Origin: an uncultured bacterium
GTDB lineage: Bacteria > UBP6 > UBA1177
Assembly (NCBI GenBank): GCA_947305505.1
Contig: CAMZDX010000001.1
Coordinates: 22,621-86,620 of the forward strand
Reading direction: 5' to 3'
DNA: 64,000 nucleotides
Positions 1 through 64,000 of the stretch are shown here, in pieces. The notes below the pieces were generated by a model, which had not been told where the DNA came from, searched no databases, and saw nothing but the letters and a program-made list of their open reading frames with translations. The translations under genes were made by a program, and so were the position numbers. The first letter of the stretch is position 1; every line of letters starts with the position of its first letter.

Positions 1-194
1 ACGAATTCTGCCTTCCGAACGGAATGCTCACGTTCAAGGAATATCTTGAAGACTTCGCTTCTCCCGAAACCAAGGCGAAAGGCGAAAAACTTCTCGTCAA
101 ACTTATGGAAGATATCGAAAATCCTGAAAGAAGAGCGAAAACTCAGGAACTTCTCGGCGAAATCGAAAAAGGCAAAAGAGACCTTTACTTCTAA
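1..194 (+). CDS. 3' end of an upstream gene entering the window (partial CDS, unknown product); translated tail ...LGEIEKGKRDLYF*
   Basis: Open frame from position 3 to TAA at 192-194, followed by an intrinsic terminator. Confidence 0.4.
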   Translation, partial: EFCLPNGMLTFKEYLEDFASPETKAKGEKLLVKLMEDIENPERRAKTQELLGEIEKGKRDLYF

Positions 195-230
195 ACCGCA
201 ATTTAGATAGATTTTCAACAAGCCTTTAAC

Positions 231-258
231 GCGGGCGGAGCAATCCGCCCGTTTTTTT
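231..258 (+). terminator. Rho-independent terminator (GCGGGCGGA-gcaa-TCCGCCCG + T7)
   Basis: 9-bp GC-rich stem, 4-nt loop and a run of 7 T directly after the partial CDS. It lies between convergent genes. Confidence 0.65.
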
Positions 259-306
259 ATGAGTAATTAGAACAATTTAGTGCCAGACAAAATCCGGAAA
301 TATTGT

Positions 307-1371
307 TTACCAAGCCGGTTCAAGAGAAATATTAAAGTGATCAACAATTGCAGAATTAATAGTCAGACTACCAAGGCTGAACCATTGAAATTTATGCTCA
401 AAGCATCCGATCTCGTCATTTGAAGATAATGTGTCGGAGCTTGTATCGCCGCCTACAACATCTTCGTCGTAAAGACAATAAAAGATTTTGTCTGTTTTGG
501 CTGAAAACTCTATTGTCGTGCTTTTGTTCCACGTAACAGAAGTTGAATCCTCACCCGAGTTTGTTCTAAAGACCTCTGTACCGTTGATTTTTACAACTGC
601 AAAAAGATCCGGCAGACCGCCTGCCGCATCCCATGTTTCACCGTCAGCATTTTTTTCAGCAACTTTTGCGTCTATAAAAGTGACTATCCATTTTTTGCCC
701 CACGGACTCTGGCATGAGCCCTGATAGTAAAACAAACCTTCGGCGCATTCCTCACCAGAATCATCATTACCGTCAGGAACAGTAAATCCGCAAGTTTCCA
801 TTTCTTGTGAACAGTTGCTGTATGCACAGTCTGAAAATTCTTCACTTGTTGCATCCGAGCAGTTGTCTATCCAACAGTTATACATTGCGTAAAATTGACG
901 CTGACCGGTTTCAGAGCCGTTGTCCACACATCTTTGCGCACATGCGTTGTCTGCACAATCAGCGTAGCAGCTGTAAATAGACGTGCATGACAAGTTCAAT
1001 GAATCGTCACATTTTCCTGTAGACGAATTGCAGCCGTAAACGCAGTAATCATCATAACTCCAGTAACCGTTATAACAAGAGTAGGAATAAGAGCCGTCAC
1101 ACTTATATTCCCCTGAAGAACATTCTGAAGAAGCAGTTTGGCTGTTATCACATTTTCCAGTCCATGAATCGCAATAATCACAACGTTCTGAAAGCATCCA
1201 AATCAAATCACTGCCTGAATAGCCGCAGTAATAGGAATCTCCGTATTTGCAGACATGATCTCCGTAACTGCATTCCCTATAAGAACCTTCATCGTTACTG
1301 CCGCTTCCGCCGCATGAAACAGTCAGAAACACCACCGCAAAAAGAGCTGCGCAAACAAGAATTTTTTTCAT
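307..1371 (-). CDS. Secreted Cys-rich lipoprotein with C-terminal C2-like (Ca-dependent membrane-targeting-like) beta-sandwich domain
   Basis: Lipoprotein signal MKKILVCAALFAVVFLTVSCGG. The N-terminal half is extremely Cys/Tyr/Ser/Asp rich. The C-terminal ~130 aa (WIVTFIDAKV...PDLFAVVKINGTEVFRT...SVTWNKS...IFYCLYDEDVVGGD) shows the spacing pattern of C2 domains. Confidence 0.7.
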   Translation of the reverse strand: MKKILVCAALFAVVFLTVSCGGSGSNDEGSYRECSYGDHVCKYGDSYYCGYSGSDLIWMLSERCDYCDSWTGKCDNSQTASSECSSGEYKCDGSYSYSCYNGYWSYDDYCVYGCNSSTGKCDDSLNLSCTSIYSCYADCADNACAQRCVDNGSETGQRQFYAMYNCWIDNCSDATSEEFSDCAYSNCSQEMETCGFTVPDGNDDSGEECAEGLFYYQGSCQSPWGKKWIVTFIDAKVAEKNADGETWDAAGGLPDLFAVVKINGTEVFRTNSGEDSTSVTWNKSTTIEFSAKTDKIFYCLYDEDVVGGDTSSDTLSSNDEIGCFEHKFQWFSLGSLTINSAIVDHFNISLEPAW

Positions 1372-1440
1372 TTTTTCCTCCTTAAATTAATAACAAACAA
1401 AACAAGCGCCTGCTATTGCCACCAAATTGGTTGTCAAAAA

Positions 1441-1914
1441 TTATCTTTTAACCAGCTTTTCTTTAGTAATATCAATTGGTTCCCCACTGACAAGAATCGA
1501 ATGGAAAGTTTCGAGCTCCTTCAGAGCGGATTCACTTTTTTCCTTCATTGCCTGAAGCTCTGCGCGAAGCCGTTCGTACTTTTTTTCGAGCTCAGCCTTA
1601 TTGAAATCTTTGTCTTTGGCAAGAATCCTGTAAGGCTGAAATTCCCTATTGTCATCCATCGACTTTCCGAAGCACGACATATAAGGTTTCAGAAAACAGA
1701 GGTTTTCCACCAGCACAACAGCATCGGCATCAAGCAGGAACTTTTCTTCCCGTCTGCCGAAATCGCGCTCAGGCCCTGCAACATGAAACCTTTTGTCGAA
1801 ATCTTCCTTGTTTTTGATGATGTCACGGATCCAGTTGGCGAGCTTTTCGGGATTTTTATAACCGAGTGATCTCACCAAATCAATCAAAATCATAACACCT
1901 GTTTTTTTCGTCAT
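1441..1914 (-). CDS. Hypothetical protein (157 aa, C-terminal coiled coil)
   Basis: Long ORF with coding-like composition; no recognisable motif. Confidence 0.55.
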   Translation of the reverse strand: MTKKTGVMILIDLVRSLGYKNPEKLANWIRDIIKNKEDFDKRFHVAGPERDFGRREEKFLLDADAVVLVENLCFLKPYMSCFGKSMDDNREFQPYRILAKDKDFNKAELEKKYERLRAELQAMKEKSESALKELETFHSILVSGEPIDITKEKLVKR

Positions 1915-2300
1915 TTTGTCTCCCGGGTTTACAAATATAGACTTACCCTGTTTGAAAAAAATGCTACCATTTTGGTATGCAATTTTTTTGTTTCACCGTA
2001 TTCGGGAACGAAAAGAGGCAGAAAAGAGAAAACAATACCTTAAAATGCTCTTCACCCTTTTACGATAAAACAAATTCAAGTGTGATGCTGAATAAAAATG
2101 ACTGTTTATACCCGATAAACAACCATCCGAAGTCACAAAAAACTTTTAAGCTTTCCATAACTTCGTTATCTGCCGGCAAAATGTATGCCGTTAGCGACAA
2201 GCGGGAAGCATTCCCAGATCGCACAAATAACATCTGCTACTTATCAGCAACAATAAACGCGGAATTGTAGTGATTTTTCAGAAAAAGACAAATTTTTCCC

Positions 2301-4373
2301 TTAATTTTTCGGGTAATTTATTTTGACTTCTTTGCTTTTGAGGTTCTGCGCTGAAACCCAGTCGAAATCTATGCCAAGACTTTTCAAGTGTGCGACTCTG
2401 TACCACCACCACGCATTGAGAAGTGCTCTTTTTCTCGAGCCGGAATCAAACTTTCCATTGATTTTGCCGATGCGTTCGAGAGTCTTTTCCGCCGCTTCTC
2501 TCACATCCTTGTCGATATCATTGTTTTTCAAGTGGTTGAAAACTTTGCAGTTGTTGAATCCGAGATTGACTCTCAAATCTCCAGCCGCTTCGCAGAAAGC
2601 CTCTCTCCAGAGCGGATGCGGCTCGATCACCGTTATGTCGTAACCTTTCTTAAACTCTTCCGGCACATCTTCCGGGTTTTCCTTACGTTTGTTTATTGCA
2701 TAGTCATCCGCCGATTTGAGCTGTCCGGCAAGGTGCTTGAACCACTCTTCGCACACTTCTGCCGCTTTTTCGCTTTCCAGCGAACCGAGGAACTGCGTTA
2801 TGCGCAGAGGCACAAACCCCCAGAGATAGCAGTCATACCCGTAGTGTTTCATCTCAATCGAATACGCCTGCTCTTTAAGATTCCTGAGAATCGAAAGCAT
2901 GGGCTTGACCGCTTTCCACGCACCGAAAGAATCTCTCAAGAAAAAAACGGCGGTATCAAAAAACAGACTTGTGAGATACGATTCCGGATCGGCAACACCT
3001 TGGATTTCCACAGGTTCTCCGGCATAATAGTCAGAAGGTTTTCCGCCGTTTTTCGCTATTTTGGCAAGTTCTCTCAAAAAATTATCAATATCCTTTTTCA
3101 ATTTCTCTCTATCGATATCCGTTTCCGGAAGATCAGGAATGACCACTATTTCAGCTTTTTTGAAAATCGATCTCGCCTGCTCAACAACAACAAGCTGCTG
3201 AAAAAGTTCTGGAAGTTCTTTGAACCACTTGGTTTTAACTATTTTTTCGCGAAGAAAAATTTCAAGGAGAAACTGTTGGATCTCATCGGATCCCGTCGCC
3301 CCCAAGCCACAGTAGTCCTGGCATTTTCCTACCAAAACATCTGCGACTCCGGATGCAAAGTAAGCAGCGTTTTCCAAATCCTCGATTTTTTTAACCTCCC
3401 TTTCGGCAATCCATTGAATTACACTTCTTTCAGAGTCCGGATCGAAATTTCTCATCGCACTAAAAAAGAGACTGGAAAGGCTTGATTTAAGACTTATATT
3501 TGTTTTTATCACCTCATTTGAAAAGAGAATTTCTGCAAATTTTTTTCCGACAGACGGCTGAAAAATACTGAATTCTTTTTGTTCCGGTGCGTTTTTTATT
3601 TTCAGCGATTTGAACAAGCCGCTGTAAAACCCGCTGCCGTATATATAAAGAATCATATAAAAATCTTCGAAAGTAAATTCATTTTGTCCCAAGATTGCCC
3701 TAAAATAATCTGTATTGCTCAGCAAAGAAGAAAAAACCTTATAAAAACATAATGTTGCATTGTTATAAATTTCAGTTTTGCCCCCATCAGAAGATTCATA
3801 CCGGCGCAGATCTTGGATCGCTCTTGCCGCGAACTGATACAGCTCGCATATATCGCTGAATTTATTAATTTTTTCAGCGTCATCGTGTTTAAACATTTCA
3901 AAAAGGCAGTAAGATTTTTGGATTTTGCTCCTACCTTCTTCATTAAAGTCATACCATAAGATAAAATATCTGATGAAATCATCCCTGATCCCGTCAAATT
4001 CAACCGAATAATTCGGCGTGATCATACTCTTAAACTTACCTTTTCTGACTTTGTCAAACTCGGAATAATCTATTACCGCTGTCGGCAAAACTATATAATA
4101 AAAGATTCTTAAGACACTTTCCTTATCAAGCGAATCACCGTCAAACCAAATGTTTTTATTCCAATCGGCATTGCTTTTTGCAATTTTCAATAATGATGCC
4201 GCTTCTTCATCACTCATCAGTTCTGTAATAGTTTCTGTCAGTTCCTCCTTTTTATCCTCGCAGGTGCGGAGATGTGCTTTCTTCATCATTTCCAGACACC
4301 TTGAAACAATTTTCCTTATTTTATTTTTTTTTTCATCAGATTGGTTGATTAAATAAGTCATCATATTCTCCAT
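2301..4373 (-). CDS. Large hypothetical protein, paralog B (690 aa) with C-terminal HEAT/PBS-lyase-like repeat; partner of the radical SAM cluster
   Basis: 690-aa ORF paralogous over its full length to ORF 6356..8404. The C-terminal ~330 aa are near-identical. Carries a ...DKDVREAAEKTLERIG... HEAT-like motif. Shares a strand with the radical SAM gene and lies 22 nt downstream of it. Confidence 0.75.
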   Translation of the reverse strand: MENMMTYLINQSDEKKNKIRKIVSRCLEMMKKAHLRTCEDKKEELTETITELMSDEEAASLLKIAKSNADWNKNIWFDGDSLDKESVLRIFYYIVLPTAVIDYSEFDKVRKGKFKSMITPNYSVEFDGIRDDFIRYFILWYDFNEEGRSKIQKSYCLFEMFKHDDAEKINKFSDICELYQFAARAIQDLRRYESSDGGKTEIYNNATLCFYKVFSSLLSNTDYFRAILGQNEFTFEDFYMILYIYGSGFYSGLFKSLKIKNAPEQKEFSIFQPSVGKKFAEILFSNEVIKTNISLKSSLSSLFFSAMRNFDPDSERSVIQWIAEREVKKIEDLENAAYFASGVADVLVGKCQDYCGLGATGSDEIQQFLLEIFLREKIVKTKWFKELPELFQQLVVVEQARSIFKKAEIVVIPDLPETDIDREKLKKDIDNFLRELAKIAKNGGKPSDYYAGEPVEIQGVADPESYLTSLFFDTAVFFLRDSFGAWKAVKPMLSILRNLKEQAYSIEMKHYGYDCYLWGFVPLRITQFLGSLESEKAAEVCEEWFKHLAGQLKSADDYAINKRKENPEDVPEEFKKGYDITVIEPHPLWREAFCEAAGDLRVNLGFNNCKVFNHLKNNDIDKDVREAAEKTLERIGKINGKFDSGSRKRALLNAWWWYRVAHLKSLGIDFDWVSAQNLKSKEVKINYPKN

Positions 4374-4394
4374 TTTTTATTGAATCCAACACTG

Positions 4395-5687
4395 TTACGC
4401 CGCTGCAGCTTTCGGATATTCCGAAAGCAGACATGCAATTTTTCTCATCTCCTCGATATCGTGAGCCGGATTGTCGCAAACTTCAAGAATGCCCAAGTCA
4501 TTCGGTTTCACTTTTAATCCGAAACCATGATATTCGTCAAACATTTCAGTTCCTCTGTAGATCTGGAGCGGGAACGCCGTTATTTTAGAAAATCCGAATA
4601 TTTTCAGCAAATTGATATCATTTCCGAAAGATTCTGCCGTCTGATAAGGCAATCCGTAAATAAGTGTGATTTCCGTCCTGATTCCGCGTTTTGCCACTTC
4701 TTTAAGTTTTTCGATCACAATCCTGTTGTCTCCGCCGCGGTTGATAACCGCAGTAACATTGTTGTCAAGCGACTGCACTCCGATTTCGAAGATGATGTTC
4801 GGCATAGTCTCTGCAATATCAAAATATTCGTCCGTAAGCATTTCAGGGCGAATCTGTAAGGAAACATCAGCCATTATTTTCAATTTTTTCACAAACTTCA
4901 AAAACTCAAGACTGATTCCCTTAAAACCAACGCGCCCGTCATTGAAATAAGGATCGAGAACATTGATTTTTCTCACTTTTGCAACCTTGAAAAGCATCAA
5001 CTCCTGCCTGTGGGTTTCCATACAACCGACACAGAAAACCTTTTGCTCAGGATTGCGGTGGCGGCAGAACGAACAGTTGAAAAGACATCCGCGTCTGAGT
5101 TCCATCCTGACCGTCATCCCCTCTGTCATCGGAATAAGACCGGACAAATACGGCGAAGTCAACTTCTCGAATACAGGAAGATCCTTTATGAGAGGATTCC
5201 CGCTCTTTTCAGCACGGGAAAGATACTCTCCAAGATTCTCGAATACTTTTTCTCCGTAAGATTCAATGAAAAAATCGGCAAAAGGATACTCTTTTTTGAG
5301 CGTTTCAAGCCCTCCGCACACCATCGGTCCGCCCATAACGATAATCGGGCGTTTTTGGCAGCTGCCGAGAATCGCCATCGTCTTTTTAAAAAGCTCATCG
5401 CTCCATGCAAAAACGCTGAAAGCCGCGATATCGCAGCCGTTCTCGATGACTTTTTTTGCAATAGAAACAGCTGTTTTGCCATAATCAATACAGAATTTTC
5501 CAAGATTTTCACTAAAATGTCCGTTCAAATCGTAAGTCAAAGTTTCAATGGTGCCGTTGTTTTTTCCCTGCCTGAACGCATTGACCAAACAGGAAACACC
5601 GTAAGGAGTCCTTACTTCGTCAGAACGGAAGAAATTCGTTGAAACGAGAAGAACTTTCAAATTTTTTAATGAATTATATTTATTCAT
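4395..5687 (-). CDS. B12-binding (class B) radical SAM domain protein
   Basis: CX3CX2C motif (RGCLFNCSFCRH). N-terminal Rossmann-like cobalamin-binding region (KVLLVSTNFF...PIIVMGGPMVCG). Start refined to ATG 5685-5687 (MNKYNS...), which has a GGAG RBS 9 nt upstream; the track ORF extends to 5744 via an alternative start. Confidence 0.8.
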   Translation of the reverse strand: MNKYNSLKNLKVLLVSTNFFRSDEVRTPYGVSCLVNAFRQGKNNGTIETLTYDLNGHFSENLGKFCIDYGKTAVSIAKKVIENGCDIAAFSVFAWSDELFKKTMAILGSCQKRPIIVMGGPMVCGGLETLKKEYPFADFFIESYGEKVFENLGEYLSRAEKSGNPLIKDLPVFEKLTSPYLSGLIPMTEGMTVRMELRRGCLFNCSFCRHRNPEQKVFCVGCMETHRQELMLFKVAKVRKINVLDPYFNDGRVGFKGISLEFLKFVKKLKIMADVSLQIRPEMLTDEYFDIAETMPNIIFEIGVQSLDNNVTAVINRGGDNRIVIEKLKEVAKRGIRTEITLIYGLPYQTAESFGNDINLLKIFGFSKITAFPLQIYRGTEMFDEYHGFGLKVKPNDLGILEVCDNPAHDIEEMRKIACLLSEYPKAAAA

Positions 5688-5713
5688 TTTCAACTCCAAA
5701 AATCCAAAGTTTA

Positions 5714-5741
5714 CTAAAACTCCCGCAGAAAACTGCGGGAG
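5714..5741 (-). terminator. Hairpin (CTCCCGCAG-aaaa-CTGCGGGAG) + short U-tract between the RelE-like gene and the radical SAM gene; possible attenuator or weak terminator
   Basis: Perfect 9-bp inverted repeat seen in the sequence, followed on the minus strand by TTTTAG. Confidence 0.35.
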
Positions 5742-5747
5742 CACTGC

Positions 5748-5984
5748 CTACCGACCATGTTTTTTCACGTTTTTTATCTTGTTTTCGTAAGCGTCGTGAC
5801 TGCCGACGAAAAATGTAATGCCGTCAGTCAGAAGCCTGTAGTTCATGCTGAGTCTGAAAGAATAGAAATCATTTTTCAGACCAGCCAGCTTTTTCCATCC
5901 GTGCCTTATGCCTTTCAGGAAAAGTTCCATAATTTTTGCAGCTTTGTTCAAAAACTGTTGAGGGATGTCACTTAATCTTTTCAT
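5748..5984 (-). CDS. RelE/ParE-superfamily toxin-like small protein (78 aa); no cognate antitoxin ORF detected
   Basis: C-terminal pattern ...GLKNDFYSFRLSMNYRLLTDGITFFVGSHDAYE... matches the RelE/YafQ/ParE signature (Y-x-hR-h-x-x-YRhhY...h-VG-H/R-x-x-Y). GGAG RBS 6 nt upstream of the ATG. Confidence 0.6.
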   Translation of the reverse strand: MKRLSDIPQQFLNKAAKIMELFLKGIRHGWKKLAGLKNDFYSFRLSMNYRLLTDGITFFVGSHDAYENKIKNVKKHGR

Positions 5985-6355
5985 TTTATACTCCTAGGTA
6001 TGAAAAGTGTTTGCTAACATCTTCAGACAAGACAACAACCACCCGGTTATTGACTATTTTTTGAAAGCTTTGCAGAGAAAAACAAGACTCTTTGATAACT
6101 TAAAGCCTCGCACGCCAATCTGAGCTTCCGACTCAGTTGGTTAAGTCTATCGATCCAGCCAATGCGACCGGTTACAACCAAAATAGTTGTTACTGAAATT
6201 TGAACAACTGTTCCACACAGCTCGATAGAATCTCCTACTCGCTATTCAAAGAACTGAAGATCAAAAACACCGCAGGATATAGTTGCATAAAAATAAAGTC
6301 AAGACGGAAAATGAATTTTTTTAATTTTCTTGCTCTAGTCAGAATGACGGTAATT

Positions 6356-8404
6356 TTAATAATTTTTCGGGTAATTTATTTTGACTTCTTTGCTTTTGAG
6401 GTTCTGCGCTGAAACCCAGTCGAAATCTATGCCAAGACTTTTCAAGTGTGCGACTCTGTACCACCACCACGCATTGAGAAGCGCTCTCTTTCTCGAACCG
6501 GAATCAAACTTTCCCTTGATTTTTTCAATGCGCTCGAGAGTTTTTGCAGCGGCCTCTCTCACATCTTTGTCAATATCATTTTTTTTCAAATGATTGAAAA
6601 CCGACTTGCAGCCGGAATTTACTCTCAGATCTCCGGCCGCCTCGCAGAAAGCCTCTCTCCAGAGCGGATGAGGTTCAATGATTGTTATGTCGTAACCTTT
6701 CTTAAACTCATCAGGCACATCTTCCGGGTTTTCCTTACGTTTGTTTATTGCAAAATCGTCAGCCGATTTGAGCTGTCCGGCAAGGTGCTTGAACCACTCT
6801 TCGCACACATTTGCAGCTTCTTCCCCCTCAAGCGAACCGAGCAGAGGCGTTATGCGCAGCGGTACAAAAGCCCAAGTGTAGCTGTCATACTCGTAATGTT
6901 CCATATCGATCGAATATGCCTGCTCCTTGAGATTTCTAAAGATCGCAAGCATAGGTTTTGCAGCTTTCCATGTACCGAAAGAATCCCTCAAAAATGCTAC
7001 TGCCGAATCAAAAATCAAGGTCGTGAGATACGATTTCGGATCGGCAACTCCTTGGATTTCCACAGGTTCTCCGGCATAATAATCGGAAGGTTTTCCGCCG
7101 TTTCTTGCAATTTTTGAAAGGTCAGCAAGAAATTTGTCTACATCCTTTTTCAATTTCTCTTTATCGATATCCGTTTCTGAAAGATCAGGAACAACCACTA
7201 TTTCAGCTTTTTTGAAAATTGATCTCGCCTGCTCGACAATGACAATCTGCTGAAAAAGTTCCGGCAGATTTTTGAACCACTCTTTCCCGACAATTTTTTC
7301 GCGGAGAAAAATTTCAAGGATAAGCTGCTTTGCTTCATGCGATTTTATATTTTCCGGTTTGCACGCCCATTCACATCTGGTGACAGCCGCATTAGCAACA
7401 TCCGATGCAAAGTACACAGCATATTCCAAATCCCCGATCTTCTTTATTTCTCTTTCGGCGATATGTTTGACTACCGGCATTTGATATTCGGAATCAAACT
7501 TAATTATCGCAGAGAAAAAGATTTTGTTCTCATAGCTGCATTCCATACTTTCAAATACATCACCGCAGGCAAGGTAATTCTTCATTTTCTCGTTTGAAAA
7601 CATGATTTCAGCAAGTTTGGGTCTTACCCCCGGTTCAAAAACATAAAATTCGAATTTTTCCGGACACTCCATTATTTCATGCAAATTGTACAAATAATCC
7701 CTGTCAAATATATGAATAAAGCCCAAAAGAGCTTTCGGAGCAAGCGCATTGAAAGTTGCCTCAAAAAAATCACAGTCGTTAAACAAACTCTTAAAAACAT
7801 TGTAAAAACACAAAGTTTTAGTGTTATAGGCCTCATTATACAGCGAATCGTCTGACTTCTCCCAACACAAAAAATCGATTTCGCTTGCCGCAAATTTATA
7901 CAATTCAGGAATATTGCTGAAATTTTTGATTTTTTCTAAAGGATCGGAGTTGAAAGCTTCGAGAACATACTCCTGTTTGTGAAAATCTTCTCTGCGTTTC
8001 ACAGCAAAATTGTCAAACAAAATAAAGTACCTGAGGAAATCAGCCCTCACTGTGTCAAAATTGGGACAATCCAAAATTACCGTAGGCAGAATGTCATAAT
8101 AAAAACTTTTCAGGAACCTTTCATAGTCACTGATTTTATCATCAAATTTCCAAAATTTGTCCTCAAAGCCAAAATATTCCGCTCCCTGACCTTTTTCCAA
8201 AAGTTTACCGAAATTCGTAATTTCAAGCAGATCTTCCACCACAGTGTCGGTCAAAAGTTTCTCCATGACCTTGATCAGCTCTTCGATTTCAGCTTCACAG
8301 CAACATTTGGCATGTACTCTCTCAAGCCTTTCCTTCAATTTTGAAATAATACGCCTGATGTTTCCTTCTTTGGTTTCTTTTTCGAATTTAGGAAATTTAC
8401 CCAT
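6356..8404 (-). CDS. Large hypothetical protein, paralog A (682 aa), HEAT-like C-terminus
   Basis: Paralog of 2301..4373. The last ~1 kb of the gene (6356-~7260) is ~90% identical at nucleotide level to 2301-~3300. Confidence 0.75.
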   Translation of the reverse strand: MGKFPKFEKETKEGNIRRIISKLKERLERVHAKCCCEAEIEELIKVMEKLLTDTVVEDLLEITNFGKLLEKGQGAEYFGFEDKFWKFDDKISDYERFLKSFYYDILPTVILDCPNFDTVRADFLRYFILFDNFAVKRREDFHKQEYVLEAFNSDPLEKIKNFSNIPELYKFAASEIDFLCWEKSDDSLYNEAYNTKTLCFYNVFKSLFNDCDFFEATFNALAPKALLGFIHIFDRDYLYNLHEIMECPEKFEFYVFEPGVRPKLAEIMFSNEKMKNYLACGDVFESMECSYENKIFFSAIIKFDSEYQMPVVKHIAEREIKKIGDLEYAVYFASDVANAAVTRCEWACKPENIKSHEAKQLILEIFLREKIVGKEWFKNLPELFQQIVIVEQARSIFKKAEIVVVPDLSETDIDKEKLKKDVDKFLADLSKIARNGGKPSDYYAGEPVEIQGVADPKSYLTTLIFDSAVAFLRDSFGTWKAAKPMLAIFRNLKEQAYSIDMEHYEYDSYTWAFVPLRITPLLGSLEGEEAANVCEEWFKHLAGQLKSADDFAINKRKENPEDVPDEFKKGYDITIIEPHPLWREAFCEAAGDLRVNSGCKSVFNHLKKNDIDKDVREAAAKTLERIEKIKGKFDSGSRKRALLNAWWWYRVAHLKSLGIDFDWVSAQNLKSKEVKINYPKNY

Positions 8405-8869
8405 ATTTTCCTCCTTTTTTAAATTTGCTCAGCCAACTGATATCGGCTAAGTCAAGTTAATTAATAAACAACTGTCTTTTGAATATTTTTGTGAATAAAA
8501 AAGACGTTTACCTCAGCGTTTTAAGACACTGCAAGTCACTACCGATGGCGCGTAGTCTCTTCTTTTACCGGCGGAATTCCGCAATGCGCAGAATCGGGAA
8601 ATCCATCCCTCTCCTCCAGTGGTTCGTTTCCTTTACTCCACTTTGAATAAACAAAAAGACGGGAGAGTTTATAGTCACGAAAAAAAATAAATCAATGTTA
8701 TATCACATCTCTTCTGATTTTCTTCAGAATTTACGGATGAATCTATAACTGAGATAAGCTGCCTATATGTTTCAAAGCATCCGAACTTTAAAAATGGATT
8801 GCCAAAAACTTCAAAACCTTGATTCTTTCTGGTATAAGCGGGCGTTTTTATCAACTATCGGAGTTCATT

Positions 8870-9730
8870 ATGAAAGTTTTACATGAAATAAGCGAAGTCA
8901 GAGATGCAAGAAAGCAGTGCAAATCGACTTTAGGCCTTGTTCCCACGATGGGTGCGCTCCACGAAGGGCACCTCACCCTTATCAGAAAAAGTGTTGAAAA
9001 ATGCAGTCAGACCATCGTTTCGATTTTTGTAAACCCGACTCAGTTCGGTCCGAACGAAGATTACGAGAAGTATCCGAGAACTGTCGAAGAAGATCTTAAG
9101 AAATGCGAAGCGGCCGGTGCGGATTACGTTTTCCTGCCGACGAATCAGGTGATTTACGGCACTGAAAAACCGCTTGTCACGCTGAATGTCGACAAAGAGA
9201 TGACTTCGATCCTCTGCGGAAAAAGCAGACCGATCCACTTCAACGGCGTCGCACAGATAGTTTCGATCCTTTTCAACATTGCACAGCCAGATGTCGCGTT
9301 TTTCGGCGAAAAGGATTACCAGCAGCTTACAATCATCCGCAAAATGGTTGCAGACCTTCATTTCCCGCTTGAAATCGTCGGCGTTCCGACAGTCCGCGAA
9401 GAGAGCGGTCTTGCAAGAAGTTCGAGAAACCGCTACCTCTCCGAAGCTGAACTCGCTGTTGCGCCGAATATTTATAAAGTTATGAACATTATTAAAGAAA
9501 AAGCAAATTCACTTCATGCTAAAAATGAGACTGTTCCGGTCGAGACTCTTGAAAACGAAGCTAAAAAAATGATTTCGGAACTTGTTCCGGGATCGAAAAT
9601 CGACTACTTCGAGATCCGCAGCACGAATGATCTCAAAAGAAGTGAAAATCTTGCAGCAGATTCACGCATTTTTACGGCGGTTTATGTAGGAACGACAAGG
9701 CTCATCGACAACCTTTACATTGGAAAATAG
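8870..9730 (+). CDS. panC: Pantoate--beta-alanine ligase
   Basis: MKVLHEISEV...LGLVPTMGALHEGHLTLIRKS... is the classical PanC N-terminus with the HxGH motif. Start refined to ATG 8870; the track ORF begins at TTG 8819. Confidence 0.9.
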   Translation: MKVLHEISEVRDARKQCKSTLGLVPTMGALHEGHLTLIRKSVEKCSQTIVSIFVNPTQFGPNEDYEKYPRTVEEDLKKCEAAGADYVFLPTNQVIYGTEKPLVTLNVDKEMTSILCGKSRPIHFNGVAQIVSILFNIAQPDVAFFGEKDYQQLTIIRKMVADLHFPLEIVGVPTVREESGLARSSRNRYLSEAELAVAPNIYKVMNIIKEKANSLHAKNETVPVETLENEAKKMISELVPGSKIDYFEIRSTNDLKRSENLAADSRIFTAVYVGTTRLIDNLYIGK

Positions 9731-9743
9731 AAAAGATCAGAAA

Positions 9744-10277
9744 ATGAAATACCTTCTTTCCCTAGGCTCCAACACCGGCGATTCGATGGAAAACCTGAAA
9801 ACGGCAATTACTAAACTCGAAGAAAAGTCGATTTTTGTAGAAGACTGCTCGAGCGTCTACTCTTCAAATCCCGTCGATTACCTTGAGCAGAACGACTTTC
9901 TCAATATGTCGCTCATTGTCGAAACCGCCTGCAGACCGCAGCAGCTCCTGAGTGAACTGCAGAATATCGAGCGCGAAATGGGAAGAGTCAAAACGATCGA
10001 AAAAGGACCGAGAAACATTGATCTGGATATAATTTTCTGGGAAAACGGAAGTTTTGAATCGTCAAACCTTACGATCCCTCACAAAGAGGCCGAAAACAGG
10101 CTTTTTGTGATATTTCCGACACTTGAAATCATCGGAAGCGCAGGTTGTTTCGGCAGCGAAAAGGCGCGTCTGGATCACATTCTTGAAACCGAGCAGGAGC
10201 GTTTCACGGGACAGAAAATAGAAAAACTGTGTCCTTTCAAAATAGAAGGAGAAGACTATGGCTGGGAAAATCGTTGA
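9744..10277 (+). CDS. folK: 2-amino-4-hydroxy-6-hydroxymethyldihydropteridine pyrophosphokinase (HPPK)
   Basis: MKYLLSLGSNTGD... start and a GPRNIDLDIIFWEN motif typical of FolK. Start refined to ATG 9744. Confidence 0.8.
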   Translation: MKYLLSLGSNTGDSMENLKTAITKLEEKSIFVEDCSSVYSSNPVDYLEQNDFLNMSLIVETACRPQQLLSELQNIEREMGRVKTIEKGPRNIDLDIIFWENGSFESSNLTIPHKEAENRLFVIFPTLEIIGSAGCFGSEKARLDHILETEQERFTGQKIEKLCPFKIEGEDYGWENR

Positions 10278-10560
10278 CAAATTTCTCGAAAAAGTGCCGT
10301 TCTCGAACGAGATCATCGATGCGGTGAACAAAAATTTCGACCTAACCTTCACGAAACAGCTTGCGGCCGAAATATCGCACCAGCTTCTCGAGCAGGGAAG
10401 CAAACTCAAAAACGAGATAACGAATGCCGTTTCGGAACAGATCCGCAGGGAAATCAGAGAACAGATCGACAAAACCGACAAGGCTAAACTGCTTGCCGAA
10501 ACGCTAGAAAATCTTGAAATAACGATCTCTTTCAAGCCGAAAAAACGGAGCAGAAAATGA
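10258..10560 (+). CDS. Small hypothetical protein (100 aa, helical, K/E-rich)
   Basis: ORF overlaps the folK end by 20 nt and the der start by 4 nt (ATGA), suggesting translational coupling. No motif recognised. Confidence 0.4.
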   Translation: MAGKIVDKFLEKVPFSNEIIDAVNKNFDLTFTKQLAAEISHQLLEQGSKLKNEITNAVSEQIRREIREQIDKTDKAKLLAETLENLEITISFKPKKRSRK

Positions 10561-11927
10561 GTAAAATCATCAACAACGTCAAGCCGCTGATTGCGATAAT
10601 AGGCCGCCCGAATGTCGGCAAATCGACACTTTTCAACAAAATCCTGAACAAAAATTCGGCGATTGTCGACGATATGCCGGGCGTGACACGCGATCTCAAC
10701 TATCAGGATCTGATCTATGACGACAAACCTTTCACGATAATCGATACCGGCGGATTTCACATTGACGAAGACGAGACCGATGCGATAACAAAAGGGATCA
10801 GAGAACAGATAAACGAAGTCCTCGACGAAGTTGACGGCGTTATAATGCTCTGCGACGGCGAGACAGGACTTACGGGAAGCGACCGCGAAATTTATCACCT
10901 GATCCGAGTAAAAGGACTTCGTTCGTGGCTCGCAGTTTCTAAAATCGATTCCGAAAACAAGGAGATCGCATCGGCTGAATTTTACGAAACGGGCGCAGAT
11001 ATGGTCTATCCCGTCTCGGGAAAAACGGGCTACGGTGTTTTCGATCTGCTTGACGACATGACGAAAGATTTCTGGACTGAAAAAGAGATAAACGAAAAGT
11101 TGCCGCCCGCTCCCGAAGAGATAAAAATCGCGATTTTCGGCCGTCCGAATGTCGGAAAATCAACTCTCGTCAACAAAATAATCGGTCAGGATAAAATGCT
11201 CGTGAGCCCGATTCCCGGAACCACGATGGATCCGATAGATTCGACCGCAAAATACATGGGCAAAACGCTGCGCCTCATCGACACGGCGGGAATACGCAGA
11301 AAGAAAAAAATCGAAATGCTCATGGAAAAGGCGGCGATCGTCCGTGCGTTCCACTCGGTTGACCGCTCTGACATCGTAATTTTCATGATGGATGCGCAGG
11401 AACTCGCGACCGATCAGGATCTCCGCATTTTAGGACTTGCCCACGACAAGGGAAAAGGAATAATCATCGTCATAAACAAGTGGGATCTTATCGAAAAAGA
11501 GACGGGAACTTACGAAAAAATCGTTCAGGATCTGCGCGACAGGATAAAATTTGCGCCGTATGCGCCGATAATTTCGATTTCGGCAATGCAGGGAATGCGC
11601 GTGCAGAAACTGCTTGAAAAAGTAATGTCAGTGCATGAAAACTATCAGAAAATGATTGACGACGACACTTTGGAAGAGTGGCTTTCAAACGTTCTTTCAA
11701 AAAATCCGCCGCCTCTTACCCGCAAAAACAAAATGATCCACTTCAACGGGATCACGATGGAGCAGACTTCGCCGCTGACAGTCGTAATCAAGGTGAGCGC
11801 GCCGAACGACATCCATTTTTCCTACGACAGATACCTGCTCAACAAATTTTACGAAGCCTTTCCGTACGAAGGGGTTCCGGTGAAAATCGTTTACAGACAC
11901 AGCTTTAAAAAGCCGAAAAAGGGGTAA
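10557..11927 (+). CDS. der: Ribosome biogenesis GTPase Der (EngA)
   Basis: Two tandem GTPase domains, each with a GRPNVGKSTL P-loop, DTAG and NKxD motifs, followed by a KH-like C-terminal domain. Confidence 0.9.
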   Translation: MSKIINNVKPLIAIIGRPNVGKSTLFNKILNKNSAIVDDMPGVTRDLNYQDLIYDDKPFTIIDTGGFHIDEDETDAITKGIREQINEVLDEVDGVIMLCDGETGLTGSDREIYHLIRVKGLRSWLAVSKIDSENKEIASAEFYETGADMVYPVSGKTGYGVFDLLDDMTKDFWTEKEINEKLPPAPEEIKIAIFGRPNVGKSTLVNKIIGQDKMLVSPIPGTTMDPIDSTAKYMGKTLRLIDTAGIRRKKKIEMLMEKAAIVRAFHSVDRSDIVIFMMDAQELATDQDLRILGLAHDKGKGIIIVINKWDLIEKETGTYEKIVQDLRDRIKFAPYAPIISISAMQGMRVQKLLEKVMSVHENYQKMIDDDTLEEWLSNVLSKNPPPLTRKNKMIHFNGITMEQTSPLTVVIKVSAPNDIHFSYDRYLLNKFYEAFPYEGVPVKIVYRHSFKKPKKG

Positions 11928-11929
11928 GC

Positions 11930-12961
11930 ATGAAAAAAATCATATTGACGGTTTTTGTTGTCGCAATAGCAGTCGCGCTTTTCAAATGTTATTCGGTCTA
12001 CAGCGGATATCAGGCTTTCAAAACGACGAAAATCGAAGTTCCGGACAAAACGACTGTCGTAATCGAAAAAGGGAACTCATGGAACAGCGCGGCAAAAAAA
12101 CTTGCCGAAGCCAAAGTAATTACAGACGCAAAACAGTTCATGTGGATGATAAAAGAGAAGGATTTCGGCAAGTCACTCAAAACAGGAGAATTTGAATTTT
12201 CTGGCAAAATAAATCCTGAGGAAGCCGCAAAAAAAATAATGAGCGGCAAAGTAAAACTCTACTCTTTCACGATTCCCGAAGGCTACAATAAATATGATGC
12301 AGCCGCAGTTTTCAAAAGCCTCGACTGGATAAACGGAAGTGACAAATTTCTTGAAGTGTGCCACGATAAAAACTTTCTCAATTCAATCGGAGCAAAAGGC
12401 AAAACAAGCTGTGAAGGGCTTCTCTTTCCATCGACGTACAGCTTTCCGAGAGGCAGCGACATCATCGCGGTCATGAAAAAAATGGCCGAGCAGATGAAAA
12501 ACACTCTTGCAAAATATCAGGCCGACATCGAAAAATCGGGAATGGACGCATATGACCTGCTCAAACTCGCTTCGATCGTCGAAAAAGAGACAGGCGCTAA
12601 AGACGAACAGCCCAAAATAGCCTCTGTTTTTCTCAACAGAAAAAAAATCGGCATGAAAATGCAGACCGACCCTTCAGTTATTTACGGGCTTCTGCCGAAA
12701 TTCAACGGAAACATCACGAAAAAAGATTTAATGACCGATCATCCGTGGAACACCTACACCCGCTACGGATTTCCGGCTACTCCGCTCTGTTTTCCAGGCG
12801 ACGGCGCAATAAAAAGTGTTCTTCACCCCGATGATACTAAATATCTCTACTTCGTTGCGACAGGAAAAGGCTATCACTATTTTTCAAAGACGCTCAAAGA
12901 GCACAACGCGGCTGTAGAACACTATCAGGTCCAGGGCAGACGCGACAAATTCGTATATTAA
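11930..12961 (+). CDS. mltG: Endolytic murein transglycosylase MltG (YceG family)
   Basis: N-terminal TM anchor, ...FTIPEGYN... and ...LPKFNGNITKKDL...NTYTRYGFPATP... motifs of the YceG/MltG family. Confidence 0.8.
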   Translation: MKKIILTVFVVAIAVALFKCYSVYSGYQAFKTTKIEVPDKTTVVIEKGNSWNSAAKKLAEAKVITDAKQFMWMIKEKDFGKSLKTGEFEFSGKINPEEAAKKIMSGKVKLYSFTIPEGYNKYDAAAVFKSLDWINGSDKFLEVCHDKNFLNSIGAKGKTSCEGLLFPSTYSFPRGSDIIAVMKKMAEQMKNTLAKYQADIEKSGMDAYDLLKLASIVEKETGAKDEQPKIASVFLNRKKIGMKMQTDPSVIYGLLPKFNGNITKKDLMTDHPWNTYTRYGFPATPLCFPGDGAIKSVLHPDDTKYLYFVATGKGYHYFSKTLKEHNAAVEHYQVQGRRDKFVY

Positions 12962-12975
12962 AATCAAAAACGTAG

Positions 12976-12995
12976 AGACATTTCCTGAAACGTCT
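12976..12995. terminator. Imperfect hairpin (AGACaTTTC-ctg-GAAAcGTCT) between convergent mltG and kinase genes; candidate bidirectional terminator
   Basis: Inverted repeat seen in the sequence. A T-rich tract follows on the minus-strand reading and an A-rich tract on the plus strand. Confidence 0.3.
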
Positions 12996-13016
12996 AAAAC
13001 AAATCAAACGGAATTA

Positions 13017-14936
13017 TTAGTCGAATTTTTCGATCAGTCTTTTTGTTTCGCCTGCTTCAAGCTCGACAGGGATTGTTTTATCGATCTTCGCTTTAGGATT
13101 TTTGAACTGGATTTTGTAACTTCCGGCTGGAAGTGCATATTTTGATATCGGAGTCGCACCGATAAGTTTGCCGTTGATATAGATATTAGCCCACGGCATA
13201 CTGTTGATCGTAAGGTAAGCAGGTTCTCCCGATTCCATGACCGTTCTGGAGGAAGAAGCGTCCGATTTTCTCGACTTTGACTGAGCAGGTGCGTTTTTCA
13301 TCGGCTTCAAAATTACGCTGACCTCTTTGTTCATATTGGCCGGAACTTTGCCGATATTCTCTTCATAAGGGAAGTATCCGCGTTTTTCGACTCTGACCAC
13401 GATATCGAGACCTACCGGAATATCGTTTACGATTGTCGGAGTCGCCGCCTGGACCTTTTTGTCGTTGATATAGAGGACTGCTCCGTCAGGATCAGATTTG
13501 ACCGTTATCATCGTCTTCTGCTCGCCGATGCGGTACATTTTTACAAATTTTTCAAGAGGCTCGCCCTTGCTTAGGAAAATGCTCTCCTTAACATCGACGA
13601 AACCGCTTTTCGAGAACGAAATTTCATGCTGACCTGCAAGAAGACCGTCGATAACACACGGAGTCTCGCAGCGCTTCTGATACATCGTATTTTCGTCAAC
13701 AATAACGATCGTCTTTTTTTCATTCGAATCAACAACGAGAGAAGCCGCATCTTTTTTGCTTCCGCCCAAAACAAGAAGCAGAGCGACCGCAAAACCCAAG
13801 GCTACAAGGACTGCCGCAAAAATAAGCACCAGCTTTTTCGGTGAAGAACCTGCAGTATGAATGGCTGATCCTTCATCGTCTCCCGACGGTACATTGCTGC
13901 TGACCGGCTGTGCGGAAGACTCTCTGAGCGGCATATCGACAGGTTTTTTGATTTTCTGGTATTCTTCAAGTTTCGCAGTTTCTTCTTCAAGTTCGTCTGC
14001 GAAAAACTCGCTCATGAAATTCATCATATCCTGACGGGAGAAATTTTTTCCGCTGGAATAACTGAATTTTTTGAGATCTTCCGAGAACTCGCTCGCCCAC
14101 TGATAACGGTCTTCCCTGTCTTTTGCAAGTGCTTTCAGAACGATCCTGTCGAGTTCCGGCGGCACCGCGCTGTTGAAAACGCTGGGCGGCAGGACTTCAG
14201 CCTTTCTTATTTTTTCAAGCGTTTCGACATCGTTTTTGCCGAGGAAAAGACGCTTTCCGGTAAGCATTTCAAAGAAAACGACACCGAGCGAGAAAATATC
14301 GCTCCTCCTGTCTATCGGCTGACCGCTGACCTGCTCTGGCGACATATAGCTGAACTTTCCTTTGAGCATTCCGACCTGCGTTTTAGTCGATTTGCTCTTT
14401 GCCTTCGCAATACCGAAATCGATGAGTTTTACCGTGCCTTCGTAGGAAACGATCATGTTCTGCGGAGAAATATCGCGGTGAACGATATTGAGCGGATTCA
14501 TTTTTTCGTCCGTTTTGCGGTGCGCGTAGTCAAGACCGTCACAAACCTGCGAAATGATGTATGCGCTCTGCTCGACCGGCATAAGAAGATCGACTCTTTT
14601 CAGTCTTTTCCGAATGGTTTTGATGTCTTTGCCGTTGATAAGTTCCATAGCGATGAAGTAGGAACCGTCGATTTTTCCGAGTTCGAAAATCTGAACGACA
14701 TTCGGATGCTGAAGTTTTACCGCGATTTTCGCCTCATCGACGAACATTTTGATAAATTCAGCATCTTCGGCAACTTCGGGAAGAATCCTTTTTATGGCGA
14801 CGATCTTCTCAAAACCTTCGACTCCGAACATCTTGGCCTTGAAGACTTCGGCCATACCGCCGACGTTTATCAATTCCAAAAGATAGTATTTACCGAATAA
14901 TCTTGGTAACTTATAAGTTGAATTATTTTCTTCCAT
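13017..14936 (-). CDS. Hanks-type Ser/Thr protein kinase with TM segment and C-terminal PEGA-like domains
   Basis: Kinase subdomains are present (VAIKRI, HRDISPQN, DFGIAK, SPE). A TM helix FAAVLVALGFAVALLLVLG follows, then C-terminal repeats (VKSDPDGAVLYINDKKV; LTINSMPWANIYINGKLIG) of PEGA type. Start refined to ATG 14934-36 (MEENNSTYKLP...); the track start at 14972 is TTG. Confidence 0.8.
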   Translation of the reverse strand: MEENNSTYKLPRLFGKYYLLELINVGGMAEVFKAKMFGVEGFEKIVAIKRILPEVAEDAEFIKMFVDEAKIAVKLQHPNVVQIFELGKIDGSYFIAMELINGKDIKTIRKRLKRVDLLMPVEQSAYIISQVCDGLDYAHRKTDEKMNPLNIVHRDISPQNMIVSYEGTVKLIDFGIAKAKSKSTKTQVGMLKGKFSYMSPEQVSGQPIDRRSDIFSLGVVFFEMLTGKRLFLGKNDVETLEKIRKAEVLPPSVFNSAVPPELDRIVLKALAKDREDRYQWASEFSEDLKKFSYSSGKNFSRQDMMNFMSEFFADELEEETAKLEEYQKIKKPVDMPLRESSAQPVSSNVPSGDDEGSAIHTAGSSPKKLVLIFAAVLVALGFAVALLLVLGGSKKDAASLVVDSNEKKTIVIVDENTMYQKRCETPCVIDGLLAGQHEISFSKSGFVDVKESIFLSKGEPLEKFVKMYRIGEQKTMITVKSDPDGAVLYINDKKVQAATPTIVNDIPVGLDIVVRVEKRGYFPYEENIGKVPANMNKEVSVILKPMKNAPAQSKSRKSDASSSRTVMESGEPAYLTINSMPWANIYINGKLIGATPISKYALPAGSYKIQFKNPKAKIDKTIPVELEAGETKRLIEKFD

Positions 14937-15011
14937 CGGAAATTCCCATAAACGATCAAAAAAAATTCTCAATATTTTAATTGTTGAATTGTATAAGTCA
15001 AATAAAAGCAG

Positions 15012-17012
15012 TTACTTCACGGAAACAGATTCTATAGGAAAAGTAATGTGAAAAACCGTGCCAGAAGGAGATGTATCCCACAAAACAATAGAGCCGCCCG
15101 AAAGTTTTACAATTTTTTCGCAGGTTGCAAGTCCAAGACCGTTTCCGTTCTTTTTCGTCGTGTAGAACGGTTCGAATATCGATTCTTTGTGTTCAGCGGG
15201 AATTCCGGGGCCGTTGTCAGACACTTCTATCAGCAGTTTTTTTCTCTTTTTTGCAACGGAAACCTTGATTCTGCCTACACGATCGACTTTTTCAAGTGCC
15301 TGCAGACTGTTGTTGACGAGGTTGACGAAAACGTTTTTCAGCACATCCCAGTCAAACATGAATTCTCTGCCTCCGGTCTGGTCGGTGAAGTTGACAGTGC
15401 GGTCGGCATAACTGAAAAACTGCTTCATTTCGGCAAAAAACGACCGGAAATTGTAAGGATACGGCGAAAGTTTGATGTTTCTTCCGTAAACGAGCATTTT
15501 TTCGATCGTTTCGTTGAGCCGCTTCAGCTCTTTAAGTGAAATATCAAGATATTCGGTATCGATCTCTTTTTTTCTGTCGATAGAATCCTTCACCACTTCG
15601 ATGTTGAACATTATCGAAGTCATCGGCGAGCGGAGTTCGTGCGCAACGAAGGAGAGCATTTTATCTACTTCCTTGAAATGTTTAAGCATTTCAATTTTTT
15701 TCTCCGTTTCTAAAACTGTAGTGAAAAGGGAGATTTTTTCGAATTTGTTAAGTACCATATCGACAAGATTGCTGATACAAAGCATTGCGTTGTGGGAGAC
15801 ATTTCTGGAATTTATGACGAAAAACCCCGAAAGCTCGTTGTGGTAAATGACCGGAATAAAAAGATCTCCGCCCGTTTTTTTGACGAAATCTTCGAGTGTC
15901 GGAGCTGATATCAGCACAAAATCCTTTGAAATATAGGTTTCATGCAGAAGGAACTGTTCGCTGAGCAGCGGCTGGAAATCATCGTTTCCCTCGTAAAGTT
16001 CGACCGGCATTTTGCTGCTCGGCCACAAAAGATCTTCAAGATAAACGTATTTTATCTGCTTTACTTCATGAAACCATTCACAGACACATTCGTAAAATTT
16101 GTCGAAAAGAAGCGGAGCCTCCGTTATGTCTTCAATTTCAAGACGGAACTTGTTCAGATACGCCTGATAGTAGTTTCTGCTTTTGTGTATGAAACTTTCG
16201 ACGGAAGACGAAAAATAAGAAATAGCGATTCCGATCAGCATAAAAAGCATGAAAAGGAGACAAAGCACGACTAGCGGAAAATTCTCGCTGTCGAAGATGC
16301 GTGTTACAAAAAATCTTAATGAAAACAGCAGATTAACTAAAAAAGATGTAATAAGGGAGAACAATATTATGAGCCAGAAATTTATCTTGTCCAGTCCGGT
16401 CGAAGATCTCTGGTTCATGTGAACGAAAACTCCGAAACAGAATACGAAAACCGCTGCAAGAACCATTATGGCGACGTTGAAATAGAGCGAATTGTAAAAC
16501 AGCACGGCAAATGCCGAAGCAGCCGGAACAAAAACCGAAAGGAGCGCCACTGCAGAAATATTAGCAAGAACAAATCTCTTTATATTTTTATTTAAGTATT
16601 TGATTTTCCTGAATATTATAGGAACATCAAGAACAAGTGCAGCCACCGGAAGAATGAAGTAAACAAGGTAAACTTTGGTTTTCATATAAACGAACAACGC
16701 TATCATAAAAAATACGGAAACGGCTATCGTCGTCATCCATATAACATTCGGCAGAACCGCATGAGGAAAGGAATAGATGTAAAGCGTCGAAAATATGACA
16801 AAACTTAAAAGCGCCATAAAAAAATAGATTTTTGAAAAGGGAAAGTAGACCGCTATAACAGATGAAAAAACAAAAACATTTGAAATCATTATAAAAAACA
16901 GCCAGAGATTCTGAGGCAATCCCCTGCCCTTTATCATAATGTGCCATCCCGTCGAGGATAAGGCTATCGCGAAAAAAATAACGAAATATAAAAAAGAAAT
17001 GGACTCAGACAT
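15012..17012 (-). CDS. Sensor histidine kinase, polytopic membrane N-terminal domain (7-10 TM) plus HisKA/HATPase_c
   Basis: H-box FVAHELRSPMTSI. N/G boxes VNLVNNSLQA, DNGPGIPAEHKESIFEPFYTTK, GNGLGLATCEKIV. The first ~270 aa are TM helices. Overlaps the response regulator gene by 8 nt. Confidence 0.8.
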   Translation of the reverse strand: MSESISFLYFVIFFAIALSSTGWHIMIKGRGLPQNLWLFFIMISNVFVFSSVIAVYFPFSKIYFFMALLSFVIFSTLYIYSFPHAVLPNVIWMTTIAVSVFFMIALFVYMKTKVYLVYFILPVAALVLDVPIIFRKIKYLNKNIKRFVLANISAVALLSVFVPAASAFAVLFYNSLYFNVAIMVLAAVFVFCFGVFVHMNQRSSTGLDKINFWLIILFSLITSFLVNLLFSLRFFVTRIFDSENFPLVVLCLLFMLFMLIGIAISYFSSSVESFIHKSRNYYQAYLNKFRLEIEDITEAPLLFDKFYECVCEWFHEVKQIKYVYLEDLLWPSSKMPVELYEGNDDFQPLLSEQFLLHETYISKDFVLISAPTLEDFVKKTGGDLFIPVIYHNELSGFFVINSRNVSHNAMLCISNLVDMVLNKFEKISLFTTVLETEKKIEMLKHFKEVDKMLSFVAHELRSPMTSIMFNIEVVKDSIDRKKEIDTEYLDISLKELKRLNETIEKMLVYGRNIKLSPYPYNFRSFFAEMKQFFSYADRTVNFTDQTGGREFMFDWDVLKNVFVNLVNNSLQALEKVDRVGRIKVSVAKKRKKLLIEVSDNGPGIPAEHKESIFEPFYTTKKNGNGLGLATCEKIVKLSGGSIVLWDTSPSGTVFHITFPIESVSVK

Positions 17013-18402
17013 CTTTGTGCAAACCGAACTCTTCTATTCTCTTATCCAGTGTCGGGCGCGTTATTCCAAGCAGTTCCGCCGTTTTTCCTTTGTGCCAGTT
17101 CGTTTGTTTAAGCACGAATTCTATATAATTTCTTTCGACATCGCGAAGAGGCGTCAGTTTTTCCGGCATAACTATCTCGTCAAGCGTATTGTGCTTTGCC
17201 TTTTGTTCCGTCTGCTCTTTTTTCTCGGGAACAAGAAATGAAAAACTGTCACGGGTCAGGATCTTGTCCTTCGCCTTTATCGAAGCGCGCTGGATCGTGT
17301 TTTCAAGTTCGCGGATATTGCCGGGCCACGTGTGCGATCTGAGATAGTCGACAGCTTCTTTCGTAATGCTCTGGATCGAAGTGTTCATAATAAAATTCGC
17401 CTTTTTTATAAAGTGCAGAATGAGCATTTCGAGATCGCTTATGTGGTTTCTGAGCGGCGGCACCGAAATCGTGATGACATTGAGACGGTAGAAAAGATCT
17501 TCGCGGAATTTCCCTTTTTCAACAAGTTCCTTCAGATTTTTGTTCGTAAGGGCGACTATTCGGCCGTTGAAGCGCTTTTTTTCAGTCGCACCGATCGGAT
17601 AGAAATCCTTTTCCTGAATGACGCGCAGAAGTTTCGTCTGAAATTCGTACGGCATTTCGGAAATCTCGTCTAGAACGAGCGTTCCCCCTTTCACAGCTTC
17701 AAGTTTGCCTTCGCGGTTTGCATTCGCGCCGGTAAAAGCACCTTTGACGTATCCCATGAGTTCGCTTTCGATAAGGTTTTCCGGCACTGCGGCGCAGTTT
17801 ATCGCAATAAAAGGCTCTTCCGGCACAGTGTTTTCGTGGATCGCTTTCGCAACCATCTCCTTTCCCGTTCCGCTTTCGCCCGTCACAAGAATTGTCGCCT
17901 TGTTCCCTTTTAAAGAACTTATCGTTTTGTAGATATCTATCATCAGCGGATCTCTGCCGATTATAGTATCTTTAAACGGCGTGTTGTCTGGTTCGATAAA
18001 GTATGCGACGCGCTCCTTCAAAGTGAGCGTTTCGAGGGCGCACTCGACTGTCGAGCGGAGTTTTTCAAGAGGAACAGGCTTCGACAAAAATTCGTAAGCG
18101 CCTAAATTCATAGCCCTGACCGCCGCATCCAAATCGCCGTATGCCGTCAGCATTATGATTAAGGGAACATCTTTTTTATCAAATGTTTTATTCAGATCTG
18201 CAAGCAGATCCAAGCCCGATTTCACCGGCATGTTTATGTCAAGCAGAACAAGGTCGGGGCGTTCCTTTTCTATCATGATATAGCCGGCACGCCCGTCGTC
18301 CGCGGTAAAAACAGTGTAGCCTTCAGACTCAAGATACTTCTGATAGCTCCGCAGAATTGAAAGATCGTCGTCAACTATGAGTATTTTCCATTTGTTTTTC
18401 AT
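17005..18402 (-). CDS. Sigma-54-dependent response regulator (NtrC/Fis family: REC-AAA+-HTH)
   Basis: REC domain (ILIVDDDLSILRS...D56-like LVLLDINMP). Sigma54 AAA+ motifs (GESGTGKE; GAFTGA; ESELMGY). C-terminal Fis-type HTH. RBS GGAGG. Confidence 0.85.
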   Translation of the reverse strand: MKNKWKILIVDDDLSILRSYQKYLESEGYTVFTADDGRAGYIMIEKERPDLVLLDINMPVKSGLDLLADLNKTFDKKDVPLIIMLTAYGDLDAAVRAMNLGAYEFLSKPVPLEKLRSTVECALETLTLKERVAYFIEPDNTPFKDTIIGRDPLMIDIYKTISSLKGNKATILVTGESGTGKEMVAKAIHENTVPEEPFIAINCAAVPENLIESELMGYVKGAFTGANANREGKLEAVKGGTLVLDEISEMPYEFQTKLLRVIQEKDFYPIGATEKKRFNGRIVALTNKNLKELVEKGKFREDLFYRLNVITISVPPLRNHISDLEMLILHFIKKANFIMNTSIQSITKEAVDYLRSHTWPGNIRELENTIQRASIKAKDKILTRDSFSFLVPEKKEQTEQKAKHNTLDEIVMPEKLTPLRDVERNYIEFVLKQTNWHKGKTAELLGITRPTLDKRIEEFGLHKDV

Positions 18403-19994
18403 TTTTCAGCCTCCTGCGATTCGGTATTTTCACAAAGATAGCGTTCAATGATACCGACTTCATCCGGCGAAAGTTTGAAAAGCTGGTAGACAAAACCGTC
18501 AAGCCTTTCGGAAACAGCCGTCGTTTCAGCTTTCAAAAGATCCTTATCTGCCGCAAGAATCATATTGTCGTTGAGTTCGCGTATCCGCAGAACCTGCTCG
18601 GAAATTATGTGCTGAAGGTTCTTTCCGCAGAGGAAAAAAGGAATTTTGTTGAAATTCTTCTTCAAAAATTTGTTGTGGTGCGGAAATTTTATTTTGTAGA
18701 AAAATTCGACAAGTTTTGAATTGAGGTAACCTTCGGCAAAAAACATGTCGATATCGGAAGTACGCGGAATGACCGCCGCGACATCGTTCATAAAGTAAAG
18801 TCCGTCCTCGTCGTAAGAAAAAACAGGTTTGACCGAAAGGTATCTCATCAACAGTTTTCTGCTTTCAAAATTGCCGGCGGCCGGAATCTGGAAAAAGGCT
18901 TCCGGATCAGGATAAATGTATCTTTTAACCTTGAAAGTATTGAACGGAACGATCTCTTTCGACGTTACAAGCGGATGGTACGCGGCATTTTTTCTCAAAG
19001 GTTCGATAAGATCGTCTATCGGCGCATTCCTGAACATTCCGAGGAAAAACCTGAAGTAGTCTCCGCATGTCGCTCCGGCACGCTCTTCGATTTTCGAAAC
19101 AAGAGCCAGCTGATCTGCGGTAACGCCGTCGTTGAAAGTGTAAAGATGGTTGAAATCAAGGCACGACCTCTCAAGTTCAAGCACTTTTCCGTCGGAACAG
19201 TCGCGGATAACGACATTCTGCGGAAGCGCCGGAATGCGGCCTTCGACCTTTTTGAGCAGTTTCATCTGCAGATAATCGGCAAAACGGTCGATTTCTTCAG
19301 CTTCGAAATGTGCATAAAGGCTTTTTTTATCTTTTCTGGTGAGCGGAGACGAAAGGAAAGTCTTTTTAACAATAAGATAAAAAACAGCGTCGTATTTCAG
19401 CAGAACCGACAAGGTGTTGAGCAGACTTTCGCTGACAAAAGGATAATTTACCGAATCATCGACAACAATGTCGAAATTCTGCGGCCGCAGCTGCGTGTTG
19501 TCGTTGTTTATAAGGTCGAACAAAGTCGTCTGTATCGAAATCGAAAGGTCGGCTTCACGCGAAACCGGATAGTATTCAATGTTTTTGAAAGGTGATTCCT
19601 TTGTCCTTTCGGAACAGTAACCGATAAAAAGCTGAACTTTTTTCTCGGTTTCATAAGGCAGAATGATGGAGTCGGTTAAAAGAAGCACCGCCTGTTTCGG
19701 CTGAACCTTGATATTCTGCACTTCAAACACTCTCTCTGCGGGAAGTGAGAGAATCGCGCTGACAGAAAGCGACATAACGAAATCTCTCCCGAGCCTGTCG
19801 GAAAATTCATTGTTTAAAATTGAAAAATCGCTTTTGGTTATACCGACCAGAGTGTTAGCCGCAGGACGCTTGTTCACAATCGAAAGCCAGAATTTGTTCA
19901 GCAGGAAGGCATAAGGATCGGAGTTTACAGAATTTTGCTTTATAAAAGCGTCGATTTCGTAAAAAAGTTTTACAAGTTTTTTTCTTTTATCCAT
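18399..19994 (-). CDS. Hypothetical protein (531 aa), first gene of the 531aa-NtrC-HK operon
   Basis: Long ORF with an AGGTGA RBS. Its stop overlaps the regulator start (ATGA). No motif recognised. Confidence 0.6.
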   Translation of the reverse strand: MDKRKKLVKLFYEIDAFIKQNSVNSDPYAFLLNKFWLSIVNKRPAANTLVGITKSDFSILNNEFSDRLGRDFVMSLSVSAILSLPAERVFEVQNIKVQPKQAVLLLTDSIILPYETEKKVQLFIGYCSERTKESPFKNIEYYPVSREADLSISIQTTLFDLINNDNTQLRPQNFDIVVDDSVNYPFVSESLLNTLSVLLKYDAVFYLIVKKTFLSSPLTRKDKKSLYAHFEAEEIDRFADYLQMKLLKKVEGRIPALPQNVVIRDCSDGKVLELERSCLDFNHLYTFNDGVTADQLALVSKIEERAGATCGDYFRFFLGMFRNAPIDDLIEPLRKNAAYHPLVTSKEIVPFNTFKVKRYIYPDPEAFFQIPAAGNFESRKLLMRYLSVKPVFSYDEDGLYFMNDVAAVIPRTSDIDMFFAEGYLNSKLVEFFYKIKFPHHNKFLKKNFNKIPFFLCGKNLQHIISEQVLRIRELNDNMILAADKDLLKAETTAVSERLDGFVYQLFKLSPDEVGIIERYLCENTESQEAEK

Positions 19995-20066
19995 TTTTTC
20001 TCACCTTTCAAAGTTCGATAAATTCAGTATAGAAACCAAATTTAAAAAAATCAAGCAATTCAGGGC

Positions 20067-20092
20067 AAAAAAAAAGGGCACCGAAGTGCCCT
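20067..20092 (-). terminator. Rho-independent terminator (AGGGCAC-ttcg-GTGCCCT + U9) for the Cys-repeat lipoprotein gene
   Basis: 7-bp GC stem plus a 9-nt T-run on the minus strand, 25 nt downstream of the stop at 20116. Confidence 0.65.
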
Positions 20093-20115
20093 TTGAAAAT
20101 CAGTAAAACGATAGA

Positions 20116-21810
20116 TTATTCAGCTGCGCAGAAACCTGCAACACATGAACCAGCGATACCGCCGCAGTCTTCGTCGCCTGCACATATTTTCTTGCATACG
20201 CCTTCATCTTCAGCATATTCGCTCTCGCATTCACATGCAGTGTGTGCATCGTTAAGCACTTTGTGATCTTCTGCATTGCAGACAGGATCTGCTACACAGT
20301 TGTCATCGACAGCATGGAAGTTTGCCTTGCAAACACATGCAGTGTGTTCTTCGTTGAGTTCTTTGTTATCTTCTGCATTGCAGACAGGATCTGCTACACA
20401 GTTGTCATCGACAGCATGGAAGTTTGCCTTGCAAACACATGCAGTGTGTTCTTCGTTGAGTTCTTTGTTATCTTCTGCATTGCAGACAGGATCTGCTACA
20501 CAGTTGTCATCAACAGCATGGAAGTTTTCTGCACAAACACAGCCGTCTTTTGCTTCGTTCTGAACTTTGTGAGCTTCTGCGTCGCAAACTGCGTCTGCTT
20601 CACAAGCTTCACCTTTTACGTGGAAGTTTGCCATGCATTCACATGCATCTTTTGCTTCGTTAAGCTGTTTGTGCTCTTCTTCTTTGCATTCAAGAGTCTG
20701 AGCTTTTGCTTCGCATTTGCCTTCTTTAAGTTCGAAACCTTCTTTGCAAACGCATTCACCGTCTTTCTTTTCAGCGTTCGGATCGGTGCAGCCTTCTTCA
20801 GCAGCTTTTTCTTCGCATTTGCCTTCTTTTTCTTCGTAACCGGTCATGCAAACACAAGCATCTTTTGCTTCGTTAAGCTGTTTGTGCTCTTCTTCTTTGC
20901 ACTCGATAGCCGGTTCTTCGTCTGTCGGACATTCGATCTCTTTGCCGGAGCCGCTTGCGTAAGAAACGCATGTGCAGAGGTCAGCTTCTGTTGCTACATA
21001 ACCTTCAGCGCCTTCTTCTACGCCTTCGTTGTAAGCAGCCTGGATGTCTTCGAACTTGTCGGTAAGTCTAGCATCGATTCCGAATTTAATGGTCTGGCCG
21101 GGTTCGATGGTTCCGTTTTTGCCGTAGCAGTACTGGAAAGAACCTTCCGGCATGTCACCGTCAGAAACCTGTGTCGGAGCATAGGTGTTGATTGCGAGTG
21201 TGCACATTTTGTACCAGTCAATCTGCTGACCTTTAACATGAAGGTCAAGAGAAGCAACGTTGATCATCGGAGCGAAAGGAGCTTTTCCATTCGGGAAAAC
21301 TTCAGGATATTCTTCTTTGTACTGATCAACAACTTCCATCCACTGATCAGGAACAATTGCCTGGATCTGAACGTTCGGATAGCCGCTGCCGCCGTAACCC
21401 ATACCGATAAGAACGATTGATTTCCAGCCGTTCGTAAGGGTAGCGTTGAGGAAGTAGGACTGAGACTGTTTAAGGTTGTAGTCCTGATTGTCCTCAAGAT
21501 AAAGTGACGTTTTGGTCATTGCCGTCATTTCGACATCTTCAGCATTTTCATCATTGATGGTACCAGCACCTTTGAAGGTGTAGTAGTTGTCAAACTTTGA
21601 TGAAGCATAAGCATCATCAATTTTGCAGTCTACTGTCGGCTCTTCATCCTGTTCTTCATCAGGATTTTCAACAGGATCGGTGTCATTTGTCGGATTTGTC
21701 GGATCGTCGTTGTCGTTGCTCGGTTCCGGATCTGTGCTGCTTGAACCGCCGCAGCTTACAACAAAGAGGGCGATAATCATCGCCGCAAGGATTGCTGTGA
21801 ATTTCTTCAT
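20116..21810 (-). CDS. Secreted lipoprotein with N-terminal globular domain and C-terminal array of ~34-aa Cys-containing (EGF-like) repeats
   Basis: Signal MKKFTAILAAMIIALFVVSCGG. C-terminal repeats C-x-AE-x-x-K-x-LNE-x-x-x-AC-x-C-x-x-NFH-x-x-x-x-x-C, with the last three copies identical. GGAG RBS. Confidence 0.7.
   Translation of the reverse strand: MKKFTAILAAMIIALFVVSCGGSSSTDPEPSNDNDDPTNPTNDTDPVENPDEEQDEEPTVDCKIDDAYASSKFDNYYTFKGAGTINDENAEDVEMTAMTKTSLYLEDNQDYNLKQSQSYFLNATLTNGWKSIVLIGMGYGGSGYPNVQIQAIVPDQWMEVVDQYKEEYPEVFPNGKAPFAPMINVASLDLHVKGQQIDWYKMCTLAINTYAPTQVSDGDMPEGSFQYCYGKNGTIEPGQTIKFGIDARLTDKFEDIQAAYNEGVEEGAEGYVATEADLCTCVSYASGSGKEIECPTDEEPAIECKEEEHKQLNEAKDACVCMTGYEEKEGKCEEKAAEEGCTDPNAEKKDGECVCKEGFELKEGKCEAKAQTLECKEEEHKQLNEAKDACECMANFHVKGEACEADAVCDAEAHKVQNEAKDGCVCAENFHAVDDNCVADPVCNAEDNKELNEEHTACVCKANFHAVDDNCVADPVCNAEDNKELNEEHTACVCKANFHAVDDNCVADPVCNAEDHKVLNDAHTACECESEYAEDEGVCKKICAGDEDCGGIAGSCVAGFCAAE
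20270..20575. repeat. 102-bp tandem repeat array inside the lipoprotein CDS (two perfect copies + one near-perfect, flanked by diverged copies)
   Basis: Units begin at about 20270, 20372 and 20474 (period 102 nt = 34 aa). Copies 1-2 are identical at DNA level. Confidence 0.8.
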
Positions 21811-21877
21811 TTCAAATCTCCTAAAAAAAGTTAGTAAAAAAAATCCTCAAAGTCATATTGTAAAAAAACCGTCGGAA

Positions 21878-21905
21878 ATTTTAAGGTTGCCATTTTTTTT
21901 GTCAA
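21878..21905 (-). promoter_or_regulatory. Candidate sigma70-like promoter (TTGACA - ~16 nt - TAAAAT) for the Cys-repeat lipoprotein gene
   Basis: Hexamers seen on the minus strand ~70 nt upstream of the start at 21810. Prediction only. Confidence 0.3.
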
Positions 21906-21950
21906 GTAAAAAAGCAAAAAAGCTCTCCGAATCAAAAAAAGTCTGTAACT

Positions 21951-23810
21951 TCAGCCGCCGAAAACAGTCGAAAGCAGAATAATAAAGACACCTGCCAGCG
22001 ATTCTCCGGCTATAATTCCCGAAGCTGCCGGAACTATGTATTCTTCAAGAGATTTCTTTTTGTGCTCGATAATGAGAACTATGAGCGCGCCAAGAAACAT
22101 CGAAAGCGAGTTCCAGAAAGGAATGACGAACGAAAGTCCGATTCCCATCGAAGAGGGTATATATTTTGCCGCTTTCGGGAACCATTTTTCAAGTAGCGGG
22201 ATGATCACGCCGACCGCAACGCCGATAAGCATCGCGATTTTAGCGGTTGAATGAAGCGTCGAGAAGCCCTGAGCCAACAGATCGGCGACTCTCGACCATA
22301 CCTGTGCCGCAGGAGCCGGGAAATAGTCGCTTCCGAGAACGTCAGGAGTCGGAACGATTAGATAAAATGCCGGAACAATAACTGCTGTTCCCGCAAAAAT
22401 TCCCAAAAACTGCGCCAGAAACATCTTTCGCGGATTTGCGCCTAAAATGTAACCGGTTTTGAGGTCAGTCAAAAGGTCAGCCGAAGAGCCCGCGATACCT
22501 GAAGTTATCGAAGCAGTCATAAGTGTCGTGACTTTGCTTCCCGGGCGCAGCATTCCGTAAAACGCCTGAGTTACCTGACCGAGCGCGCCGACGGGAGTCG
22601 TATCGGTTTCGCCTGTCGCGCGGCATGCAACGATCGAAAGGAAGAATGAAAGTATGACTGCAAGTACAGAGACCCAGACCGGAATATCGAACGCAAAAAG
22701 CATGATAAGCGCGATGCCGGTTCCGCCGACAACTATGCCCCAGAAGAACCAGCTCATCGGAACTTCGACTTTCTCGATTTCGGAAAGTTCCCGTTTTTTG
22801 CGTGAGAAAAGGTCTTTAAGCGATGCAAACGCCTTGAGCGCGACTTTCCACTGCATTAAAAATGAGGTAAATCCGGCAGAAACCATGACGGAAGCACCGA
22901 ACCACAAACTCCAGCTGCTGATTCCGCGGTAGCCGAGTTCTGTGATCGCGCCGATCTTTACCATATAAGGGGCTAAAACTATATAATTAAGTATAGCGCC
23001 GAAAAGAATGCTCCACGCCGTTCTCCAGCCCATAATGCCGCCGGCTGCGACCATTATAAGGCTCGTTTCCATCGAAACGGTGTATTCCGCAAGTTTTTCG
23101 CCGAAAACCGCGTATGTGTATTTTATCCACTCGAAAAAGTCGCGGATTACAGTAAGCACCGCGCCGCCCAATGCAAATCCGAGCAGTGTGCGCGTCTGTT
23201 TTTTGCTTTCTTCGCCTGCGTAAAGGCTTTTAAGCGTCTCGGCAGTCGCGGTTCCGGACGGAAACGGCAGTTTTTCCATGTTTATCATCTGCTTTTTCAT
23301 CGGTATCGCCATGACGACACCCGCAATTCCGAGGAAAACTGTCCACGCCGTGAGCACCCAGAAGTTGAGATGCTGCCCGGTGATCAGAATATAAGCCGCA
23401 ATTGCGCTGACCATCGTTCCGCCCGTCGTGTAACCCGCGCTCGAAGCAGTGGATTTCATCGAATTGTTTTCGAGAAGCGTCATGTCGGTCTTGAAAATTT
23501 TCGGAAAAATCACGCGCAGCAGTTTCCAGATGCTGAACGAAAGGACGCATGCCGTGATCGTTACGCCGAGTCCCCAGCCTGTTTTGAGACCGATGTAAAG
23601 GTTTGTAAGACTCATGAGTCCGCCGATTATCATTCCCATGACGACTGCGCGGACGGTAAGCTGTTTGACGTCGCCCTGATAGACGTTTTTCAGCCACTGG
23701 CGGTCGTCCTCTTCATACTGTTCTTCCAGAGTGAGCGGTCTTTTCGGAGCGACTTTCGCCGAGACACCGTTTCCGGCATAAAAATTTTTGTTCTTGTTTT
23801 CCTCTGTCAT
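21951..23810 (-). CDS. OPT-family oligopeptide transporter (polytopic membrane protein)
   Basis: 619 aa with ~15 TM segments. The N-terminus ...QWLKNVYQGDVKQLTVRAVVMGMIIGGLMSLTNLYIGLKTGWGLG... matches the OPT superfamily (TIGR00728-type) pattern. Confidence 0.75.
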   Translation of the reverse strand: MTEENKNKNFYAGNGVSAKVAPKRPLTLEEQYEEDDRQWLKNVYQGDVKQLTVRAVVMGMIIGGLMSLTNLYIGLKTGWGLGVTITACVLSFSIWKLLRVIFPKIFKTDMTLLENNSMKSTASSAGYTTGGTMVSAIAAYILITGQHLNFWVLTAWTVFLGIAGVVMAIPMKKQMINMEKLPFPSGTATAETLKSLYAGEESKKQTRTLLGFALGGAVLTVIRDFFEWIKYTYAVFGEKLAEYTVSMETSLIMVAAGGIMGWRTAWSILFGAILNYIVLAPYMVKIGAITELGYRGISSWSLWFGASVMVSAGFTSFLMQWKVALKAFASLKDLFSRKKRELSEIEKVEVPMSWFFWGIVVGGTGIALIMLFAFDIPVWVSVLAVILSFFLSIVACRATGETDTTPVGALGQVTQAFYGMLRPGSKVTTLMTASITSGIAGSSADLLTDLKTGYILGANPRKMFLAQFLGIFAGTAVIVPAFYLIVPTPDVLGSDYFPAPAAQVWSRVADLLAQGFSTLHSTAKIAMLIGVAVGVIIPLLEKWFPKAAKYIPSSMGIGLSFVIPFWNSLSMFLGALIVLIIEHKKKSLEEYIVPAASGIIAGESLAGVFIILLSTVFGG

Positions 23811-23860
23811 TGAGACCCCTTATTTTAAGAAGTGAAAGTTAAAAGAAAATCTTTGACGGA

Positions 23861-26800
23861 TTATTCCTCTGAATCGCCGCTATCCTTGGTGTCTTCAATG
23901 AGAGCAAGAACTCTGAGATAGTAAGCGCTCTTCGGACTGAGTTCCTTTCTGAGCTTCATGAGAACTTTCTTTGCAGAACTCATCTCACCTGCCTGAACAT
24001 CGGCATAAGCTCTGTCGAACATCGCAGCCGCGGTCTTTTCGATCTCTTTGAGACCGTTCTGAGCCGATTTGCTGTTTGCATCGTTATAGAGAGCTTCAAA
24101 GAAGTACTTTCTTGCTTCAGCGATGTTTTCATCCTGAAGCTGTTCCATACCCTGAGCAGAAAGCGCATCAGCTTTGGCAGCATTGAGCTGTTTCGTGTAT
24201 GCGCTGTACTCGAAGTTTCTGTCTCTCTCCTCTTTGAATTCGCTTCCGCCTGCAAAAGAGATCGATTTCGATTTGATGAGATCGTCGACCTTAGCCTTAT
24301 ACTGTTTTTCTATCGCAGCTTTAGACTGTTCGTATTTGGCTTTTGCCGCCTCTTCGCGCTTTTCGGCAGCTTTGAGGTTGGCTTCATGAGCAGCTTTTCT
24401 CTTTGCAGCTGCCTTTTCCCATTCGTCTTTCATCGTATCGGTTCTCTTTTCTGCCGCTTCGAGTTCAGTGCGGAGTTTGGCTTCGTCCTTGCTTCTGTCG
24501 GCAATCATCTTTTTCGAGCTGTTTTCAAGCTGCGCGATTTTTGCGTTTATAGCTTTTTTGTCGGTCTCTGCTTTCTTTTCGTACTTCGCATAGACCGCCT
24601 GTTTCTCTTTTTCTATCGCGTTTTCGTTAGCCTCTTTCTTCTGCTCGCTTGCAGCTTCAAGATCACTTACCTTCTTTTCAGCAGCAGCTTTTTTGGTTTC
24701 AAGCTGTTTTTCGAGATTTTCTCTCGTTTTATCGGAATTTGCGTTAGCTGCTTCGAACTGTTTTTCAAGAGCTGCGAGCTGTTTTTTCTTTTCAGCCGCA
24801 TTTTTGTCGTAAGCAGCCTTTCTCTGCTTAGCCTTTGCGTTTCTTTCTGCTTCACGCTTTGCGGCACGGCCTTCTATCTCTTTGATTTTATTAGCCTTGT
24901 TGGCATTGATTGTCGCCTGTTTCTTTTTCATATCCTTTTCCAGGGCGGCTTTTTCTTTCTCGACGCCCTTCATTTCTGCGGTAAGAGCCTTCTTTTCGGC
25001 ATCTTTTTTAGCTTTGAAAGCAGCAGTTTCTTTTTTCGTATTGGCTTCGAAGGTTCTCTGCTCTGCGTCTACTTTCGCAACTTCCGCTTTGTAGTTCTTG
25101 GAAGCACCAGATGTCTCTTTTTCGATGAATTTATCGTGACCGGCTTCGTATCTTTCGAGTTCTTTCGACGCAGCCTGAAGATCTTTTTTAAGTTTCTGCC
25201 ACTGCGGATTCTTTTCGTAATTTTCGACCTTGTCCTGAATCTCGTTCATCTGAGTTTCGATATTTTCTACCTTCTTTGCGCGTTCAGACTGACCTTTGTT
25301 GTAAGTCTCTTCAGCCTTTTCCTCGGCCGCGCTTCTCTCGGATTCGAACTTGCTCTCGAGCTCTTCTTTCTTCTTATCGGATTTTTCCTGATTTTTGCTG
25401 ATTTTGTCTTCCTGTTTGTCGTTGAAATCGCTTACTTCACTGTCGAGAGCCTCGAATTTTTCAGTGTATGAAGAAAGTTTCTGGTCGTAATCTTCAAGCT
25501 GTTTGTTGAGTTTTTCAGTTTCATCTTCAGCTTTTTTCTCAGCTGCTTCGAGGTCTTTTGCATCCTGTTCTTCCGCAGCAGCTATGGTTTTGTCGAATTT
25601 TTCCGATTCCTTCTGCTCTTCTGCTTCGAAATCGCTTTCAAGTCTTTCAACTTCAGCTGAAAGCTTTTTGATCCGTTTTTCAAGGTCGGAATTCGATTTT
25701 TCAAGAGCCTGAATCTTGTCGTTATACTCTTTTTCAGCAGCTTCGGTATCGGTTTTGGACTGTTTTTTAGCCTGAAGGAGCTGTTTTTTAAGGTCTTTAT
25801 TGCCTTTTTTGTACTTTTCTTCGATAGCCGCAAGCTCTGCTTCGATCTCTTTCTGGTAGATCTCCTCGGCAGGTCTCTCGTCTTCAAGCTGTTTGTTCAG
25901 CTTTTCGATCTCTTTGTCGGTCTTTTTGAGTTTGCTGCGGTATATCGCATCCATATTTTCGACGTTGTCTCTGAGTGTAGCGAGCTTTTTCTGATGCTCT
26001 CTTTCCTGTTTTTTCTCGGCTTTAGCCTGTTTTTTCTCGTCCTGCTCGAATTTTTCGTTAAGCTTTTGCTGCTCATTAAGCTTGCCTGACATGGAATCTT
26101 CGAGTTTTTTCATCTCGCCGTCGCGCCATACTGAAATGGTTTTCATTTCTTTCTTGACGCTTTTGAAAGCCTTTCTCGCCTTGCTGTAATCGTCGCTCGA
26201 CGGTTCGTTGTATTTGCGTTTTTTGTTGGTTTCCTTAACGAACTGAAGTTCTTTGTAACCTTTTTCCCTAAGGTTGAGATCTTTTCTCTCAACTTTGTTC
26301 AAAGTTTCGACAGCTCTCGATGCATCACCGCTTTTCGTAAGTGATTTTGCGTCGTCAAGTGCCTGAAGTATCTCGTCAACTGCGTCAGCCAGTTTTTCTT
26401 CTTCCGCCTTTCTGAAAAGAGAGGACGCCTCCTTGCCTTTACCTGCCTTGTAAGCTTTGAACCCAGCGCGGACTGTTTCCTTTTTCTCCCTTTCGGTCAT
26501 CTGCGGAGCTTCTTCTTTCTGCGGAGCGGCTTCTTCTTCCTCTTCACCGCTTTCCTCACCGCCTTCGCTAAGGTTTGAAAGCGCTTCCATGAGTTTTGCC
26601 GCAACTTCCGAAGCGAAATCTTCGGCTTCGGCATCGCTGCCTACTTCCACATTCTGTTTTTTCGCGATTTTTCCGTTCTTGTCGAAAATGTAAAGTATTG
26701 CGGAATATCCTTCATCGGTCGTTTTTACGATCGGGAAAAGAAGGAACTGCGTTTTTTTGACTTTTTTTGTCTCTTCTCTTGCACATTTCAGCTTCGTGCC

Positions 26801-27019
26801 GCACTTTTTGAACTTGCCGGCAGCCGCAGAATCGACATCGGAAAGTTTTGCGCCCTTAACCGTTTTGTAAAGGATCTTGAACTCTTTCGAGAGGTTTTTC
26901 GCCATTGTCGAGGCATCGCCTTCACCTGCAGCAGGAACAACCGCCATTTTCGGATCGGCAGCGAAAAGAGAAAGAGAAACCAAAAACATAAACACCAAAA
27001 GAAAAGATTTTCTGACCAT
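23861..27019 (-). CDS. Large secreted K/E-rich coiled-coil protein with C-terminal TPR-like region (function unknown)
   Basis: Signal peptide MVRKSFLLVFMFLVSLSLFAADP (start refined to ATG 27017-19). About 800 aa of heptad-like, highly charged sequence follow. C-terminus FFEALYNDANSKSAQNGLKEIEK...YYLRVLALIEDT. Confidence 0.65.
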   Translation of the reverse strand: MVRKSFLLVFMFLVSLSLFAADPKMAVVPAAGEGDASTMAKNLSKEFKILYKTVKGAKLSDVDSAAAGKFKKCGTKLKCAREETKKVKKTQFLLFPIVKTTDEGYSAILYIFDKNGKIAKKQNVEVGSDAEAEDFASEVAAKLMEALSNLSEGGEESGEEEEEAAPQKEEAPQMTEREKKETVRAGFKAYKAGKGKEASSLFRKAEEEKLADAVDEILQALDDAKSLTKSGDASRAVETLNKVERKDLNLREKGYKELQFVKETNKKRKYNEPSSDDYSKARKAFKSVKKEMKTISVWRDGEMKKLEDSMSGKLNEQQKLNEKFEQDEKKQAKAEKKQEREHQKKLATLRDNVENMDAIYRSKLKKTDKEIEKLNKQLEDERPAEEIYQKEIEAELAAIEEKYKKGNKDLKKQLLQAKKQSKTDTEAAEKEYNDKIQALEKSNSDLEKRIKKLSAEVERLESDFEAEEQKESEKFDKTIAAAEEQDAKDLEAAEKKAEDETEKLNKQLEDYDQKLSSYTEKFEALDSEVSDFNDKQEDKISKNQEKSDKKKEELESKFESERSAAEEKAEETYNKGQSERAKKVENIETQMNEIQDKVENYEKNPQWQKLKKDLQAASKELERYEAGHDKFIEKETSGASKNYKAEVAKVDAEQRTFEANTKKETAAFKAKKDAEKKALTAEMKGVEKEKAALEKDMKKKQATINANKANKIKEIEGRAAKREAERNAKAKQRKAAYDKNAAEKKKQLAALEKQFEAANANSDKTRENLEKQLETKKAAAEKKVSDLEAASEQKKEANENAIEKEKQAVYAKYEKKAETDKKAINAKIAQLENSSKKMIADRSKDEAKLRTELEAAEKRTDTMKDEWEKAAAKRKAAHEANLKAAEKREEAAKAKYEQSKAAIEKQYKAKVDDLIKSKSISFAGGSEFKEERDRNFEYSAYTKQLNAAKADALSAQGMEQLQDENIAEARKYFFEALYNDANSKSAQNGLKEIEKTAAAMFDRAYADVQAGEMSSAKKVLMKLRKELSPKSAYYLRVLALIEDTKDSGDSEE

Positions 27020-27106
27020 TTTTTCTACCCTTAAAATCAATTAAATAAACAAAAACCCGCGGAAGTTAATGAAAAGAAGATTTTTTGTCAATTTTTTGCG
27101 GCGCCG

Positions 27107-28258
27107 CTAAGAATAACAGCGGTGAAGGCTGACGTTATGAACCAGCCCCATAAGCATCATGTTGAAAATCAGCGAACTTCCGCCGTAAGAAAACCACGGC
27201 AGCGGAATTCCGACGACCGGCAGAACTCCCGTGACCATACCGATATTGACGAGCACCTGCAGCCATATGTGGGCGCACGAACCAACAAGAATGAGCGCCG
27301 AAAACTTGTCCTTGACCTTGCTGACAAGGGTGAGGATCCTCGCCAGAAGCAGAAAATAGAGCGAAAGGAGCAGCATTACGCCGAAAAAACCGAACTCTTC
27401 TGCATAGACCGAAAAAATGAAGTCGGTATGATGCTCCGGAATGAAACGGAGCATGTTCTGCGTGCCGCGTTTGTAGCCTTTGCCGTGCAGTCTGCCGCTT
27501 CCGACCGCGATTATTGACTGTTTGATGTGATACTGCGAAGTCTGGCTGAGTTCCTGAGATTCTTCGCCCAGAAGCATTGTTACAAGAGAAATGACACGTG
27601 TTTTCTGATAGTCGTGAAGTCCCCATGTCCAGAGTATCGGAACCGAAACAAGAATAAAAATGAGGACGCCGACAAGCCATCTGCGGTTGATTTTTGTCGA
27701 AAGAATCATGGCGCACGATACCGCTCCGACAAGGATCGCAGTTCCCAGATCGGGCTCTTTGTAAATCAGAAAAACAGGAATGAATATGCCGAACGCTTCC
27801 GGCAGAATGTCGAGAAGATTGTAGCCGTCTTCGAGCGTAGGTTTCAAATTGAATTGGTAAGCTATGAATAATATTACGGAAATTTTTGTCAGTTCGCTTA
27901 CCTGAAAGTTCATGAATCCGATATCGAGCCACCTCTGCGCACCGCCGCTTGTCTTTCCGATAAGAAGGACAAGTGCTAAAAGTATGACATTCGCGACATA
28001 CATCGGAATTGCAGCTCTTTCAAAAAGACGAAGATCGGAATACGAAACGAAAACGAATACAGCCGCCGCAAGAACGACCCAGATAAGCTGAATGTAAAAT
28101 TTCGATATGAGGGCGCTGCTGAGCGAAAGAAGCCCCAGGAAAAGTATCGCTGCGAGCGGAAGTATCAAAAGGATGTCTATCTTTTTTTTCGGCAGCAAAT
28201 CGGACTCCGAACAAACAAAACTTGTATGCGGATATATAGTTTTCGTGCAAATTTGCAA
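27107..28258 (-). CDS. SEDS-family peptidoglycan glycosyltransferase (FtsW/RodA/SpoVE)
   Basis: Motifs ...KISVILFIAYQF..., ...GKGYKRGTQNMLRFIPEHHTDFIFSVYAEEFGFFG..., ...PLPWFSYGGSSLI.... The true start is probably an internal TTG near 28195 (M/LLPKKKIDILLIL...) with a GGAG RBS; the track start is TTG 28258. Confidence 0.8.
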   Translation of the reverse strand: MQICTKTIYPHTSFVCSESDLLPKKKIDILLILPLAAILFLGLLSLSSALISKFYIQLIWVVLAAAVFVFVSYSDLRLFERAAIPMYVANVILLALVLLIGKTSGGAQRWLDIGFMNFQVSELTKISVILFIAYQFNLKPTLEDGYNLLDILPEAFGIFIPVFLIYKEPDLGTAILVGAVSCAMILSTKINRRWLVGVLIFILVSVPILWTWGLHDYQKTRVISLVTMLLGEESQELSQTSQYHIKQSIIAVGSGRLHGKGYKRGTQNMLRFIPEHHTDFIFSVYAEEFGFFGVMLLLSLYFLLLARILTLVSKVKDKFSALILVGSCAHIWLQVLVNIGMVTGVLPVVGIPLPWFSYGGSSLIFNMMLMGLVHNVSLHRCYS

Positions 28259-28360
28259 AATTATTTTCGGCTCTGCTGAAAGCTCAGACTAAAATTTGCC
28301 TTTTCGTCTAAGAATTGTATCATAATTATTTTGTTGTTGTTTGATTTCGGAGAAAAAAAA

Positions 28361-30943
28361 ATGAAAAAAATTTTTTTATGTCTGCTGTTTTTCAGCGCTC
28401 TGTTCGTAATGACCGGATGCGGAAAGAAAAATTCCGGTTCGATATACGGAGACTTAGGTGAAGTCGACGGACTTGACGAAATCCAAGGTTCCATTTACGC
28501 TCCGTGTTATCCCGACAAAACCTGCGACGAAAATCTGATCTGCGATAAAAGATACAACATCTGCATAGAACAAGGCAGGAACTGTCCTAACGTCGGTGAA
28601 CCCGAGGAAGAACCGGATGAAGAACCTGATGACGACACACCTTCACCGTGCAATCCCAACCCGTGCCAAAGCATTTCTAACACGAAGGGAGACTGCATCC
28701 TGATCGAAGACAGAACCGATTTCCGCTGTCTCTGCGAACCAAACTACACCTGGAACGAACAGACAAAAACATGCGACGAAGGCTCCAGAGACTATTACTG
28801 TTCAGGTCTTCCTTCACACGCTGAATGGAACACTGTTTCAAGAATAACTCAGACTTGGAACGGTAACACATGGGTTCCGAGCACAGTGGGAGTGTACGAC
28901 ATAAATCCGAGCACGACCGAATGTCATTTCAAGTGTAAGGAAAATTATATTTGGGACGGAAAATCGTGCAATGCCGAAACCATAACAGCGAAATGCACCG
29001 GACTTCCAGAAAATGCAAAATGGAACACTGTCTCATCCATTCCTCAGACTTGGAACGGCCATTCATGGACTCCGGATACTCAAGGAACATACAATGAAAC
29101 TCCAAGTACTACCCAGTGCAGATTCAAATGCAACGACAACTATTATTATCACGGAGTTGAATGTGTGACACCATGCACCGAAGACATCTGCGACATTCCT
29201 AATTCAACAGGTCTCTGCAATATTTTGAACTGGGATCAGTACAGCTGCGAATGTGAAGAAAACTACACTTGGAACGACTCCACGCGGACTTGCGACGCAA
29301 ATTCACAAATCGTGAAATGCATCGATCTTCCCGACAACGCTGTATGGAACATCGTGGCAAGCGTCACTCAGGTATGGAACGGTACGGAATGGCTGCCTAC
29401 CAATGAAAGTATTTACAGCGAGACATCAAGCTCAAATGAATGCAGATACAAGTGTAAAACCAACTATTCATGGGAAAATTCACAGTGCATTCCGAGTTCC
29501 AGAACTTCAGATTGTACCGGACTTCCAGTCCATGCATCCTGGAACAACGGCTCTACCGTCTCACAGACATGGACCGGTTCCGTGTGGTCTCCCAGCACGA
29601 TAGGAACATACAACAAGAATCCCGGGGCAACGCCCTGCACGTTCCAGTGTGATGAAGATTACCACTGGGAAAATCCTCACTGCGTATCCGACAAAAAAGA
29701 CACTCTCTGCACGGGTCTGCCGGAGAACGCAAAGTGGAATTCCGCTTCGGGAATAACACAGACATGGAAAAACAACGCCTGGACTCCGGATACGACAGGT
29801 AAATACAACGCTTCTCCAAGCACGTCGGAATGCAGATTCAAATGTAAGGACAACTATTTCTGGGACGGAACCAGATGTGTTACATCTCCATGCGGTCAAA
29901 AACTCTGCGACATAGACAATGCAACGGGCGTCTGTATTCCGAAAGGAGCGAACAAATACGCCTGTGAATGCGACGCTGGATTCTACTGGTGGGATAATCT
30001 CGGATGCACCGACAAGAAACCTCTTTCGTTAGGCAATATCTGTACCGGTCAGAACAAGTGTTTCAACAACAGCAGCGAAATTGCATGCCCCGCCGAAGGA
30101 GCTGATTTCTACGGTCAGGATGCGCAGCATACCGCACTCGGAAAATGCACTGCGAAAAGTTTCACCGTCAAAACCGTTGCAGAGCAGAAAATAGTCGTTG
30201 ACAACAACACAGGTCTTGAATGGCAGCAAGCCGCTCCGAGCCAGAAATACTCATGGGAAAATGCAAAAGACTACTGCAGCGGTCTTGTATACGGCGGGCA
30301 TACCGGCTGGCGTCTTCCGACACCGCAGGAATTTCTTACAATCATAGACAACAGCAGGTACAATCTCGCTTTGAATGTAACATACTTCACGAATATGCCG
30401 TCAAATCAGCTGGCATATATGTGGACATCCAAAGAAGCTCCCGAGGATCCTGACACAGCCATTACGGCAAATGTTTATTACGGTTCCATCCATCGCGGCG
30501 AAGATTATCCAAAAACAAATCAGTATAATATTATCTGCGTTTGGGGCGATGAAATACCGGCAGGATCTTTCACGACTTCGACATTGGGCGACGACGATGA
30601 GGATGTAGTTATTGATTCCACTACAGGTCTCATGTGGCAGAAAACTATTGAGACGAAAACCTGGCAAGAGGCTCTTTCCCATTGCGAAAATCTGGATTAT
30701 GCGGGATATTCCGACTGGAGACTGCCGAACAGAAACGAACTTGCGTCTCTTGTAAAATTTGATCTCTACCAACCGGCATCCGATTTCCCCGACATGCCCG
30801 AAGACGAATACTTCTGGACATCCTCCTACTTACCGACAAATCAAATTACCGGAGTAACTCTTGATTCCATTACCGGAACTTTCGGTCTCGGACATCCCAA
30901 GACATACTCGAAATCCGTCCGCTGCGTAAGAAACAATAATTAA
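28361..30943 (+). CDS. Secreted lipoprotein: six ~58-aa Cys-containing repeats + EGF-like modules + two C-terminal DUF1566/Fib_succ_major-like domains
   Basis: Signal MKKIFLCLLFFSALFVMTGCG. Repeats C(T/S)GLP-x-(N/H)A-x-WN-x-(V/A)S-x-(I/V)TQTWNG-x-x-W-x-P-x-x-x-G-x-Y-x-x-x-PS(T/S)xxC-x-FKC. The C-terminus has two copies of ...E/MWQ...W-x-x-A-x-x-C-x-x-L...GY/HTGWRLP(T/N)-x-x-E(F/L)-x-x-L... (Lcl C-terminal/DUF1566 signature). Confidence 0.75.
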   Translation: MKKIFLCLLFFSALFVMTGCGKKNSGSIYGDLGEVDGLDEIQGSIYAPCYPDKTCDENLICDKRYNICIEQGRNCPNVGEPEEEPDEEPDDDTPSPCNPNPCQSISNTKGDCILIEDRTDFRCLCEPNYTWNEQTKTCDEGSRDYYCSGLPSHAEWNTVSRITQTWNGNTWVPSTVGVYDINPSTTECHFKCKENYIWDGKSCNAETITAKCTGLPENAKWNTVSSIPQTWNGHSWTPDTQGTYNETPSTTQCRFKCNDNYYYHGVECVTPCTEDICDIPNSTGLCNILNWDQYSCECEENYTWNDSTRTCDANSQIVKCIDLPDNAVWNIVASVTQVWNGTEWLPTNESIYSETSSSNECRYKCKTNYSWENSQCIPSSRTSDCTGLPVHASWNNGSTVSQTWTGSVWSPSTIGTYNKNPGATPCTFQCDEDYHWENPHCVSDKKDTLCTGLPENAKWNSASGITQTWKNNAWTPDTTGKYNASPSTSECRFKCKDNYFWDGTRCVTSPCGQKLCDIDNATGVCIPKGANKYACECDAGFYWWDNLGCTDKKPLSLGNICTGQNKCFNNSSEIACPAEGADFYGQDAQHTALGKCTAKSFTVKTVAEQKIVVDNNTGLEWQQAAPSQKYSWENAKDYCSGLVYGGHTGWRLPTPQEFLTIIDNSRYNLALNVTYFTNMPSNQLAYMWTSKEAPEDPDTAITANVYYGSIHRGEDYPKTNQYNIICVWGDEIPAGSFTTSTLGDDDEDVVIDSTTGLMWQKTIETKTWQEALSHCENLDYAGYSDWRLPNRNELASLVKFDLYQPASDFPDMPEDEYFWTSSYLPTNQITGVTLDSITGTFGLGHPKTYSKSVRCVRNNN

Positions 30944-31042
30944 CTCAAACATCGACATTATCTTTTCGCACTTACTTGCAAGAAAATGAAATAAATTTAA
31001 TATGCCGCTTGTTTCTGGTTCGGTTTTTTTACGGAGGGTTAT

Positions 31043-32020
31043 ATGGAATTCGGCGAATTGAATGAAAAAATCAGAGCTCACGCGCTGACGATAAACGCTC
31101 TGAAATCGGAAATTTCAAAAGTTATAGTCGGTCAGGAAGAAATGGTCGAAGCGCTCATAATGGGCATGATCGGCGAAGGTCACATCCTGCTCGAAGGCGT
31201 TCCGGGACTTGCAAAAACGACCGCCGTCAAGGCTTTTGCAGACTCGACCGACCTCGATTTTCAGAGGATACAGTTTACGCCCGATCTGCTTCCCGCGGAT
31301 ATAATCGGAAGCAGGATCTTCAACATGACCGAGCACAATTTCGAGACGAAAAAAGGTGTTATTTTCTCGAACGTCATCCTTGCCGACGAGATAAACCGTG
31401 CACCGGCAAAAGTTCAGTCGGCTCTTCTTGAAGCGATGCAGGAGCGTCAGGTCACGATCGGCGGCGACACTTATCCCCTTCCCGACCCGTTCATCGTTCT
31501 GGCGACGCAGAACCCGCTTGAGCAGGAAGGGACCTATCCGCTTCCCGAAGCTCAGGTCGACAGGTTCATGTTCAAAGTGCTCATCGACTATCCGACGCAG
31601 GATGAAGAGCTTAAGATCATCGAAAAATTCGAAAGACGCGAACTCACGCAGAAACTCAATAAAATCCTGAACAAAGCAGAAATAAAAGAGTGGCAGGAAA
31701 TAGCAAAACAGATCTACACCGACGACAGAATCAAAAAATATGTCATTTCCATCGTTTCGGAAACGAGACAGCCGAAAGAGCGTACTATCGCGCAGCTCAT
31801 CGATGTCGGAGCAAGCCCGCGTGCAAGCATTTTCCTCATTCTGGCAGGCAGGATCCGCGCTTTCATCGAAGGCAGAACTTTCGTAACGCCCGAAGACATC
31901 AAGGAAGTCGCATATCCGGTGCTGCGCCACAGAATCATCCCGTCATTCGAAGCCGAAGCCGAAAAAATCTCAACCGACAAAATCATCTCGGAACTGCTGA
32001 ACAGAGTCGAGGTTCCTTAA
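31043..32020 (+). CDS. MoxR-family AAA+ ATPase
   Basis: Walker A GVPGLAKT. Walker B ILADEINRAPAKVQSALLEAMQERQVTIGG. Sensor/arginine finger region. Typical MoxR length (325 aa). Confidence 0.85.
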   Translation: MEFGELNEKIRAHALTINALKSEISKVIVGQEEMVEALIMGMIGEGHILLEGVPGLAKTTAVKAFADSTDLDFQRIQFTPDLLPADIIGSRIFNMTEHNFETKKGVIFSNVILADEINRAPAKVQSALLEAMQERQVTIGGDTYPLPDPFIVLATQNPLEQEGTYPLPEAQVDRFMFKVLIDYPTQDEELKIIEKFERRELTQKLNKILNKAEIKEWQEIAKQIYTDDRIKKYVISIVSETRQPKERTIAQLIDVGASPRASIFLILAGRIRAFIEGRTFVTPEDIKEVAYPVLRHRIIPSFEAEAEKISTDKIISELLNRVEVP

Positions 32021-32094
32021 AAACCTCGGGCACCGCAACAATTGACTATATTTATTTTTTTATTAAAATAATTGGTCATTTGTTGGAGGAAATT

Positions 32095-34533
32095 ATGCCC
32101 GGAGTAAAAACTTCACTTTTTTTTCTTATATTTTCAATGGTTTTCGTACTAGGTGCAGCAACTTTTCCTCAGGAATCCATGCTGTCGATAAACCGCTTTC
32201 CGCAAAATTCCGATGTTTTTGAAGATTATCAGATTCAGACTCAGACAAAAATGATTCTCAATCCGACGATCAACGGAATTTTGTATCCGGTCATAGGCTT
32301 TCCGGCGATGGTGACACCTGACGAACCGTGCTTTTCGGTCATTTTCAGATTCATACAAGACCCGGGCATCGCCACCAATCCAAGCATCGAGTATTTGAAA
32401 ATCGTCCGTTTAGACGAAAGCGGCATGACTGAATTTCTGAACTTCGGCGGTGAGATTGTAAAAAGATTCGATGTCAAAATCATCAACGCAGATGCGAATA
32501 TCGCTAAAATTTCAGTGTGCGGCTTTGTTCTGCCTGAAGCAAAATACGATGTTATATTGAAACAAAGCTACCAAAACGAGATGATCTCGCGCAACGCCGT
32601 TTTCTTTCCGCACTATGAAGAAAGCGATCCGACAAAATTCCTCATCGTTGCAGACCCGCAGATCGAGGATCTTCTGAGCAAAAGAACGGACGACATGAAC
32701 TTCAACCCTGAAAATTATCCTTTCCATGCCGACAAATCGCTGCTCGACTACGATCAGCAGTTCGGAATCATAAAAGCGACATTTTCCCAGTTAAATTCGG
32801 CGGATACAAACTTCACAGTTATGCTCGGCGATATCGCCTACGGAATAGACTACCAGCAGGAATACTCGGATTTTTACGACATGATGACAAAACTTGAAAT
32901 TCCGATGTTCTCGATTCCCGGCAACCACGACGGATATGCCCAGTTTACAACAGTTGATGACCTGACATCACCTCTCGAATCGGATGGTCTTGAATACTGG
33001 GCAAAGTTTTTAGGTCCGATGAACAACGCCTTCAATTTCAGGAACAAAACATATCTGCTTCTCAACGCCTACGACGGAACTCCGCAGAGACGTGCAAGCA
33101 ACCAGATCGGAATCGGCGATACCGGCGCTTCTCCCGTTGCGAACTGGGGCGGATACCTTGCCGAAAAAACACTGAAATGGGCTGAAATCATGCTTGAAGA
33201 CAATGATGTTGCGGCTGTTTTCGGTCACATGACGCCGCTCGGACAGGATGCAACCGGAAAATACCACGCGAACAGATCGTTTTCGAAGATATACGGGATC
33301 GTGAGCGTCATCGACGATCAGGAATGGAACTTTGATTCTTCTTCGTGGGATAGCGGTGCGTTCGAATGGGACTTCGATTCAAATTTGTGGGTCATCGATG
33401 AGTTCAACTCTAATGAAACCCAGAAATATAACAACGGGATCCTGCTCACGTCATTCCTCACGAAAAAGGCTAATCCGCCGATATATTTCTCCGGTCACAC
33501 GCACCATGACAAGATTTTTACTTTCGAGAAAGGTAAAAAACTTCTTGAAAATGTCGATGTTGATCTTACCGCGCCCGACAAAATGGAATTCATAATGACA
33601 ACCACAATGGCAACGAGCGGAAGCGGCGACTACTGGGGTTTCAGAAGAGTCGAAATGTCGGATGACGAAATCTCCTACAACTACACTTGCGAAAGATACG
33701 AAAACTGCAGCGTCAAAAACGGCAGCGGAATGCAGTCGGTTCCTTCCGGCAATCTGTGGGTAAATTACTCGTGGCAGCACGGCTCGGAAAATAAAGAATC
33801 GATTTTTGCAGGCGGCGACGGCACGGCGATAAAAGTAACCGCCGAAATCGTTAACTACCTCCCGACAGAAGAAGATGTCACGCTCCGTTTCATCATGCCT
33901 GTATCGGAATCAGGATACCAAATCGACAACGAAAACTTTAAAATCGTCGATGCGGCAGCTTCAGCCGACCAATCGAACAAAGTTATCATCATAGCGAAAG
34001 GAAAAATCGCGGCAGGAAGCGAACTCGATGCTTTCTACAACAGAAATTTCACGAAATTCACCGACTACGTAACGATTTCGCCGATCACAGAAGGCAAAGC
34101 CCCTGTTCCGGAAATCGAATATACGCAATATGTCGAACATACACAGGAAGAAGTTACTGTTCCGGCAAGCGCGAAAGTCCTCAACGCCGACAAATTCGCA
34201 TCGCTTATCTGGCAGAAGCAAGACGATTGGAGTGATAAAATTTTTGATTTTGCTTACGGCGAAAGTTTTGAAGACGACAACATCGCATTCTGCATAAATG
34301 ATCTTAAATTTTATCTCAGATATACGACTCCGAACGGAGCGTCAGGCATCACCAGTTTCTATGTCGAATGCAGAATCAAGGAAGAACCATGGACAGACGA
34401 TGACTGTTGTGCCGATGACGACAGTCAGGAAAGCGGAATTCCGGACATTGAACCGGACGAAAGCGAAGAACCTGATGATATTGAAACAACAAATAAAAAG
34501 AGCGGCAAAGGCTGCTCGGCACTCATTTTATAG
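32095..34533 (+). CDS. Exported calcineurin-like metallophosphoesterase (purple-acid-phosphatase-like), 812 aa, acidic C-terminal tail
   Basis: Signal peptide MPGVKTSLFFLIFSMVFVLGAATFP (ATG 32095, GGAGGA RBS). Phosphoesterase motifs LGDIAYG, IPGNHDGY, FSGHTHHD. C-terminal D/E-rich tail ending KKSGKGCSALIL. The track ORF 31690.. is an upstream read-through. Confidence 0.75.
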   Translation: MPGVKTSLFFLIFSMVFVLGAATFPQESMLSINRFPQNSDVFEDYQIQTQTKMILNPTINGILYPVIGFPAMVTPDEPCFSVIFRFIQDPGIATNPSIEYLKIVRLDESGMTEFLNFGGEIVKRFDVKIINADANIAKISVCGFVLPEAKYDVILKQSYQNEMISRNAVFFPHYEESDPTKFLIVADPQIEDLLSKRTDDMNFNPENYPFHADKSLLDYDQQFGIIKATFSQLNSADTNFTVMLGDIAYGIDYQQEYSDFYDMMTKLEIPMFSIPGNHDGYAQFTTVDDLTSPLESDGLEYWAKFLGPMNNAFNFRNKTYLLLNAYDGTPQRRASNQIGIGDTGASPVANWGGYLAEKTLKWAEIMLEDNDVAAVFGHMTPLGQDATGKYHANRSFSKIYGIVSVIDDQEWNFDSSSWDSGAFEWDFDSNLWVIDEFNSNETQKYNNGILLTSFLTKKANPPIYFSGHTHHDKIFTFEKGKKLLENVDVDLTAPDKMEFIMTTTMATSGSGDYWGFRRVEMSDDEISYNYTCERYENCSVKNGSGMQSVPSGNLWVNYSWQHGSENKESIFAGGDGTAIKVTAEIVNYLPTEEDVTLRFIMPVSESGYQIDNENFKIVDAAASADQSNKVIIIAKGKIAAGSELDAFYNRNFTKFTDYVTISPITEGKAPVPEIEYTQYVEHTQEEVTVPASAKVLNADKFASLIWQKQDDWSDKIFDFAYGESFEDDNIAFCINDLKFYLRYTTPNGASGITSFYVECRIKEEPWTDDDCCADDDSQESGIPDIEPDESEEPDDIETTNKKSGKGCSALIL

Positions 34534-34542
34534 GAGGATTTC

Positions 34543-36531
34543 ATGAAGATTTCCAGATTCATTCTCATTTTTACCGCAGCTTTGATTTTTGCTGCATGCA
34601 GCGGCAGCGGATCAGGCTCGATTTACGATTATCCGGATGATGAAGGCAATTCAGGCAAAACGGACAACGACAAAGATTCTGCCGGTAAAGACGATTCGGA
34701 AGGACATGACGATTCTGACAGCGAAGAAATCCAGGATCATTCAGGCACCGAAGATTCCGACGAAAACCTGAACGATTCGGATCAACCGGAAATAACCGAT
34801 GACCCCGAAAACGACAGTGATGAAATTTCGGACGGAGATTCGGCTGAAAACGACGGAGAGCCTGCAGAACCGGACGGCGACACCGCAGACACGACGGATA
34901 ACGACGAACCCGATTCGGGAAACGACTACGACAGCGATTCAACCGATTCAGGCAGTGAAACCGACAACGATTCAACGGACAGCGGAGATGACAGCGAAAG
35001 TCCTGACGGCTCGGAAACTCCAGACGGTGAAACTCCCGACAGCGAAGAACCGGACAGCGATTCAGGGATTGAAATTCCGGACGGTTCCGAGATTCCCGAC
35101 GGCGAAATAAACTTTGACAATGCGGTTTATGTCGATCAGTTCGGCACAGGCAGCGATTCAAACAGCGGAACTCCGACTGCACCTGTCGCAACTCTCAAGA
35201 AGGCAATAGAACTTTCAAGTGCGCTCGGCAGAAATCAGATAATTGTATCGTGGGGTTATTTTGATGAAATTCCGGCACTGAAAAGCGGAGTTTCAATTTT
35301 CGGCGGATATTTCAACGACGGCGGCACTTGGATAGAAACTGACGACATCAACTTACTGCCTGTTTTGGAAGCTCCGGCATCGGGTCTGATTATGAACCAG
35401 CTTCAGAACATAACACTGTCGAACATACAGATCAACTCTGCTGCACCTTCGTACCAAGGCGGAAGTTCGATCGGACTCATCCTCAACAAATGCAAAAATA
35501 TAAGACTTCAGAAAATCAGAATAGAAACTCAAAACGGCGCAGACGGCGAGGACGGCGCAGACGGTGAAGACGGCGACGACGGCGGTGACGGCGGAGAAGG
35601 TATTTCAGGCTGTGAAGAAACAGGCGGCGGCTGGATATCAGATGGAATAGTCAGTATTTTTTGTGAAATTTCATGCAACCCCAAACCCTTTGGAGCGGCA
35701 GGCGGAGCTTCCATATGCGGAGCAGGCGGCGGCAAAGGCGGCGATGCCGGTAAGGCCAGAAATAACGGTTCCGCCGGAGCAAACGGCGCAGGTTCGACAT
35801 CGAACGGAGGAGCAGGCGGTAGCACAAAATATTGGGATGGCGGCACTTATGGAGAATGTACATTTAATTCTTCTGAAGACATAAACGGCAAACCCGGTGA
35901 AAACGGCGGAACCGGTGAAGACGGAATCGGAGGAACAAGTTTAGGAACATTTTCATCATTAGGCTACACTCCTTCTGACGGCACAGACGGTGAAAACGGT
36001 GAAAACGGCCAAGGCGGCGGCGGCGGCGGCGGCGGCAAAGGTGGAGTTGCAAATTGCAACAGTTACGGCAGCAGCGGCGGCGGCGGCGGTGCAGGCGGCT
36101 GCGGCGGCGGCGGCGGCAAAGGCGGTAAAGGCGGAGGAGCAAGTGTAGCACTTATCGCCATTTCATCTCAAAATATTTATGTTGAAGATCCTTTCTTTAA
36201 AACAGGTAACGGCGGTAACGGCGGTAAAGGCGGAACTTACGGAGTACCTGGTACAGGCGGCTTCGGCGGACGCAGCGGACAATACAGCGGCGACAGCGAA
36301 CAGGATGACGGCGGCTGCGGTGGTTACGGCGGTGACGGCGGAAACGGCGGTTTCGGCGGTGACGGCGGCGGCGGCGGCGGCGGTCCTACAGCATGTATCG
36401 TCACTGTCGGCACCAGCGACGTTTATTACAGCGGCATGACATGCAGTCTCGGTGCCCCTGGAAACGGCGGAGACAGCGATGTAAACATCGGCGAAAACGG
36501 TTATAGCGCGAATATTATCAATCAAGAATAA
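34543..36531 (+). CDS. Lipoprotein: acidic disordered linker + DUF1565-like right-handed beta-helix region + ~300-aa Gly-rich low-complexity C-terminus
   Basis: Signal MKISRFILIFTAALIFAACSG. ~170 aa D/S/E-rich. YVDQFGTGSDSNSGTPTAPVATLKKAIELS matches the DUF1565 N-terminal motif. Then GGxGGxG... tracts encoded by GGC repeats. Confidence 0.65.
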   Translation: MKISRFILIFTAALIFAACSGSGSGSIYDYPDDEGNSGKTDNDKDSAGKDDSEGHDDSDSEEIQDHSGTEDSDENLNDSDQPEITDDPENDSDEISDGDSAENDGEPAEPDGDTADTTDNDEPDSGNDYDSDSTDSGSETDNDSTDSGDDSESPDGSETPDGETPDSEEPDSDSGIEIPDGSEIPDGEINFDNAVYVDQFGTGSDSNSGTPTAPVATLKKAIELSSALGRNQIIVSWGYFDEIPALKSGVSIFGGYFNDGGTWIETDDINLLPVLEAPASGLIMNQLQNITLSNIQINSAAPSYQGGSSIGLILNKCKNIRLQKIRIETQNGADGEDGADGEDGDDGGDGGEGISGCEETGGGWISDGIVSIFCEISCNPKPFGAAGGASICGAGGGKGGDAGKARNNGSAGANGAGSTSNGGAGGSTKYWDGGTYGECTFNSSEDINGKPGENGGTGEDGIGGTSLGTFSSLGYTPSDGTDGENGENGQGGGGGGGGKGGVANCNSYGSSGGGGGAGGCGGGGGKGGKGGGASVALIAISSQNIYVEDPFFKTGNGGNGGKGGTYGVPGTGGFGGRSGQYSGDSEQDDGGCGGYGGDGGNGGFGGDGGGGGGGPTACIVTVGTSDVYYSGMTCSLGAPGNGGDSDVNIGENGYSANIINQE

Positions 36532-36558
36532 ATCACAAAACTTTCGGGAGATTTTCTC

Positions 36559-37599
36559 ATGTGGAGACAAGCCGTATCGGTACCGCAGAAACTTGCGGTA
36601 ATCAACGGACTCCTGCCGCTCACGGCAAGTGAATTTTTAAAAGCTCTCATATTTTTCTGCGGCGATGAAGACGAAACCGTACAGAAAGCGGCAATCGACA
36701 AACTGCGGTTTACCCAGTCGAACGAAATAAAAAAGATAATTTCGCCCGAAATCCCTGAAAATTCGGTCAAAACACTGACAAAACTTGCCGGTGAAAGAAG
36801 AGATTCTTCAATCATTATTTCCCTTTTACTGACAGGAAAACTTCAAAGAAACTGGATACTCGAGTTTCTTGCCACAAACGACCGTACTTTCTGGACCACA
36901 TTAGTCACACACAAGGATTTCGTTGAATTCACACTGCCTCAGAAAGAAGATTTCAAAGCACTTCTTTCGGCAATCAGCGACGTCCTGATTTCTCTTTACG
37001 AAGAGCAGCTCTCCTACTTTGCAGACAAAACTGTTGAAACTGAAACGGAACAACAGGCGGAACAGCCTGAAGAAATGGAGATCGGAGAAGATGAAGATGA
37101 AGAAGTTGTCGAACTTGAAGACACGATCTTCGATTTCCCGGACTTCCTCACTTCCGAGACAGCTTTTGACGGTTTAAGCGCCGACGATATGCTCGAACAG
37201 CGCAAAACCATTGCCGAAGCACTGAGAGACATGAATGTCGGTCAGAAAATCAAAGTGGCGATGCTCGGCAATCTCGAAGTCAGAAAAATTCTCATCAAAG
37301 ATCCGCGCAAACAGATTGTCATGGCAGTTTTGGGAAACGCGAGAATCACCGACAAAGAGGTCGCTTCAATTGCCGCAGATCCTTCCTCTTCACTTGATGC
37401 GATAAGCTTCATCGCCTCGAACAAGGCTTTGAGCAAAAGTTACCAGGTAAAACTCGCACTCGTCAACAACCCTAAAACTCCGATGAAAACAGCCCTGATG
37501 CTTCTCGAAACAATAAGGATGAACGACCTCAAAAACATTGCAAAAAGCCGCAATGTTTCAAACGTAATCAAGCAGAGAGCAGCTAAAAAAGTAAAATAA
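36559..37599 (+). CDS. Hypothetical alpha-helical protein (346 aa) with acidic central stretch
   Basis: ORF 27 nt downstream of the preceding gene on the same strand. No motif recognised. Confidence 0.55.
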   Translation: MWRQAVSVPQKLAVINGLLPLTASEFLKALIFFCGDEDETVQKAAIDKLRFTQSNEIKKIISPEIPENSVKTLTKLAGERRDSSIIISLLLTGKLQRNWILEFLATNDRTFWTTLVTHKDFVEFTLPQKEDFKALLSAISDVLISLYEEQLSYFADKTVETETEQQAEQPEEMEIGEDEDEEVVELEDTIFDFPDFLTSETAFDGLSADDMLEQRKTIAEALRDMNVGQKIKVAMLGNLEVRKILIKDPRKQIVMAVLGNARITDKEVASIAADPSSSLDAISFIASNKALSKSYQVKLALVNNPKTPMKTALMLLETIRMNDLKNIAKSRNVSNVIKQRAAKKVK

Positions 37600-37623
37600 C
37601 TTCGAGATTTCGATATTTCGAGA

Positions 37624-38346
37624 TCACTTTTTTCCCGAAAGTTTCGTCAATTTATATAAATACTGGACTTCTTCTTCAGTGAGCCTTCTGATTTCACCCG
37701 GTTTCAGTCCCCGGCACGTGATGTTTCCGAAGGCGAATCTTTCAAGTTCCAGAACGCGGCAGTTCAAAGCCTTGAATAGCTCTTTGACTTCGCGCTTTTT
37801 CCCTTCGTGAAGAGAAACCGTGACATCAGAAACTCTGCCTCGCTTCGATGTTATAGAAACAGCTTCCGCCTGCATCAATAAGCCTTCGACCTCAATTCCA
37901 GACTTCATCATTTCAGCTTTTTCCGGCGTGAAATCACCGAGAACTTTTGCGCGGTAGATTTTGCGGACACCGAAAGAAGGATGAGTCAGACGGTATGCAA
38001 GTTCGCCGTCATTCGTGAGCAGAAGAACTCCCGTCGTATCAAAATCAAGCCGACCGACAGGAACAGCATGAGAACCTTTAGGAAGAAAATCGGTGACGAC
38101 TTTGCGCCCTCTGTCATCGCTTGCGGCAGAAATTACATTTGCCGGCTTATTCAAAAGGAAATAATCGTAACTGCTTGGAACGACCAATTTTCTGCCGTTA
38201 TATTCAACGACATCCTTTTCAGGCTCGACCTCGTCTGCAAGGACGGCAACACGCCCGTTTATTGTGATTTTTCCGGCATTTATGAGTTCTTCCGATTTAC
38301 GTCTTGAAGCAACTTTGCAGAGTGCGAGGAAACGGTTTATGCGCAT
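37624..38346 (-). CDS. Pseudouridine synthase, RsuA/RluB/RluE family (S4 + PseudoU_synth_2)
   Basis: S4 domain MRINRFLALCKVASRRKSEELINAGKITINGR. Catalytic motif GRLDFDTTGVLLLTNDG. Confidence 0.8.
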   Translation of the reverse strand: MRINRFLALCKVASRRKSEELINAGKITINGRVAVLADEVEPEKDVVEYNGRKLVVPSSYDYFLLNKPANVISAASDDRGRKVVTDFLPKGSHAVPVGRLDFDTTGVLLLTNDGELAYRLTHPSFGVRKIYRAKVLGDFTPEKAEMMKSGIEVEGLLMQAEAVSITSKRGRVSDVTVSLHEGKKREVKELFKALNCRVLELERFAFGNITCRGLKPGEIRRLTEEEVQYLYKLTKLSGKK

Positions 38347-39422
38347 TATTTTTTCGACCAGTGATAAGTCATGCCGCCCATGAAGTAACCCGCGCCGAAA
38401 GAGATTGCACAGCCCCTTGTTTTTTCGTCTTTCAGCGGACGGTCTGCGTCTTTGAACCAGGTTTCGAGAACAAACATAACGCTCGGAGAACTGAAATTTC
38501 CGTATTTTTCGAAAATCGACTTCGAACGGCTTATCTGCTCATCATTCAAACCAAGAATTCCTGGTTCCGTAAAACGCATGAGTATAGGCATTCCGCCCTG
38601 ATGAAGCGACCATTCTTCAATATTTTCCGGCGTTACACCCAAAGGTTTTATGATGTGGTCGTGAACGATTTCGGGAACCGTGTCTTTGAGATTGTCTTCG
38701 AGAACGAGTTTGCCTTCGTGCATGGAAAGAGAACCGCCGGAAACAAAATCAGTAATAATTTCATCAACTTCCATTAAAGGAAGATCAAATTTGTCTCTCA
38801 AATTTTCGGGAATCACTAAAATTCCCGCTGCGCCGTCGGCAAAAAGGAGCGTCGTTTTGAGATTTTCCTTAAATTCCGGGTCATCGATATCGTAAGTCGG
38901 ATTTACTATCCACGAACACTGGTCGAAAAGAAAAGTTATCGCCGCCTTGTTGTGTTCCCGACAGTATTTTACCGAAGATTCAAGCGAAAAAAGACCGGCC
39001 GCACATCCCAGATAAGCCATTTCCTGCGGCGGATAGTCAAGTTTCAAAGCACATTTTGAGGCGATTTTGCTTGAAAGGCTCGGCAGAACATCTTTGTCGC
39101 AGCGGATATTGTAGGCAATCGACAGAAAGCCGACATCTTCACGCGAAACACAGCCGCTGTGCAGAAGTTCTTCAACAGCGCGGCTCCCCCACTCCAGCGG
39201 ATGATATTCAGGTGTCGCCAGAGCCCTGCCGGGAAAAGCCTCTTTGGAAAGTATCGTCGGACGGTAAGTTATCCCGACTGCGCCTACAGAACGCCTTGCA
39301 AAACGGTGAGGACGACCGTTGTCAACAGATTTCGGATAAAGAATGTCAATGACTTCCGAAGACGAGAAAAGATGAGGAAGAATTGTAGTGATTTCAGCTA
39401 TATAAACTTTATTTTTCATCAA
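38346..39422 (-). CDS. Type III polyketide synthase-like condensing enzyme (chalcone/stilbene synthase superfamily)
   Basis: Cys in LGCAAGLFSL, His in LHQGGMPIL, Asn in YGNFSSPSVMFVL, plus GAGYFMGG near the C-terminus. The pattern is closer to CHS-like (HxGGxxIL, GNxSS) than to FabH. 358 aa. The stop overlaps the pseudouridine synthase start (TAATG). Confidence 0.65.
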   Translation of the reverse strand: MMKNKVYIAEITTILPHLFSSSEVIDILYPKSVDNGRPHRFARRSVGAVGITYRPTILSKEAFPGRALATPEYHPLEWGSRAVEELLHSGCVSREDVGFLSIAYNIRCDKDVLPSLSSKIASKCALKLDYPPQEMAYLGCAAGLFSLESSVKYCREHNKAAITFLFDQCSWIVNPTYDIDDPEFKENLKTTLLFADGAAGILVIPENLRDKFDLPLMEVDEIITDFVSGGSLSMHEGKLVLEDNLKDTVPEIVHDHIIKPLGVTPENIEEWSLHQGGMPILMRFTEPGILGLNDEQISRSKSIFEKYGNFSSPSVMFVLETWFKDADRPLKDEKTRGCAISFGAGYFMGGMTYHWSKK

Positions 39423-39585
39423 AGCCTTTCAACAATCAAAAAAACGCACAAAAAAACAACGGCGATAATACCCATTTGGCAACTTCAGTCAATTATATGC
39501 TGTTTTTTCATTCCGGTTACGGCATAAACTTTACAATGCAAGACCCTTAAATAAAATAGCGCGTTTTCGTTCCGGAGGTTAAAAA

Positions 39586-40059
39586 ATGAACTTGAAATCC
39601 CTCGTTTTCGCGGTTGCGGCGTTTATATGCGCAACTGTTGTTTCGTGCGGCGGCGCGGAAAGCTACAAAACTCCGCTCGTTTATCCGTCAGACATCTCAC
39701 AAAGCGCCTGCATGTCGGCAGAAGATATTGAAAATACTGAAGAAAGTTACGACGTTTCAGTTTCAGGCAAAGACATAATCGTTAAACACTTCAATATTCA
39801 GGCACCGAAAAACACAACAATGGGAATCGTCGACAGAGAGGGCAACCTTTCGTTTGAAAACAAGTACAACTACTTCTATCTCGAGGCCGGCGACCGCTTC
39901 ATTTCATTCCAGGAGGCTTTCCGCTACTCGTCATCCGAAGAGATGTGCTACTACGACCTTTCGACGAGAATAACCCACATCAGCGGCGGCATATACGACT
40001 TCATGATTTTCAACGACAAAAACGAACTCGTCTACTCAAAAGAGGTGCGCATAAGATGA
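39586..40059 (+). CDS. Hypothetical lipoprotein (157 aa)
   Basis: Signal MNLKSLVFAVAAFICATVVSCGG. Stop overlaps the aspartate kinase start (ATGA). Confidence 0.55.
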   Translation: MNLKSLVFAVAAFICATVVSCGGAESYKTPLVYPSDISQSACMSAEDIENTEESYDVSVSGKDIIVKHFNIQAPKNTTMGIVDREGNLSFENKYNYFYLEAGDRFISFQEAFRYSSSEEMCYYDLSTRITHISGGIYDFMIFNDKNELVYSKEVRIR

Positions 40060-41273
40060 ATGACGACAAAATCATTGTGCTGAAATTCGGCGGATCTTCG
40101 CTCAAAAACAGCGATTGCATAAAAAAAGTCCTTGATATTATTATGGAAAGGGTCAATCTTGGTTTTAAGACCGTAGTCGTCGTTTCGGCTCAGGGAAAAA
40201 CTACCGAAGCTCTGCTCAAAGAGGCCGCGGAGTTCGCTCCTAACGGCAATCCGCGCGAAATAGACATGCTGCTCACGACTGGAGAGCGCGCAAGTGCCGC
40301 TATCGTCGCAATGGCGCTGGAATCGAAAGGAATCCCGTCGATATCCCTCACAGGCTCACAGGCGGGAATCATCACCGACGACAATCACACGAACGCACGA
40401 ATCATAGAAATCCGTCCGAGCCGCGTTCTGAGTTCGCTTTCAGAAGGAAAAACCGTTATCGTCAGCGGATTTCAGGGTGTCAGCTTCAAAAAAGAGATAA
40501 CAACTCTGGGGCGCGGCGGCTCTGACACGACGGCAGTTGCTCTCGCTGCGGCACTTGATGCCGAAAGATGCGAGATTTTCAGCGATATCGACGGTGTTTA
40601 CGATGCCGATCCGGCGATTCTTCCCTATGCTGAAAAGAAAGATTCACTTTCATACCGCGAAATGCAGGAACTTTCAGAAGCAGGAGCAAAAGTTCTCCAT
40701 TCAAGAGCTGTTGAATTTGCGAAAGAACACAATATCGCAATCCACTGCAAAAGTACTTTTGAGCCGAACAACCCGGGAACAGTCATCCACGGTTTCGAAA
40801 ACAAGGGAAAAATCAGGAAATCAGCAGTTGCATACGAGAAAAACGTAATTCTTTTCCACACTTACGAACCTGAATCAGAAAATCTGTCAACTATAGCAAA
40901 CGTCCTTTCGTTCTGCGCCGAAAAAAATATAGCAGTCAAGCAGATTTCGTTCCACCGCGGCTACAAAAACAGCATGACGGGAAGTTTTATCATCTCGAAA
41001 AAGGAAAATTATTCATTTGCCCCGTTTATCTCCGAACTTAAGGAGAAATTCAGCAGCGCGGTCGAAGTTTTCGACGACCTTTCCGCAGTTTCGATAATCG
41101 GCGACGGTATCACAGACAAGCCCGACATTCTGCTTGAAATCACCTCGCTTTTCAGGCAGAACGACATCCGTATCGCCGGATTCCACACGAGCTCATTCAG
41201 AATCAGCCTTCTCGTTCAGACAAATCTTTTTGAAAAAGCACTCGCCCTTCTTCACGATTATTCGCGCCGCTGA
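40056..41273 (+). CDS. lysC: Aspartate kinase (with C-terminal ACT domains)
   Basis: MNDDKIIVLKFGGSSL start. ...VVVVSAQGKTTEAL..., ...GRGGSDTTAVALAAAL... . Start refined to ATG 40056. Confidence 0.85.
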   Translation: MNDDKIIVLKFGGSSLKNSDCIKKVLDIIMERVNLGFKTVVVVSAQGKTTEALLKEAAEFAPNGNPREIDMLLTTGERASAAIVAMALESKGIPSISLTGSQAGIITDDNHTNARIIEIRPSRVLSSLSEGKTVIVSGFQGVSFKKEITTLGRGGSDTTAVALAAALDAERCEIFSDIDGVYDADPAILPYAEKKDSLSYREMQELSEAGAKVLHSRAVEFAKEHNIAIHCKSTFEPNNPGTVIHGFENKGKIRKSAVAYEKNVILFHTYEPESENLSTIANVLSFCAEKNIAVKQISFHRGYKNSMTGSFIISKKENYSFAPFISELKEKFSSAVEVFDDLSAVSIIGDGITDKPDILLEITSLFRQNDIRIAGFHTSSFRISLLVQTNLFEKALALLHDYSRR

Positions 41274-41278
41274 TCATG

Positions 41279-41341
41279 CCGGGATTCCAGAATCCCGTGA
41301 TCCCGACGGCGGCGCAATAAAACCGGGATCTCGTGATCCCG
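41279..41341. repeat. Two palindromic hairpins (CGGGAT-tccaga-ATCCCG and CGGGATC-tcgt-GATCCCG) between convergent genes; candidate bidirectional terminators without strong U-tracts
   Basis: Inverted repeats seen in the sequence; they also share the direct repeat ATC(C/T)CGTGATCCCG. Confidence 0.3.
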
Positions 41342-41351
41342 AAATCCCGAA

Positions 41352-43484
41352 TCAATCAACAATCTCGGCCTCAACCGAGTCCAGCATCAGGCAGGAATTG
41401 CCGCTTTTCGGAACAATTTTGAAAACGTGGTTCCCTTTCGAAAATCGGTGGTTTATTGAAAACACCCTTCTTTCCTGGAAGGTTGATTTTGATGCAAAAG
41501 TTCCGGCATTTTCGCCGTCGATAAACAGCGTTGCATCGGTTCCGCACTTGTCTGCGACATAGAAAAGGTTGAACTCGTATTCGCCAGCTTCGATTATCGG
41601 GTGTGTAAAATCGTAGTAACTTTTCTCGGTCAGTTTAGCGAAACGCATCGCAAAAACCGTTTCGTTCGAAACAAAAACAGAAAGTTCCTTTATCGGATAG
41701 AATTTTTTATCCTCTTCTTCGCTCATCGAAAAATTTACGCCGTAATCGGGCATTCCCGTTTTCGGAAGGCGTTTGTTTTCAAACTCGAAAATCATTTTGC
41801 CGCGCGTCGCCTCAAAAAGCGGAGTTACCGAAGTTTTGTCCGCGAGTTTCGGGTAATAATCAATGAGATAAGCCCCTTCGAACGGCTTTTTATCCATGAA
41901 ATAAGCCGCCGCATAGAAGTTTTCTTCGCCCAAATCAAGCAGAATCAGATTTCCCCTGTCGTCGTAAGGCGGTTTTTTCATCAGATTAAGGAAAACACTG
42001 CCGTAAAGCGGCGGCACGAAAACGACGCTGTTTCTTATATCCTCGCGTTCTATCGCGTGTTCCACTTCCCTGTCTGTCGACCAGAAAGCATCCGAAAAAT
42101 TTGTGAGGAAAGGCGGCATGATCGTTGTGACCAAAAACAGGAAAATCGCCGCAGGAAGCGCGGTAACAAACGGTCTCACCCACTTGTTTGCAGAATCTCT
42201 CATCGAGAAAAACGCGTATCCGCACGGAATCAAAAGAAGAGAAGCGACCTCTGAAAAATAACGCGGTCCGAAAAGATTGCCTGAAAGGTAGAAAAAGAAG
42301 TAGCCAGCGAAAAATATTAAGAAAAACATAGAGATCTCAAGACTTTTCCTGAACGAATAAAAGAAAGAAGAGATCAGAAAAACGAAAATAAGCGGATGTC
42401 CCACAAGGTTGAAGTTGAGCAGCGTGAGACGCGCAAACGAAACCCAGAAAGCATAGTGCGGAGTAAGCCCTTCTTTAGGCAGAAAGTCGCCTTCGGTGTT
42501 GGGACAGCCTTTTCCGAAGCCCATTCTGTGGCAGAATTTATAAGGTTCGCGGATGAAAAAATAGACATCCTGCGGGAAAAGCATCGGATTTCCCGTGTAG
42601 AAAAAGTTGTAGAACATAAGCAGGGATCCGACAAAAATAAAAGGCAGCGTAAAAATGACCGCGCTTTTGAACTTCATTTTTTTGGAAAACATCAAAAGAA
42701 GTATGCCGCCGTAGACAAAAAACGCGTTCTGCGGGCGGATGAAAAGAGTCCAAGCTCCGGCAAAACCTGCTGCGACAAGCAATCCGGCTCTGTTTTCCGA
42801 GATCATGACGAGGTAAATCGTGAGCAGAGTCAGCATCAGATTGAAGGGATGCGTCATGTATGAAGCGCCCATAAAAAGGTAAAACGAACTGAAAAGTGCG
42901 AAAAACATCGCAAAAAACGAAGTCTTCGCGTCAAACTGCTTATCGGCTATCTTTCCCAGTAAAAACACTGCAATACCGTTGCAAATCGGAGTAAAGAACT
43001 GCGAAATGCCGAGCAGCTCGAAAGGAACGAGAAAAATTGAAAATCCCGGCAGGAAAAGTGAGAAATACCGGTTATTTATATCAACGTTGAAAGTATTCTG
43101 ATAGTATTCGTAAAGCTCGCTCGTCGGAAGGTGAAAATGTCCTGTCTCGATGAAAACGCGCGCGGTCCACAAAAAATGCGAGGCATCAATGACATGCGGA
43201 ATCGAATCGAAAACGAAAACGGCGATCAGCGCCGGAAACAGAAAACCGAGAAAAGGAAAGATAAGGTAGCGTTTTTTCACAAAAAAATCAAATGTTTCAG
43301 CCGACTTATCCTTTGCAAAGCTGTCAACAAGAAAAAACAGGACAACCAAAACAATAAAAATTATGTGAAAACGCGGATAAAACGCAGTAAAAACCGTCCA
43401 GAACTTTCCCCGCGTGCCCCAGAAAAAGAAGAGAAGCAAAAAGATAAGTGCCGGAAAAAAGGCAAGATTTTTTTTATTTTTCAT
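41352..43484 (-). CDS. Polytopic membrane protein (710 aa), GT-C-fold-like (PMT/ArnT/YfhO-like architecture) with C-terminal extracytoplasmic domain
   Basis: ~12 predicted TM helices in the first ~480 aa, then a ~230-aa soluble domain. Its start overlaps the dnaX stop by 4 nt. Family assignment is architectural inference only. Confidence 0.55.
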   Translation of the reverse strand: MKNKKNLAFFPALIFLLLFFFWGTRGKFWTVFTAFYPRFHIIFIVLVVLFFLVDSFAKDKSAETFDFFVKKRYLIFPFLGFLFPALIAVFVFDSIPHVIDASHFLWTARVFIETGHFHLPTSELYEYYQNTFNVDINNRYFSLFLPGFSIFLVPFELLGISQFFTPICNGIAVFLLGKIADKQFDAKTSFFAMFFALFSSFYLFMGASYMTHPFNLMLTLLTIYLVMISENRAGLLVAAGFAGAWTLFIRPQNAFFVYGGILLLMFSKKMKFKSAVIFTLPFIFVGSLLMFYNFFYTGNPMLFPQDVYFFIREPYKFCHRMGFGKGCPNTEGDFLPKEGLTPHYAFWVSFARLTLLNFNLVGHPLIFVFLISSFFYSFRKSLEISMFFLIFFAGYFFFYLSGNLFGPRYFSEVASLLLIPCGYAFFSMRDSANKWVRPFVTALPAAIFLFLVTTIMPPFLTNFSDAFWSTDREVEHAIEREDIRNSVVFVPPLYGSVFLNLMKKPPYDDRGNLILLDLGEENFYAAAYFMDKKPFEGAYLIDYYPKLADKTSVTPLFEATRGKMIFEFENKRLPKTGMPDYGVNFSMSEEEDKKFYPIKELSVFVSNETVFAMRFAKLTEKSYYDFTHPIIEAGEYEFNLFYVADKCGTDATLFIDGENAGTFASKSTFQERRVFSINHRFSKGNHVFKIVPKSGNSCLMLDSVEAEIVD

Positions 43485-45151
43485 TTTGCAAAGACACCTT
43501 TTATCTCGAATCCCTGATCTGTCGCAGCCTTAACGACAGCGCTTTCAATCATATTTTTTTTGCGTTGTTCAATATCTTCCATGCGCCGGAGCTCGTCTTC
43601 GGTAAAAATCGAAGCGTTCGTTCCCTTTTCAAAGTTGACCGAAAATTTCTTTCTGCCGCATGCAAAGCTGTCGAAAAGAGCTTTCAGGCGCTTTGCAAAA
43701 CCGTCGCCGTCGGAATTTAAAACCGTCGTAACAGTTACGACAACAGAGTTATCGTCTTCCTTATACGGCATGCTCTGCAGTCTGCCGTATAAAAAGAGAT
43801 CGCTCTTTTTGAAAGTTTCGGTGAAATCGCGCCAAAGCCCGCCGTTTTCAACTTTTTCGGCTGATCCGGCAGCTTTTTCTTCAGCTTTTTCAGGTCGTTT
43901 TTCAGTATTTGCCGGTATTTCAGCCGTTTTCGGCTCTGTTTGCGGCTGATTTTGTGAAGTTTTTACAGGTTCAGCTGTTTTTTTTTCAGCACTCTGCCCG
44001 TTCTGCGTTGTTACGACTGCAGCAGACGCAATATTTTTTGCGAAAGATCTGAAATCGTTCATAGTCGGGAAGGAACATGCCGTAATCACCGCGACTTCAA
44101 AAAGCATAAGCGAAAAATCGGAACTTTTGATCCCTTCGTATTCACCGTTCCAGAAGCGGAAAAGCCTCGTCCAGTCGGGAGTTGAAGCAAGTTCCGAGCA
44201 CGATTTTATCCACTCGAGTTCTTCAGCCGGAGCTTCGATGAAAGAGCCGTTTCCGAGTTCGCTGAAAAGAAGGATTCCGTGCAGAAGTGAAAGAATGTCG
44301 CGCGCCGCCTTTTCTATCGATTTGCCGCTTTTGTAGATGTCTCTTGCAAAAGAAACTGCCGCCGCAGAATCGTGTTTTGCTATCGATTCAATTATTCCGC
44401 GAAGTTGCTTTTTGTCGGAAGCGCCCAGAATCATTGAAATTTCAGATTCAGTCACCTTTCCGCCGCCGAAAGTAACCAGCTGTTCCAGAATTGTCTGGCT
44501 GTCGCGCATACTCCCCTCGCCTTCACGTGCGATCGCATAGAGGGCATCCATGTCGTATTCGCGCTGTTCGGCATCAAGGATCTTTGCAAGCTGCTTGGCA
44601 ACATCGTCAAGCGAAAGACGCTTGAGATCGTACCTCTGGCAGCGGCTTAAGACAGTCGTCGGAATTTTCTGCGGATCGGTCGTCGCAAGGATGAAAACAC
44701 TGTGAGCCGGCGGTTCTTCAAGCGTTTTGAGGAGCGCGTTGAACGCAGATTTACTCAGCATGTGAACTTCATCTATGATGTAGACTTTGAACTTCGATTT
44801 TACCGGAGAATAGGAAATATTTTCCTTAATGTCGCGGACATCATCGACCGAGTTGTTTGACGCGCCGTCGATTTCTACCACGTCCGGGCTTCTTCCCTCT
44901 GAGATTTCACGACAGCATTCGCACTTGTTGCAGGGTTCGCCGTCAGGCTGAAGATCGGTACAGTTGAGAGCTTTGACCAGAATTCTCGCCAAAGTCGTCT
45001 TTCCCGTTCCGCGGATACCGGTAAAAAGGTAAACCGGCGCCGTACGCTTGTTCAGAATCGCGTATTTCAAAGTCGAAGTGACGTGATCCTGACCGACAAC
45101 TTCGTCAAAACGCTGCGGACGCCATTTTCTTGCAACAACCTGATAAGCCAT
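43481..45151 (-). CDS. dnaX: DNA polymerase III subunit gamma/tau
   Basis: MAYQVVARKWRPQRFDEVVGQ..., Walker A GIRGTGKTT, Zn-module CNKCECC. Start refined to ATG 45149-51 with a GGAGGTG RBS; the track start at 45181 is TTG. Confidence 0.85.
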   Translation of the reverse strand: MAYQVVARKWRPQRFDEVVGQDHVTSTLKYAILNKRTAPVYLFTGIRGTGKTTLARILVKALNCTDLQPDGEPCNKCECCREISEGRSPDVVEIDGASNNSVDDVRDIKENISYSPVKSKFKVYIIDEVHMLSKSAFNALLKTLEEPPAHSVFILATTDPQKIPTTVLSRCQRYDLKRLSLDDVAKQLAKILDAEQREYDMDALYAIAREGEGSMRDSQTILEQLVTFGGGKVTESEISMILGASDKKQLRGIIESIAKHDSAAAVSFARDIYKSGKSIEKAARDILSLLHGILLFSELGNGSFIEAPAEELEWIKSCSELASTPDWTRLFRFWNGEYEGIKSSDFSLMLFEVAVITACSFPTMNDFRSFAKNIASAAVVTTQNGQSAEKKTAEPVKTSQNQPQTEPKTAEIPANTEKRPEKAEEKAAGSAEKVENGGLWRDFTETFKKSDLFLYGRLQSMPYKEDDNSVVVTVTTVLNSDGDGFAKRLKALFDSFACGRKKFSVNFEKGTNASIFTEDELRRMEDIEQRKKNMIESAVVKAATDQGFEIKGVFAK

Positions 45152-45310
45152 TTTCACCTCCAAAAGCGCGGAATTATACAAATAAGCAGCTTATAGTAAA
45201 GGAAAAATCGCTATTTGTCCTCTCAGGAATATAATACTGCGTTTTGGCGGCGCGATCATGACGTTGTAACGATCACGGAGAGCGCAGCAAATAATTTTGC
45301 AGAGACCGCT

Positions 45311-47116
45311 ATGAAGAAAAAATATCCGGCACTGCTTATCTACATTTTATTTTTTGCAGTGCTTTTTCTGCAGTTTCCCTTGAAAAAAGAGATTTCCGGC
45401 AACTGTGATTCGTGGCTCGCACTGACTTATTCCACCCGCACTTTGGAAACATTCAAATCGTTTTGGACAGACGAAACCGTCGGGAAAGCGATGTTTCCGG
45501 CTGAAAATCCGCTTGCTTACGGCGAATCGGCTCCGGGAATGCAGATGATAATCATTCTTTTCAAGGCTTTCGGCCTGCCCGATTACTGGGTAAACTATTT
45601 TTTTCTTCTCGTGATTTTTTCTCTCACAGCGTTCGGAATATTTATTTTTTCCAGCAATTTCACGCAGTTTTTTCCGGCGCAGCTTTTTGCCGGATTCTGT
45701 TTTTCGTGCAGCAACATGATTTTTGCCCACATTGACGATTCAGTCATCATTTTCTTTTTCATTCCGGCTGTCGCATTGCATCTCATATACGCATTTTTTA
45801 GAAGCAAAGACAAAAAATACTTAATAATATCGAGCATTTTAGCAGGAATAGAGATTTATTTCTCATTTTACGTCTTTTTCTACCAGTTTCTTATGATTTT
45901 TGTTTTTTTTGCATGGCTTGCAAGCAAGAACTGCTGGAAAATCCCGGAAAGTGCAAAACTTTTTTCAATCTATATTCTGATTGCCTTCATAATCGCCGCC
46001 CCCAATTTCCTTTATTATCTGCACGCTTTATACGACCTTGATTTTGTTTCGGTTTTTGAAGCTTTTTACACGGCGAAAATGGCAAGTTTCAACTTTGTCG
46101 ATATCTTTCTGGTACTGCCTGACAACCTGATTTATCCGAATATCGGAGAATTTTTCGGATTTCCGATGAACTGGGGTTTTGTCCGGCATTATAATTTCAT
46201 CGGTTTGCTTTCTTTGGCACTTTTTGCATATTCGCTTTTTAAATGGAATCGCGAAAATCGCAGCTTATTCGTTTTTCTTGCCGTTACCGGCATATTTTTC
46301 GCGTGCGGTCCGGTCTTTATGTTAGCAATGAAAGAGCTTTTTTATTCGCCGCTTTATATTTTTTACAAACCGATTCCGGTGCTGAAATTCCTGAGAGTGG
46401 CAGTTAGGGCATACTTCATATTTTTGTTTGCAGTTTCCATTGCCTCCGCTGTTTCATTTGAGCGGATCTGCCGCAAAGTAAAAAAACAGCATCTTGTAAT
46501 CATTGCACTTTTTGCATTTAATTTTGCAGAAAACATTCCCTTCCCTCTCAAAGGTTTTGACGCCTCGATCACTGAAAAAGTGCCTGAAATTTACGAAACC
46601 GTAAAGCGGCAGAACATCACGAGACCTTTGATTTTGGAACTTCCGTCAAGAATGAAAATCGAATTTGAAAACATGGATTCAGAAAAATTCGGCAACCCGA
46701 AAAATTTTGTGCACAAAAACAGCGAAAATCCACGGCTTGATATTTTGAATATCGGAATGTTCGTAGATTCCTGGAATGATATTTTTCAATATAACCGTGA
46801 AATCATCTACACAAACTGGCAGAACCGCCACAAAATCGATTCCGTCAACGGCGTGAACGGCTATTTTCCCACTCCGCGCATGATTCTGCAGTATCACATA
46901 AACAATCTTCCGAATCCGGAATCATTTGAGTTTTTAAGAAAATTCGGAATAAATTTCATAGTTTGGCATGAATTTATGAAAATAAAGGCAGACACGCTTT
47001 CTTTAGAAGACTTGGAAAAATCACCATGTTTAAGCAAAATCGAAACGAATTCGGAAGGAAGCACTCTCTTCAAACTGACAAACTGCGACACTAAGATTTT
47101 TTACGGGAGTTTTTAA
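45311..47116 (+). CDS. Polytopic membrane protein (601 aa), possible GT-C/YfhO-like
   Basis: Start refined to ATG 45311 (MKKKYPALLIYILFFAVLFL...). >10 TM helices plus a C-terminal soluble region. Confidence 0.55.
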   Translation: MKKKYPALLIYILFFAVLFLQFPLKKEISGNCDSWLALTYSTRTLETFKSFWTDETVGKAMFPAENPLAYGESAPGMQMIIILFKAFGLPDYWVNYFFLLVIFSLTAFGIFIFSSNFTQFFPAQLFAGFCFSCSNMIFAHIDDSVIIFFFIPAVALHLIYAFFRSKDKKYLIISSILAGIEIYFSFYVFFYQFLMIFVFFAWLASKNCWKIPESAKLFSIYILIAFIIAAPNFLYYLHALYDLDFVSVFEAFYTAKMASFNFVDIFLVLPDNLIYPNIGEFFGFPMNWGFVRHYNFIGLLSLALFAYSLFKWNRENRSLFVFLAVTGIFFACGPVFMLAMKELFYSPLYIFYKPIPVLKFLRVAVRAYFIFLFAVSIASAVSFERICRKVKKQHLVIIALFAFNFAENIPFPLKGFDASITEKVPEIYETVKRQNITRPLILELPSRMKIEFENMDSEKFGNPKNFVHKNSENPRLDILNIGMFVDSWNDIFQYNREIIYTNWQNRHKIDSVNGVNGYFPTPRMILQYHINNLPNPESFEFLRKFGINFIVWHEFMKIKADTLSLEDLEKSPCLSKIETNSEGSTLFKLTNCDTKIFYGSF

Positions 47117-47118
47117 AT

Positions 47119-48969
47119 ATGCCTGAAACGGTAAAAAAACTTTTTAAATTCAAAAATCCCCAGTCTTATTCATACTTTATTCTGATTTTCTCGGTTTACT
47201 GGTCGATGAAGTTTTTTCTCGGCTTCTACATGTTCGACAAAGTGGGAAGCGAGACTCTGATCTTTGTGCCGCCTTTTTCCCTGCTTTTGAACGTGACCGA
47301 TATCCTTTTCTGTCTTATCGCAGCATATACCATTGATTTTATTGCAAAAAACAACAAATATTTATTTTTCATACTTACTTGGGCGACATTCCCGCCGATT
47401 TATTATTTTGCAATCAAGGGTTACATAATTTATCTCTATTTTCACGGATTCGTTAACTTCGGACTCAACAATTTCCTTGGCTCGAAAGGAAACGAAACTG
47501 TGAATTTCATTCTTTACGCTCTAGATGTTTACGCCGTCATGTTTCTGATTTTTCTCTTGATTGTCACGGTTTTATATCTGATTTTTGCAAAAAAATTGGG
47601 AAGTTTCGTTGCTGAAAAAAGAGCAGATCTTCCGATTTTCTTTCTGATAGCAGCCCTTCTTCTGCTTCCGTTCAGAATCGCTTTTTCGGAAAAATGCGAA
47701 AGAATCGACGCAAGCCCGCTTTTTGAACTTCCTTTAAGCTATCTCACCATGCCTAACTATATGCCGCGTAATTATTCCAAAGATTTCAGACCTCCGCATG
47801 AACTTATTTTCGGCAGAGAAAAAAGCAGTGTCAAAGTTGAAAAAGGAGAACTCAAAAAGAAAAGAAACATTCTGATTTTACTAATAGAATCGACATCTTA
47901 CAGTAAAAAAGAAAGACTTGGTTTCTTCAACTACTTTCAGAAAAACTCAGTCGAAGCAACAAATTTCAGAGCATGTTTCCCCGGAACCACAAGGTCTCTT
48001 ATTTCAACAATGTGCGGAACTTACAGCGGAACCGGGTTTACAGCTCTGACGCGCTATCAGCCCGATTTCACCTGCACTTCCCTGCAGAAAAAGTTAGGTG
48101 AAAACGGATACCGGACAGCTCTTTTTTCAGCAGTAAATCTTTCCTACGACGATTTTGATCAGGCAAAAATGCTTAAAGATTTTAACATCATAGAAGAACC
48201 GTCGACTTTGACGAAACGCTATACGCCGAAAAAAATCCACGGAACGGGAAACGCGATTGAAGAAGAGATTCCGATTGAAGAAATCATAAAATTCATGAAA
48301 AAAGACGAAAATCCCTTTTTCGTTTTTTACTATGTTTACTGGACTCACAGCCCTTACGAACATCCCTTCAAAGATACGGGCAACCTGCCGCTTGAAGAGC
48401 GTTACGACGAATCGCTGAAGTATGTTGACGAGTCGGTTCAGAAACTGTTTGAAAAGATGAAAGAAAACAATCTTTTCGATGAAACTGTGATAATCGCCAC
48501 TTCCGACCACGGTCAGGCTTTCGGAGAGCATCCCGGAAACTACACTCACAGCAACTACATTTACGAAGAATCGGTAAAAGTTCCGTTTATAATGAGAAGC
48601 CCCGATTTTTCAGAACAAAAACAGACAGTTGATGTAGATGCGGCACATTTTGACATTCCGGCGACAATACTCGAGTTTGCAGGAATAAAGCAGCCTGAAA
48701 ACTGGGACGGACAGTCTCTGATTTCTGGAAATTACAAGCAGAAACCGAAGCTGATGTTTTCACGCGGGATCGTTTACAGCGACGGAATCCTCGACGGCAA
48801 CTACAAATACATTTACTATCCTGACGGCAAAAAGGAAGAACTTTACGATTTAAGCACAGATCCGCTCGAAAAGAACAACATTTCAAAAGAAAACAAAGAA
48901 AAAACTGATAAATATCAGCAGCTTTTTAGAGAATGGATCCCTTATCAGCAGGATAGAATCACAAAGTAG
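47119..48969 (+). CDS. LtaS/phosphoglycerol-transferase-like sulfatase-family enzyme (N-terminal 5-TM domain + alkaline-phosphatase-like domain)
   Basis: Five N-terminal TM helices, then a sulfatase-type domain (ATSDHGQAFGEH; YWTHSPYEHPF). Confidence 0.75.
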   Translation: MPETVKKLFKFKNPQSYSYFILIFSVYWSMKFFLGFYMFDKVGSETLIFVPPFSLLLNVTDILFCLIAAYTIDFIAKNNKYLFFILTWATFPPIYYFAIKGYIIYLYFHGFVNFGLNNFLGSKGNETVNFILYALDVYAVMFLIFLLIVTVLYLIFAKKLGSFVAEKRADLPIFFLIAALLLLPFRIAFSEKCERIDASPLFELPLSYLTMPNYMPRNYSKDFRPPHELIFGREKSSVKVEKGELKKKRNILILLIESTSYSKKERLGFFNYFQKNSVEATNFRACFPGTTRSLISTMCGTYSGTGFTALTRYQPDFTCTSLQKKLGENGYRTALFSAVNLSYDDFDQAKMLKDFNIIEEPSTLTKRYTPKKIHGTGNAIEEEIPIEEIIKFMKKDENPFFVFYYVYWTHSPYEHPFKDTGNLPLEERYDESLKYVDESVQKLFEKMKENNLFDETVIIATSDHGQAFGEHPGNYTHSNYIYEESVKVPFIMRSPDFSEQKQTVDVDAAHFDIPATILEFAGIKQPENWDGQSLISGNYKQKPKLMFSRGIVYSDGILDGNYKYIYYPDGKKEELYDLSTDPLEKNNISKENKEKTDKYQQLFREWIPYQQDRITK

Positions 48970-51900
48970 CTACTTGATTTCTTTAGTTTTTAGTCCCGAA
49001 ATTTCTACAAGTTTTCTGCCTGAATCAGTGCAGAGCACGATCGATTTTCTGTCTGCAATGCAAAAACCTTTTGAAGGGATATTTTGCTGAAAAAATTCGA
49101 TTTTTCCGATTGAAACGGGAAGAACGAGTTTGTTTGCCATAATCAGAGCGGTTTGAAGCATTGAATCGATCAAAGTCGGCGTAATTGTTGAAGATTTATT
49201 GAAATCTGAGAATGAAAGTTCTCTTTTTTCTCCGCGGATCCATGAGGCTAGACAAAAATCTTTTTTAAGAGACAAAACTTCTTTTATGTGACGGAAAAAT
49301 TTCCCGTGAAAAACAGGTTTCGGAATAAATTTTTCAATATCAAGCGGCTTTTTAGAAATTTTCGGAAGTACAACCGAACAGCTCTGGCATTTTAAATTAT
49401 CAAAATAAAATTCGCATGTTACAACATTTTGAGAAAAACCGTCAAGGCTCGTCCGCAGCACTGCAACAATCAAATTATCCGAATTTTTAGAGACTGCGGC
49501 AAAAGAACGGAGCTCTATTGGCGAGGCATCTGAAAAAATAACCGGCGAAGAAATTTTAATATTTTTTATCTCTCTCAAATTTCTGCTCCCGGCAATCAGC
49601 GCTGCATTTTTGGAAAGCAGCTCCAGGATAAAAACGATCGGAAGAACAACCGCTCCGTTTACAACATGGTCGAGAAGATAAACATCCTGATTTATTGACA
49701 TTTTTGTCTGAGTTACAATTTCAGTTTTCGGAATAAAACGGATGATCCTCGTATTTTTCGAGCTGCTCAGACTGCTGTATTCGGGATATAAATTCGCCTC
49801 AAGATGCTGGGCAAGCCTTCCCGTAACGACCGAAATCTTTGAATCGGAAAAAATGATATCTTTGTAAGCCTCAACGCCGTCGTTTGTTGAAAGCGGAACG
49901 ACACCGACACTTTTGAGATAGTCGATGACATTGTCTTTTTTGCCCATGCCGGTTTCGTTCCACACGGTATAACCGACTGATTTTGCCGGAATATTCATTT
50001 TATTTAAAAGCAGACACAGATAGTCCAGCCAGCTGTTTGCAAAAGTGTAGTCGGCCTGCATCCTCATTCCGGTTTTTGCAAGAACGGACGAAATCAAATG
50101 AACGAATTTCAGGTTTTCGGTGTCACAGAGAGATAAAATATCAAGCAGACTGCCAACTTTTACAGCCAGACACCTGTCAAAACTGCTTTTTTCCATATCC
50201 TGAAAAAGTGCATAGTTGCTGATTCCAGCTCCATGCAGGATTCCGCTGATTTTTCCGTGATTTTTTATGATTTCTTTAATAGTTTTCTTGGTTTTTGCAC
50301 TGTCAGACAAATCGCATGAATAGTAAAAAACATCCTGCGCATACTTTTTCAAAGCCGTCATATTTGCAAGTGTTTTCGAACCGACTCTGAAAACTTCATC
50401 TTTTTCTGTTGAACCGACAAGAACAAAACGGCATTGCAGAATTCTGCTCAATGCAAGAGTATGCTCGAAAGTTATCCCTTTTGCTCCGCCGGTAACGAGA
50501 ACCAAGTCGGCCTTATCACATAACACATTATATTTATTTGATTTTTCGCTGTATGATTCGACTGCCGCCCAGGTTTTTCTATTTAAATTTTCATCGTAAA
50601 CAATGTGCATATTTCCGTTTATGAAAGCTTCAGACTCCTTTTTTATCAAAAGTCGAGTTATCGGTTCATCAATATTTTCATGGATCGAAAGCCACAGAAA
50701 TTCACCGTGCGTGTACTCCAGGCGCAAGGTTTTGAGAAGTGCCGCAGCAGGATTCAAAGAATCTGCAATATCTGAAAAACGCGAAACAAAAACAAGTCTG
50801 AATTTTGAGTGTATCGGATCTTTATCTTTTAAAAACAGCTTTAATTCAGCAAAAACATTTTCAGAGAATTTTGCAAAATTCTTTTTTAAACCATTAAAAT
50901 CATTAAATTTATTTATTTTGTCGGTATAAAAAACGAAAGTGTCGGTTTTTGATGCCGGATCACCTTTTCCATGCTTTGAAAAAGGAGCATCGCAAAGCCT
51001 GATTTCAAAAGTTTTTATCCATTCAGGAATAACACCTGGAGTTGTAAGCGATGCTTTTTTATCATTTCTGAGATCTGTTTCCGAGTAACTTTCAGCAGCG
51101 TCAGCCTGCATCGTATCAATGATTTCCCGGATCGTGGATTCCGAAAAAAGTGTCGGACTTGCAATAATTTCACCCGGTTTAATCTTTCTTCCCAAAGCAA
51201 GCATAAACTCGGCACCTTTTAAAGAATCAAAATTCAAATCATATTTGAGATTCATATCAATGTTTATATTTTCCTTAGCGAAACCGGTCTTGTCTGCAAT
51301 CCAGTTGATTGCAAAATCGTAGATATTTTCTTCTTTTTCTGATGTTTTTTCGTCTGAATTTTTCTTCTCCGCAGGCTCTTTTTCCAAAGGATTCGCGATA
51401 AACGAATGTCTCTGCAACTTATTGAAATCAAAAGGCAATTTGCTGTTTTTATTTAACAGATTTCCGTTCAGCCAAAGAAGAGCAACTATTGAAAGAATGG
51501 ATTTCTGCGGAGTTTTTTCAGCACCATCGGTTGCCTCCGACAAAAAATCAGTTTTCAGAATATCTGGAAGAAGTGATTTCAAAACATCTTTAGGACCGCA
51601 TTCGATGAAAAGATTTATCCCGGAATCATTCATATTTTTTATCGTTTCGCAGAAATTTACAGGCTTTAGAATCTGCTCTGACAAATATTCTGCAAAATCA
51701 GCACAGTCAGCTTTTTTGGCTGTAACAGTTGAAAAAAGAGGCAGTTTTTTGCTATGTTTAAAACTGATTTTTTTGAGAAATTTTTTGAAATCGCCAGCCG
51801 CCTTTTTCATAAAAACAGAGTGGAAAGCATTGGAAACATTGAGTTTTTTATAACCAATAGAAAGGACATCAAGGAAGCTTGCAAGTTTTTCTATTTCAGT

Positions 51901-54186
51901 TTCCGAACCCGAAAGAACGACCTGCTTTTCAGAATTTATGTTGGCAAAATTGAGTTTCGCTTTTGAACTTTTCAAAATGTTTTCTGCCGTCTCGAAGTCG
52001 CAGAAAAGCGCTATCATGCCGGTGTTTTCAGTGCTTCCCGACATGAGCAGACCTCTTTTTGCCGCGATTTTTACGGCAACGGTATCAGGAATCACGCCTG
52101 TTGCGCACAAAGCAGTGATTTCTCCCAGGCTGTGTCCTGTAAAATAAATGTCTGAAAGTGAATATTTTTTCAAAACATCAAGAAAAACAAGCGATGTTGC
52201 AACAATTGCGGGCTGAGCATATTTTGTCAGGGTAACTGCCGCATCTTTCGATTTTAAATCCGAATCCGAATATTTCCAGCGGTTTTCAAGAACGAAACCG
52301 GCAATTCCTTCTGGAATTATTTCTTTAACGGCTGAATCGAGCTTGTTGAAATACTCTTTTTCTTCTGGAAAACTTGTCAGAATTTCAGCGAGCATTCCGA
52401 AATACTGGCTTCCCTGCCCCGGAAACATGAATGCCGCGGCTGAAGAGTTCTTTTCTGCCGAAAATCCGCATGACAAAGAAGCATCAAAAAACGAATTTTT
52501 CTTTTTGATTTCAGAGATGAGCGTTTCGCACTTATCCTGGAATGACGAGGGATTATCCGCTACGACCGCAGCTTTATAACCGTTTGATTTCACTGATTTA
52601 TTGTATTTTTCAGAGAAATCTGAAATTTCAGAAGAACTCATATTTTTTGCAGCTTCTGCAATTTTTGAGATCTCATTTTCGAGAGCCTTTTTCGTCGGAG
52701 CCGAAACCATGAACATAAACGAGCTTGTCTCCGGTTCTACTTTTGCGGCAGGATAAATTTTCCTCTCTTTTTCAGGAATAAATTCTTCCATTGTTATGTG
52801 CGCATTCGATCCGCCGAAGCCGAAAGCGCTGACTGAAGCCCTGCGCTTGTGCTCATGCGCCGTCCATATTCTGCCTTCCATCGAAGGCTGCAGGAATTCC
52901 GGCGGTCTGCCGAAAGCCGAATTCGGAATAAAACATCCTGTCGTCGGCGGAATAAAATGATTTTCAAGAGCAAGTAGAGCCTTTATCGCACTGAATGCAC
53001 CGGCAGCTGCCTTCAAATGACCGATATTCGCCTTCAGGCTTCCGATATAGGAAACATCTTTTTTCTTTTTGCTCATAACCGAAAGCAGGGCTTCGATCTC
53101 TGCCGCATCGCCGCGCACTGTGCCGGTGCCGTGACCTTCGAAATAATCGACTGAATCAATTGTGTATCCTGCTTTTCTGTAAGTTTTTTGAAGAGCGACC
53201 GCCTGACCTTCAGCTTTCGGAGCCGTTATCGCTTCACCGTTTCCGTCGGAAGAAAAGGCAAAACCTTTGATTACCGCTTTGGGAACAAAACCGTATTCAA
53301 GCGCGGTTTTCAAATCGGCCAGAAGCAGAAGTGCGCAGCCCTCGCCCGGCAGCATTCCGTTTGCACGGATATCATAAGGGAGAATATTCTCTTTCGCAAA
53401 AGCACCAACCTTGGAAAATCCGACATATTCAAAAGGATCGAGACTTATATCTACTCCGCCGCAGAGTGCAAAATCAAGATCGCCCGATTCAATGGCAAAG
53501 CAGGCGTTTATTACCGATAGCAGAGAAGATGAACACGCGCCGTCAACAGTATATGCGCCGCCGCGGAAATCAAAGAAGTTGGCAATCCTTCCGGCAATAA
53601 TGTTCGACATTCCGCCTGTCAGCGAATCTTCGTTGATTTCAGGCAGCATTCCGACCATATCTTTTTCAAACTGGGCTGCAATTTCTGCTTTTGCATCGGA
53701 ATCAAGTTCAAAGTGGTTCAAAGCCCGATTCAACCTGTCTTTTATCGTGCTGAAACGCGATTTTAGAGTGAAACTTCTGGCAAATTCGCCCGTAATGCTG
53801 TTGCCGATAACCACACCTTTTCTGCTCGGATCAATTTGTTTTAAGAAACCGAATTTATTCAACAATTTATCGGCAGTATCAAGAGCCAGCCAGTGAGTTA
53901 TGTCGTAGTGTTCCGCACTCAGCGGAGAAATTTTGTATTTCAGCGGATCGAACTTCCAATCGGTAATCAAGGCCATGAGGCGGGTCGCGCTTTTATCCGG
54001 AACATTTCCGTTTTTTGAATAGTAGAGTTCTTCGGGCAGCCTGACATCGGGCATGATCCTGAACTCTTTTTTTCTTTCCATTACGGTTTTCCATACATCC
54101 GCCGGAGTTTTTATACCTGGCCCTATGCATGAAAAATCAAGAACGGCTACTTCACGTTTATTGATGACGCCCATGAAATCTCCCAA
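48970..54186 (-). CDS. Type I polyketide synthase, PfaA-like single module (KS-AT-ACP-KR-DH), 1738 aa
   Basis: KS domain: TVDGACSSSLL, EGHGTGT, NIGHLKAAAG. AT domain: FTGHSLGEITAL, AFHS. ACP domain: LNFDSLKGAEF. KR domain: VLVTGGAKGITFEH. DH domain: LLDHVVNGAVVLP. Confidence 0.85.
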   Translation of the reverse strand: MGDFMGVINKREVAVLDFSCIGPGIKTPADVWKTVMERKKEFRIMPDVRLPEELYYSKNGNVPDKSATRLMALITDWKFDPLKYKISPLSAEHYDITHWLALDTADKLLNKFGFLKQIDPSRKGVVIGNSITGEFARSFTLKSRFSTIKDRLNRALNHFELDSDAKAEIAAQFEKDMVGMLPEINEDSLTGGMSNIIAGRIANFFDFRGGAYTVDGACSSSLLSVINACFAIESGDLDFALCGGVDISLDPFEYVGFSKVGAFAKENILPYDIRANGMLPGEGCALLLLADLKTALEYGFVPKAVIKGFAFSSDGNGEAITAPKAEGQAVALQKTYRKAGYTIDSVDYFEGHGTGTVRGDAAEIEALLSVMSKKKKDVSYIGSLKANIGHLKAAAGAFSAIKALLALENHFIPPTTGCFIPNSAFGRPPEFLQPSMEGRIWTAHEHKRRASVSAFGFGGSNAHITMEEFIPEKERKIYPAAKVEPETSSFMFMVSAPTKKALENEISKIAEAAKNMSSSEISDFSEKYNKSVKSNGYKAAVVADNPSSFQDKCETLISEIKKKNSFFDASLSCGFSAEKNSSAAAFMFPGQGSQYFGMLAEILTSFPEEKEYFNKLDSAVKEIIPEGIAGFVLENRWKYSDSDLKSKDAAVTLTKYAQPAIVATSLVFLDVLKKYSLSDIYFTGHSLGEITALCATGVIPDTVAVKIAAKRGLLMSGSTENTGMIALFCDFETAENILKSSKAKLNFANINSEKQVVLSGSETEIEKLASFLDVLSIGYKKLNVSNAFHSVFMKKAAGDFKKFLKKISFKHSKKLPLFSTVTAKKADCADFAEYLSEQILKPVNFCETIKNMNDSGINLFIECGPKDVLKSLLPDILKTDFLSEATDGAEKTPQKSILSIVALLWLNGNLLNKNSKLPFDFNKLQRHSFIANPLEKEPAEKKNSDEKTSEKEENIYDFAINWIADKTGFAKENINIDMNLKYDLNFDSLKGAEFMLALGRKIKPGEIIASPTLFSESTIREIIDTMQADAAESYSETDLRNDKKASLTTPGVIPEWIKTFEIRLCDAPFSKHGKGDPASKTDTFVFYTDKINKFNDFNGLKKNFAKFSENVFAELKLFLKDKDPIHSKFRLVFVSRFSDIADSLNPAAALLKTLRLEYTHGEFLWLSIHENIDEPITRLLIKKESEAFINGNMHIVYDENLNRKTWAAVESYSEKSNKYNVLCDKADLVLVTGGAKGITFEHTLALSRILQCRFVLVGSTEKDEVFRVGSKTLANMTALKKYAQDVFYYSCDLSDSAKTKKTIKEIIKNHGKISGILHGAGISNYALFQDMEKSSFDRCLAVKVGSLLDILSLCDTENLKFVHLISSVLAKTGMRMQADYTFANSWLDYLCLLLNKMNIPAKSVGYTVWNETGMGKKDNVIDYLKSVGVVPLSTNDGVEAYKDIIFSDSKISVVTGRLAQHLEANLYPEYSSLSSSKNTRIIRFIPKTEIVTQTKMSINQDVYLLDHVVNGAVVLPIVFILELLSKNAALIAGSRNLREIKNIKISSPVIFSDASPIELRSFAAVSKNSDNLIVAVLRTSLDGFSQNVVTCEFYFDNLKCQSCSVVLPKISKKPLDIEKFIPKPVFHGKFFRHIKEVLSLKKDFCLASWIRGEKRELSFSDFNKSSTITPTLIDSMLQTALIMANKLVLPVSIGKIEFFQQNIPSKGFCIADRKSIVLCTDSGRKLVEISGLKTKEIK

Positions 54187-54215
54187 AAAAGCCGCGCTAT
54201 TATACTCAAATTTTC

Positions 54216-55442
54216 TTAAAATGCGAGCTGGATTTCATCTTTCTGCCGAAACTCGTTTTCTATCACTTTTATTGCGTTGATCTTCTGTTCAACACTTGCG
54301 TGCTGGTAAATTTCATGCACCATAACGGATCTGTGTCCCACAAGTTCCATCACGACATTCATCGGGATCCCGTTCGCCGCGCACAGCGAGACGAAACTAT
54401 GTCGGAAACTGTGAAAACCGTAAATCGTGCTTTTTCTGAAACACCTTTCGTTTTCGACCTTGGTTTCAATACCTGCCTTTTGAAAAAAATTCTGCACCAT
54501 TGTTGCAATATTCCCTTTTGCTTTCAGATATCCTTCAGCAATTTTAGGAATAACATAGTTTGTCACATTATTTTTCTGCTCAGATTTCAACATTTTCAAC
54601 TCATCGCACAGACCGCCCAGCAGCGGTATTTCAAGGTTCCTTTTCAGGTGCTTCGTTTTATTCGGCAATCTTACAATAACTCTATTTTCAAAATCGACCT
54701 CGCTCCACTTCAAAGTAGCAGCATCACCCAGTCTGAGTCCGGTATAAAAACCGATCATGCACAAAGTTCTGATATCTCCTCGTGCATTCATAAAAATCTG
54801 TTTCAACTGTGCCTTTGAAAACGGACGCTTGGAAACATGCCCCTCGCGCTTCTTGTCGACCTCCGACCAGACGTTTTTGCGTAAGCCGGCTTCTTCCGCC
54901 AAAGCTGAAAATATCGACCTGAATTTTGTAATTCTTTCATTGTATGTGCGCTCGGCGATCCCCTTTTCCCACTCTGAACAGAGAAATTTTTCGGCAATTC
55001 CCTTGTCTATTTCGCTCAAATACCTGACATCCGGAAAATTTTTGTTCACAAATGCGACGAATTTATTCCACATACTGCGGTAATCTTCGTAGCCTCTTTC
55101 TGAAATCGTCCGTTTGCGCGGCTTCTTTTTAAAAAGCTCGAAAGTATCTTCCATTGCAACCGTTTTCACTTTTATACTGTTCAGTTCTTCGATGGCACTG
55201 CGCAAGGCCGCTTCTTTTTCCTCCGGCTCAAGAATCTCCACTTTTTTTATCACCTGTTTCAGATAAAAATACCAGTCCAGATCCAACTTCAGCTGCATAC
55301 ACCTTTCTTCAGCTTTTTTTGTTGCCTCACGAAGCGAGTTTGTCCTTGTAGATTCAACGATGCGCCTGCCGTTGATCATTACCTGAAAATAGTAGTTTCT
55401 GCTTCCTCTTTTCTTAAAAACACTAACCATTTCACGTTTCAC
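54216..55442 (-). CDS. Tyrosine-type site-specific recombinase/integrase (phage integrase family)
   Basis: Catalytic-domain residues R...HSFRHSF...LVGHRSVMVHEIYQH (R-H-R-Y tetrad region). N-terminal SAM-like/arm-binding part. 408 aa. Confidence 0.8.
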   Translation of the reverse strand: MKREMVSVFKKRGSRNYYFQVMINGRRIVESTRTNSLREATKKAEERCMQLKLDLDWYFYLKQVIKKVEILEPEEKEAALRSAIEELNSIKVKTVAMEDTFELFKKKPRKRTISERGYEDYRSMWNKFVAFVNKNFPDVRYLSEIDKGIAEKFLCSEWEKGIAERTYNERITKFRSIFSALAEEAGLRKNVWSEVDKKREGHVSKRPFSKAQLKQIFMNARGDIRTLCMIGFYTGLRLGDAATLKWSEVDFENRVIVRLPNKTKHLKRNLEIPLLGGLCDELKMLKSEQKNNVTNYVIPKIAEGYLKAKGNIATMVQNFFQKAGIETKVENERCFRKSTIYGFHSFRHSFVSLCAANGIPMNVVMELVGHRSVMVHEIYQHASVEQKINAIKVIENEFRQKDEIQLAF

Positions 55443-55544
55443 CTTTTCAAAATAAATTTATAAAATTACACCGTTTTTTACACCATTAACAGAAATAAAC
55501 CAGTCAGCCATCGCAAAAATCAAAAAAAAATCATGTATAATTAA

Positions 55545-56600
55545 CATGTTAACATACACGATGATTCTTTATATTACGGTTGTCCAAGCGGTAGTTACTA
55601 TGAAGGCGGTTCCTGCAAAACAACGAAATGCGGCGACGGAATTGTAAACAGTGAACACTGCGAAAGTGTCGGTTCTGAATATACCTGCATATTCACAGTC
55701 GGCAGAAATGAAGTTTGTGATGACGGCGGTAAAAACGGACAATATGCGGGTGTCGCTACGAGATCGAACTGCAAGAGCGACTGCAGCGGAAAAATCAAAG
55801 GCGGTTCGGAATACTTCTGCGGTGACGGAAAAGTTCAGTATAAATCTGGCGATACATGTTACGGTTCGGCATGCAAACAGGTAACTGAAGGCAACTATCC
55901 GGGTGCCACAATTTCTGCCTTCACGCAATCGGAACAGTGTGACCCGAAGAGCGGCGCCAATGACAGAGCAACTCTCTGCAAATCTAAAGGGTACGGAGAT
56001 CACAGTTACTACGACAACACCAACTCTGTTCCGAGCTGCGGAAACGACTGCAAAATAACTATAAGCCAGTATGAAGGCTGCGCTTACTGCGGAGACGGAA
56101 AGGTTCAGAAAGCAAGCGGCACTCTGACTTATGTCTCAGCTGATTACTCCAATGTTTCTGGAGCAAGTGAATACTGCGATCCGGGAAAGGATTACAACAA
56201 TGATACAGGAACCAAAGAACTCTGCAACGCGGCACTGAGTTTAACCAGAACAAGTTACTATACTCCAAGTACGCGACCAACATGTTCAGGCGGTTGTGAT
56301 AAAAGCAGCATAAAGAATGCGACACAGGGAACTAACTGCCAGTGGTGCGGTGACGGAACTGTTAACGGGTCAGAAAAATGTGATACAGGGATAAGTACTC
56401 TGTATTCCTGTTATGAAGCAACTTCATGGACAACTGGTTCTGGTAATAGTGAGGAATCGCACTCTGGTTATAATGTCTACAAAATGAATTGTTCCACCGG
56501 CTGTTCGTGGGGTAGTAAAACCTCATTGTCAACTCAATCTAGTTCTTATACTTATTCCGGTTACACAAATAAAGGAACTTGCTCCAGCTTCGGTTTATAA
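55545..56600 (+). pseudogene. 5'-truncated gene fragment of a secreted Cys-rich repeat protein (CGDGxV / 'Myxococcus cysteine-rich repeat'-like)
   Basis: Open frame of ~350 codons. It has no ATG/GTG/TTG until ~40 codons from its end and does not appear in the ORF track. Encodes repeated C-x-x-CGDGKV-x-x-x-E-x-CD motifs. The frame opens right after a TAA at 55542-44, ~100 nt from the integrase start. Confidence 0.45.
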
Positions 56601-56619
56601 ATAACCCTACAACATATAA

Positions 56620-57486
56620 ATGTGGATAGAATCTTTATTTAATGGTTTTTTAGCTTCTTATACAATAACAGCTCAGCTTTTGTTTATGTCATTTGTTTTG
56701 ATGATTCCGCTAGAGCTTTATTTGGCAGATGGATTTAATGTGTCGAAAATAAAGTTTTTCTTTTTTTCATTAATTGCCCTTTATTTTTCATACTTGTTTG
56801 CACGGATTTTTCATGCCTACTTCGATTCAAGTCAAATAATGAAAACAGTAAGAACTTTCAATTGGAAAGAGCAGTTACGCTATTTTTTATTTCCTTATGC
56901 TGGCGGAATAATGTTCTACGGTTCATTGATAGGAAGTATGGTTGGAATTTCTATCATTTATCCTGTTTTGAAAAAAGATAAAGCGGCTTATTTGAGATGT
57001 TTTGACATTACCATTATATGTTTTGCATTTACTGCAATCTTTTCCAGACTTGCTGATTTTTCATTCAGTGATTCATTTGGATTTCCTTTTGATTCCTCTT
57101 TCAGTCTAGTTTTTCCGTCTGGAAGTGCAGCTGCGAAACAACTTGCCAAACGTGGAGTTATCGAAATGGGAATGCCGACTCCGCCGCTTTTCCCGACTCA
57201 GCCGATAATGATTATGGCAAAAATCATTATCTTCTTTGTCCTTCTTCTAAAATGTTTTCAAGACAAGAAAAAAGTTCCGTTGAATTATGTGGCTTTGTAC
57301 TTCCTGATGTATGGACCTTACAGAATCTGCATTGATTTTTTCAGATTCGATGGAGCCGCATATTTTCTCGGACTGACGACTTCACAGTGGCTTTCGATTG
57401 TTTTCACTGTTCTCGCAATTTTGTATTACAAATTTTTGTATAAAAAATTGGAACAAAAATACTGCTTAAATGAGATTGCAAAATGA
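56620..57486 (+). CDS. Divergent prolipoprotein diacylglyceryl transferase (Lgt)-like membrane protein
   Basis: YAGGIMFYGSLIGSMVG resembles Lgt DGGMSFHGGLIG. IDFFRFDGAAYFLGLTTSQWLSI resembles Lgt EFFRQPDAQ...ISMGQILSI. The Lgt signature GRLGNF is SRLADF here. Confidence 0.5.
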   Translation: MWIESLFNGFLASYTITAQLLFMSFVLMIPLELYLADGFNVSKIKFFFFSLIALYFSYLFARIFHAYFDSSQIMKTVRTFNWKEQLRYFLFPYAGGIMFYGSLIGSMVGISIIYPVLKKDKAAYLRCFDITIICFAFTAIFSRLADFSFSDSFGFPFDSSFSLVFPSGSAAAKQLAKRGVIEMGMPTPPLFPTQPIMIMAKIIIFFVLLLKCFQDKKKVPLNYVALYFLMYGPYRICIDFFRFDGAAYFLGLTTSQWLSIVFTVLAILYYKFLYKKLEQKYCLNEIAK

Positions 57487-58823
57487 AGAAAACACTTTTA
57501 GTGATCTTGATTCTGATTTGTTTCATAGGTTGTCGGAAAAATAGTGAAAAAAATAAAGATTTAATCACTGGCGAGAAATTTGTTGAAACAAATTCGGTTG
57601 AAAATCTTTACGACGCTGTCGTTGTCGGCGGCGGTCTTTCCGGACTGTCGGCGGCCTATAATTTGCAAAAAGAACTCGGCGAAAATGCGAAAATACTGCT
57701 TCTTGAAAAGGAAAACAGACTCGGCGGGAAGATTCTTACTAAAAAATTTAATAACGATATTTATGAACTTGGAGCTTCTTTTGATTATGGTAAAGCTTAC
57801 GCGCCAAAAGGTTTTGAACCGTCGGAACTTGTAAAACTCAGTAAAAATTATGGTGTATATTTAGACGGTACTCTATATTCTGCCGGGAACATCCCGGAAT
57901 TACTGCGAAAAATAGATCCTAAAAATGCCCGTTTTTTCAGTGAATTCGATAAAAATCAGAATATAAACAAACTCTTCGATTCAGTGTCTGATGATGTGAA
58001 AAAAGCAATAGAAAGTTCTTTTAAAGTAATTCATTTCGGAGAATTTAAAGATTATATAGACGAGAGAAAGAAAGATGCTTTTAAGACCTATAATTTGGAT
58101 TTTCATGTAAAAGGAAATTATGAGTTTTTGGATTTTTACACGAAAATTTTGAAAGGAAACTATCTTCTCGGTGCTGAAGTTGAATCTATTGAACAAAAAG
58201 GCAATGAGATTCTGGTTCAATATAAAAAAGGCAGTAAAACCAATGTGTTGAAAGCCAGAAGTGTAATTGTTGCAACTCCGGCAACAGTTACGCAAAAAAT
58301 TGTAAAAAATATGAAAGAGGAATCAGAAAATTTCGTAAAATCAGTAAGATATACAAAAACTTTTGTCGTCGTTTTTATAACAAACAGAAATAAACCGATA
58401 GATTTTTCTTATATATTGACCCCTGATAAAGTTTTCAACTTTTTTACAACTTCATTTTCTGTTGATAAAAAACGAAATATTTTCAGTATTTATTTTACAG
58501 ATGCTTTTATAAATTTGCACCAGGATTGGAAAAATGATGATTATATCAAAGCTGCATACAAAGATTTTCAATCCATGCAACTTGTTGATCTGGACATGGA
58601 TTTGCTGCACATAGATTCATGCTTTTGGGAAGAAGAAGGCCCCGTGATTTCAGAAAAAACATACAAGAATTTCAGTGAAACCGCTTTGAATCCGATTACA
58701 GGTGTCTTTCTGGCAGGCGATTACACATTTTGGAACGAATATAAAATTCCTTATGGTATTCCGCCGGCATATTTTAGCGGAAGAAAAGCCTCCAAAAAGG
58801 TTGTCGAATATTTGAAAAGATAA
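57483..58823 (+). CDS. Exported FAD-dependent oxidoreductase (amine-oxidase/protoporphyrinogen-oxidase-like) lipoprotein
   Basis: Lipoprotein signal MKKTLLVILILICFIGC. Dinucleotide-binding motif DAVVVGGGLSGLSAAYNL...LLLEKENRLGGK. Overlaps the Lgt-like gene by 4 nt. Confidence 0.7.
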   Translation: MKKTLLVILILICFIGCRKNSEKNKDLITGEKFVETNSVENLYDAVVVGGGLSGLSAAYNLQKELGENAKILLLEKENRLGGKILTKKFNNDIYELGASFDYGKAYAPKGFEPSELVKLSKNYGVYLDGTLYSAGNIPELLRKIDPKNARFFSEFDKNQNINKLFDSVSDDVKKAIESSFKVIHFGEFKDYIDERKKDAFKTYNLDFHVKGNYEFLDFYTKILKGNYLLGAEVESIEQKGNEILVQYKKGSKTNVLKARSVIVATPATVTQKIVKNMKEESENFVKSVRYTKTFVVVFITNRNKPIDFSYILTPDKVFNFFTTSFSVDKKRNIFSIYFTDAFINLHQDWKNDDYIKAAYKDFQSMQLVDLDMDLLHIDSCFWEEEGPVISEKTYKNFSETALNPITGVFLAGDYTFWNEYKIPYGIPPAYFSGRKASKKVVEYLKR

Positions 58824-58850
58824 ACATCTCGCATTTCCCAAAAAATTGAA

Positions 58851-58868
58851 TATAATAGCGCGGTTTTG
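58851..58868 (+). promoter_or_regulatory. Conserved promoter-like motif TATAATAGCGCGGTTTTG (copy 1), ~15 nt upstream of the ATG of the AlbA_2/HTH gene
   Basis: Identical 18-mer recurs at 60413-60430 upstream of the next gene. Contains a consensus TATAAT. Confidence 0.4.
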
Positions 58869-58883
58869 AATGCGTGAGGAAAC

Positions 58884-60380
58884 ATGAACGATATTTTTAG
58901 TATAGTTAAAGAGTTGTGTTCATACCCGGCGGAAAGGGAATGGTTTGAATTCAAGCACAACTGGTTTGAGCCTGAACAACTCGGTCAGTATATTTCCGCA
59001 TTATCCAACAGTGCGGCTATGGAAGGCCGCAGCAAAGCGTATTTTGTATGGGGAATAGACGACAAAACACACGATATTGTCGGAACGGATTTTGATTCTG
59101 ACTGCAACGTAAAAAATGAACCTTTGAAACATTTTCTTTTTCGCGGACTTTCGCCGGATGTAAATTTTATTTTTGAAGAAGCTGTAATCGACGGCAAAAG
59201 AATCGTGCTTCTTACGATACCGGCAGCGAAAACTGTTCCGGTATCCTTCTCAGGCGAGCGTTTTATCAGAATAGGAAGCAGCAAGGAGAATTTGCGGAAA
59301 TATCCCGAAAAAGAGTCGTATCTTTTCGAGGTTTTGCGTCACGGCTTGCCGACGATAGAAAACACTCCTTCTCAATATCAGGATCTTACATTTGAAAAAC
59401 TGCTTATTTACTACGGTGCGAAGGGGATAAGGCTGAATGAAGATACCTTCAAAAAGAATCTCGGCTTTTTTACTTATGACGGCAAATACAACATTCTTGC
59501 CCAGCTCATGGCGGACAATTCTCATTTGCCGTTAAGATTCGCAATATTTTCAGGGAAAACCAAAACATCTACATTGTTTTCCGTGCGTGAGTTCGGGTAT
59601 CAGTGCCTTTTGTATTCCCTTGACGAAGTTCTGCGTTACGGTGATGTTTTGAATATAATTCAGGCAGACGAGCGCAACCGCATAGTGGAGCGGAAAGAAA
59701 CGGCTTTGTTTGAAAACGATGCTTTCCGCGAGGCAATGATAAACGCTTTTGTGCACAACAAGTGGGTGGAAGGAAACGAACCCATGATTTCTGTGTTTTC
59801 CGACAGAATTGAGATACTTTCCCGCGGAACATTCCCGCCGGAACAGACATTGGAAGGCTTCTTTGCAGGAGAATCGGTTCCTGTAAACCAGAAACTTTCG
59901 GAGATTTTTCTGCAGTTGCACATAAGCGAAAAGACAGGGCGCGGAGTTCCGAAAGTAATCGAAAAATACGGCAGAGATGCTTATGAATTCCGGGAAAATT
60001 CGATTGTTGTAAAAATTCCGTTCAGATGGATCAATGTTTTAGGCGAAGACAATGCTCCCGAAGAGGTGAAACAGTTTAAAGTCAAAGGTGCAACTACCCC
60101 AAAAACTATACCAGAAACTATACCAGAAACTATACCAAAAACTATACCAAAAACTATACCAAAAACTATACCAAAAAACACTCAGGAAAAGATACTGAAA
60201 CTGATTGCTGAAAATCCTCGTATAACTCAAAAACAGATGGCTGAAGCCTGCGGTATTTCATTGGCAGGAATAAAGTGGCAGGTAATGCAGATGAAAGAAA
60301 AAATTGAATTTGTCGGCTCACGCAAAACGGGTTATTGGAAAATATTGTCTGAAACTGATAAAACATCAAATAATGATTGA
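58884..60380 (+). CDS. AlbA_2 ('divergent AAA'/Schlafen-like) domain protein with C-terminal winged-HTH and internal (TIPE/TIPK)6 repeat
   Basis: N-terminus ...PAEREWFEFKHNWFEPEQLGQYISALSNSAAMEGRSKAYFVWGIDDKTHDIVGT... is typical of AlbA_2/RecG-C-terminal-like putative DNA-binding proteins. C-terminus ILKLIAENPRITQKQMAEACGIS... is an HTH. Confidence 0.7.
   Translation: MNDIFSIVKELCSYPAEREWFEFKHNWFEPEQLGQYISALSNSAAMEGRSKAYFVWGIDDKTHDIVGTDFDSDCNVKNEPLKHFLFRGLSPDVNFIFEEAVIDGKRIVLLTIPAAKTVPVSFSGERFIRIGSSKENLRKYPEKESYLFEVLRHGLPTIENTPSQYQDLTFEKLLIYYGAKGIRLNEDTFKKNLGFFTYDGKYNILAQLMADNSHLPLRFAIFSGKTKTSTLFSVREFGYQCLLYSLDEVLRYGDVLNIIQADERNRIVERKETALFENDAFREAMINAFVHNKWVEGNEPMISVFSDRIEILSRGTFPPEQTLEGFFAGESVPVNQKLSEIFLQLHISEKTGRGVPKVIEKYGRDAYEFRENSIVVKIPFRWINVLGEDNAPEEVKQFKVKGATTPKTIPETIPETIPKTIPKTIPKTIPKNTQEKILKLIAENPRITQKQMAEACGISLAGIKWQVMQMKEKIEFVGSRKTGYWKILSETDKTSNND
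60105..60176 (+). repeat. 12-bp tandem repeat x6 (ACTATACCAGAA x2, ACTATACCAAAA x4) encoding TIPETIPETIPKTIPKTIPKTIPK
   Basis: Perfect in-frame tetrapeptide repeats seen in the sequence, in the linker between the AlbA_2 domain and the HTH. Confidence 0.8.
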
Positions 60381-60412
60381 CATTTTTCCTTTAGCAATTC
60401 CAAAAAACCGAG

Positions 60413-60430
60413 TATAATAGCGCGGTTTTG
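60413..60430 (+). promoter_or_regulatory. Conserved promoter-like motif TATAATAGCGCGGTTTTG (copy 2), ~13 nt upstream of ATG 60444
   Basis: Identical to 58851-58868. Confidence 0.4.
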
Positions 60431-60443
60431 TTTCGGAGATTCA

Positions 60444-60926
60444 ATGGAAATCGCAATTCTTGTCGCAACGCTCCCTTTTATCTGGTATTTTTTTAGAAAA
60501 ATAGGATTTTCCCTGATTGCTTCAATGGTTGTTGCAACAGTTTTGGAAATTGTGAATGAAACCGTGTTCGCCGATGTCGGAACTTTTTATCCGAAAGTCA
60601 TGATTCCGTTCCCGTTTTTCAATTTTCCGGTTATGATTGTTCTACTTGGAGGACTTTATTCGGGAATTATTAATTTTGCGGCTTTAAAAGTATCCAAATT
60701 TTTTAAGAAAAGATTTTTGTCGGCAAGTGTATTTCTGCTTTCAGCCGCCTTGATGAACATAATTTCAATACTTATAGAAAGTGTCGGAATTTATTCAGGA
60801 TTTTGGGTGCACAAACAGCCTTCCGGCATCTCTGCGATTTATTTCGCGGTTTATGTTTACTATCTTCTTATTGTGTTTTCGGCGTCGGTTTTTATCGTTT
60901 CCGGTTTTTTCCATAAAAAATCTTAG
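60444..60926 (+). CDS. Small membrane protein (160 aa, 4-5 TM), hypothetical
   Basis: Hydrophobic ORF with a GGAGA RBS; no motif recognised. Confidence 0.5.
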   Translation: MEIAILVATLPFIWYFFRKIGFSLIASMVVATVLEIVNETVFADVGTFYPKVMIPFPFFNFPVMIVLLGGLYSGIINFAALKVSKFFKKRFLSASVFLLSAALMNIISILIESVGIYSGFWVHKQPSGISAIYFAVYVYYLLIVFSASVFIVSGFFHKKS

Positions 60927-61020
60927 TGTCGCAATAAATCAAATTTTTTCAGGAATTGCGGGAAAACACAAAAATTTCTGCCGTTACGTAAAAAAATTGC
61001 GAAAAACATCTTTATCTTCG

Positions 61021-61110
61021 TTTATCGCTTGGAATCGTGCAAAATACGACTTGACAAAAGCTTGGAATCGTGCAAAATCAGCAAAGTTTATCGCTTGGAA
61101 TCGTGCATGA
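61021..61110 (+). promoter_or_regulatory. Three direct repeats of GCTTGGAATCGTGCA(AAAT) spaced ~33 nt apart, overlapping a TTGACA -35-like hexamer, immediately upstream of the ATPase gene
   Basis: Copies at ~61027, ~61061 and ~61093; the last ends 7 nt before RBS/ATG 61117. Confidence 0.5.
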
Positions 61111-61116
61111 GGTACC

Positions 61117-62466
61117 ATGAAACGTAAGATTTACAATGAGTTGCTTGAGTGGAAACTTAAACGGAAAGGAAAAACGGCAATAATGATTGACGGGGCAAGG
61201 CGTATCGGCAAAAGCTACATCGCCGAAGAGTTTGCTAAAAACGAATATAAATCTTACATTCTCGTCGATTTCAACCACACTGACAAACGCCTGTTCGAGA
61301 TTTTCGACAACTACATCCACGACCTCGGCATGTTTTTCATGCAACTTTCGACTTATTACGGCGTCAAGCTTTATGAACGGGATTCCCTCATCATTTTCGA
61401 CGAAGTCCAGCTTTATCCGAAAGCGAGAGCTGCAATCAAATATCTTGTTGCCGACGGAAGATACGATTACATCGAAACGGGTTCGCTTGTCAGCATAAAC
61501 CGGAATGTCAAGGAGATCGTGATTCCTTCTGAAGAACACAGGATGGCAATGTATCCTATGGATTTTGAAGAATTTCTCTGGGCGCTTGGTGATGAAACGA
61601 CGATGTCGTTTATCAGGCACTGTTTCGAACATAATCAGCCGCTTGGTCCTCTGCACCGCAAGACAATGGATCTTTTCCGTCTGTATATGATTGTCGGCGG
61701 AATGCCGCAGGCCGTCCTTACCTTCCGCGAGAAGAGAGATTTTGATGAGACCGATGCGGCAAAACGCGACATTCTTGCCCTTTACCGCGCTGACATTGAA
61801 AAATATGCCGTCGGTTACGAAAGCAAAGTCAAAAGCATTTTTGACTGGATTCCGGCAGAACTTCAGCGCCACGAAAAGCGCTTCAAACTGGCCGATCTGT
61901 CGGAAAACGCCCGTTTCCGCAGTTATGAAAGCTCCTTTTTCTGGCTTACCGATGCAAAGATCGTGAACATCTGCTATGCGGCGACCGAACCGACAGTCGG
62001 GCTGAAAATGCGTGCCGACAACACTTCGCTGAAATGTTACATGGCCGATACCGGACTGCTTATTTCCCATACTTTCGACGAAAAAGTCATCGCAAATGAA
62101 AAACTTTACAACCGCCTTCTGCTAGACAAACTTGAGATAAACAAAGGAATGCTGGTTGAAAATATCGTCGCCCAGATGCTTTGCGCAACGGGACACAAAC
62201 TTTATTTCTATTCGTCATACTCGAAAAAAGAGGCTGCCGACCGCATGGAAATTGATTTTCTCGTGCAGAAGCCCGATCTCACGAACCGCCACAATATCTC
62301 TCCGATCGAAGTCAAATCGACCACGAGATACACGACTTCATCCCTCGGAAAATTCGCCGCAAAATACGCTGAACAGCTCTCGACGCAATATGTGCTGCAC
62401 ACGGCAGATTTTCAGGAAAAGGACGGAATTCTATATCTTCCGCTTTACATGACGCCGCTGCTGTAA
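61117..62466 (+). CDS. COG1373-type ATPase (AAA_14 + DUF4143)
   Basis: MKRKIYNELLEWKLKRKGKTAIMIDGARRIGKSY... is the P-loop region and family-typical N-terminus. 449 aa. Confidence 0.75.
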   Translation: MKRKIYNELLEWKLKRKGKTAIMIDGARRIGKSYIAEEFAKNEYKSYILVDFNHTDKRLFEIFDNYIHDLGMFFMQLSTYYGVKLYERDSLIIFDEVQLYPKARAAIKYLVADGRYDYIETGSLVSINRNVKEIVIPSEEHRMAMYPMDFEEFLWALGDETTMSFIRHCFEHNQPLGPLHRKTMDLFRLYMIVGGMPQAVLTFREKRDFDETDAAKRDILALYRADIEKYAVGYESKVKSIFDWIPAELQRHEKRFKLADLSENARFRSYESSFFWLTDAKIVNICYAATEPTVGLKMRADNTSLKCYMADTGLLISHTFDEKVIANEKLYNRLLLDKLEINKGMLVENIVAQMLCATGHKLYFYSSYSKKEAADRMEIDFLVQKPDLTNRHNISPIEVKSTTRYTTSSLGKFAAKYAEQLSTQYVLHTADFQEKDGILYLPLYMTPLL

Positions 62467-62660
62467 AACTTGTTGAAAATGAAACGACTGATGATTCATA
62501 CCCTGGCGTAAAAACTTGTGTAAATTTTTGCGCATCTCCTAATCTACAAAAGTCACAGCATGGTGTGGACGCATGATGCATTTAAAAGACCTGGACGCGA
62601 CCCAGTCACCCCATCTGCCTCATGGGGAGTCCCGCCTAACGGCTCGACTTTGTCTCGATA

Positions 62661-63842
62661 TCACAAATCTTCCGAAAGAAGAAAATCCTTCATTTTTATG
62701 TGCTGAACATTGCTTGTAGAATAGTCAACATCGTCATTTGTGATTATGATTTTTTTGTCGATCTGATCCAGCTGGTTGAATGCGCTGAACTCTCTTTCGT
62801 AGGCTTTGTCGTCCGCCACGCTGTATGCAACTTGAATGTAATATTTTTTTCCTGCTTTTTCGCACAAGAAATCAATTTCCCTGCCGTTTTTGTTGAAGAC
62901 CTGCAGTTTGCAGTCACGGTAAAGCAGCTCGTTGAAAACTATATTTTCAAAATTGTGCGTCAGATCATAGCGGTTCCGCTCGCATCTTATCGAATTAAAG
63001 GCGACATCTTCATTGTAGATCTTCACATAAAAAGAAAGTTCGCGTTTTGTTTTGGCGGAATACTGCCTGATACTTTCAATAATATATGCTTCTTCGAGGT
63101 AACTCAGATATTTCATTACAGTGTTGACAGAGCATGAATCGTGTTCTTGTTTTACGTAGTCGTGGATAGATTTTACCGAGAAGATACGTGAATTCGAGCG
63201 CAGGACATAATTTACGAGAGCAACGAAAAGCGATGTTTTTTTGATCCGGTAGCGGCGGATAAGATCGTTTATTACAATGGTGTTGTCAAGATCAGTAAGA
63301 TATCTGCGGAGAGCTGTTTCATCGGGCATTTCAAGCCGTCCGGGAAAACCTCCCCAAATGATGTAGTCGCTGACTGAGACCTCTTTCCCAAGTTGGGAGG
63401 CATATTCCACAAGTTCACGATAAACAAAAGGTCTTATCCTGAAAGAGACGAAACGGCCGCTGAGTTCCTTGGTAAATTCACCTGAAAGAAGTTTCGAGTT
63501 CGAACCGGTTATAAACACCGATGTGTCGTAAAGGCGAAGCGTTTTGCAGGCATCCTGCCACCCGTCAAGCTCCTGCACCTCGTCCAAAAAGAGATAAAGT
63601 TTTTCTGGTTTTCTGTTTTCTTTGACATAATTGATCAGATCCAGGGAATTCCGGATAGTTGAAGTCGTCAGCTTGTCCTCGAAATTCAAAAAGATAACAT
63701 TTTCGTGTTTTTCTCTGATCTCATCCATGATCTGCGAAAGTATCACCGATTTTCCGCAACGCCTGATCCCTGTAATGATTTTGACAAGATCAGATTCGTA
63801 AAACGGACGAACCTGATTTATGTAATGTTCGCGTATTATCAT
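62661..63842 (-). CDS. COG1373-type ATPase (AAA_14 + DUF4143), second divergent copy
   Basis: MIIREHYINQVRPFYESDLVKIITGIRRCGKSVIL.... Start refined to ATG 63840-42 with a GGAGGTG RBS; the track start at 63881 is GTG. Confidence 0.75.
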   Translation of the reverse strand: MIIREHYINQVRPFYESDLVKIITGIRRCGKSVILSQIMDEIREKHENVIFLNFEDKLTTSTIRNSLDLINYVKENRKPEKLYLFLDEVQELDGWQDACKTLRLYDTSVFITGSNSKLLSGEFTKELSGRFVSFRIRPFVYRELVEYASQLGKEVSVSDYIIWGGFPGRLEMPDETALRRYLTDLDNTIVINDLIRRYRIKKTSLFVALVNYVLRSNSRIFSVKSIHDYVKQEHDSCSVNTVMKYLSYLEEAYIIESIRQYSAKTKRELSFYVKIYNEDVAFNSIRCERNRYDLTHNFENIVFNELLYRDCKLQVFNKNGREIDFLCEKAGKKYYIQVAYSVADDKAYEREFSAFNQLDQIDKKIIITNDDVDYSTSNVQHIKMKDFLLSEDL

Positions 63843-63866
63843 ACCACACCTCCAAAAAGATAATAC

Positions 63867-63942
63867 TGAAAACTTTTTCACATTTCAAGAAAAGTTTTCA
63901 CTGCCACTGAAAACTTTTTCGGATTTTGGTAAAAGTTTTCAG
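63867..63942. promoter_or_regulatory. Two tandem AT-rich palindromes (TGAAAACTTTTTC-N~10-GAAAAGTTTTCA, x2) upstream of the minus-strand ATPase gene; candidate operator
   Basis: Motif/inverse-motif pattern A-A'-A-A' seen at ~63867, 63888, 63908 and 63930. Confidence 0.4.
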
Positions 63943-64000
63943 TTTGTGGAAATATAAAATACTTTACGGATTTTTTCACGAATTGCGGGAGGATTATGGG

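Follow-up and report, generated by a model that had tools for sequence, protein, structure and literature searches.

Loci that encode bacterial viperins (pVips) are the closest described systems to the gene cluster reported here. Lone hicA and relE genes have been published as neighbors of pVip genes (PMC10865869), and accessory nucleotide kinases likewise accompany such loci (Bernheim et al. 2021, cited in PMC10865869; bioRxiv 10.1101/2023.09.13.557418). An NMP kinase is found no more than three genes away in ∼12% of bacterial viperins (bioRxiv 10.1101/2023.09.13.557418). No description of a large helical partner was found in the viperin literature searched. A second system is PDC-M51 of PADLOC, in which component A is a B12-domain radical SAM protein and component B is thymidylate-kinase-like. 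To our knowledge it is a candidate system only, and the literature searched yielded no mention of it. OxsB, a B12-dependent radical SAM enzyme, carries out the ring contraction of deoxyadenosine phosphates and shows that enzymes of this class can convert a nucleotide to an antiviral analogue. Repeat proteins (TPR, HEAT, ankyrin) serve as sensors or scaffolds in NTP-dependent conflict systems (eLife 2020, PMC7159879).

Here we describe a four-gene cluster in a 64,000-nucleotide stretch of DNA (the window) from an uncultured bacterium. On balance, we lean towards reading it as a candidate chromosomal, viperin-like conflict (anti-phage) module that modifies nucleotides. Judged from sequence, a lone ParE/RelE-fold, toxin-like gene precedes a radical SAM gene (rSAM), and a predicted α-solenoid protein, whose C-terminal domain elsewhere accompanies pVips and RNases, follows the rSAM and here also precedes it.

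Organization of the Cluster

The initial annotation had placed four genes on the minus strand, and an ORF check of the window recovered all four at the coordinates first assigned, together with a 371-nt gap and a hairpin. In the direction of transcription, paralog A (6356..8404, 682 aa) is followed by the gap (5985..6355), the 78-aa ParE/RelE-fold protein (5748..5984), the rSAM (4395..5687), and paralog B (2301..4373, 690 aa), which begins 21 nt past the rSAM stop codon. The longest form of the rSAM ORF, with a GTG start, spans 4395..5744. The ATG at 5687 is the likely start, because it is accompanied by a GGAG Shine-Dalgarno sequence and gives a protein of 430 aa, as in homologues. A terminator-like hairpin with a 17-bp stem, located by a consensus scan 3' of paralog B (2128..2165, minus strand), probably marks the end of the operon. 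Paralog A, upstream of the operon, probably forms a separate transcription unit.

The neighborhood is indeed of a housekeeping type, with panC, folK, der, and mltG around the cluster, and viral contigs gave no match to it, in agreement with the earlier view that it is not phage cargo. Both the location among housekeeping genes, outside of a defense island, and the lack of a PDC-M51B kinase in the window count against an anti-phage role. The nearest named relatives are rumen MAGs labeled "bacterium UBP6_UBA1196" and "uncultured Spirochaetales bacterium". A placement in Fibrobacterota was not supported.

The Radical SAM Enzyme

The rSAM is predicted to belong to the candidate-defense family PDC-M51A and to be a radical SAM protein of class B type with a cobalamin domain. 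Its match to the PADLOC model is full-length (E=9.7e-72, positions 3-413 of 420), Pfam Radical_SAM is matched at 3e-11, and the CxxxCxxC motif is invariant. Its assignment to the B12 type is borne out by a cobalamin-rSAM two-domain architecture: with an AF2 model (pLDDT 91.8) the top Foldseek matches were TokK and CysS (TMq 0.70), OxsB scored 0.67, and a PDB sequence profile matched CysS and TokK at about 3e-28. The Pfam B12-binding score of 25.4 bits lies below the 32.1-bit cutoff, a point against the anti-phage reading. We infer that the enzyme binds cobalamin.

Like TokK, CysS, TsrM, and OxsB, the rSAM combines a Rossmann-like N-domain with an rSAM barrel (TMq 0.61-0.70). It differs from them in that the identity is only 12-19% and the genomic context is conflict-like rather than a biosynthetic gene cluster; moreover, the helical domains at the C termini of TokK, CysS, and OxsB are missing from the 430-aa protein. 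TokK and CysS, the closest solved relatives, methylate pantetheinylated small molecules rather than nucleotides, which also weighs against nucleotide modification. The enzyme is no viperin, for it did not match PADLOC pVip and scored 30.8 bits against the 450-bit NCBIfam viperin cutoff. Given its N-terminal cobalamin-type Rossmann domain, the reaction is probably a methylation or a rearrangement and not a dehydration to ddhNTP. The rSAM family is spread across phyla, and within the lineage the enzyme is the best-conserved product of the cluster (79-100% identity versus 42-100% for the large protein).

A housekeeping or stress role, in which the class-B rSAM would methylate an rRNA, tRNA, or protein residue, the solenoids would be substrate scaffolds, and the ParE-like protein would be a non-toxic RNA- or ribosome-binding adaptor, is unlikely. 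It accords with the housekeeping surroundings, with the methylase MgmA and the RNA-modifying MiaB and RimO among the structural relatives of the rSAM, with RNA-acting partner genes elsewhere (NYN, beta-CASP, HicA, RelE-like), and with the very strong purifying selection on the C-terminal half of the large protein (dN about 0.05-0.1). No NCBIfam housekeeping family, however, was matched at cutoff. The linkage of the rSAM to the paralogs is retained in at least nine loci, and the rSAM does not appear to be the orthologue of a known housekeeping B12-rSAM without such linkage. The distribution is patchy: close relatives may either carry or lack the ParE-like gene and rSAM at one and the same site. 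An integrase flanks one locus. Also opposed to such a role are the membership of the rSAM in a PADLOC defense-candidate family with a nucleotide kinase partner and the finding that either the rSAM or a genuine pVip can stand next to the same partner domain.

The ParE-like Gene and Its Leader

The 78-aa protein scores 21.9 bits (E=1.7e-4) against Pfam ParE_like (PF24732), slightly below the 24.4-bit cutoff, and the two gammaproteobacterial homologues scanned, both encoded upstream of rSAM, score 43.2 and 30.3 bits. It contains the strand motif R-x-R-x-x-x-x-Y-R-L-L ... H-D-x-Y. The RelE/ParE-like character first proposed for it is thus upheld by profile. Profile-level homologues occur upstream of rSAM in 16 loci, Gammaproteobacteria included, and the identity between the window and locus L001 is 77%. 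No cognate antitoxin gene adjoins the ORF, and across loci no conserved ORF was found in the 371 nt upstream.

That region holds a promoter-like element identified by a consensus scan (TTGACT, 17 nt, TATCCT; 6274..6302, minus strand) and a conserved non-coding 5' leader of ∼283 nt (5985..6267, minus strand). Across eight loci a TTGAC.TT box is almost invariant and is followed by a TATA-type box. The leader displays conserved blocks, with a variable inserted hairpin at one site, and is probably structured: the folding energy is -82.5 kcal/mol (z=-3.17), and in the consensus structure, which is 92% paired, five pairs changed on both sides, a number reached by 6 of 500 shuffles. A search of Rfam gave no match, and nhmmer located the leader only in loci with the ParE-like gene and rSAM. 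Between these two genes lies a stem-loop (5716..5741, minus strand) with a G+C-rich stem of 9-10 bp and a 4-nt loop, CTCCCGCAG-TTTT-CTGCGGGAG at 5741..5720, followed by TTTT. It is kept in seven of eight related loci, with a loop of TTTT or GAAA.

That the cluster is mainly a toxin-antitoxin or addiction module, with a ParE-like toxin neutralized by the leader RNA or the large protein and the rSAM as a passenger or regulator, is quite improbable. The small protein does share the profile and strand motif of type II RelE/ParE toxins, a conserved structured leader limited to loci with the ParE-like gene lies directly upstream where a protein antitoxin ORF is lacking, and other toxin-antitoxin pairs occur nearby in relatives. 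Unlike the type II systems, however, the window gene has no adjacent antitoxin, and its family lies immediately upstream of the rSAM family in every locus examined, across phyla. Furthermore, the rSAM is the best-conserved gene, and the leader does not consist of tandem repeats as type III ToxI RNAs do.

A RiPP or natural-product cassette, in which the B12-rSAM would act on a small molecule or peptide with the 78-aa protein as precursor or chaperone, is very doubtful. TokK and CysS are antibiotic-pathway methylases, and a small ORF does lie directly upstream of the rSAM, but its product has a conserved fold rather than a leader-plus-variable-core layout, an RRE/PqqD domain was not found (best E=0.18), the cluster has no protease, transporter, NRPS/PKS, or carrier-protein gene, and the partner genes in other lineages encode kinases, RNases, and repeat proteins.

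The Large Paralogs

Paralogs A and B are 58% identical overall (405/702), with 39% identity over the N-terminal ∼380 aa and 86% over the C-terminal ∼310 aa. They had been termed uncharacterized, and indeed Pfam, NCBIfam, PADLOC, and PHROGs gave no match and solved structures nothing past generic HEAT/ARM solenoids. Both are α-solenoids without a catalytic fold. The DKDVREAAEKTLERIG motif sits within a helix, N-D-x-D-x-x-V-R-x-x-A, that is conserved family-wide. The N-terminal halves diverge fast, and the pairing of a variable N-half with a conserved C-half fits a sensor-plus-adaptor layout.

The C-terminal domain of ∼230 aa, which is absent from Pfam, extends from about 6359..7048 in paralog A (minus strand; profile A4 at residues 453-677, E=1.4e-70) and from about 2304..2996 in paralog B (minus strand). 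It is widespread (332 representative homologues), and 140 of 147 have it at the C terminus. The cluster had been called lineage-specific; this holds for the full-length family, which is limited to a single group of MAGs from rumen and gut, but not for the C-terminal domain or the rSAM family, both of which cross phyla. The large proteins resemble components of the NTP-dependent conflict systems (PMC7159879) in being all-α solenoids with a variable region and in the MoxR/VWA, AAA, and RNase effectors beside their distant relatives. They differ in having no fused NTPase and in being defined by their own C-terminal domain.

Conserved Gene Neighborhoods

The order ParE-like gene, rSAM, large protein is observed in at least nine loci, namely the window and L001, L014, L015, L016, L092, L094, L095, and L096. 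One other genome (L092/L093) also has the two-paralog form, and in it a 743-aa family member occupies the upstream position of paralog A. At one chromosomal site the ParE-like gene and rSAM are present in L094 and absent in L004, which fits accessory cargo. Nearby genes in relatives encode HepT/MNT, Phd/YoeB, and PDC-S01-like ATPases.

A gene for the thymidylate-kinase-like PDC-M51B protein (Pfam PF02223 7e-24; PADLOC PDC-M51B 7.7e-75, VakA 1.7e-31) adjoins the rSAM in eight loci, mostly gammaproteobacterial, and is 3' of it in seven. In Gammaproteobacteria a ParE-like homologue of the 78-aa protein also pairs with the rSAM family, and in Fibrobacter a HicA-like protein (PADLOC 9.2e-14) is encoded upstream. 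Other lineages have TPR proteins beside the rSAM and ankyrin proteins a few genes upstream.

Distant carriers of the C-terminal domain (24-38% identity, unrelated organisms) lie just upstream of a pVip in L071 (2e-85; DUF4258 protein in between, 4-nt overlaps), L079 (2e-71; with an NYN/OST-HTH and AAA protein), L090 (5e-36, partial), and L097 from Vibrio olivae (1e-93; integrase alongside). In L089 another PDC-M51A (1.5e-91) lies downstream of the carrier, along with a beta-CASP RNase. Several observations count against the anti-phage reading: these contexts come from only ∼22 loci, many from one metagenome; L004-L009 encode the large protein without a ParE-like gene or B12-rSAM; distant relatives are often accompanied by NYN, MoxR/VWA, or AAA genes and no rSAM; and, across the entire rSAM family, large ORFs show no enrichment beside the rSAM gene (19/164 versus 59/520, Fisher p=1). 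Since the large protein occurs without the rSAM, its role may not be rSAM-specific.

The idea that the genes form no functional unit and are neighbors only by inherited synteny in one narrow lineage is disfavored and highly improbable, for although the full-length family is restricted to one rumen/gut MAG group and the flanks show plain synteny (DUF4130 upstream, 157-aa and ∼300-aa genes downstream), the distant carriers are again beside pVip or PDC-M51A rSAMs, Gammaproteobacteria also link the ParE-like gene and rSAM, the genes are closely spaced (21 nt; 4-nt overlaps in L071), and promoter, leader, and intercistronic hairpin are common to the loci.

Proposed Function

The anti-phage reading is favored because the rSAM is a full-length PDC-M51A with a kinase-like PDC-M51B partner in other loci, because ParE-like or HicA-like genes lie upstream of it across lineages, as beside pVips, and because carriers of the C-terminal domain adjoin pVips and another PDC-M51A. 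It is favored further because the gene order recurs while the ParE-like gene and rSAM behave as accessory cargo, and because the rSAM fold matches those of cobalamin rSAMs, including the nucleotide-modifying OxsB. The initial statement that the cluster fits no described defense architecture must accordingly be revised: the rSAM is component A of PADLOC candidate system PDC-M51, and a toxin-like gene beside an rSAM, whether or not accompanied by a nucleotide kinase, is the arrangement published for pVip loci (PMC10865869; bioRxiv 10.1101/2023.09.13.557418). With those loci the family shares an rSAM core, an orphan RNase-toxin-fold gene directly alongside, an NMP-kinase partner in some lineages, and the large-protein C-terminal domain; it differs in its cobalamin-type enzyme. 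Proteobacterial PDC-M51 A+B loci likewise have a ParE-like gene upstream of the rSAM, whereas the window has no B kinase, one or two large α-solenoid proteins being encoded instead, and would be missed by the two-gene PADLOC definition.

In the anti-phage module that we propose, the conserved promoter would drive the long structured leader and the ParE-like gene, and the intergenic stem-loop would reduce read-through into the rSAM and paralog B. Radical/B12 chemistry of the rSAM would convert a nucleotide into a polymerase-poisoning analogue, for example one that is C-methylated or rearranged, in parallel with ddhNTP synthesis by viperin and ring contraction by OxsB; housekeeping kinases would replace the dedicated NMP kinase of the proteobacterial versions. 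The ParE-like protein would be a second effector, arresting translation, RNA, or gyrase. The fast-evolving N-terminal halves of the solenoids would recognize an infection cue, two diverged halves would allow wider recognition, and docking to the effector module, or gating of it, would fall to the conserved C-terminal domain. The paralogs belong to an unannotated family that elsewhere adjoins true bacterial viperins.

Organization and conservation of the gene cluster

The cluster is composed of four open reading frames (ORFs) on the minus strand, and ORF calling placed them where the initial annotation had. Paralog A (682 aa) extends over 6356..8404 and is separated by a gap of 371 nt from the ParE-like ORF (78 aa, 5748..5984). 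The radical SAM gene occupies 4395..5744 in its longest frame. Judging from the sequence, its start is most likely the ATG at 5687, since it is preceded at 7 nt by a GGAG and the homologues are 430 aa long and begin with MNKYN; a 60-nt spacer is therefore left between it and the ParE-like gene. Paralog B (690 aa, 2301..4373) begins 21 nt past the stop codon of the radical SAM gene. The flanks of the cluster are, as initially described, housekeeping in character (panC, folK, der, and mltG), and neither tRNA genes nor Rfam families were found in the window.

The order ParE-like gene, radical SAM gene, large-protein gene is observed at the window's own locus and, among the loci of other genomes and metagenomes (L001-L097), in L001/L003, L014, L015, L016, L092/L093, L094, L095, and L096. 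The neighborhood comparison proposed in the initial annotation thus revealed a retained linkage between the enzyme and the large protein. The complete four-gene layout is repeated in L092/L093, with a 743-aa member, a 366-nt gap, the ParE-like protein, the radical SAM enzyme, and a 671-aa member; the identity of these large proteins to paralog B is only 50-60%. In L004-L009 the syntenic site displays DUF4130, a large protein alone, ORFs of 157 and ~300 aa, and aconitase, whereas in L094 the ParE-like and radical SAM genes are inserted between DUF4130 and the large protein. On the basis of this difference, the ParE-like/radical SAM pair behaves as gain-or-loss cargo and DUF4130 represents synteny. 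A gene for a 415-aa radical SAM protein and DUF4130, the widespread putative DNA-repair pair, are positioned just upstream of the locus in L004-L009, L094, and L096; a functional link of the cluster to this pair was rejected, given that the L094 arrangement indicates plain synteny. Genes nearby in the relatives encode HepT/MNT, Phd/YoeB, AAA-PDDEXK, and PDC-S01-like ATPases.

A phage or plasmid origin for the cluster found no support. Viral contigs contained no relatives of the A2, A3, or A5 query alignments (A5 representing the C-terminal domain of the paralogs), and plasmids provided only distant DUF4080-type radical SAM proteins and no homologue of that domain. Together with the housekeeping flanks, the viral-contig result agrees with the earlier view that the cluster is chromosomal rather than phage cargo.

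Several other features of the window were recorded. A strong terminator-like hairpin (2165..2128) separates paralog B from a 157-aa coiled-coil ORF without a family match (1441..1914, minus strand, ~390 nt downstream of paralog B). Homologues of 157-176 aa follow the large protein in L004-L009, L016, and L096, the position is taken by ORFs of 162-219 aa in L092-L094, and an ORF is kept there with or without the ParE-like and radical SAM genes. The gene at 307..1371 (minus strand) encodes a cysteine-rich protein of 354 aa, predicted to be a lipoprotein, whose C-terminal C2 domain scores 22.0 bits in Pfam, the cutoff itself; relatives have ORFs of ~280-420 aa at the equivalent position. C2 domains are unusual in bacteria. 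At ~10 kb from the cluster, a 531-aa ORF (18399..19994, minus strand) follows paired genes for a histidine kinase and a sigma-54 response regulator; its C-terminal specificity domain is TaqI-like (PF12950, 2.5e-11), and it may be part of a restriction-modification enzyme or what is left of one. Finally, a 12-nt unit (CCAAAAACTATA) is repeated 6.6 times at 60099..60177 with 97% identity, and a 102-nt unit is repeated 4.5 times at 20232..20688, inside a 564-aa ORF without a Pfam family.

The radical SAM enzyme

The enzyme matches the PADLOC model PDC-M51A (PDLC04689) with E = 9.7e-72 and 240 bits, residues 8-423 aligning with positions 3-413 of the 420 in the model. The Pfam Radical_SAM model is matched at 3e-11 (44.1 bits, cutoff 29.5), the enzyme possesses the TIM-barrel radical SAM core, and Cys 201, Cys 205, and Cys 208 of the CxxxCxxC motif are invariant across 29 homologues. 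Many radical SAM families of NCBIfam are matched, all weakly. The AlphaFold (AF2) model, with a pLDDT of 91.8, superimposes best onto the cobalamin-dependent radical SAM methylases TokK and CysS (TMq 0.70), and then onto MgmA, OxsB (0.67), and TsrM. Note that it also matches MiaB and AprD4, whose N-terminal domains are similar and for which we know of no use of cobalamin.

When the sequence profile was compared with the Protein Data Bank, CysS and TokK were matched at ~3e-28 and the viperins only at ~1e-6, over the common radical SAM core. The PADLOC models for prokaryotic viperins (pVips) gave no match at E ≤ 1, and the NCBIfam viperin model TIGR04278 scored 30.8 bits against a cutoff of 450. 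On the basis of the PDC-M51A, cysteine, fold, and profile results, the protein is classed, from its sequence and predicted model, as a class-B-type radical SAM enzyme and not a viperin. It had been annotated as B12-binding. The class-B-type architecture of that assignment, with a putative N-terminal Rossmann-like cobalamin-binding domain, agrees with the fold match to TokK and CysS and with the structure-database profile; cobalamin would be used by analogy with these enzymes, the Pfam B12-binding score being below threshold (25.4 bits, cutoff 32.1).

The family to which the enzyme belongs is thus already catalogued as component A of the PADLOC candidate system PDC-M51. The thymidylate-kinase-like component B of that system (PDLC04690) has no counterpart in the window, neither it nor any other kinase model having matched the six ORFs between 307 and 8404, but it is present in eight other loci. 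No mention of "PDC-M51" was found in the searchable literature.

The ParE-like protein, leader, and hairpin

The 78-aa protein scores 21.9 bits on the Pfam model PF24732 (ParE_like), beneath its cutoff of 24.4. It forms a single BLAST cluster with ~100-aa gammaproteobacterial proteins encoded in kinase-containing loci of the radical SAM family, of which the two scanned pass the cutoff (43.2 and 30.3 bits). The family profile detects its members at E = 1e-21 to 3e-38 in 16 loci, the alignment contains the RelE/ParE-type strand motif, and precomputed annotation of the gene in L092 and L096 reads "ParE_like (weak)". The original RelE/ParE assignment draws support from the homologues and the strand motif, the score of the window's protein itself being sub-cutoff.

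The cluster differs from type II RelE/ParE toxin-antitoxin systems in that no antitoxin gene adjoins the ParE-like gene: the 371-nt upstream region contains no conserved ORF in eight loci, by which a hidden antitoxin in the gap was rejected, and the downstream gene is that of the radical SAM enzyme. Likewise, it differs from RiPP clusters with radical SAM maturases. The 78-aa protein is conserved along its full length with no variable core as expected of a precursor, a SPASM domain was not found in the radical SAM enzyme with Pfam or NCBIfam, and the only trace of an RRE or PqqD-like domain was a Pfam PqqD match at E = 0.18 on paralog A.

A non-coding leader with a promoter-like box (5985..6302, minus strand) precedes the ParE-like gene. 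The promoter-like element (6302..6274, minus strand) consists of a nearly invariant TTGAC.TT box with a TATA-type box 17 nt downstream, and the ~283-nt leader that follows is conserved across six loci, with no conserved ORF found in it. It folds better than shuffled sequence (z = -3.17). The leaders fit a multi-helix consensus that is 92% paired. In five pairs both partners have changed, a count attained in 6 of 500 shuffles, and the covariation score is 0.173 compared to at most 0.085 in slid controls. Some of the leaders carry a variable hairpin inserted at one site. A multi-helix structure is thus probable, with evidence from two or three independent lineages that is suggestive rather than proof. 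The leader is present only where the ParE-like and radical SAM genes are. A cobalamin riboswitch or other known RNA was rejected, Rfam searches of the leader being empty both at gathering thresholds and at E ≤ 10. Judged from its sequence, the leader may act as an RNA antitoxin or represent a novel type of cis-regulatory RNA. A second element, an intercistronic hairpin (CTCCCGCAG-TTTT-CTGCGGGAG followed by TTTT, 5741..5716), lies in the spacer between the ParE-like and radical SAM genes; already noticed initially, it is kept in seven of eight related loci with a varying loop.

The large proteins and their C-terminal domain

Paralogs A and B are 58% identical overall, with 39% identity over the N-terminal ~380 residues and 86% over the C-terminal ~310. 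Both are stacked helical-hairpin proteins of the HEAT/ARM-type α-solenoid class. No catalytic motif had been recognized in them initially, and searches against Pfam, NCBIfam, PADLOC, and PHROGs gave no match for either. Among 5.8 billion proteins searched with a word index, only 54 relatives emerged, none below 42% identity; every one is from an uncultured bacterium of the rumen or gut. In the C-terminal half, identity within the family amounts to 72-89% among the closer, full-length members and to 58-62% among the five that diverge most. In the N-terminal half it ranges over 30-86%, and the sequences fall into A-type and B-type lineages.

A recent duplication or gene conversion as the source of the near-identical C-termini was mostly rejected, the C-terminal half being 72-89% identical family-wide. 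Comparison of A with B gives saturation at synonymous sites for the N-terminal half and, for the C-terminal half, a dS of 0.5-1.0 with a dN of 0.05-0.1. Orthologues of both the A-type and the B-type N-termini in other genomes also count against a recent event. The pair is thus old, with a strongly constrained C-terminal half and a fast-evolving N-terminal half. At the very 3' ends (2302..2543 versus 6360..6601), ~240 nt are 93% identical in DNA sequence and the next 300 nt 85%; a short gene-conversion tract may cover these last ~240 nt.

The C-terminal ~230 residues form a domain of far wider distribution. Its A4 profile matches paralog B over residues 460-686 (E = 1.8e-75) and paralog A over 453-677 (E = 1.4e-70), and an exhaustive search of 1.84 billion cluster representatives yielded 332 proteins at E ≤ 1e-3, 128 of them at E ≤ 1e-10. 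The initial description of the system as lineage-specific does not hold for this domain, the rumen and gut restriction applying to the full-length family. Beyond the close family, the match is limited to the last ~100-230 residues. The domain is located at the extreme C-terminus in 140 of 147 matches, in proteins with a median length of 571 aa and reaching 1,492 aa, and ten of the proteins carrying it have no Pfam domain whatever. Invariant or nearly invariant motifs are E-P-x-P-x-W-R, N-D-P-D-x-x-V-R-x-A-A, and A-F/W-W-W-x-R-x-x-H, the second of which is the C-terminal HEAT-like repeat singled out at the start.

Four loci selected for the domain encode pVips. In L071 a 978-aa large protein is followed by a DUF4258 small protein and a pVip (PADLOC, 2e-85), and in L079 a 1,086-aa protein by a 68-aa ORF, an NYN+OST-HTH RNase, a pVip (2e-71), and an AAA ATPase. 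L090 contains a 595-aa protein and a partial pVip (5e-36). On the Vibrio olivae chromosome (L097), ORFs of 61 and 340 aa precede a 322-aa domain protein, a pVip (1e-93), and a convergent phage-type integrase. In L089 the 586-aa large protein is accompanied by a PDC-M51A radical SAM enzyme (1.5e-91) and a β-CASP RNase. In seven further loci the large protein occurs with NYN RNases, and in others with MoxR/VWA or AAA ATPases; many of the contigs stop immediately behind the large gene, which makes these partner counts lower bounds. Since viperins are rare genes, four among ~22 loci picked solely for the domain would appear to be far above chance.

Neighbors of the radical SAM family in other lineages

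The radical SAM family was scanned with one genome per species, ORFs were called in the resulting 57 loci, and the neighbors were clustered. In eight loci, mostly gammaproteobacterial, a kinase gene directly adjoins the radical SAM gene, in seven on its downstream side. The ~200-aa product resembles thymidylate kinases (PF02223, 7e-24) and has matches to PADLOC PDC-M51B (7.7e-75) and the VakA model (1.7e-31). In five of the eight, a ~100-aa ParE-like gene lies just upstream of the radical SAM gene. Four Fibrobacter loci have a HicA-like protein (PADLOC HicA-like, 9.2e-14) one to three genes upstream, and three others an ankyrin-repeat protein further upstream; Desulfobacterales loci contain a TPR protein and a 476-aa protein, Treponema loci a ~1,000-aa protein without a family, and one locus a GT4-"conflict" glycosyltransferase fused to a radical SAM-SPASM protein. 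The A4 profile did not find the C-terminal domain in the TPR, ankyrin, or 1,000-aa partners at E ≤ 10. A general enrichment of large ORFs was rejected, those of at least 550 aa numbering 19 of 164 among the adjacent same-strand ORFs and 59 of 520 among those at a distance (Fisher p = 1); recurrence is confined to specific partner families.

Gammaproteobacterial PDC-M51 loci (L034, L037, L044, L054, L061, and L062) contain more genes than the two in PADLOC. The ParE-like gene precedes the radical SAM gene in all of these but L054, where an unrelated 61-aa ORF is found. Further upstream in L044, L054, L061, and L062 is a ~220-aa protein without a family, joined by proteins of 109-151 aa (three loci) and 259-299 aa (two loci), in place of which L034 and L037 have a trio of 898, 308, and 196 aa. 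In L018, from a Bacteroidia MAG, the GT4-conflict/radical SAM-SPASM fusion (735 aa, 7537-9744) is directly downstream of the PDC-M51A-family gene, such that two radical SAM enzymes occur within one putative conflict locus.

Lone hicA and relE genes adjoin prokaryotic viperin genes (PMC10865869), and an NMP kinase is encoded within three genes of ~12% of bacterial viperins (bioRxiv 10.1101/2023.09.13.557418). As these published neighbors match those found here, the genes around the PDC-M51A enzymes follow the syntax of viperin loci.

Proposed function and implications

With the family memberships, architecture, conserved linkage, fold classes, and absence of an antitoxin ORF shown, we somewhat favor reading the cluster as a whole as a defense module. 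In the proposed scheme, the radical SAM enzyme would act on a nucleotide by B12/radical chemistry and yield an inhibitory analogue, a more tentative suggestion prompted by the viperin-like syntax, the dedicated NMP kinase of sister loci, and OxsB as a precedent. The ParE-like protein would be a second effector, the solenoid proteins would sense through their variable N-terminal halves and dock via the conserved C-terminal domain, the two paralogs would provide two specificities, and the leader and hairpin would set expression levels. It is possible, albeit rather doubtful as a combined proposal, that the ~230-aa domain defines a widespread, hitherto unannotated sensor or adaptor family that serves viperins and PDC-M51A interchangeably as a partner in immunity by radical SAM enzymes and nucleotide analogues, that the cobalamin-dependent radical chemistry of PDC-M51A gives rise to antiviral nucleotides of a new class (NTPs that are C-methylated or ring-rearranged, for instance), and that an orphan ParE-like toxin and a new leader RNA gate the module.

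The initial annotation had found no described defense architecture that fits. Given that the enzyme falls in a PADLOC candidate family and that the pairing of a toxin-like gene with a radical SAM gene has a published viperin precedent, the cluster does not amount to a system of a categorically new kind. The searchable literature shows no precedent for the large-protein family and its C-terminal domain, the association of that domain with both pVips and PDC-M51A, the architecture in which the kinase is lacking and one or two solenoid proteins are present, or the leader RNA; to that extent these are new.

To our knowledge, viperins, which make 3'-deoxy-3',4'-didehydro-NTP chain terminators, are the only radical SAM enzymes shown to make antiviral nucleotides. 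C-methyl and rearranged nucleosides have proven themselves as scaffolds for antiviral drugs. A B12-type family in the genomic niche of the viperins, with toxin-like neighbors, the same kinase type, and the large partner domain in common, would suggest that there are other bacterial antiviral nucleotide analogues. The published link of pVips to HicA and RelE is extended to a second enzyme family, and a possible new regulatory RNA is flagged. More than 300 uncharacterized protein clusters gain a domain worthy of a name and a testable role, and for PDC-M51-type candidates the cluster offers a compact construct of three or four genes.

Follow-up and report, generated by a model that had tools for sequence, protein, structure and literature searches.

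The type I polyketide synthase (PKS) encoded in the 64-kb window (the whole stretch of DNA analysed here) is, on the best reading, part of an envelope-lipid module that is conserved, restricted to one lineage and tied genetically to giant Cys-rich lipoproteins. Its partners are an LtaS-like membrane transferase, a divergent paralogue of Lgt and a FAD-dependent oxidoreductase (FADox), and the gene order of the module has very probably been broken in this genome by a DNA inversion. The relevant features are as follows (position, strand, description and basis).

41352-43484 (-): 710-aa polytopic membrane protein (ORF call)
43481-45181 (-): dnaX, overlapping the 710-aa ORF by 4 nt
45215-47116 (+): 633-aa ORF, GT-C-fold membrane protein (AF2 model, Foldseek)
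47119-48969 (+): LtaS/EptA-like membrane transferase of the sulfatase family, 616 aa (Pfam, NCBIfam, alignment)
48970-54174 (-): intact type I PKS, 1734 aa, KS-AT-ACP-KR-DH (Pfam, NCBIfam, motifs, orthologues)
54188-54230 (-): site A, promoter-like element and inverted-repeat arm (TCGCAT-N16-TATAAT-A-GCGCGG)
54216-55442 (-): tyrosine recombinase (integrase; PF00589, 2e-19)
55545-56600 (+): silent cassette for the C-terminus of a giant surface protein, Cys-rich with a CGDG...CD repeat (open frame)
56620-57486 (+): divergent Lgt paralogue (LGT), prolipoprotein diacylglyceryl transferase family (PF01790, 5azb alignment)
57483-58823 (+): FADox, FAD-dependent oxidoreductase of the amine-oxidase/phytoene-desaturase superfamily (profile matches)
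58825-58867 (+): site B, conserved promoter-like element downstream of FADox, second inverted-repeat arm (repeat search)
58884-60380 (+): AlbA_2/Schlafen-HATPase_c_4-wHTH protein (profile matches, relatives)
60403-60432 (+): site C, where the element occurs a third time, oriented as site B, upstream of the 160-aa gene
60444-60926 (+): 160-aa polytopic membrane protein (homologues in L008 and L007)

A conserved four-gene module

The PKS occurs together with the LtaS-like transferase, the Lgt paralogue and FADox in about 20 related rumen and gut loci, which represent about ten distinct arrangements. The order LGT>FADox>(cassette)>PKS, with the sulfatase-family (LtaS-like) gene convergent, is found in L001-L006, L008-L011 and L016-L023. 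In L007 and L012, whose PKS is only 45% identical, the four genes are arranged differently: giant>LGT>sulfatase>FADox, and a convergent PKS. The four-gene set adjoins genes for giant Cys-rich lipoproteins (Lcl_C/DUF4215), the Lcl_C proteins have lipobox N-termini, and the giant>LGT adjacency is kept in both clades.

Conservation is uneven across the set. The LtaS-like gene is the most conserved member (88-94% within the near clade, 63-66% to the far clade), and PKS orthologues are 75-91% identical (dN/dS 0.10-0.14); both genes are under purifying selection, with dN/dS of 0.06-0.14. FADox is the hypervariable member, with about 30% identity between types. The Lgt paralogues form a small, lineage-restricted family, with up to three members per locus in relatives and one member (P0259) fused to Lcl_C. 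A sulfotransferase and a second LGT, present in several relatives (L001, L002, L004-6 and L011), are absent from the window.

The original prediction had described an envelope glycoconjugate locus with a 'stand-alone' PKS, a description contradicted by the conserved association of the PKS with the LtaS-like enzyme, the Lgt paralogue, the FAD oxidoreductase and the giant lipoproteins. Its locus limits (41352-54186) left the conserved Lgt paralogue and FADox genes at 56620-58823 outside. The five open reading frames that it named (710-aa, dnaX, 633-aa, 616-aa and PKS) all lie where it placed them, and the LtaS-like enzyme that it saw beside the PKS is a real and conserved partner, the two genes being tail-to-tail with 0 nt between their stop codons in every near-clade locus. 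No support was found for attribution to a 'Fibrobacter-type organism', since the closest database entries bear no label more specific than 'bacterium' or 'Spirochaetales bacterium'. The product had been called undescribed, and literature searches indeed gave no description of the cluster, nor anything relevant on the gene combination or on PKS in rumen Treponema.

Probable inversion of half of the module

The sequence itself shows that in the window, and in no other of the loci, the block of integrase, silent cassette, LGT and FADox genes faces away from the PKS. By blastn, positions 54250-58817 are opposite in orientation to positions 47112-54182, relative to L002, L016 and L021. The breakpoints of the inverted block, which may also include the AlbA_2 gene, coincide with sites A and B; no inverted repeat in the 64 kb is longer than the one that these two sites form (43 nt, 81%). 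One inversion, whether between A and B or between A and C, gives back the operon order of the relatives. The core CCGCGCTATTATAYTC is seen three times in the window, versus 0.02 expected. Site A lies 17 nt before the PKS ribosome-binding site, and the stop codon of the integrase gene falls inside it. Inversion at sites A, B and C, or close beside them, is very probably how the split arrangement came about, an integrase-associated event that the earlier picture of the locus missed.

We lean towards the adjacent tyrosine recombinase as the enzyme that carried out the inversion. Its R, HxxR and H...Y motifs are intact (GLRLGD, HSFRHS and GH...Y in the translation), and its orthologues, 71-77% identical, adjoin silent cassettes in relatives. 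An orthologous integrase lies beside a 330-nt inverted repeat (96%) enclosing the cluster in L004, and beside cluster-enclosing inverted repeats of 78 nt (100%), 126 nt (93%) and 74 nt (93%) in L002; in relatives the 14-18 kb between repeats include the whole PKS module. The silent cassette of the window is a 352-codon open frame in which the first ATG, GTG or TTG occurs only at 56484. The presence of this cassette suggests a different invertible unit, with a partner that would be located outside the window. An AlbA_2 gene or its remnant sits between FADox and PKS in L003, L004-6 and L008, and the 160-aa gene has one counterpart adjoining the sulfatase gene of L008 (90%) and another close to the L007 PKS (42%). 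No tRNA that could serve as an integration site was found, and no Rfam families.

The two halves of the module have different nearest relatives: the LGT-FADox block is closest to L002 (73-80%, versus 28-62% for L008), and the PKS is closest to L008 (91%). As read from these sequences, the history of the LGT-FADox block differs from that of the PKS and sulfatase genes. This difference counts in favour of the inversion, and it is also among the points that favour a reading with somewhat less than an even chance, namely that the split is a fixed rearrangement or an assembly chimera of co-occurring strains, that sites A, B and C belong to one promoter class, and that the integrase serves giant-protein cassettes only, with no switching of the PKS. 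The repeated element has the anatomy of a promoter (sigma70-type -10 box, GC-rich discriminator) and is always followed, after 20-30 nt, by a ribosome-binding site and an ATG; it also precedes the unrelated aspK operon at 39552, and its spacing (TYGCAT-N16-TAWAAT-N-GCGCG) recurs in the mutase repeat of L002. The A/B inverted repeat may thus reflect a mere shared promoter class. The silent cassette lies beside the integrase. Population-level evidence of both orientations was not found: a scan of metagenomes with the PKS as query yielded nothing beyond a 2.6-kb copy of L008 and an unrelated KS, and the ends of L018, at which the 5' region of the methylmalonyl-CoA mutase gene is present as a long inverted duplication, were rejected as proof of both orientations because an undeleted repeat explains them equally well.

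Several observations stand against a fixed rearrangement or chimera. The exact core shared by the sites is 13-22 nt, too short to mislead assemblers with k of at least 55, and the three copies, one facing two, are located exactly where a single inversion restores one or the other of the two operon orders known from relatives. One repeat arm contains the integrase stop codon, and in both L002 and L016 the 3' end of the integrase gene again faces an inverted-repeat arm. Inversion at these sites is preferred as the origin of the arrangement; that it is still switching in the population is a tentative and rather doubtful proposal.

Gut tyrosine-recombinase inversion systems (invertible promoters, intragenic invertons and shufflons; PMC10028968, PMC11892184) resemble this region in having a recombinase beside inverted repeats and surface-structure genes, in the silent C-terminal cassettes of a surface protein, and in strains that differ by inversions. 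The inverted segment here differs in extending beyond a promoter to 4.6-6.2 kb with biosynthetic genes.

The polyketide synthase

The PKS ORF as called spans 48970-54186 (-) and 1738 aa, but translation likely starts at the ATG at 54174, which has a GGGAG ribosome-binding site before it and gives a protein of 1734 aa, matching relatives. Pfam recognizes the N- and C-terminal halves of KS, AT, KR and PKS_DH_N, and linker segments scanned alone yielded PP-binding (23.3 bits; gathering score 20.8) and PS-DH. The one PP-binding match, in the AT-KR linker, corresponds to a single ACP. Catalytic motifs can be read in the translation (DGACSSS, HGTGT, NIGH, GHSLGE, AFHS, FDSL, TGGAKGIT, YTFAN and HVVNGAVVLP). 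The order KS-AT-ACP-KR-DH given in the original prediction is borne out by Pfam, linker scans and motifs together, a domain check that supports its ACP, KR and DH assignments. The C-terminal end is a DH double hot-dog with no PF01648 (PPTase) domain, unlike homologues P0030 and P0037. No ER, TE, PPTase or pfaB/C/D is encoded by any ORF of the 64-kb window, and pfaB/C/D are also lacking among the 20 or so related loci, in agreement with the earlier statement that none lies nearby. Neither the window nor the related loci contain a PPTase, thioesterase or acyltransferase for ACP priming or chain release.

The earlier description of the enzyme as PfaA-like holds for one half of it. The KS-AT half is colinear with PfaA (positions 25-882 of TIGR02813), and the two proteins share KS-AT aligned from the N-terminus, KR after the carrier region and a malonyl-specific AT. 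The whole protein, of 1734 aa versus the 2582 positions of the model, scores 532.5 bits against a TIGR02813 cutoff of 1010.1. PfaA has a tandem ACP array and pfaB/C/D partners, whereas the PKS here has a single ACP, a C-terminal fused DH and no pfaB/C/D; membership of the PfaA family was rejected on these grounds and on a score of about half the cutoff. A PDB sequence search gave matches only to generic modular PKS, FAS and PUFA KS, and therefore does not discriminate between PfaA and PKSE.

The enediyne PKS (PKSE) enzymes CalE8, SgcE and DynE8 and Rhodococcus RerA, all iterative, highly reducing polyene PKSs, have the same KS-AT-ACP-KR-DH order without ER, and offer a precedent for the iterative assembly of a conjugated polyenoyl chain on an ACP of the enzyme itself (PMC3107222, PMC11563203). 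CalE8 yields conjugated polyenes (PMC3107222), and the polyenes formed by RerA (KS-AT-ACP2-KR-DH) reach C22 (PMC11563203). The PKS described here lacks both the C-terminal PPTase of PKSE and the adjacent PPTase-Y-TE protein (RerB) of RerA; it has one ACP where RerA has two, and the canonical FDSL motif in place of the HMSSI of the CalE8 ACP. Enediyne PKS clusters contain accessory genes and an adjacent hot-dog thioesterase, whereas the genes found here are LGT-like, FADox, sulfatase-like, integrase and AlbA_2. This PKS comes from an anaerobe of the rumen rather than from an actinomycete, and it is partnered by membrane lipid enzymes.

That the PKS makes a diffusible secondary metabolite, a toxin or pigment of enediyne-like or polyene type, and no envelope lipid, is very unlikely: although many distant homologues carry the JGI label 'enediyne polyketide synthase', some of them with C-terminal PPTase or 4HBT thioesterase domains, and although the architecture is that of PKSE minus the PPTase and free polyenes are released by CalE8 and RerA, the window and the approximately 20 related loci lack a PPTase domain, a hot-dog thioesterase, an exporter and an enediyne cassette, the conserved partners are all integral-membrane enzymes of lipoprotein and teichoic-acid lipid families, and the generic PDB matches do not favour enediyne PKS.

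The LtaS-like transferase and the Lgt paralogue

The LtaS-like protein consists of an N-terminal polytopic segment (hydrophobic segments at residues 15-190 or thereabouts, a topology read from the sequence) and an alkaline-phosphatase/sulfatase-fold domain (PF00884 over residues 250-523). The Thr in its 'PGTTRS' aligns with the nucleophile in GKTAD of Listeria LtaS (4uoo), and the 'LLIES' metal-ligand strand is present; CxPxR, the formylglycine motif (C/S-x-P-x-R) of S1 sulfatases, is not. Scores lie below the cutoffs of the LtaS (35 versus 970 bits), EptA (21 versus 660) and phosphoglycerol transferase I (15 versus 572) equivalogs.

The Lgt paralogue belongs to PF01790 (79.6 bits, gathering score 24.9), and at the equivalog level falls short of TIGR00544 (59 bits, cutoff 118.9). 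Aligned to E. coli Lgt (5azb), it keeps the equivalents of R143, Y235, R239 and R246 and has the substitutions H103Y, N146D, E151D and E243D, at positions that matter in the E. coli enzyme. Because of these substitutions and the score below the equivalog cutoff, its chemistry may be different from that of Lgt. The likeness to Lgt and LtaS comprises Pfam-level membership and a polytopic topology in the membrane, with the Arg/Tyr core kept from Lgt and the nucleophilic Thr from LtaS; the known enzymes use phosphatidylglycerol, whereas the proteins here are far under the equivalog cutoffs. Linkage to a PKS, as seen here, is not known for either Lgt or LtaS.

Neighbouring genes

The 633-aa ORF probably starts at the ATG at 45311 (gene 45311-47116 (+)), and it ends 2 nt upstream of the LtaS-like gene. 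Its AF2 model (pLDDT 95.4, pTM 0.94) matches STT3, DPY19, AftA, PglB and ArnT in Foldseek (probability 1.0, E 5e-7 to 2e-3). Of the two membrane proteins previously considered GT-C-like, this one is confirmed to have the fold. The 710-aa protein is at most a candidate, with sub-threshold matches only, to PMT_2 (21.2 bits, cutoff 26.1) and NF047440 (LA_3751 family; 39, cutoff 200); its single-sequence AF2 model is unusable (pLDDT 42), a PDB sequence search gave no match, and hhalign to the 633-aa family gave a probability of 0.1.

The 710-aa gene, dnaX and the 633-aa gene are common only to the closest relative, L008, and are missing from the flanks of the other loci; they are a matter of local synteny only. 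The locus as originally drawn, which grouped them with the PKS, therefore joins unrelated transcription units. It had been proposed that a PfaA-like PKS acting on its own produces an olefin, a diol, a glycolipid aglycone or a similar long-chain lipid, that the GT-C proteins and the LtaS-like enzyme make an envelope glycoconjugate, and that 41352-54186 is a functional locus; this is highly improbable, for the PfaA-colinear KS-AT half, the GT-C fold of the 633-aa protein with its gene end 2 nt before the LtaS-like gene, and the same neighbours in L008 have to be set against the absence of these neighbours from the flanks of all other loci, where an LGT-like gene and FADox are always there, a 160-aa gene between the GT-C and sulfatase genes of L008, a 710-aa gene co-transcribed with dnaX, and a PKS below the PfaA cutoff.

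A possible pathway for a polyketide-derived anchor

The chances are evenly balanced that the enzyme would be an iterative polyene-type PKS supplying an unusual lipid anchor for envelope lipoproteins from within a recombinase-associated invertible region. Family membership and gene linkage are what lie behind the chemical steps, and so we infer all of them. Malonyl units would be condensed iteratively by the PKS on its single ACP and, given KR and DH without ER, a polyunsaturated/polyenoyl (or beta-hydroxy/enoyl) chain is expected, as with CalE8 and RerA. FADox may then reduce or desaturate the chain, a tailoring step that would differ between strains, after which the chain would enter a glycerophospholipid-type donor. 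From this donor, the Lgt paralogue would move the lipid moiety onto a lipoprotein cysteine, and the LtaS-like enzyme would move the phospho-headgroup. Phosphatidylglycerol is the substrate of both the Lgt and the LtaS family, which cleave it on either side of its phosphate, one family on each.

An extension of this pathway, which we consider unlikely, is a dedicated lipidation system rewired by DNA inversion, in which the Lgt paralogue would install a polyketide-derived (polyenyl) anchor, made by the PKS, FADox and the LtaS-like enzyme, on the giant lipoproteins. Recombinase inversions would swap the C-terminus of the giant protein while connecting or disconnecting the lipid genes, so that antigen and anchor would co-vary.

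Significance

Lipoprotein anchors of bacteria are thought to derive from ordinary phospholipids through a single Lgt. If the lipid is ordinary and the inversion fixed, what is left is a rearranged gene cluster specific to one lineage. A conserved linkage of Lgt paralogues to giant lipoproteins, an LtaS-like enzyme and an iterative PKS would suggest that rumen bacteria which are abundant but uncultured have a specialised lipid anchor, or an envelope polyene lipid, that varies from strain to strain. The PKS itself, a small (1734 aa) type I enzyme from an anaerobe, is suited to direct testing by heterologous expression. Biosynthetic genes located within invertible DNA with recombinase boundaries would carry phase variation beyond promoters and protein tips, into the biosynthesis of lipids.

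A conserved putative envelope-lipid module

The type I polyketide synthase (PKS) gene is one of four that make up a previously undescribed, putative envelope-lipid module linked to giant lipoproteins. The module and its surroundings in the window comprise:

47119-48969, plus strand: LtaS-like sulfatase-family gene
48970-54174, minus strand: PKS gene
54188-54230: promoter-like element, site A
54216-55442: tyrosine recombinase (integrase) gene
55545-56600, plus strand: 352-codon open frame (cassette)
56620-57486, plus strand: LGT-like gene, a divergent Lgt paralogue
57483-58823, plus strand: FAD amine-oxidase-type gene
58825-58867: promoter-like element, site B
60403-60432: promoter-like element, site C

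Gene order around the PKS was read in about 20 related loci. In the near clade it is invariable: a giant surface-protein gene (or its cassette), an LGT-family gene, a FAD amine-oxidase-family gene, optionally an AlbA_2/Schlafen-wHTH gene, and the PKS, on which the LtaS-like gene converges with abutting stop codons and no spacer. The distant clade (L007 and L012) has the same four genes in the order giant protein, LGT, sulfatase and FAD enzyme, with the PKS convergent. Contrary to the original prediction, the PKS is not stand-alone, since LGT, FAD and LtaS-like genes accompany it in these loci. The LGT-like and FAD genes of the window lie on the strand opposite to the PKS and outside the interval first assigned to the locus (41352-54186). 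Additional genes in several relatives encode a further LGT paralogue, a protein of about 140 aa and a sulfotransferase; the window lacks all three.

Identity of module proteins within the near clade
LtaS-like: 88-94%
PKS: 75-91%
LGT-like: 60-85%
FAD enzyme: about 30% between types

One type of FAD enzyme is found in the window and L002, the other in L001, L003, L004, L008, L009 and L011. Low dN/dS ratios (0.10-0.14 for the PKS, 0.06-0.12 for the LtaS-like gene) indicate that both genes are maintained by selection. The nearest relative of the window's PKS and LtaS-like genes is L008, whereas L002, L016 and L021 carry the nearest relatives of its integrase, LGT and FAD genes; therefore, the two halves have different histories.

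The LGT-like gene is always preceded by a giant-protein gene. The giant proteins (2400 to >4300 aa, 6-9% Cys) contain CGDG...CD repeats and match Lcl_C and DUF4215, and classical lipobox signal peptides open the complete Lcl_C proteins of L007, L012 and the window (28331-30943). The LGT-like family is small (21 clusters), and a metagenomic protein of 468 aa, P0259, links it to this surface-protein domain by the fusion of an LGT-like domain (57-272) with an Lcl_C domain (342-468). When aligned with E. coli Lgt (5azb), the LGT-like protein of the window keeps the equivalents of R143, Y235, R239 and R246. H103, N146, E151 and E243 are replaced by Y, D, D and D, respectively, substitutions that would agree with a paralogue of altered specificity.

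The polyketide synthase

Every open reading frame of the original prediction was recovered in place. The large one at 48970-54186 (minus strand) has Pfam matches to KS, AT, KR and the N-terminal part of PKS dehydratase. Scanned alone, the AT-KR linker contains one PP-binding domain (23.3 bits; gathering score 20.8), and the C-terminal 267 residues match PKS_DH_N and PS-DH. Pfam, segment scans and readable motifs agree on the domain order KS-AT-ACP-KR-DH, as predicted.

Motifs read in the PKS translation
KS: DGACSSS, HGTGT, NIGH
AT (malonyl type): GHSLGE, AFHS
ACP: FDSL
KR: TGGAKGIT, YTFAN
DH: HVVNGAVVLP

Translation probably begins at the ATG at 54174, with a GGGAG ribosome-binding site ahead, giving a protein of 1734 aa with orthologues of equal length. 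Domain scans found no ER, TE or PPTase domain in it, and no pfaB/C/D-like, ER, TE or PPTase gene is present among the open reading frames of the 64-kb window, which bears out the predicted lack of pfaB/C/D nearby. The proposed likeness to PfaA holds for the KS-AT half, but membership tests place the protein outside both PfaA and PKSE. Homologues at 73-91% identity, plus two at 44-45%, come only from rumen or gut metagenomes or metagenome-assembled genomes; the next matches reach about 38% identity and cover roughly half of the query, and some longer PKSs align at 29-35% across nearly the full length. About 10 kb away, a 358-aa type III PKS/KAS III-like open reading frame (38346-39422, minus strand) matches Chal_sti_synt_C (7.7e-11), ACP_syn_III_C and FAE1; in L013 the same gene adjoins aspK.

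Neighbouring membrane proteins

In the 616-aa LtaS-like protein, hydrophobic segments span roughly residues 1-190, and a sulfatase-fold domain comes after them. Because it lacks the formylglycine motif CxPxR and its PGTTRS aligns with the nucleophile loop GKTAD of Listeria LtaS, the LtaS-type label is fair, though every equivalog model scores far under its cutoff. The polytopic 633-aa protein has no sequence matches in Pfam, NCBIfam or PDB; a library-wide HMMER search found 366 relatives, 56 of which were used for an AF2 model (pLDDT 95.4). The protein has a GT-C fold, as first proposed, because Foldseek matched this model to STT3, DPY19, AftA, PglB and ArnT with probability 1.0. The 710-aa gene overlaps dnaX by 4 nt, and its product has only sub-threshold matches, to PMT_2 and the LA_3751 family. 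Only the window and its closest relative, L008, share the GT-C gene, dnaX and the 710-aa gene.

Inversion of part of the module

A recombinase-associated inversion divides the module in this genome: when compared by blastn with L002, L016 and L021, 54250-58817 (integrase, cassette, LGT-like and FAD genes) is flipped relative to 47112-54182 (sulfatase and PKS). The breakpoints coincide with the longest inverted repeat of the window, sites A and B (43 nt, 81%), of which site C is a third copy; the core CCGCGCTATTATAYTC was observed 3 times (expected, 0.02). The tyrosine recombinase is intact, and arm A overlaps its stop codon and lies 17 nt ahead of the PKS ribosome-binding site. Relatives have a single copy of the element, directly 3' of the FAD gene, either immediately ahead of the PKS (L002, L009/10 and L021) or ahead of the AlbA_2 gene and then the PKS (L003 and L004-6, and L008, where remnants of the AlbA_2 gene persist). 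Inversion between sites A and B would give back the first of these gene orders, and inversion between A and C the second.

The repeats may instead be promoters of a single class, located at operon boundaries by coincidence, and not recombinase targets, since their anatomy is promoter-like (TCGCAT-N16-TATAAT-A-GCGCGG, always with a ribosome-binding site and ATG 20-30 nt downstream), a related copy at 39552 precedes the aspK operon, and a 74-nt inverted repeat adjoining the L002 integrase shares this spacing. The motif TAnAATAGCGCG, which resembles a -10 box plus GC-rich discriminator, has four copies (39552-39563, 54193-54204, 58851-58862 and 60413-60424), all with a ribosome-binding site and ATG 20-30 nt downstream, and may represent a promoter class of the host organism. 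A 5' leader hairpin, GAGACGCC...GACGTCTC, is conserved where the element directly precedes the PKS (L002 4785-4840; L009 about 9920-9985) and is absent from the window.

Besides the inversion described above, there are signs of a second system. The frame at 55545-56600, which resembles a silent cassette adjoining the integrase, has no ATG, GTG or TTG until 38 codons before its end. It encodes a giant-protein C-terminal module with Cys-rich CGDG...CD repeats and ends in CSSFGL, as does the giant protein of L004. Equivalent silent cassettes adjoin orthologous integrases (71-77% identity) in L002 and L004. There, the cassette and the 3' part of the expressed giant gene pair as long inverted repeats, between which lies the whole 14-18 kb PKS lipid module.

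Inverted repeats of cassettes and giant genes
L002, 1606-1959 and 16303-16615: 78 nt at 100%, 126 nt at 93%
L004, 5149-5478 and 23747-24076: 330 nt at 96%

L002 and L004 look like two opposite states of a shufflon. The window cassette has no partner repeat inside the 64 kb; were the system intact in this genome, its expressed giant gene would sit beyond 64000. The 5' end of methylmalonyl-CoA mutase (promoter, ribosome-binding site and first codons) is also duplicated, inverted, around the integrase-to-sulfatase block (L016 5794-7525 and 19502-19834, equivalent to L002 73-146 and 12018-12294); in one copy, L002 lacks about 105 nt that L018 retains.

Other features of the window

Two AAA_14/DUF4143 proteins (61117-62466, plus strand; 62661-63881, minus strand) match the PADLOC phage-defence candidate PDC-S01 (E 1e-110 to 1e-114); with the AlbA_2/Schlafen gene, the right flank looks like a small defence island. 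Within the latter gene, about 9 copies of the 12-nt tandem repeat AACTATACCAAA (60080-60199) also have a counterpart at L004 9688-9807, and copy composition varies between genomes. The 870-aa lipobox lipoprotein with Lcl_C (28331-30943, plus strand) is separated by a MoxR-type AAA gene (31043-32020) and a Metallophos gene from a 662-aa Gly-rich lipobox lipoprotein (34543-36531, plus strand) with 9-nt GGC-type repeats at 35516-36395. Paralogous open reading frames of about 685 aa without a family match (2301-4373 and 6356-8404, minus strand) share DNA stretches 85-93% identical and enclose a B12-binding radical SAM gene (4395-5744). On the minus strand (20205-20918 and 23861-27040), an open reading frame of 564 aa that contains 102-nt tandem repeats adjoins one of 1059 aa, which lies in a stretch of extreme AT skew (-0.49); neither has a family match.

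Proposed function

Two enzymes with the same domain set, likewise without ER, make conjugated polyenes: CalE8 (KS, AT, ACP, KR, DH, PPTase; PMC3107222) and Rhodococcus RerA (KS-AT-ACP-ACP-KR-DH; up to C22 nonaenes; PMC11563203). Unlike CalE8, the PKS of the window has no PPTase domain, and unlike RerA it has one ACP. By analogy, it is proposed to build a polyunsaturated chain iteratively. The module has no linked gene for a PPTase, TE or acyltransferase that might prime the ACP or release the chain. Phosphatidylglycerol is consumed by both Lgt, which moves its diacylglyceryl part, and LtaS, which moves its glycerophosphate part. We infer every chemical step of the module: after chain building by the PKS, the variable FAD enzyme would tailor the chain, and the Lgt paralogue and LtaS-like enzyme would insert the resulting lipid into the envelope or process it there, where it would most plausibly anchor the neighbouring giant lipoproteins.

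Follow-up and report, generated by a model that had tools for sequence, protein, structure and literature searches.

In the G segment of Mu and the C segment of P1, inversion swaps the C-terminal part of the S gene together with its partner, U or U′, and the enzymes responsible (Gin and Cin) are serine invertases that act on short inverted repeats with an enhancer. In the sap system of Campylobacter fetus, the genes share their 5′ ends, the promoter is movable and the process is RecA-dependent. The R64/IncI shufflon has the tyrosine recombinase Rci beside segments that lack their 5′ ends, and inversion there swaps the C-terminal part of PilV (PMC5430464, PMC11852207). More recently, Milman et al. 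(2023) described gene-altering inversions in which a long gene is paired with a short pseudogene copy, with inverted repeats and a recombinase nearby, with examples such as hsdS loci that have a Xer-like recombinase next to them (PMC9881135); intragenic invertons have likewise been described (PMC10028968). Here we propose, with a probability of about two in three, that a cysteine-rich reading frame without a start codon in an uncultured bacterium serves as the silent partner in an inversion switch of the gene-altering (shufflon) type.

The window analysed is a stretch of 64,000 nucleotides (GCA_947305505.1 CAMZDX010000001.1:22621-86620). Six-frame translation identified a frame on the plus strand that is open from 55545 to 56597 (351 codons, stop at 56598-56600) and encodes 28 cysteines and four CGDG motifs. 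When ATG, GTG and TTG are counted, its first canonical in-frame start is an ATG at codon 314 (56484), and the sole other start-like codon is a TTG at codon 328. A first-pass annotation of the window had pointed to such a start-less Cys-rich frame some 100 nt from an integrase, and the frame is real. The further claim that it could hardly be due to chance holds for its openness, as the base composition gives a probability of ~1e-9 for 351 stop-free codons and ~1e-5 such frames are expected per window, but not for the scarcity of starts, which is largely an effect of amino acid composition: with 1 Met, 14 Val and 9 Leu, the frame should contain about 4.7 start-like codons and has 2, and the expressed copies in relatives are equally poor in them. 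Selected avoidance of start codons was ruled out by this same poverty of the expressed copies. By its translation and its homologues (P0001-P0004), the region 55545-56600 (+) is a silent C-terminal cassette, a CGDG Cys-rich domain without an N-terminus or signal peptide. Profile searches of the cassette against Pfam and NCBIfam returned no match even at E ≤ 1, TIGR02232 (Cysteine-rich acidic repeat) and DUF4215 included; an AlphaFold2 model from an alignment of 5 sequences had a mean pLDDT of 31, and wider scans of genome and metagenome contigs with the cassette alignment recovered only 26-39% relatives (L005, L006 and L010-L012).

From its YYGCPSG codons on, the frame is homologous to the 3′ end of a gene of 3,920-3,923 residues, which in relatives lies ~9 kb away in inverted orientation relative to the cassette. 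In an alignment, the cassette corresponds to the final ~340 residues of the giant proteins of contigs L001 and L013, window positions 55572-56228 match L001 20377-19724 on the opposite strand at 84% (blastn), and the end of the L001 giant protein (...IRCYYGCPSGSYYENGSCKETKCGDG...) is colinear with the cassette through to the stop. The giant protein of L018 has a borderline match to TIGR02232 (21.9 bits vs a cut-off of 20.8) and a match to DUF4215 under its cut-off. The earlier view of the frame as a truncated gene was therefore correct in that it duplicates the 3′ portion of a larger gene and lacks the 5′ portion, but the proposed removal of its 5′ end by the integrase was not borne out. In L001 an inverted repeat of 666 nt (90%) links the cassette to the 3,923-aa gene, its arms being separated by 9,006 nt, and both arms encode YYGCPSGSYY... 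in frame down to their stops. The inverted repeat between the two cassettes of L018 is 51 nt (92%) and is found at the 5′ boundary only, a pattern that is typical of site-specific systems. A 5′-truncated inverted copy and intragenic inverted repeats are thus present in L001 and L018, and the window shows the cassette arm alone, at 55572-56383 (+; blastn and alignment), with a sharp onset at TATTACGGTTGTCCAAGCGG. Because only one repeat arm falls inside the window, the giant gene of the window strain is not seen, and it is predicted to lie with the right-hand arm beyond position 64000. The 12-kb contig L015 has no giant gene, and a protein search with the constant region of the giant gene gave P0003 as the sole match, the 3,920-aa proteins themselves not being returned. 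A search for exact matches to the 449-aa AAA_14 protein of the window, aimed at its own contig, gave no record.

Sliding identity along the copies showed that 55572-55730 is specific to the silent position and that the sequence 3′ of 55985 is mosaic; the core common to all copies, 55700-55985, is the likely crossover zone. Since the repeat is position-specific over its first ~170 nt, crossovers are not expected at the sharp 5′ boundary, and the 20-mer at this boundary was ruled out as the main crossover site for that reason and because the L013 junction looks like microhomology. In L013 the silent cassette has been lost via a junction with a sulfatase gene, which falls 16 nt into the 20-mer. 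The repeats found did not yield a short repeated core site; they range from 51 nt (L018) to 666 nt (L001).

Comparison among strains revealed both orientations of the DNA between the arms. By blastn, window 45533-56383 is colinear with L001 and 56911-63998 is reversed, matching L001 19038-12150; the intervening segment has opposite orientations in the window and in five related contigs (among them L001, L002, L004 and L013), with the reading frame preserved, and 60435-63991 runs the other way with respect to the integrase in L013. Within the window, the body of the segment that inverts spans 56911-64000, is oriented opposite to these four contigs and includes a 160-aa gene and two AAA_14/DUF4143 genes. 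Tails are exchanged among strains as well. The cassette-specific C-terminal tail of the window (56384-56597, +; alignments and sliding identity) ends in ..GTCSSFGL, is orthologous to the L015 tail and is linked to an LGT-like gene; this LGT-linked tail comes after the giant gene in L001 and L018 and after the leader in the window and L015. The tail ending in ..C(S/T)SLNN occupies the silent position in L001 and L002 (P0002) but is joined to the giant gene in L013. The P0001-type tail and its 339-aa gene are likewise in the silent position in L003 and L004 and joined to the giant-gene constant region in L007 and L008 (87% DNA identity over 1.6 kb). The partners that travel with the window tail occupy 56620-58823 (+) and encode an LGT-like membrane protein (56620-57486; Pfam LGT, 3e-22; TIGR00544 at 59 bits, under its cut-off of 118.9) and a FAD amine-oxidase-like protein (57483-58823; Pfam Amino_oxidase, 1.7e-22); the orthologue in L001 and L018 lies downstream of the giant gene. 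The two orientations differ between strains or samples and never within one clone or sample, and for this reason we infer, rather than observe, reversal of the switch inside a single population.

The proposed invertase, an Xer-like tyrosine recombinase, is encoded at 54216-55430 (-), which places a site-specific recombinase adjacent to the invertible region. Its likelier start is ATG 55430 (404 aa) rather than the listed GTG 55442 (408 aa), because the homologues have 404 aa. The protein matches PF00589 (E = 2e-19, 70 bits vs a cut-off of 27.1); its best NCBIfam models are XerA/XerC/XerD-like, all far under their cut-offs, and an alignment to the XerA structure 5hxy showed the catalytic R...H-x-x-R...H/W...Y pattern (YTGLRLGD, HSFRHSF, GHRS, IYQH). 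Integrase and cassette are divergent and 102-114 nt apart. In the lineages of L015, L016 and L018, integrases 71-77% identical to that of the window are likewise divergent from Cys-rich frames of 333-400 codons without an N-terminus, in differing neighbourhoods, so that the recombinase-cassette pairing has been kept in four lineages despite changed flanking genes. The family is not intrinsically one of invertases, because P0037, a 51%-identical homologue, is accompanied by an HTH_17 excisionase-like gene, an arrangement seen in ordinary mobile elements; unlike P0037, the window locus has no excisionase or Xis-like gene. At this locus, we infer that the adjacent integrase catalyses the inversion.

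Taken together, a mechanism can be proposed. A giant protein that is rich in cysteine and secreted or at the surface, with 3,920-3,923 aa in close relatives, terminates in a CGDG-repeat cassette of ~340 residues, and a second, promoter-distal copy of this cassette, missing its N-terminus, lies inverted beside the Xer-like tyrosine recombinase. Recombination inside the part common to both copies would flip the intervening 8-9 kb; the reading frame would be preserved over the crossover, and the giant gene would therefore gain the other variable 3′ part and tail. The new tail would bring the genes that follow it, either the LGT-like and amine oxidase genes or that of a 340-aa membrane protein, and the displaced cassette would be parked beside the recombinase, the one parked in the window being the LGT-linked cassette. 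The cassette may determine binding, anchoring or antigenicity.

A wider form of this switch, possible though unlikely in our view, would be a multi-site shufflon of uncultured gut spirochaete-like bacteria, in which one domesticated Xer-like integrase flips overlapping segments bounded by the cassette arms and by 43-nt modules. Flipping at the cassette arms would exchange the C-terminal domain of the giant protein along with a cassette-specific set of lipid- or redox-modifying enzymes, and flipping at the 43-nt modules (54188-54230 and 58825-58867) would turn the integrase-cassette unit and change the genes that lie behind these promoter-like modules. Were this so, each tail would need its own C-terminal modification or anchoring enzyme. 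The tails end in a conserved Cys-x-x-x-G-L-type motif. The modules are promoter-like: 'a' (54188-54230, -; ..CTCGCATTT..TTGAGTATAATAGCGCGGCTTT) reads toward the neighbouring polyketide synthase gene and is the left arm of inverted repeat I1 (43 nt, 81%), 'b' (58825-58867, +) is its right arm by repeat search and comparison, and a further repeat match, 'c', lies at 60400-60432 (+). A 20-mer of these modules occurs 3 times vs 0.01 expected, and module 'a' is the left endpoint of the segment inverted in L015; a promoter and terminator scan of 54-57 kb gave nothing exceeding the shuffled expectation. Between modules 'b' and 'c' is a strain-variable gene (58884-60380, +), of Schlafen/AlbA_2-HTH type here and KilA-N in L001 and L004. 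On the other side, the PfaA-like polyketide synthase (48970-54174, -; 1734-aa orthologues with KS/AT/KR/DH domains) forms a conserved left flank outside the switch. Its start is indicated as ATG 54174 by the 1734-aa homologues and a GGGAGAT ribosome-binding site, and the gap to the integrase is 41 nt instead of the 29 nt previously given from the listed TTG 54186. Transcription of the integrase in series with the synthase, as also suggested earlier, is doubtful because the repeated, TATAAT-containing promoter-like module lies between them.

It is also conceivable, but improbable, that general (RecA-type) homologous recombination or gene conversion makes the inversions, as at the sap loci of C. 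fetus, and that the integrase is a bystander or the relic of a decayed mobile element. The length and similarity of the L001 repeat, the mosaic relationship of the cassettes and the placement of the crossover zone in the most similar ~280 nt, with no boundary site, would all fit such an origin, as would the ordinary integrative elements to which the 51%-identity relatives of the integrase belong. Against it, four lineages with differing flanks keep integrase and cassette together, the integrase retains its catalytic motifs and has a dN/dS of 0.12, and the L018 repeat of just 51 nt, between cassettes that are otherwise unrelated, is short for a RecA-driven inversion.

We give little credence to the idea that the frame is a dead duplicated fragment, perhaps corresponding to a small protein with a MYNY start in relatives that was lost here by nonsense mutation. 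The idea draws on the leader between integrase and cassette, where a fortuitous ATG TAT AAT TAA (55533-55544, +; alignment with relatives) lies 4 codons upstream of the frame: relatives carry TAC where the window has TAA, a single change, and gene callers report in them proteins of 351-356 aa that begin MYNYHVNIH... However, no Shine-Dalgarno sequence precedes the ATG at 55533, an A9 tract being found instead at 55522-55530; the ATG overlaps a conserved TATAAT (55536-55541), which L018 and L015 retain as GTATAAT or ATATAAT but without the ATG; and the TAA of the window interrupts the leader reading yet leaves the rest of the frame intact. For these reasons the leader ATG of the relatives is, judging from sequence, not a real start, and a 28-Cys protein without signal peptide or ribosome-binding site would be implausible. 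The tail types, moreover, exchange with the giant gene, and the 8 cassette copies in four lineages are still open, with zero stops or frameshifts, indels in the cassette bodies that are multiples of 3, and conserved cysteines; at a dN/dS of 0.27-0.57, the silent cassettes appear to be under purifying selection. The leader also holds a direct heptamer repeat, TTACACC-N6-TACACC (55466-55484, +; a single match in the window), which is a candidate operator or recombinase-binding site; its placement is the same in L001-L004 and L013, and L018 has three copies. A palindrome in the same region, TTAACATGTTAA (55541-55552), was ruled out as a core site, being imperfect in relatives.

That an integrase-borne element took away the 5′ end of a Cys-rich gene, by insertion or by a partial deletion, leaving an island junction with one-sided cargo, is scarcely credible: a tyrosine integrase does adjoin a 5′-less frame, the mobile or defence-type neighbours (Schlafen/AlbA_2, KilA-N in relatives, AAA_14/DUF4143) vary by strain and GC content is reduced at 56-61 kb, but the 'missing' 5′ part is found elsewhere, in an inverted giant gene of its own, purifying selection acts on the frame, every related contig has the integrase with a constant cassette boundary, and no tRNA was found in the 64-kb window and no flanking direct repeats or excisionase at the locus. 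The island junction had been the conclusion of the first-pass annotation, which was right to regard the proximity of the recombinase as meaningful; the right side is structurally plastic. The junction itself was not supported: the integrase is in the same place in seven related contigs of the species, other strains with the integrase so placed being part of what the annotation itself had named as refuting, and the 5′ boundary of the cassette is identical in every strain. The comparisons that it called for found no presence/absence polymorphism of the integrase among close relatives (L001-L004, L013 and L014 all keep it between the polyketide synthase gene and the cassette), and the repeats touching the integrase are inverted rather than direct. 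Because the DNA at 55-64 kb is invertible rather than inserted cargo, the question of which side is cargo lapses.

If the switch is confirmed, programmed inversion would vary the tip of a giant Cys-rich surface protein in uncultured spirochaete-like bacteria of the gut or rumen, and the known switches of tyrosine recombinases would gain a new target family and a Mu-like 'cassette plus partner gene' layout. The switch would also account for assembly breaks and mis-orientation of the region and for gene-called 350-aa 'proteins' without a signal peptide, and it cautions that an integrase beside a truncated gene is not always an island junction. Among described systems, the loci of Milman et al. 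likewise combine a full gene with a truncated copy in the opposite orientation, intragenic repeats and an adjacent recombinase, but the target family here is without Pfam or NCBIfam assignment, and Treponema, Spirochaet- and cysteine are not mentioned in that article (PMC9881135). As in C. fetus sap, a multi-kb inversion exchanges large surface-protein genes with conserved blocks, although at the present locus it is the 3′ ends that change places, next to a recombinase gene. The cassette-specific downstream partners (LGT-like and amine oxidase, or the 340-aa membrane protein) recall Mu and P1, from which this locus differs in its tyrosine recombinase, its long repeat and its non-phage setting. 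Like the R64 shufflon, it has a tyrosine recombinase beside 5′-less segments and a surface protein with a constant N-terminal part. No 19-bp sfx-like sites were found here, the repeats being 51-666 nt of coding homology; and unlike R64, the recombinase matches Xer-like models rather than a dedicated shufflon-invertase model, the target has ~3,900 aa, the 8-9 kb segment carries unrelated genes, and the locus is chromosomal in a spirochaete-like host rather than on a plasmid.

Six-frame translation of 55300-56750 revealed a single open frame beside the integrase, at 55545-56597 on the plus strand (stop codon 56598-56600), with 351 codons, 28 cysteines and four CGDG motifs. A stop-free run of this length has a probability of ~1e-9 from base composition (~1e-5 expected in the whole window), and because it lies so far beyond chance the frame is a coding sequence. 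Canonical starts occur in frame only at codons 314 (ATG) and 328 (TTG), so that the start-less, Cys-rich frame of ~350 codons described in the first-pass annotation was borne out. The further claim that such a frame is unlikely by chance holds for its stop-free length but not for its missing starts: given its 1 Met, 14 Val and 9 Leu, the frame should have 4.7 start-like codons and has 2, a scarcity that follows from composition. Homologues expressed as part of a longer gene are just as poor in start codons. An ATG does lie in frame four codons upstream (ATG TAT AAT TAA, 55533-55544). However, this 'MYNY' ATG was rejected as the true start and is fortuitous, because it overlaps a conserved GTATAAT box, has no ribosome-binding site and is missing from two other lineages (L018 and L015).

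A search of 5.8 billion proteins returned only four relatives of the frame. Of these, P0001 and P0002 (74-81% identical) start with MYNYHVNIHDDSLYYGCPSG, and therefore the TAA in the window stands in place of their Tyr codon. The order PKS-integrase-cassette is common to the window and the contigs of these two (L001-L004), which belong to the same species. In L001 and L002, a gene for a Cys-rich surface protein of 3,923 residues lies ~9 kb from the cassette on the opposite strand, and the C-terminal ~340 residues that it encodes (...IRCYYGCPSGSYYENGSCKETKCGDG...) run colinear with the cassette down to the stop. As DNA, the two copies make up an inverted repeat of 666 nt (90% identity, arms 9,006 nt apart) with a sharp onset of homology at TATTACGGTTGTCCAAGCGG, 5' of which there is a non-coding leader in the cassette copy versus a constant region in the giant gene. 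On the strength of this homology, its sharp onset and the different upstream regions, the frame is a copy of the giant gene's 3' end without its N-terminal part. The best explanation of the locus is that it holds the parked, silent cassette of an inversion switch of shufflon type that acts on this giant surface protein. For the anatomy (the homology, the inverted geometry, the occurrence of both orientations and the exchange of modules) confidence is high; for programmed switching catalyzed by the integrase it is moderate.

Both orientations were evident in blastn comparisons between strains. Window 45533-56383 is colinear with L001 1-10842 (91%), and 56911-63998 pairs with L001 19038-12150 in reverse; this side is also reversed relative to L002, L004 and L013, the last a strain 96% identical to the window. 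The gene order in L001 is integrase(-), cassette(+), 340-aa gene(+), AAA393(+), AAA449(-), 160-aa gene(-), KilA-N(-), LGT-Lcl_C-amine oxidase(-), giant gene(-), and in the window integrase(-), cassette(+), LGT(+), amine oxidase(+), Schlafen/AlbA_2(+), 160-aa gene(+), AAA449(+), AAA393(-), where the window ends. One inversion between the two cassette copies would produce this difference, and the 340-aa gene and the giant gene are predicted to lie just past 64000.

The minus-strand ORF 54216..55442 encodes a tyrosine recombinase (PF00589, E=2e-19) that is Xer-like by NCBIfam, yet far under all equivalog cut-offs, and its R, H-x-x-R, H and Y motifs align with the XerA structure 5hxy. Homologues of 404 aa place its start at ATG 55430; the PKS starts at ATG 54174, 41 nt past the integrase stop, and its 1734 aa match relatives. 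Integrase homologues are numerous, and one at 51% identity is an ordinary element integrase with an HTH_17 neighbor; given such a family, an invertase role would be a domestication inside this clade. The pairing with the cassette extends to three other lineages (integrase identity 77% in L015, 71% in L016 and 75% in L018), where a Cys-rich CGDG frame with 333-400 codons, but no N-terminus or signal peptide, is again divergent from the integrase, while the remaining neighbors vary (MM_CoA mutase, LGT-sulfatase, PKS). In L018, what the 4,471-aa giant gene and the parked cassette have in common is confined to an inverted repeat of 51 nt (92%) at the 5' edge of their C-terminal regions, which are otherwise unrelated; site-specific gene-altering inversions classically have this layout.

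The leader between integrase and cassette is conserved, with a TTACACC-N6-TACACC direct heptamer repeat in addition to the GTATAAT box. The heptamer repeat (55466-55484, upstream of the integrase start) occurs once in the window, is conserved across lineages and could serve as an operator or as an arm site for the recombinase. L018 carries such repeats at 8124-8142, 8281-8299 and 9946-9969, with a gene-free gap of 870 nt holding additional inverted copies. Just 5' of the conserved TATAAT, an A9 tract (55522-55530) is a length-variable homopolymer, A8 in L003, L004 and L013.

The same tail types were found parked in some strains and expressed in others. The ..CSSLNN tail is parked beside the integrase in L001 and L002 (P0002), and ..CTSLNN, of the same type, ends the 3,920-aa gene of L013. 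L003 and L004 have a parked P0001-type tail with a 339-aa gene downstream; the pair is fused in L007 and L008 to a giant-gene constant region, with 87% DNA identity over 1.6 kb despite only 65% identity between the constant regions. The tail linked to LGT comes after the giant gene in L001 and L018 and after the leader in the window and L015. Thus each tail moves together with its own downstream genes. These are membrane or enzyme genes, either an LGT-like gene and an FAD amine oxidase gene or the gene of a 340-aa protein that has a TM segment. Most cassette tails (window 56560-56597) end in a conserved Cys and five residues (CSSFGL, CSSLGL, CSYYGL, CASLGL), as seen in the window tail, P0001, P0003, P0004 and the L001 giant gene, and Cys-ending tails with their own partner genes hint at a possible cassette-specific C-terminal Cys modification. 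The LGT-like gene at 56620-57486 is a divergent paralogue and not the housekeeping Lgt, because it scores 59 bits on TIGR00544 against a cut-off of 118.9; its L001 counterpart is part of a single 819-aa fusion protein that also has Lcl_C and amine-oxidase domains.

A 43-nt promoter-like module (..CTCGCATTT..TTGAGTATAATAGCGCGGTTTT.., then GGAG and ATG) is present three times in the window (0.01 copies expected by chance), at 54188-54230 (-), 58825-58867 (+) and 60400-60432 (+), and in L001 at 8672, 15736 and 16842, directly past the stop of one gene and ahead of the next. The first two window copies are inverted repeats flanking integrase-cassette-LGT-amine oxidase, and in L015 exactly window 54250-58817, module-flanked, is inverted. 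Between copies two and three, the gene varies by strain (Schlafen/AlbA_2 in the window, KilA-N in L001 and L004). Overlapping invertible segments would make the locus a true multi-inversion shufflon, but the comparison that suggests them is between species. Other repeats were also observed. The Schlafen-like protein has TIPE/TIPK repeats, encoded by a 12-nt tandem repeat of ~8 copies (60080-60199), that separate its AlbA_2/HATPase_c_4 part from its C-terminal HTH. Upstream of an AAA_14/DUF4143 gene lies a near-perfect 39-nt inverted repeat (ACTGAAAACTTTT..., 63865-63943, arms 1 nt apart) that can form a hairpin and is kept in relatives (L001 12206-12284; L013 9136-9214). Of two further repetitive ORFs, 20116-21810 (-) and 34543-36531 (+), one is Cys-rich with 102-nt (34-aa) tandem repeats and the other Gly/Asp-rich with 9-nt repeats (GGC GAC GGC type). 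Direct repeats D4 and D7 (2302-2853 and 6360-6905, ~4 kb apart) are the 3' parts, 85-93% identical, of two paralogous ~690-aa minus-strand genes.

Parked copies are maintained as coding sequence. Stop codons were absent from 8/8 parked copies examined, indels in the cassette body were all multiples of three in a four-way alignment, and dN/dS was 0.27-0.57 for cassettes versus 0.12 for the integrase. In the window a stop sits in the leader while all 351 codons after it remain intact, consistent with selection on the cassette when joined to the giant gene, not when parked. In sliding-identity comparisons, the first ~170 nt of the repeat (~55572-55730) were position-specific, with parked copies 93-100% alike and 60-82% identical to expressed ones; 55700-55985 was 85-100% identical across all copies; past 55985, toward the 3' end, the window sequence is a mosaic of different relatives, and the tail (56384-56597) is window-only. 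Given this pattern, crossovers probably sit in the common core and not at the sharp 5' boundary.

RecA-type recombination is a serious rival to the integrase as maker of the inversions, because of these core crossovers, the lack of a definable short core recombination site in the repeat, and the state of L013. This strain has no parked cassette, and the loss junction, 16 nt into the boundary 20-mer, resembles microhomology with an L016-type sulfatase gene. The cassette's place in L013, which is the closest strain to the window, is taken by the last (3') third of a sulfatase gene (9262-9845; junction TATTACGGTTGTCCAA|ATCTCAGG; 75% identical to the sulfatase beside the integrase in L016). The integrase insertion or island junction proposed in the first-pass annotation found no support. 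The locus is not an integrative island: the window has no tRNA, neither flanking direct repeats nor an excisionase were found, all related contigs of the species carry the integrase, and the 5' part is a separate giant gene.

The target protein family of the proposed inversion switch is unannotated. The cassette had no match in Pfam or NCBIfam and its structure prediction failed (pLDDT 31), and the L018 giant protein has a Laminin_G_3 lectin-like domain and borderline cysteine-rich-repeat matches. The locus is not a member of the Rci/sfx family. It shares a tyrosine recombinase and C-terminal swapping with the R64 shufflon (PMC5430464, PMC11852207), and the pairing of a cassette with a partner gene recalls the phage Mu G segment, in which S/U and S'/U' gene pairs parallel the tails and their own downstream genes here. 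Intragenic invertons have been described (PMC10028968), and programmed gene-altering inversions are marked by an asymmetric pair of genes, one long and the other a short pseudogene copy, together with inverted repeats and a recombinase nearby (PMC9881135), all of which this locus carries. The kind of locus is already known, with a new member here.
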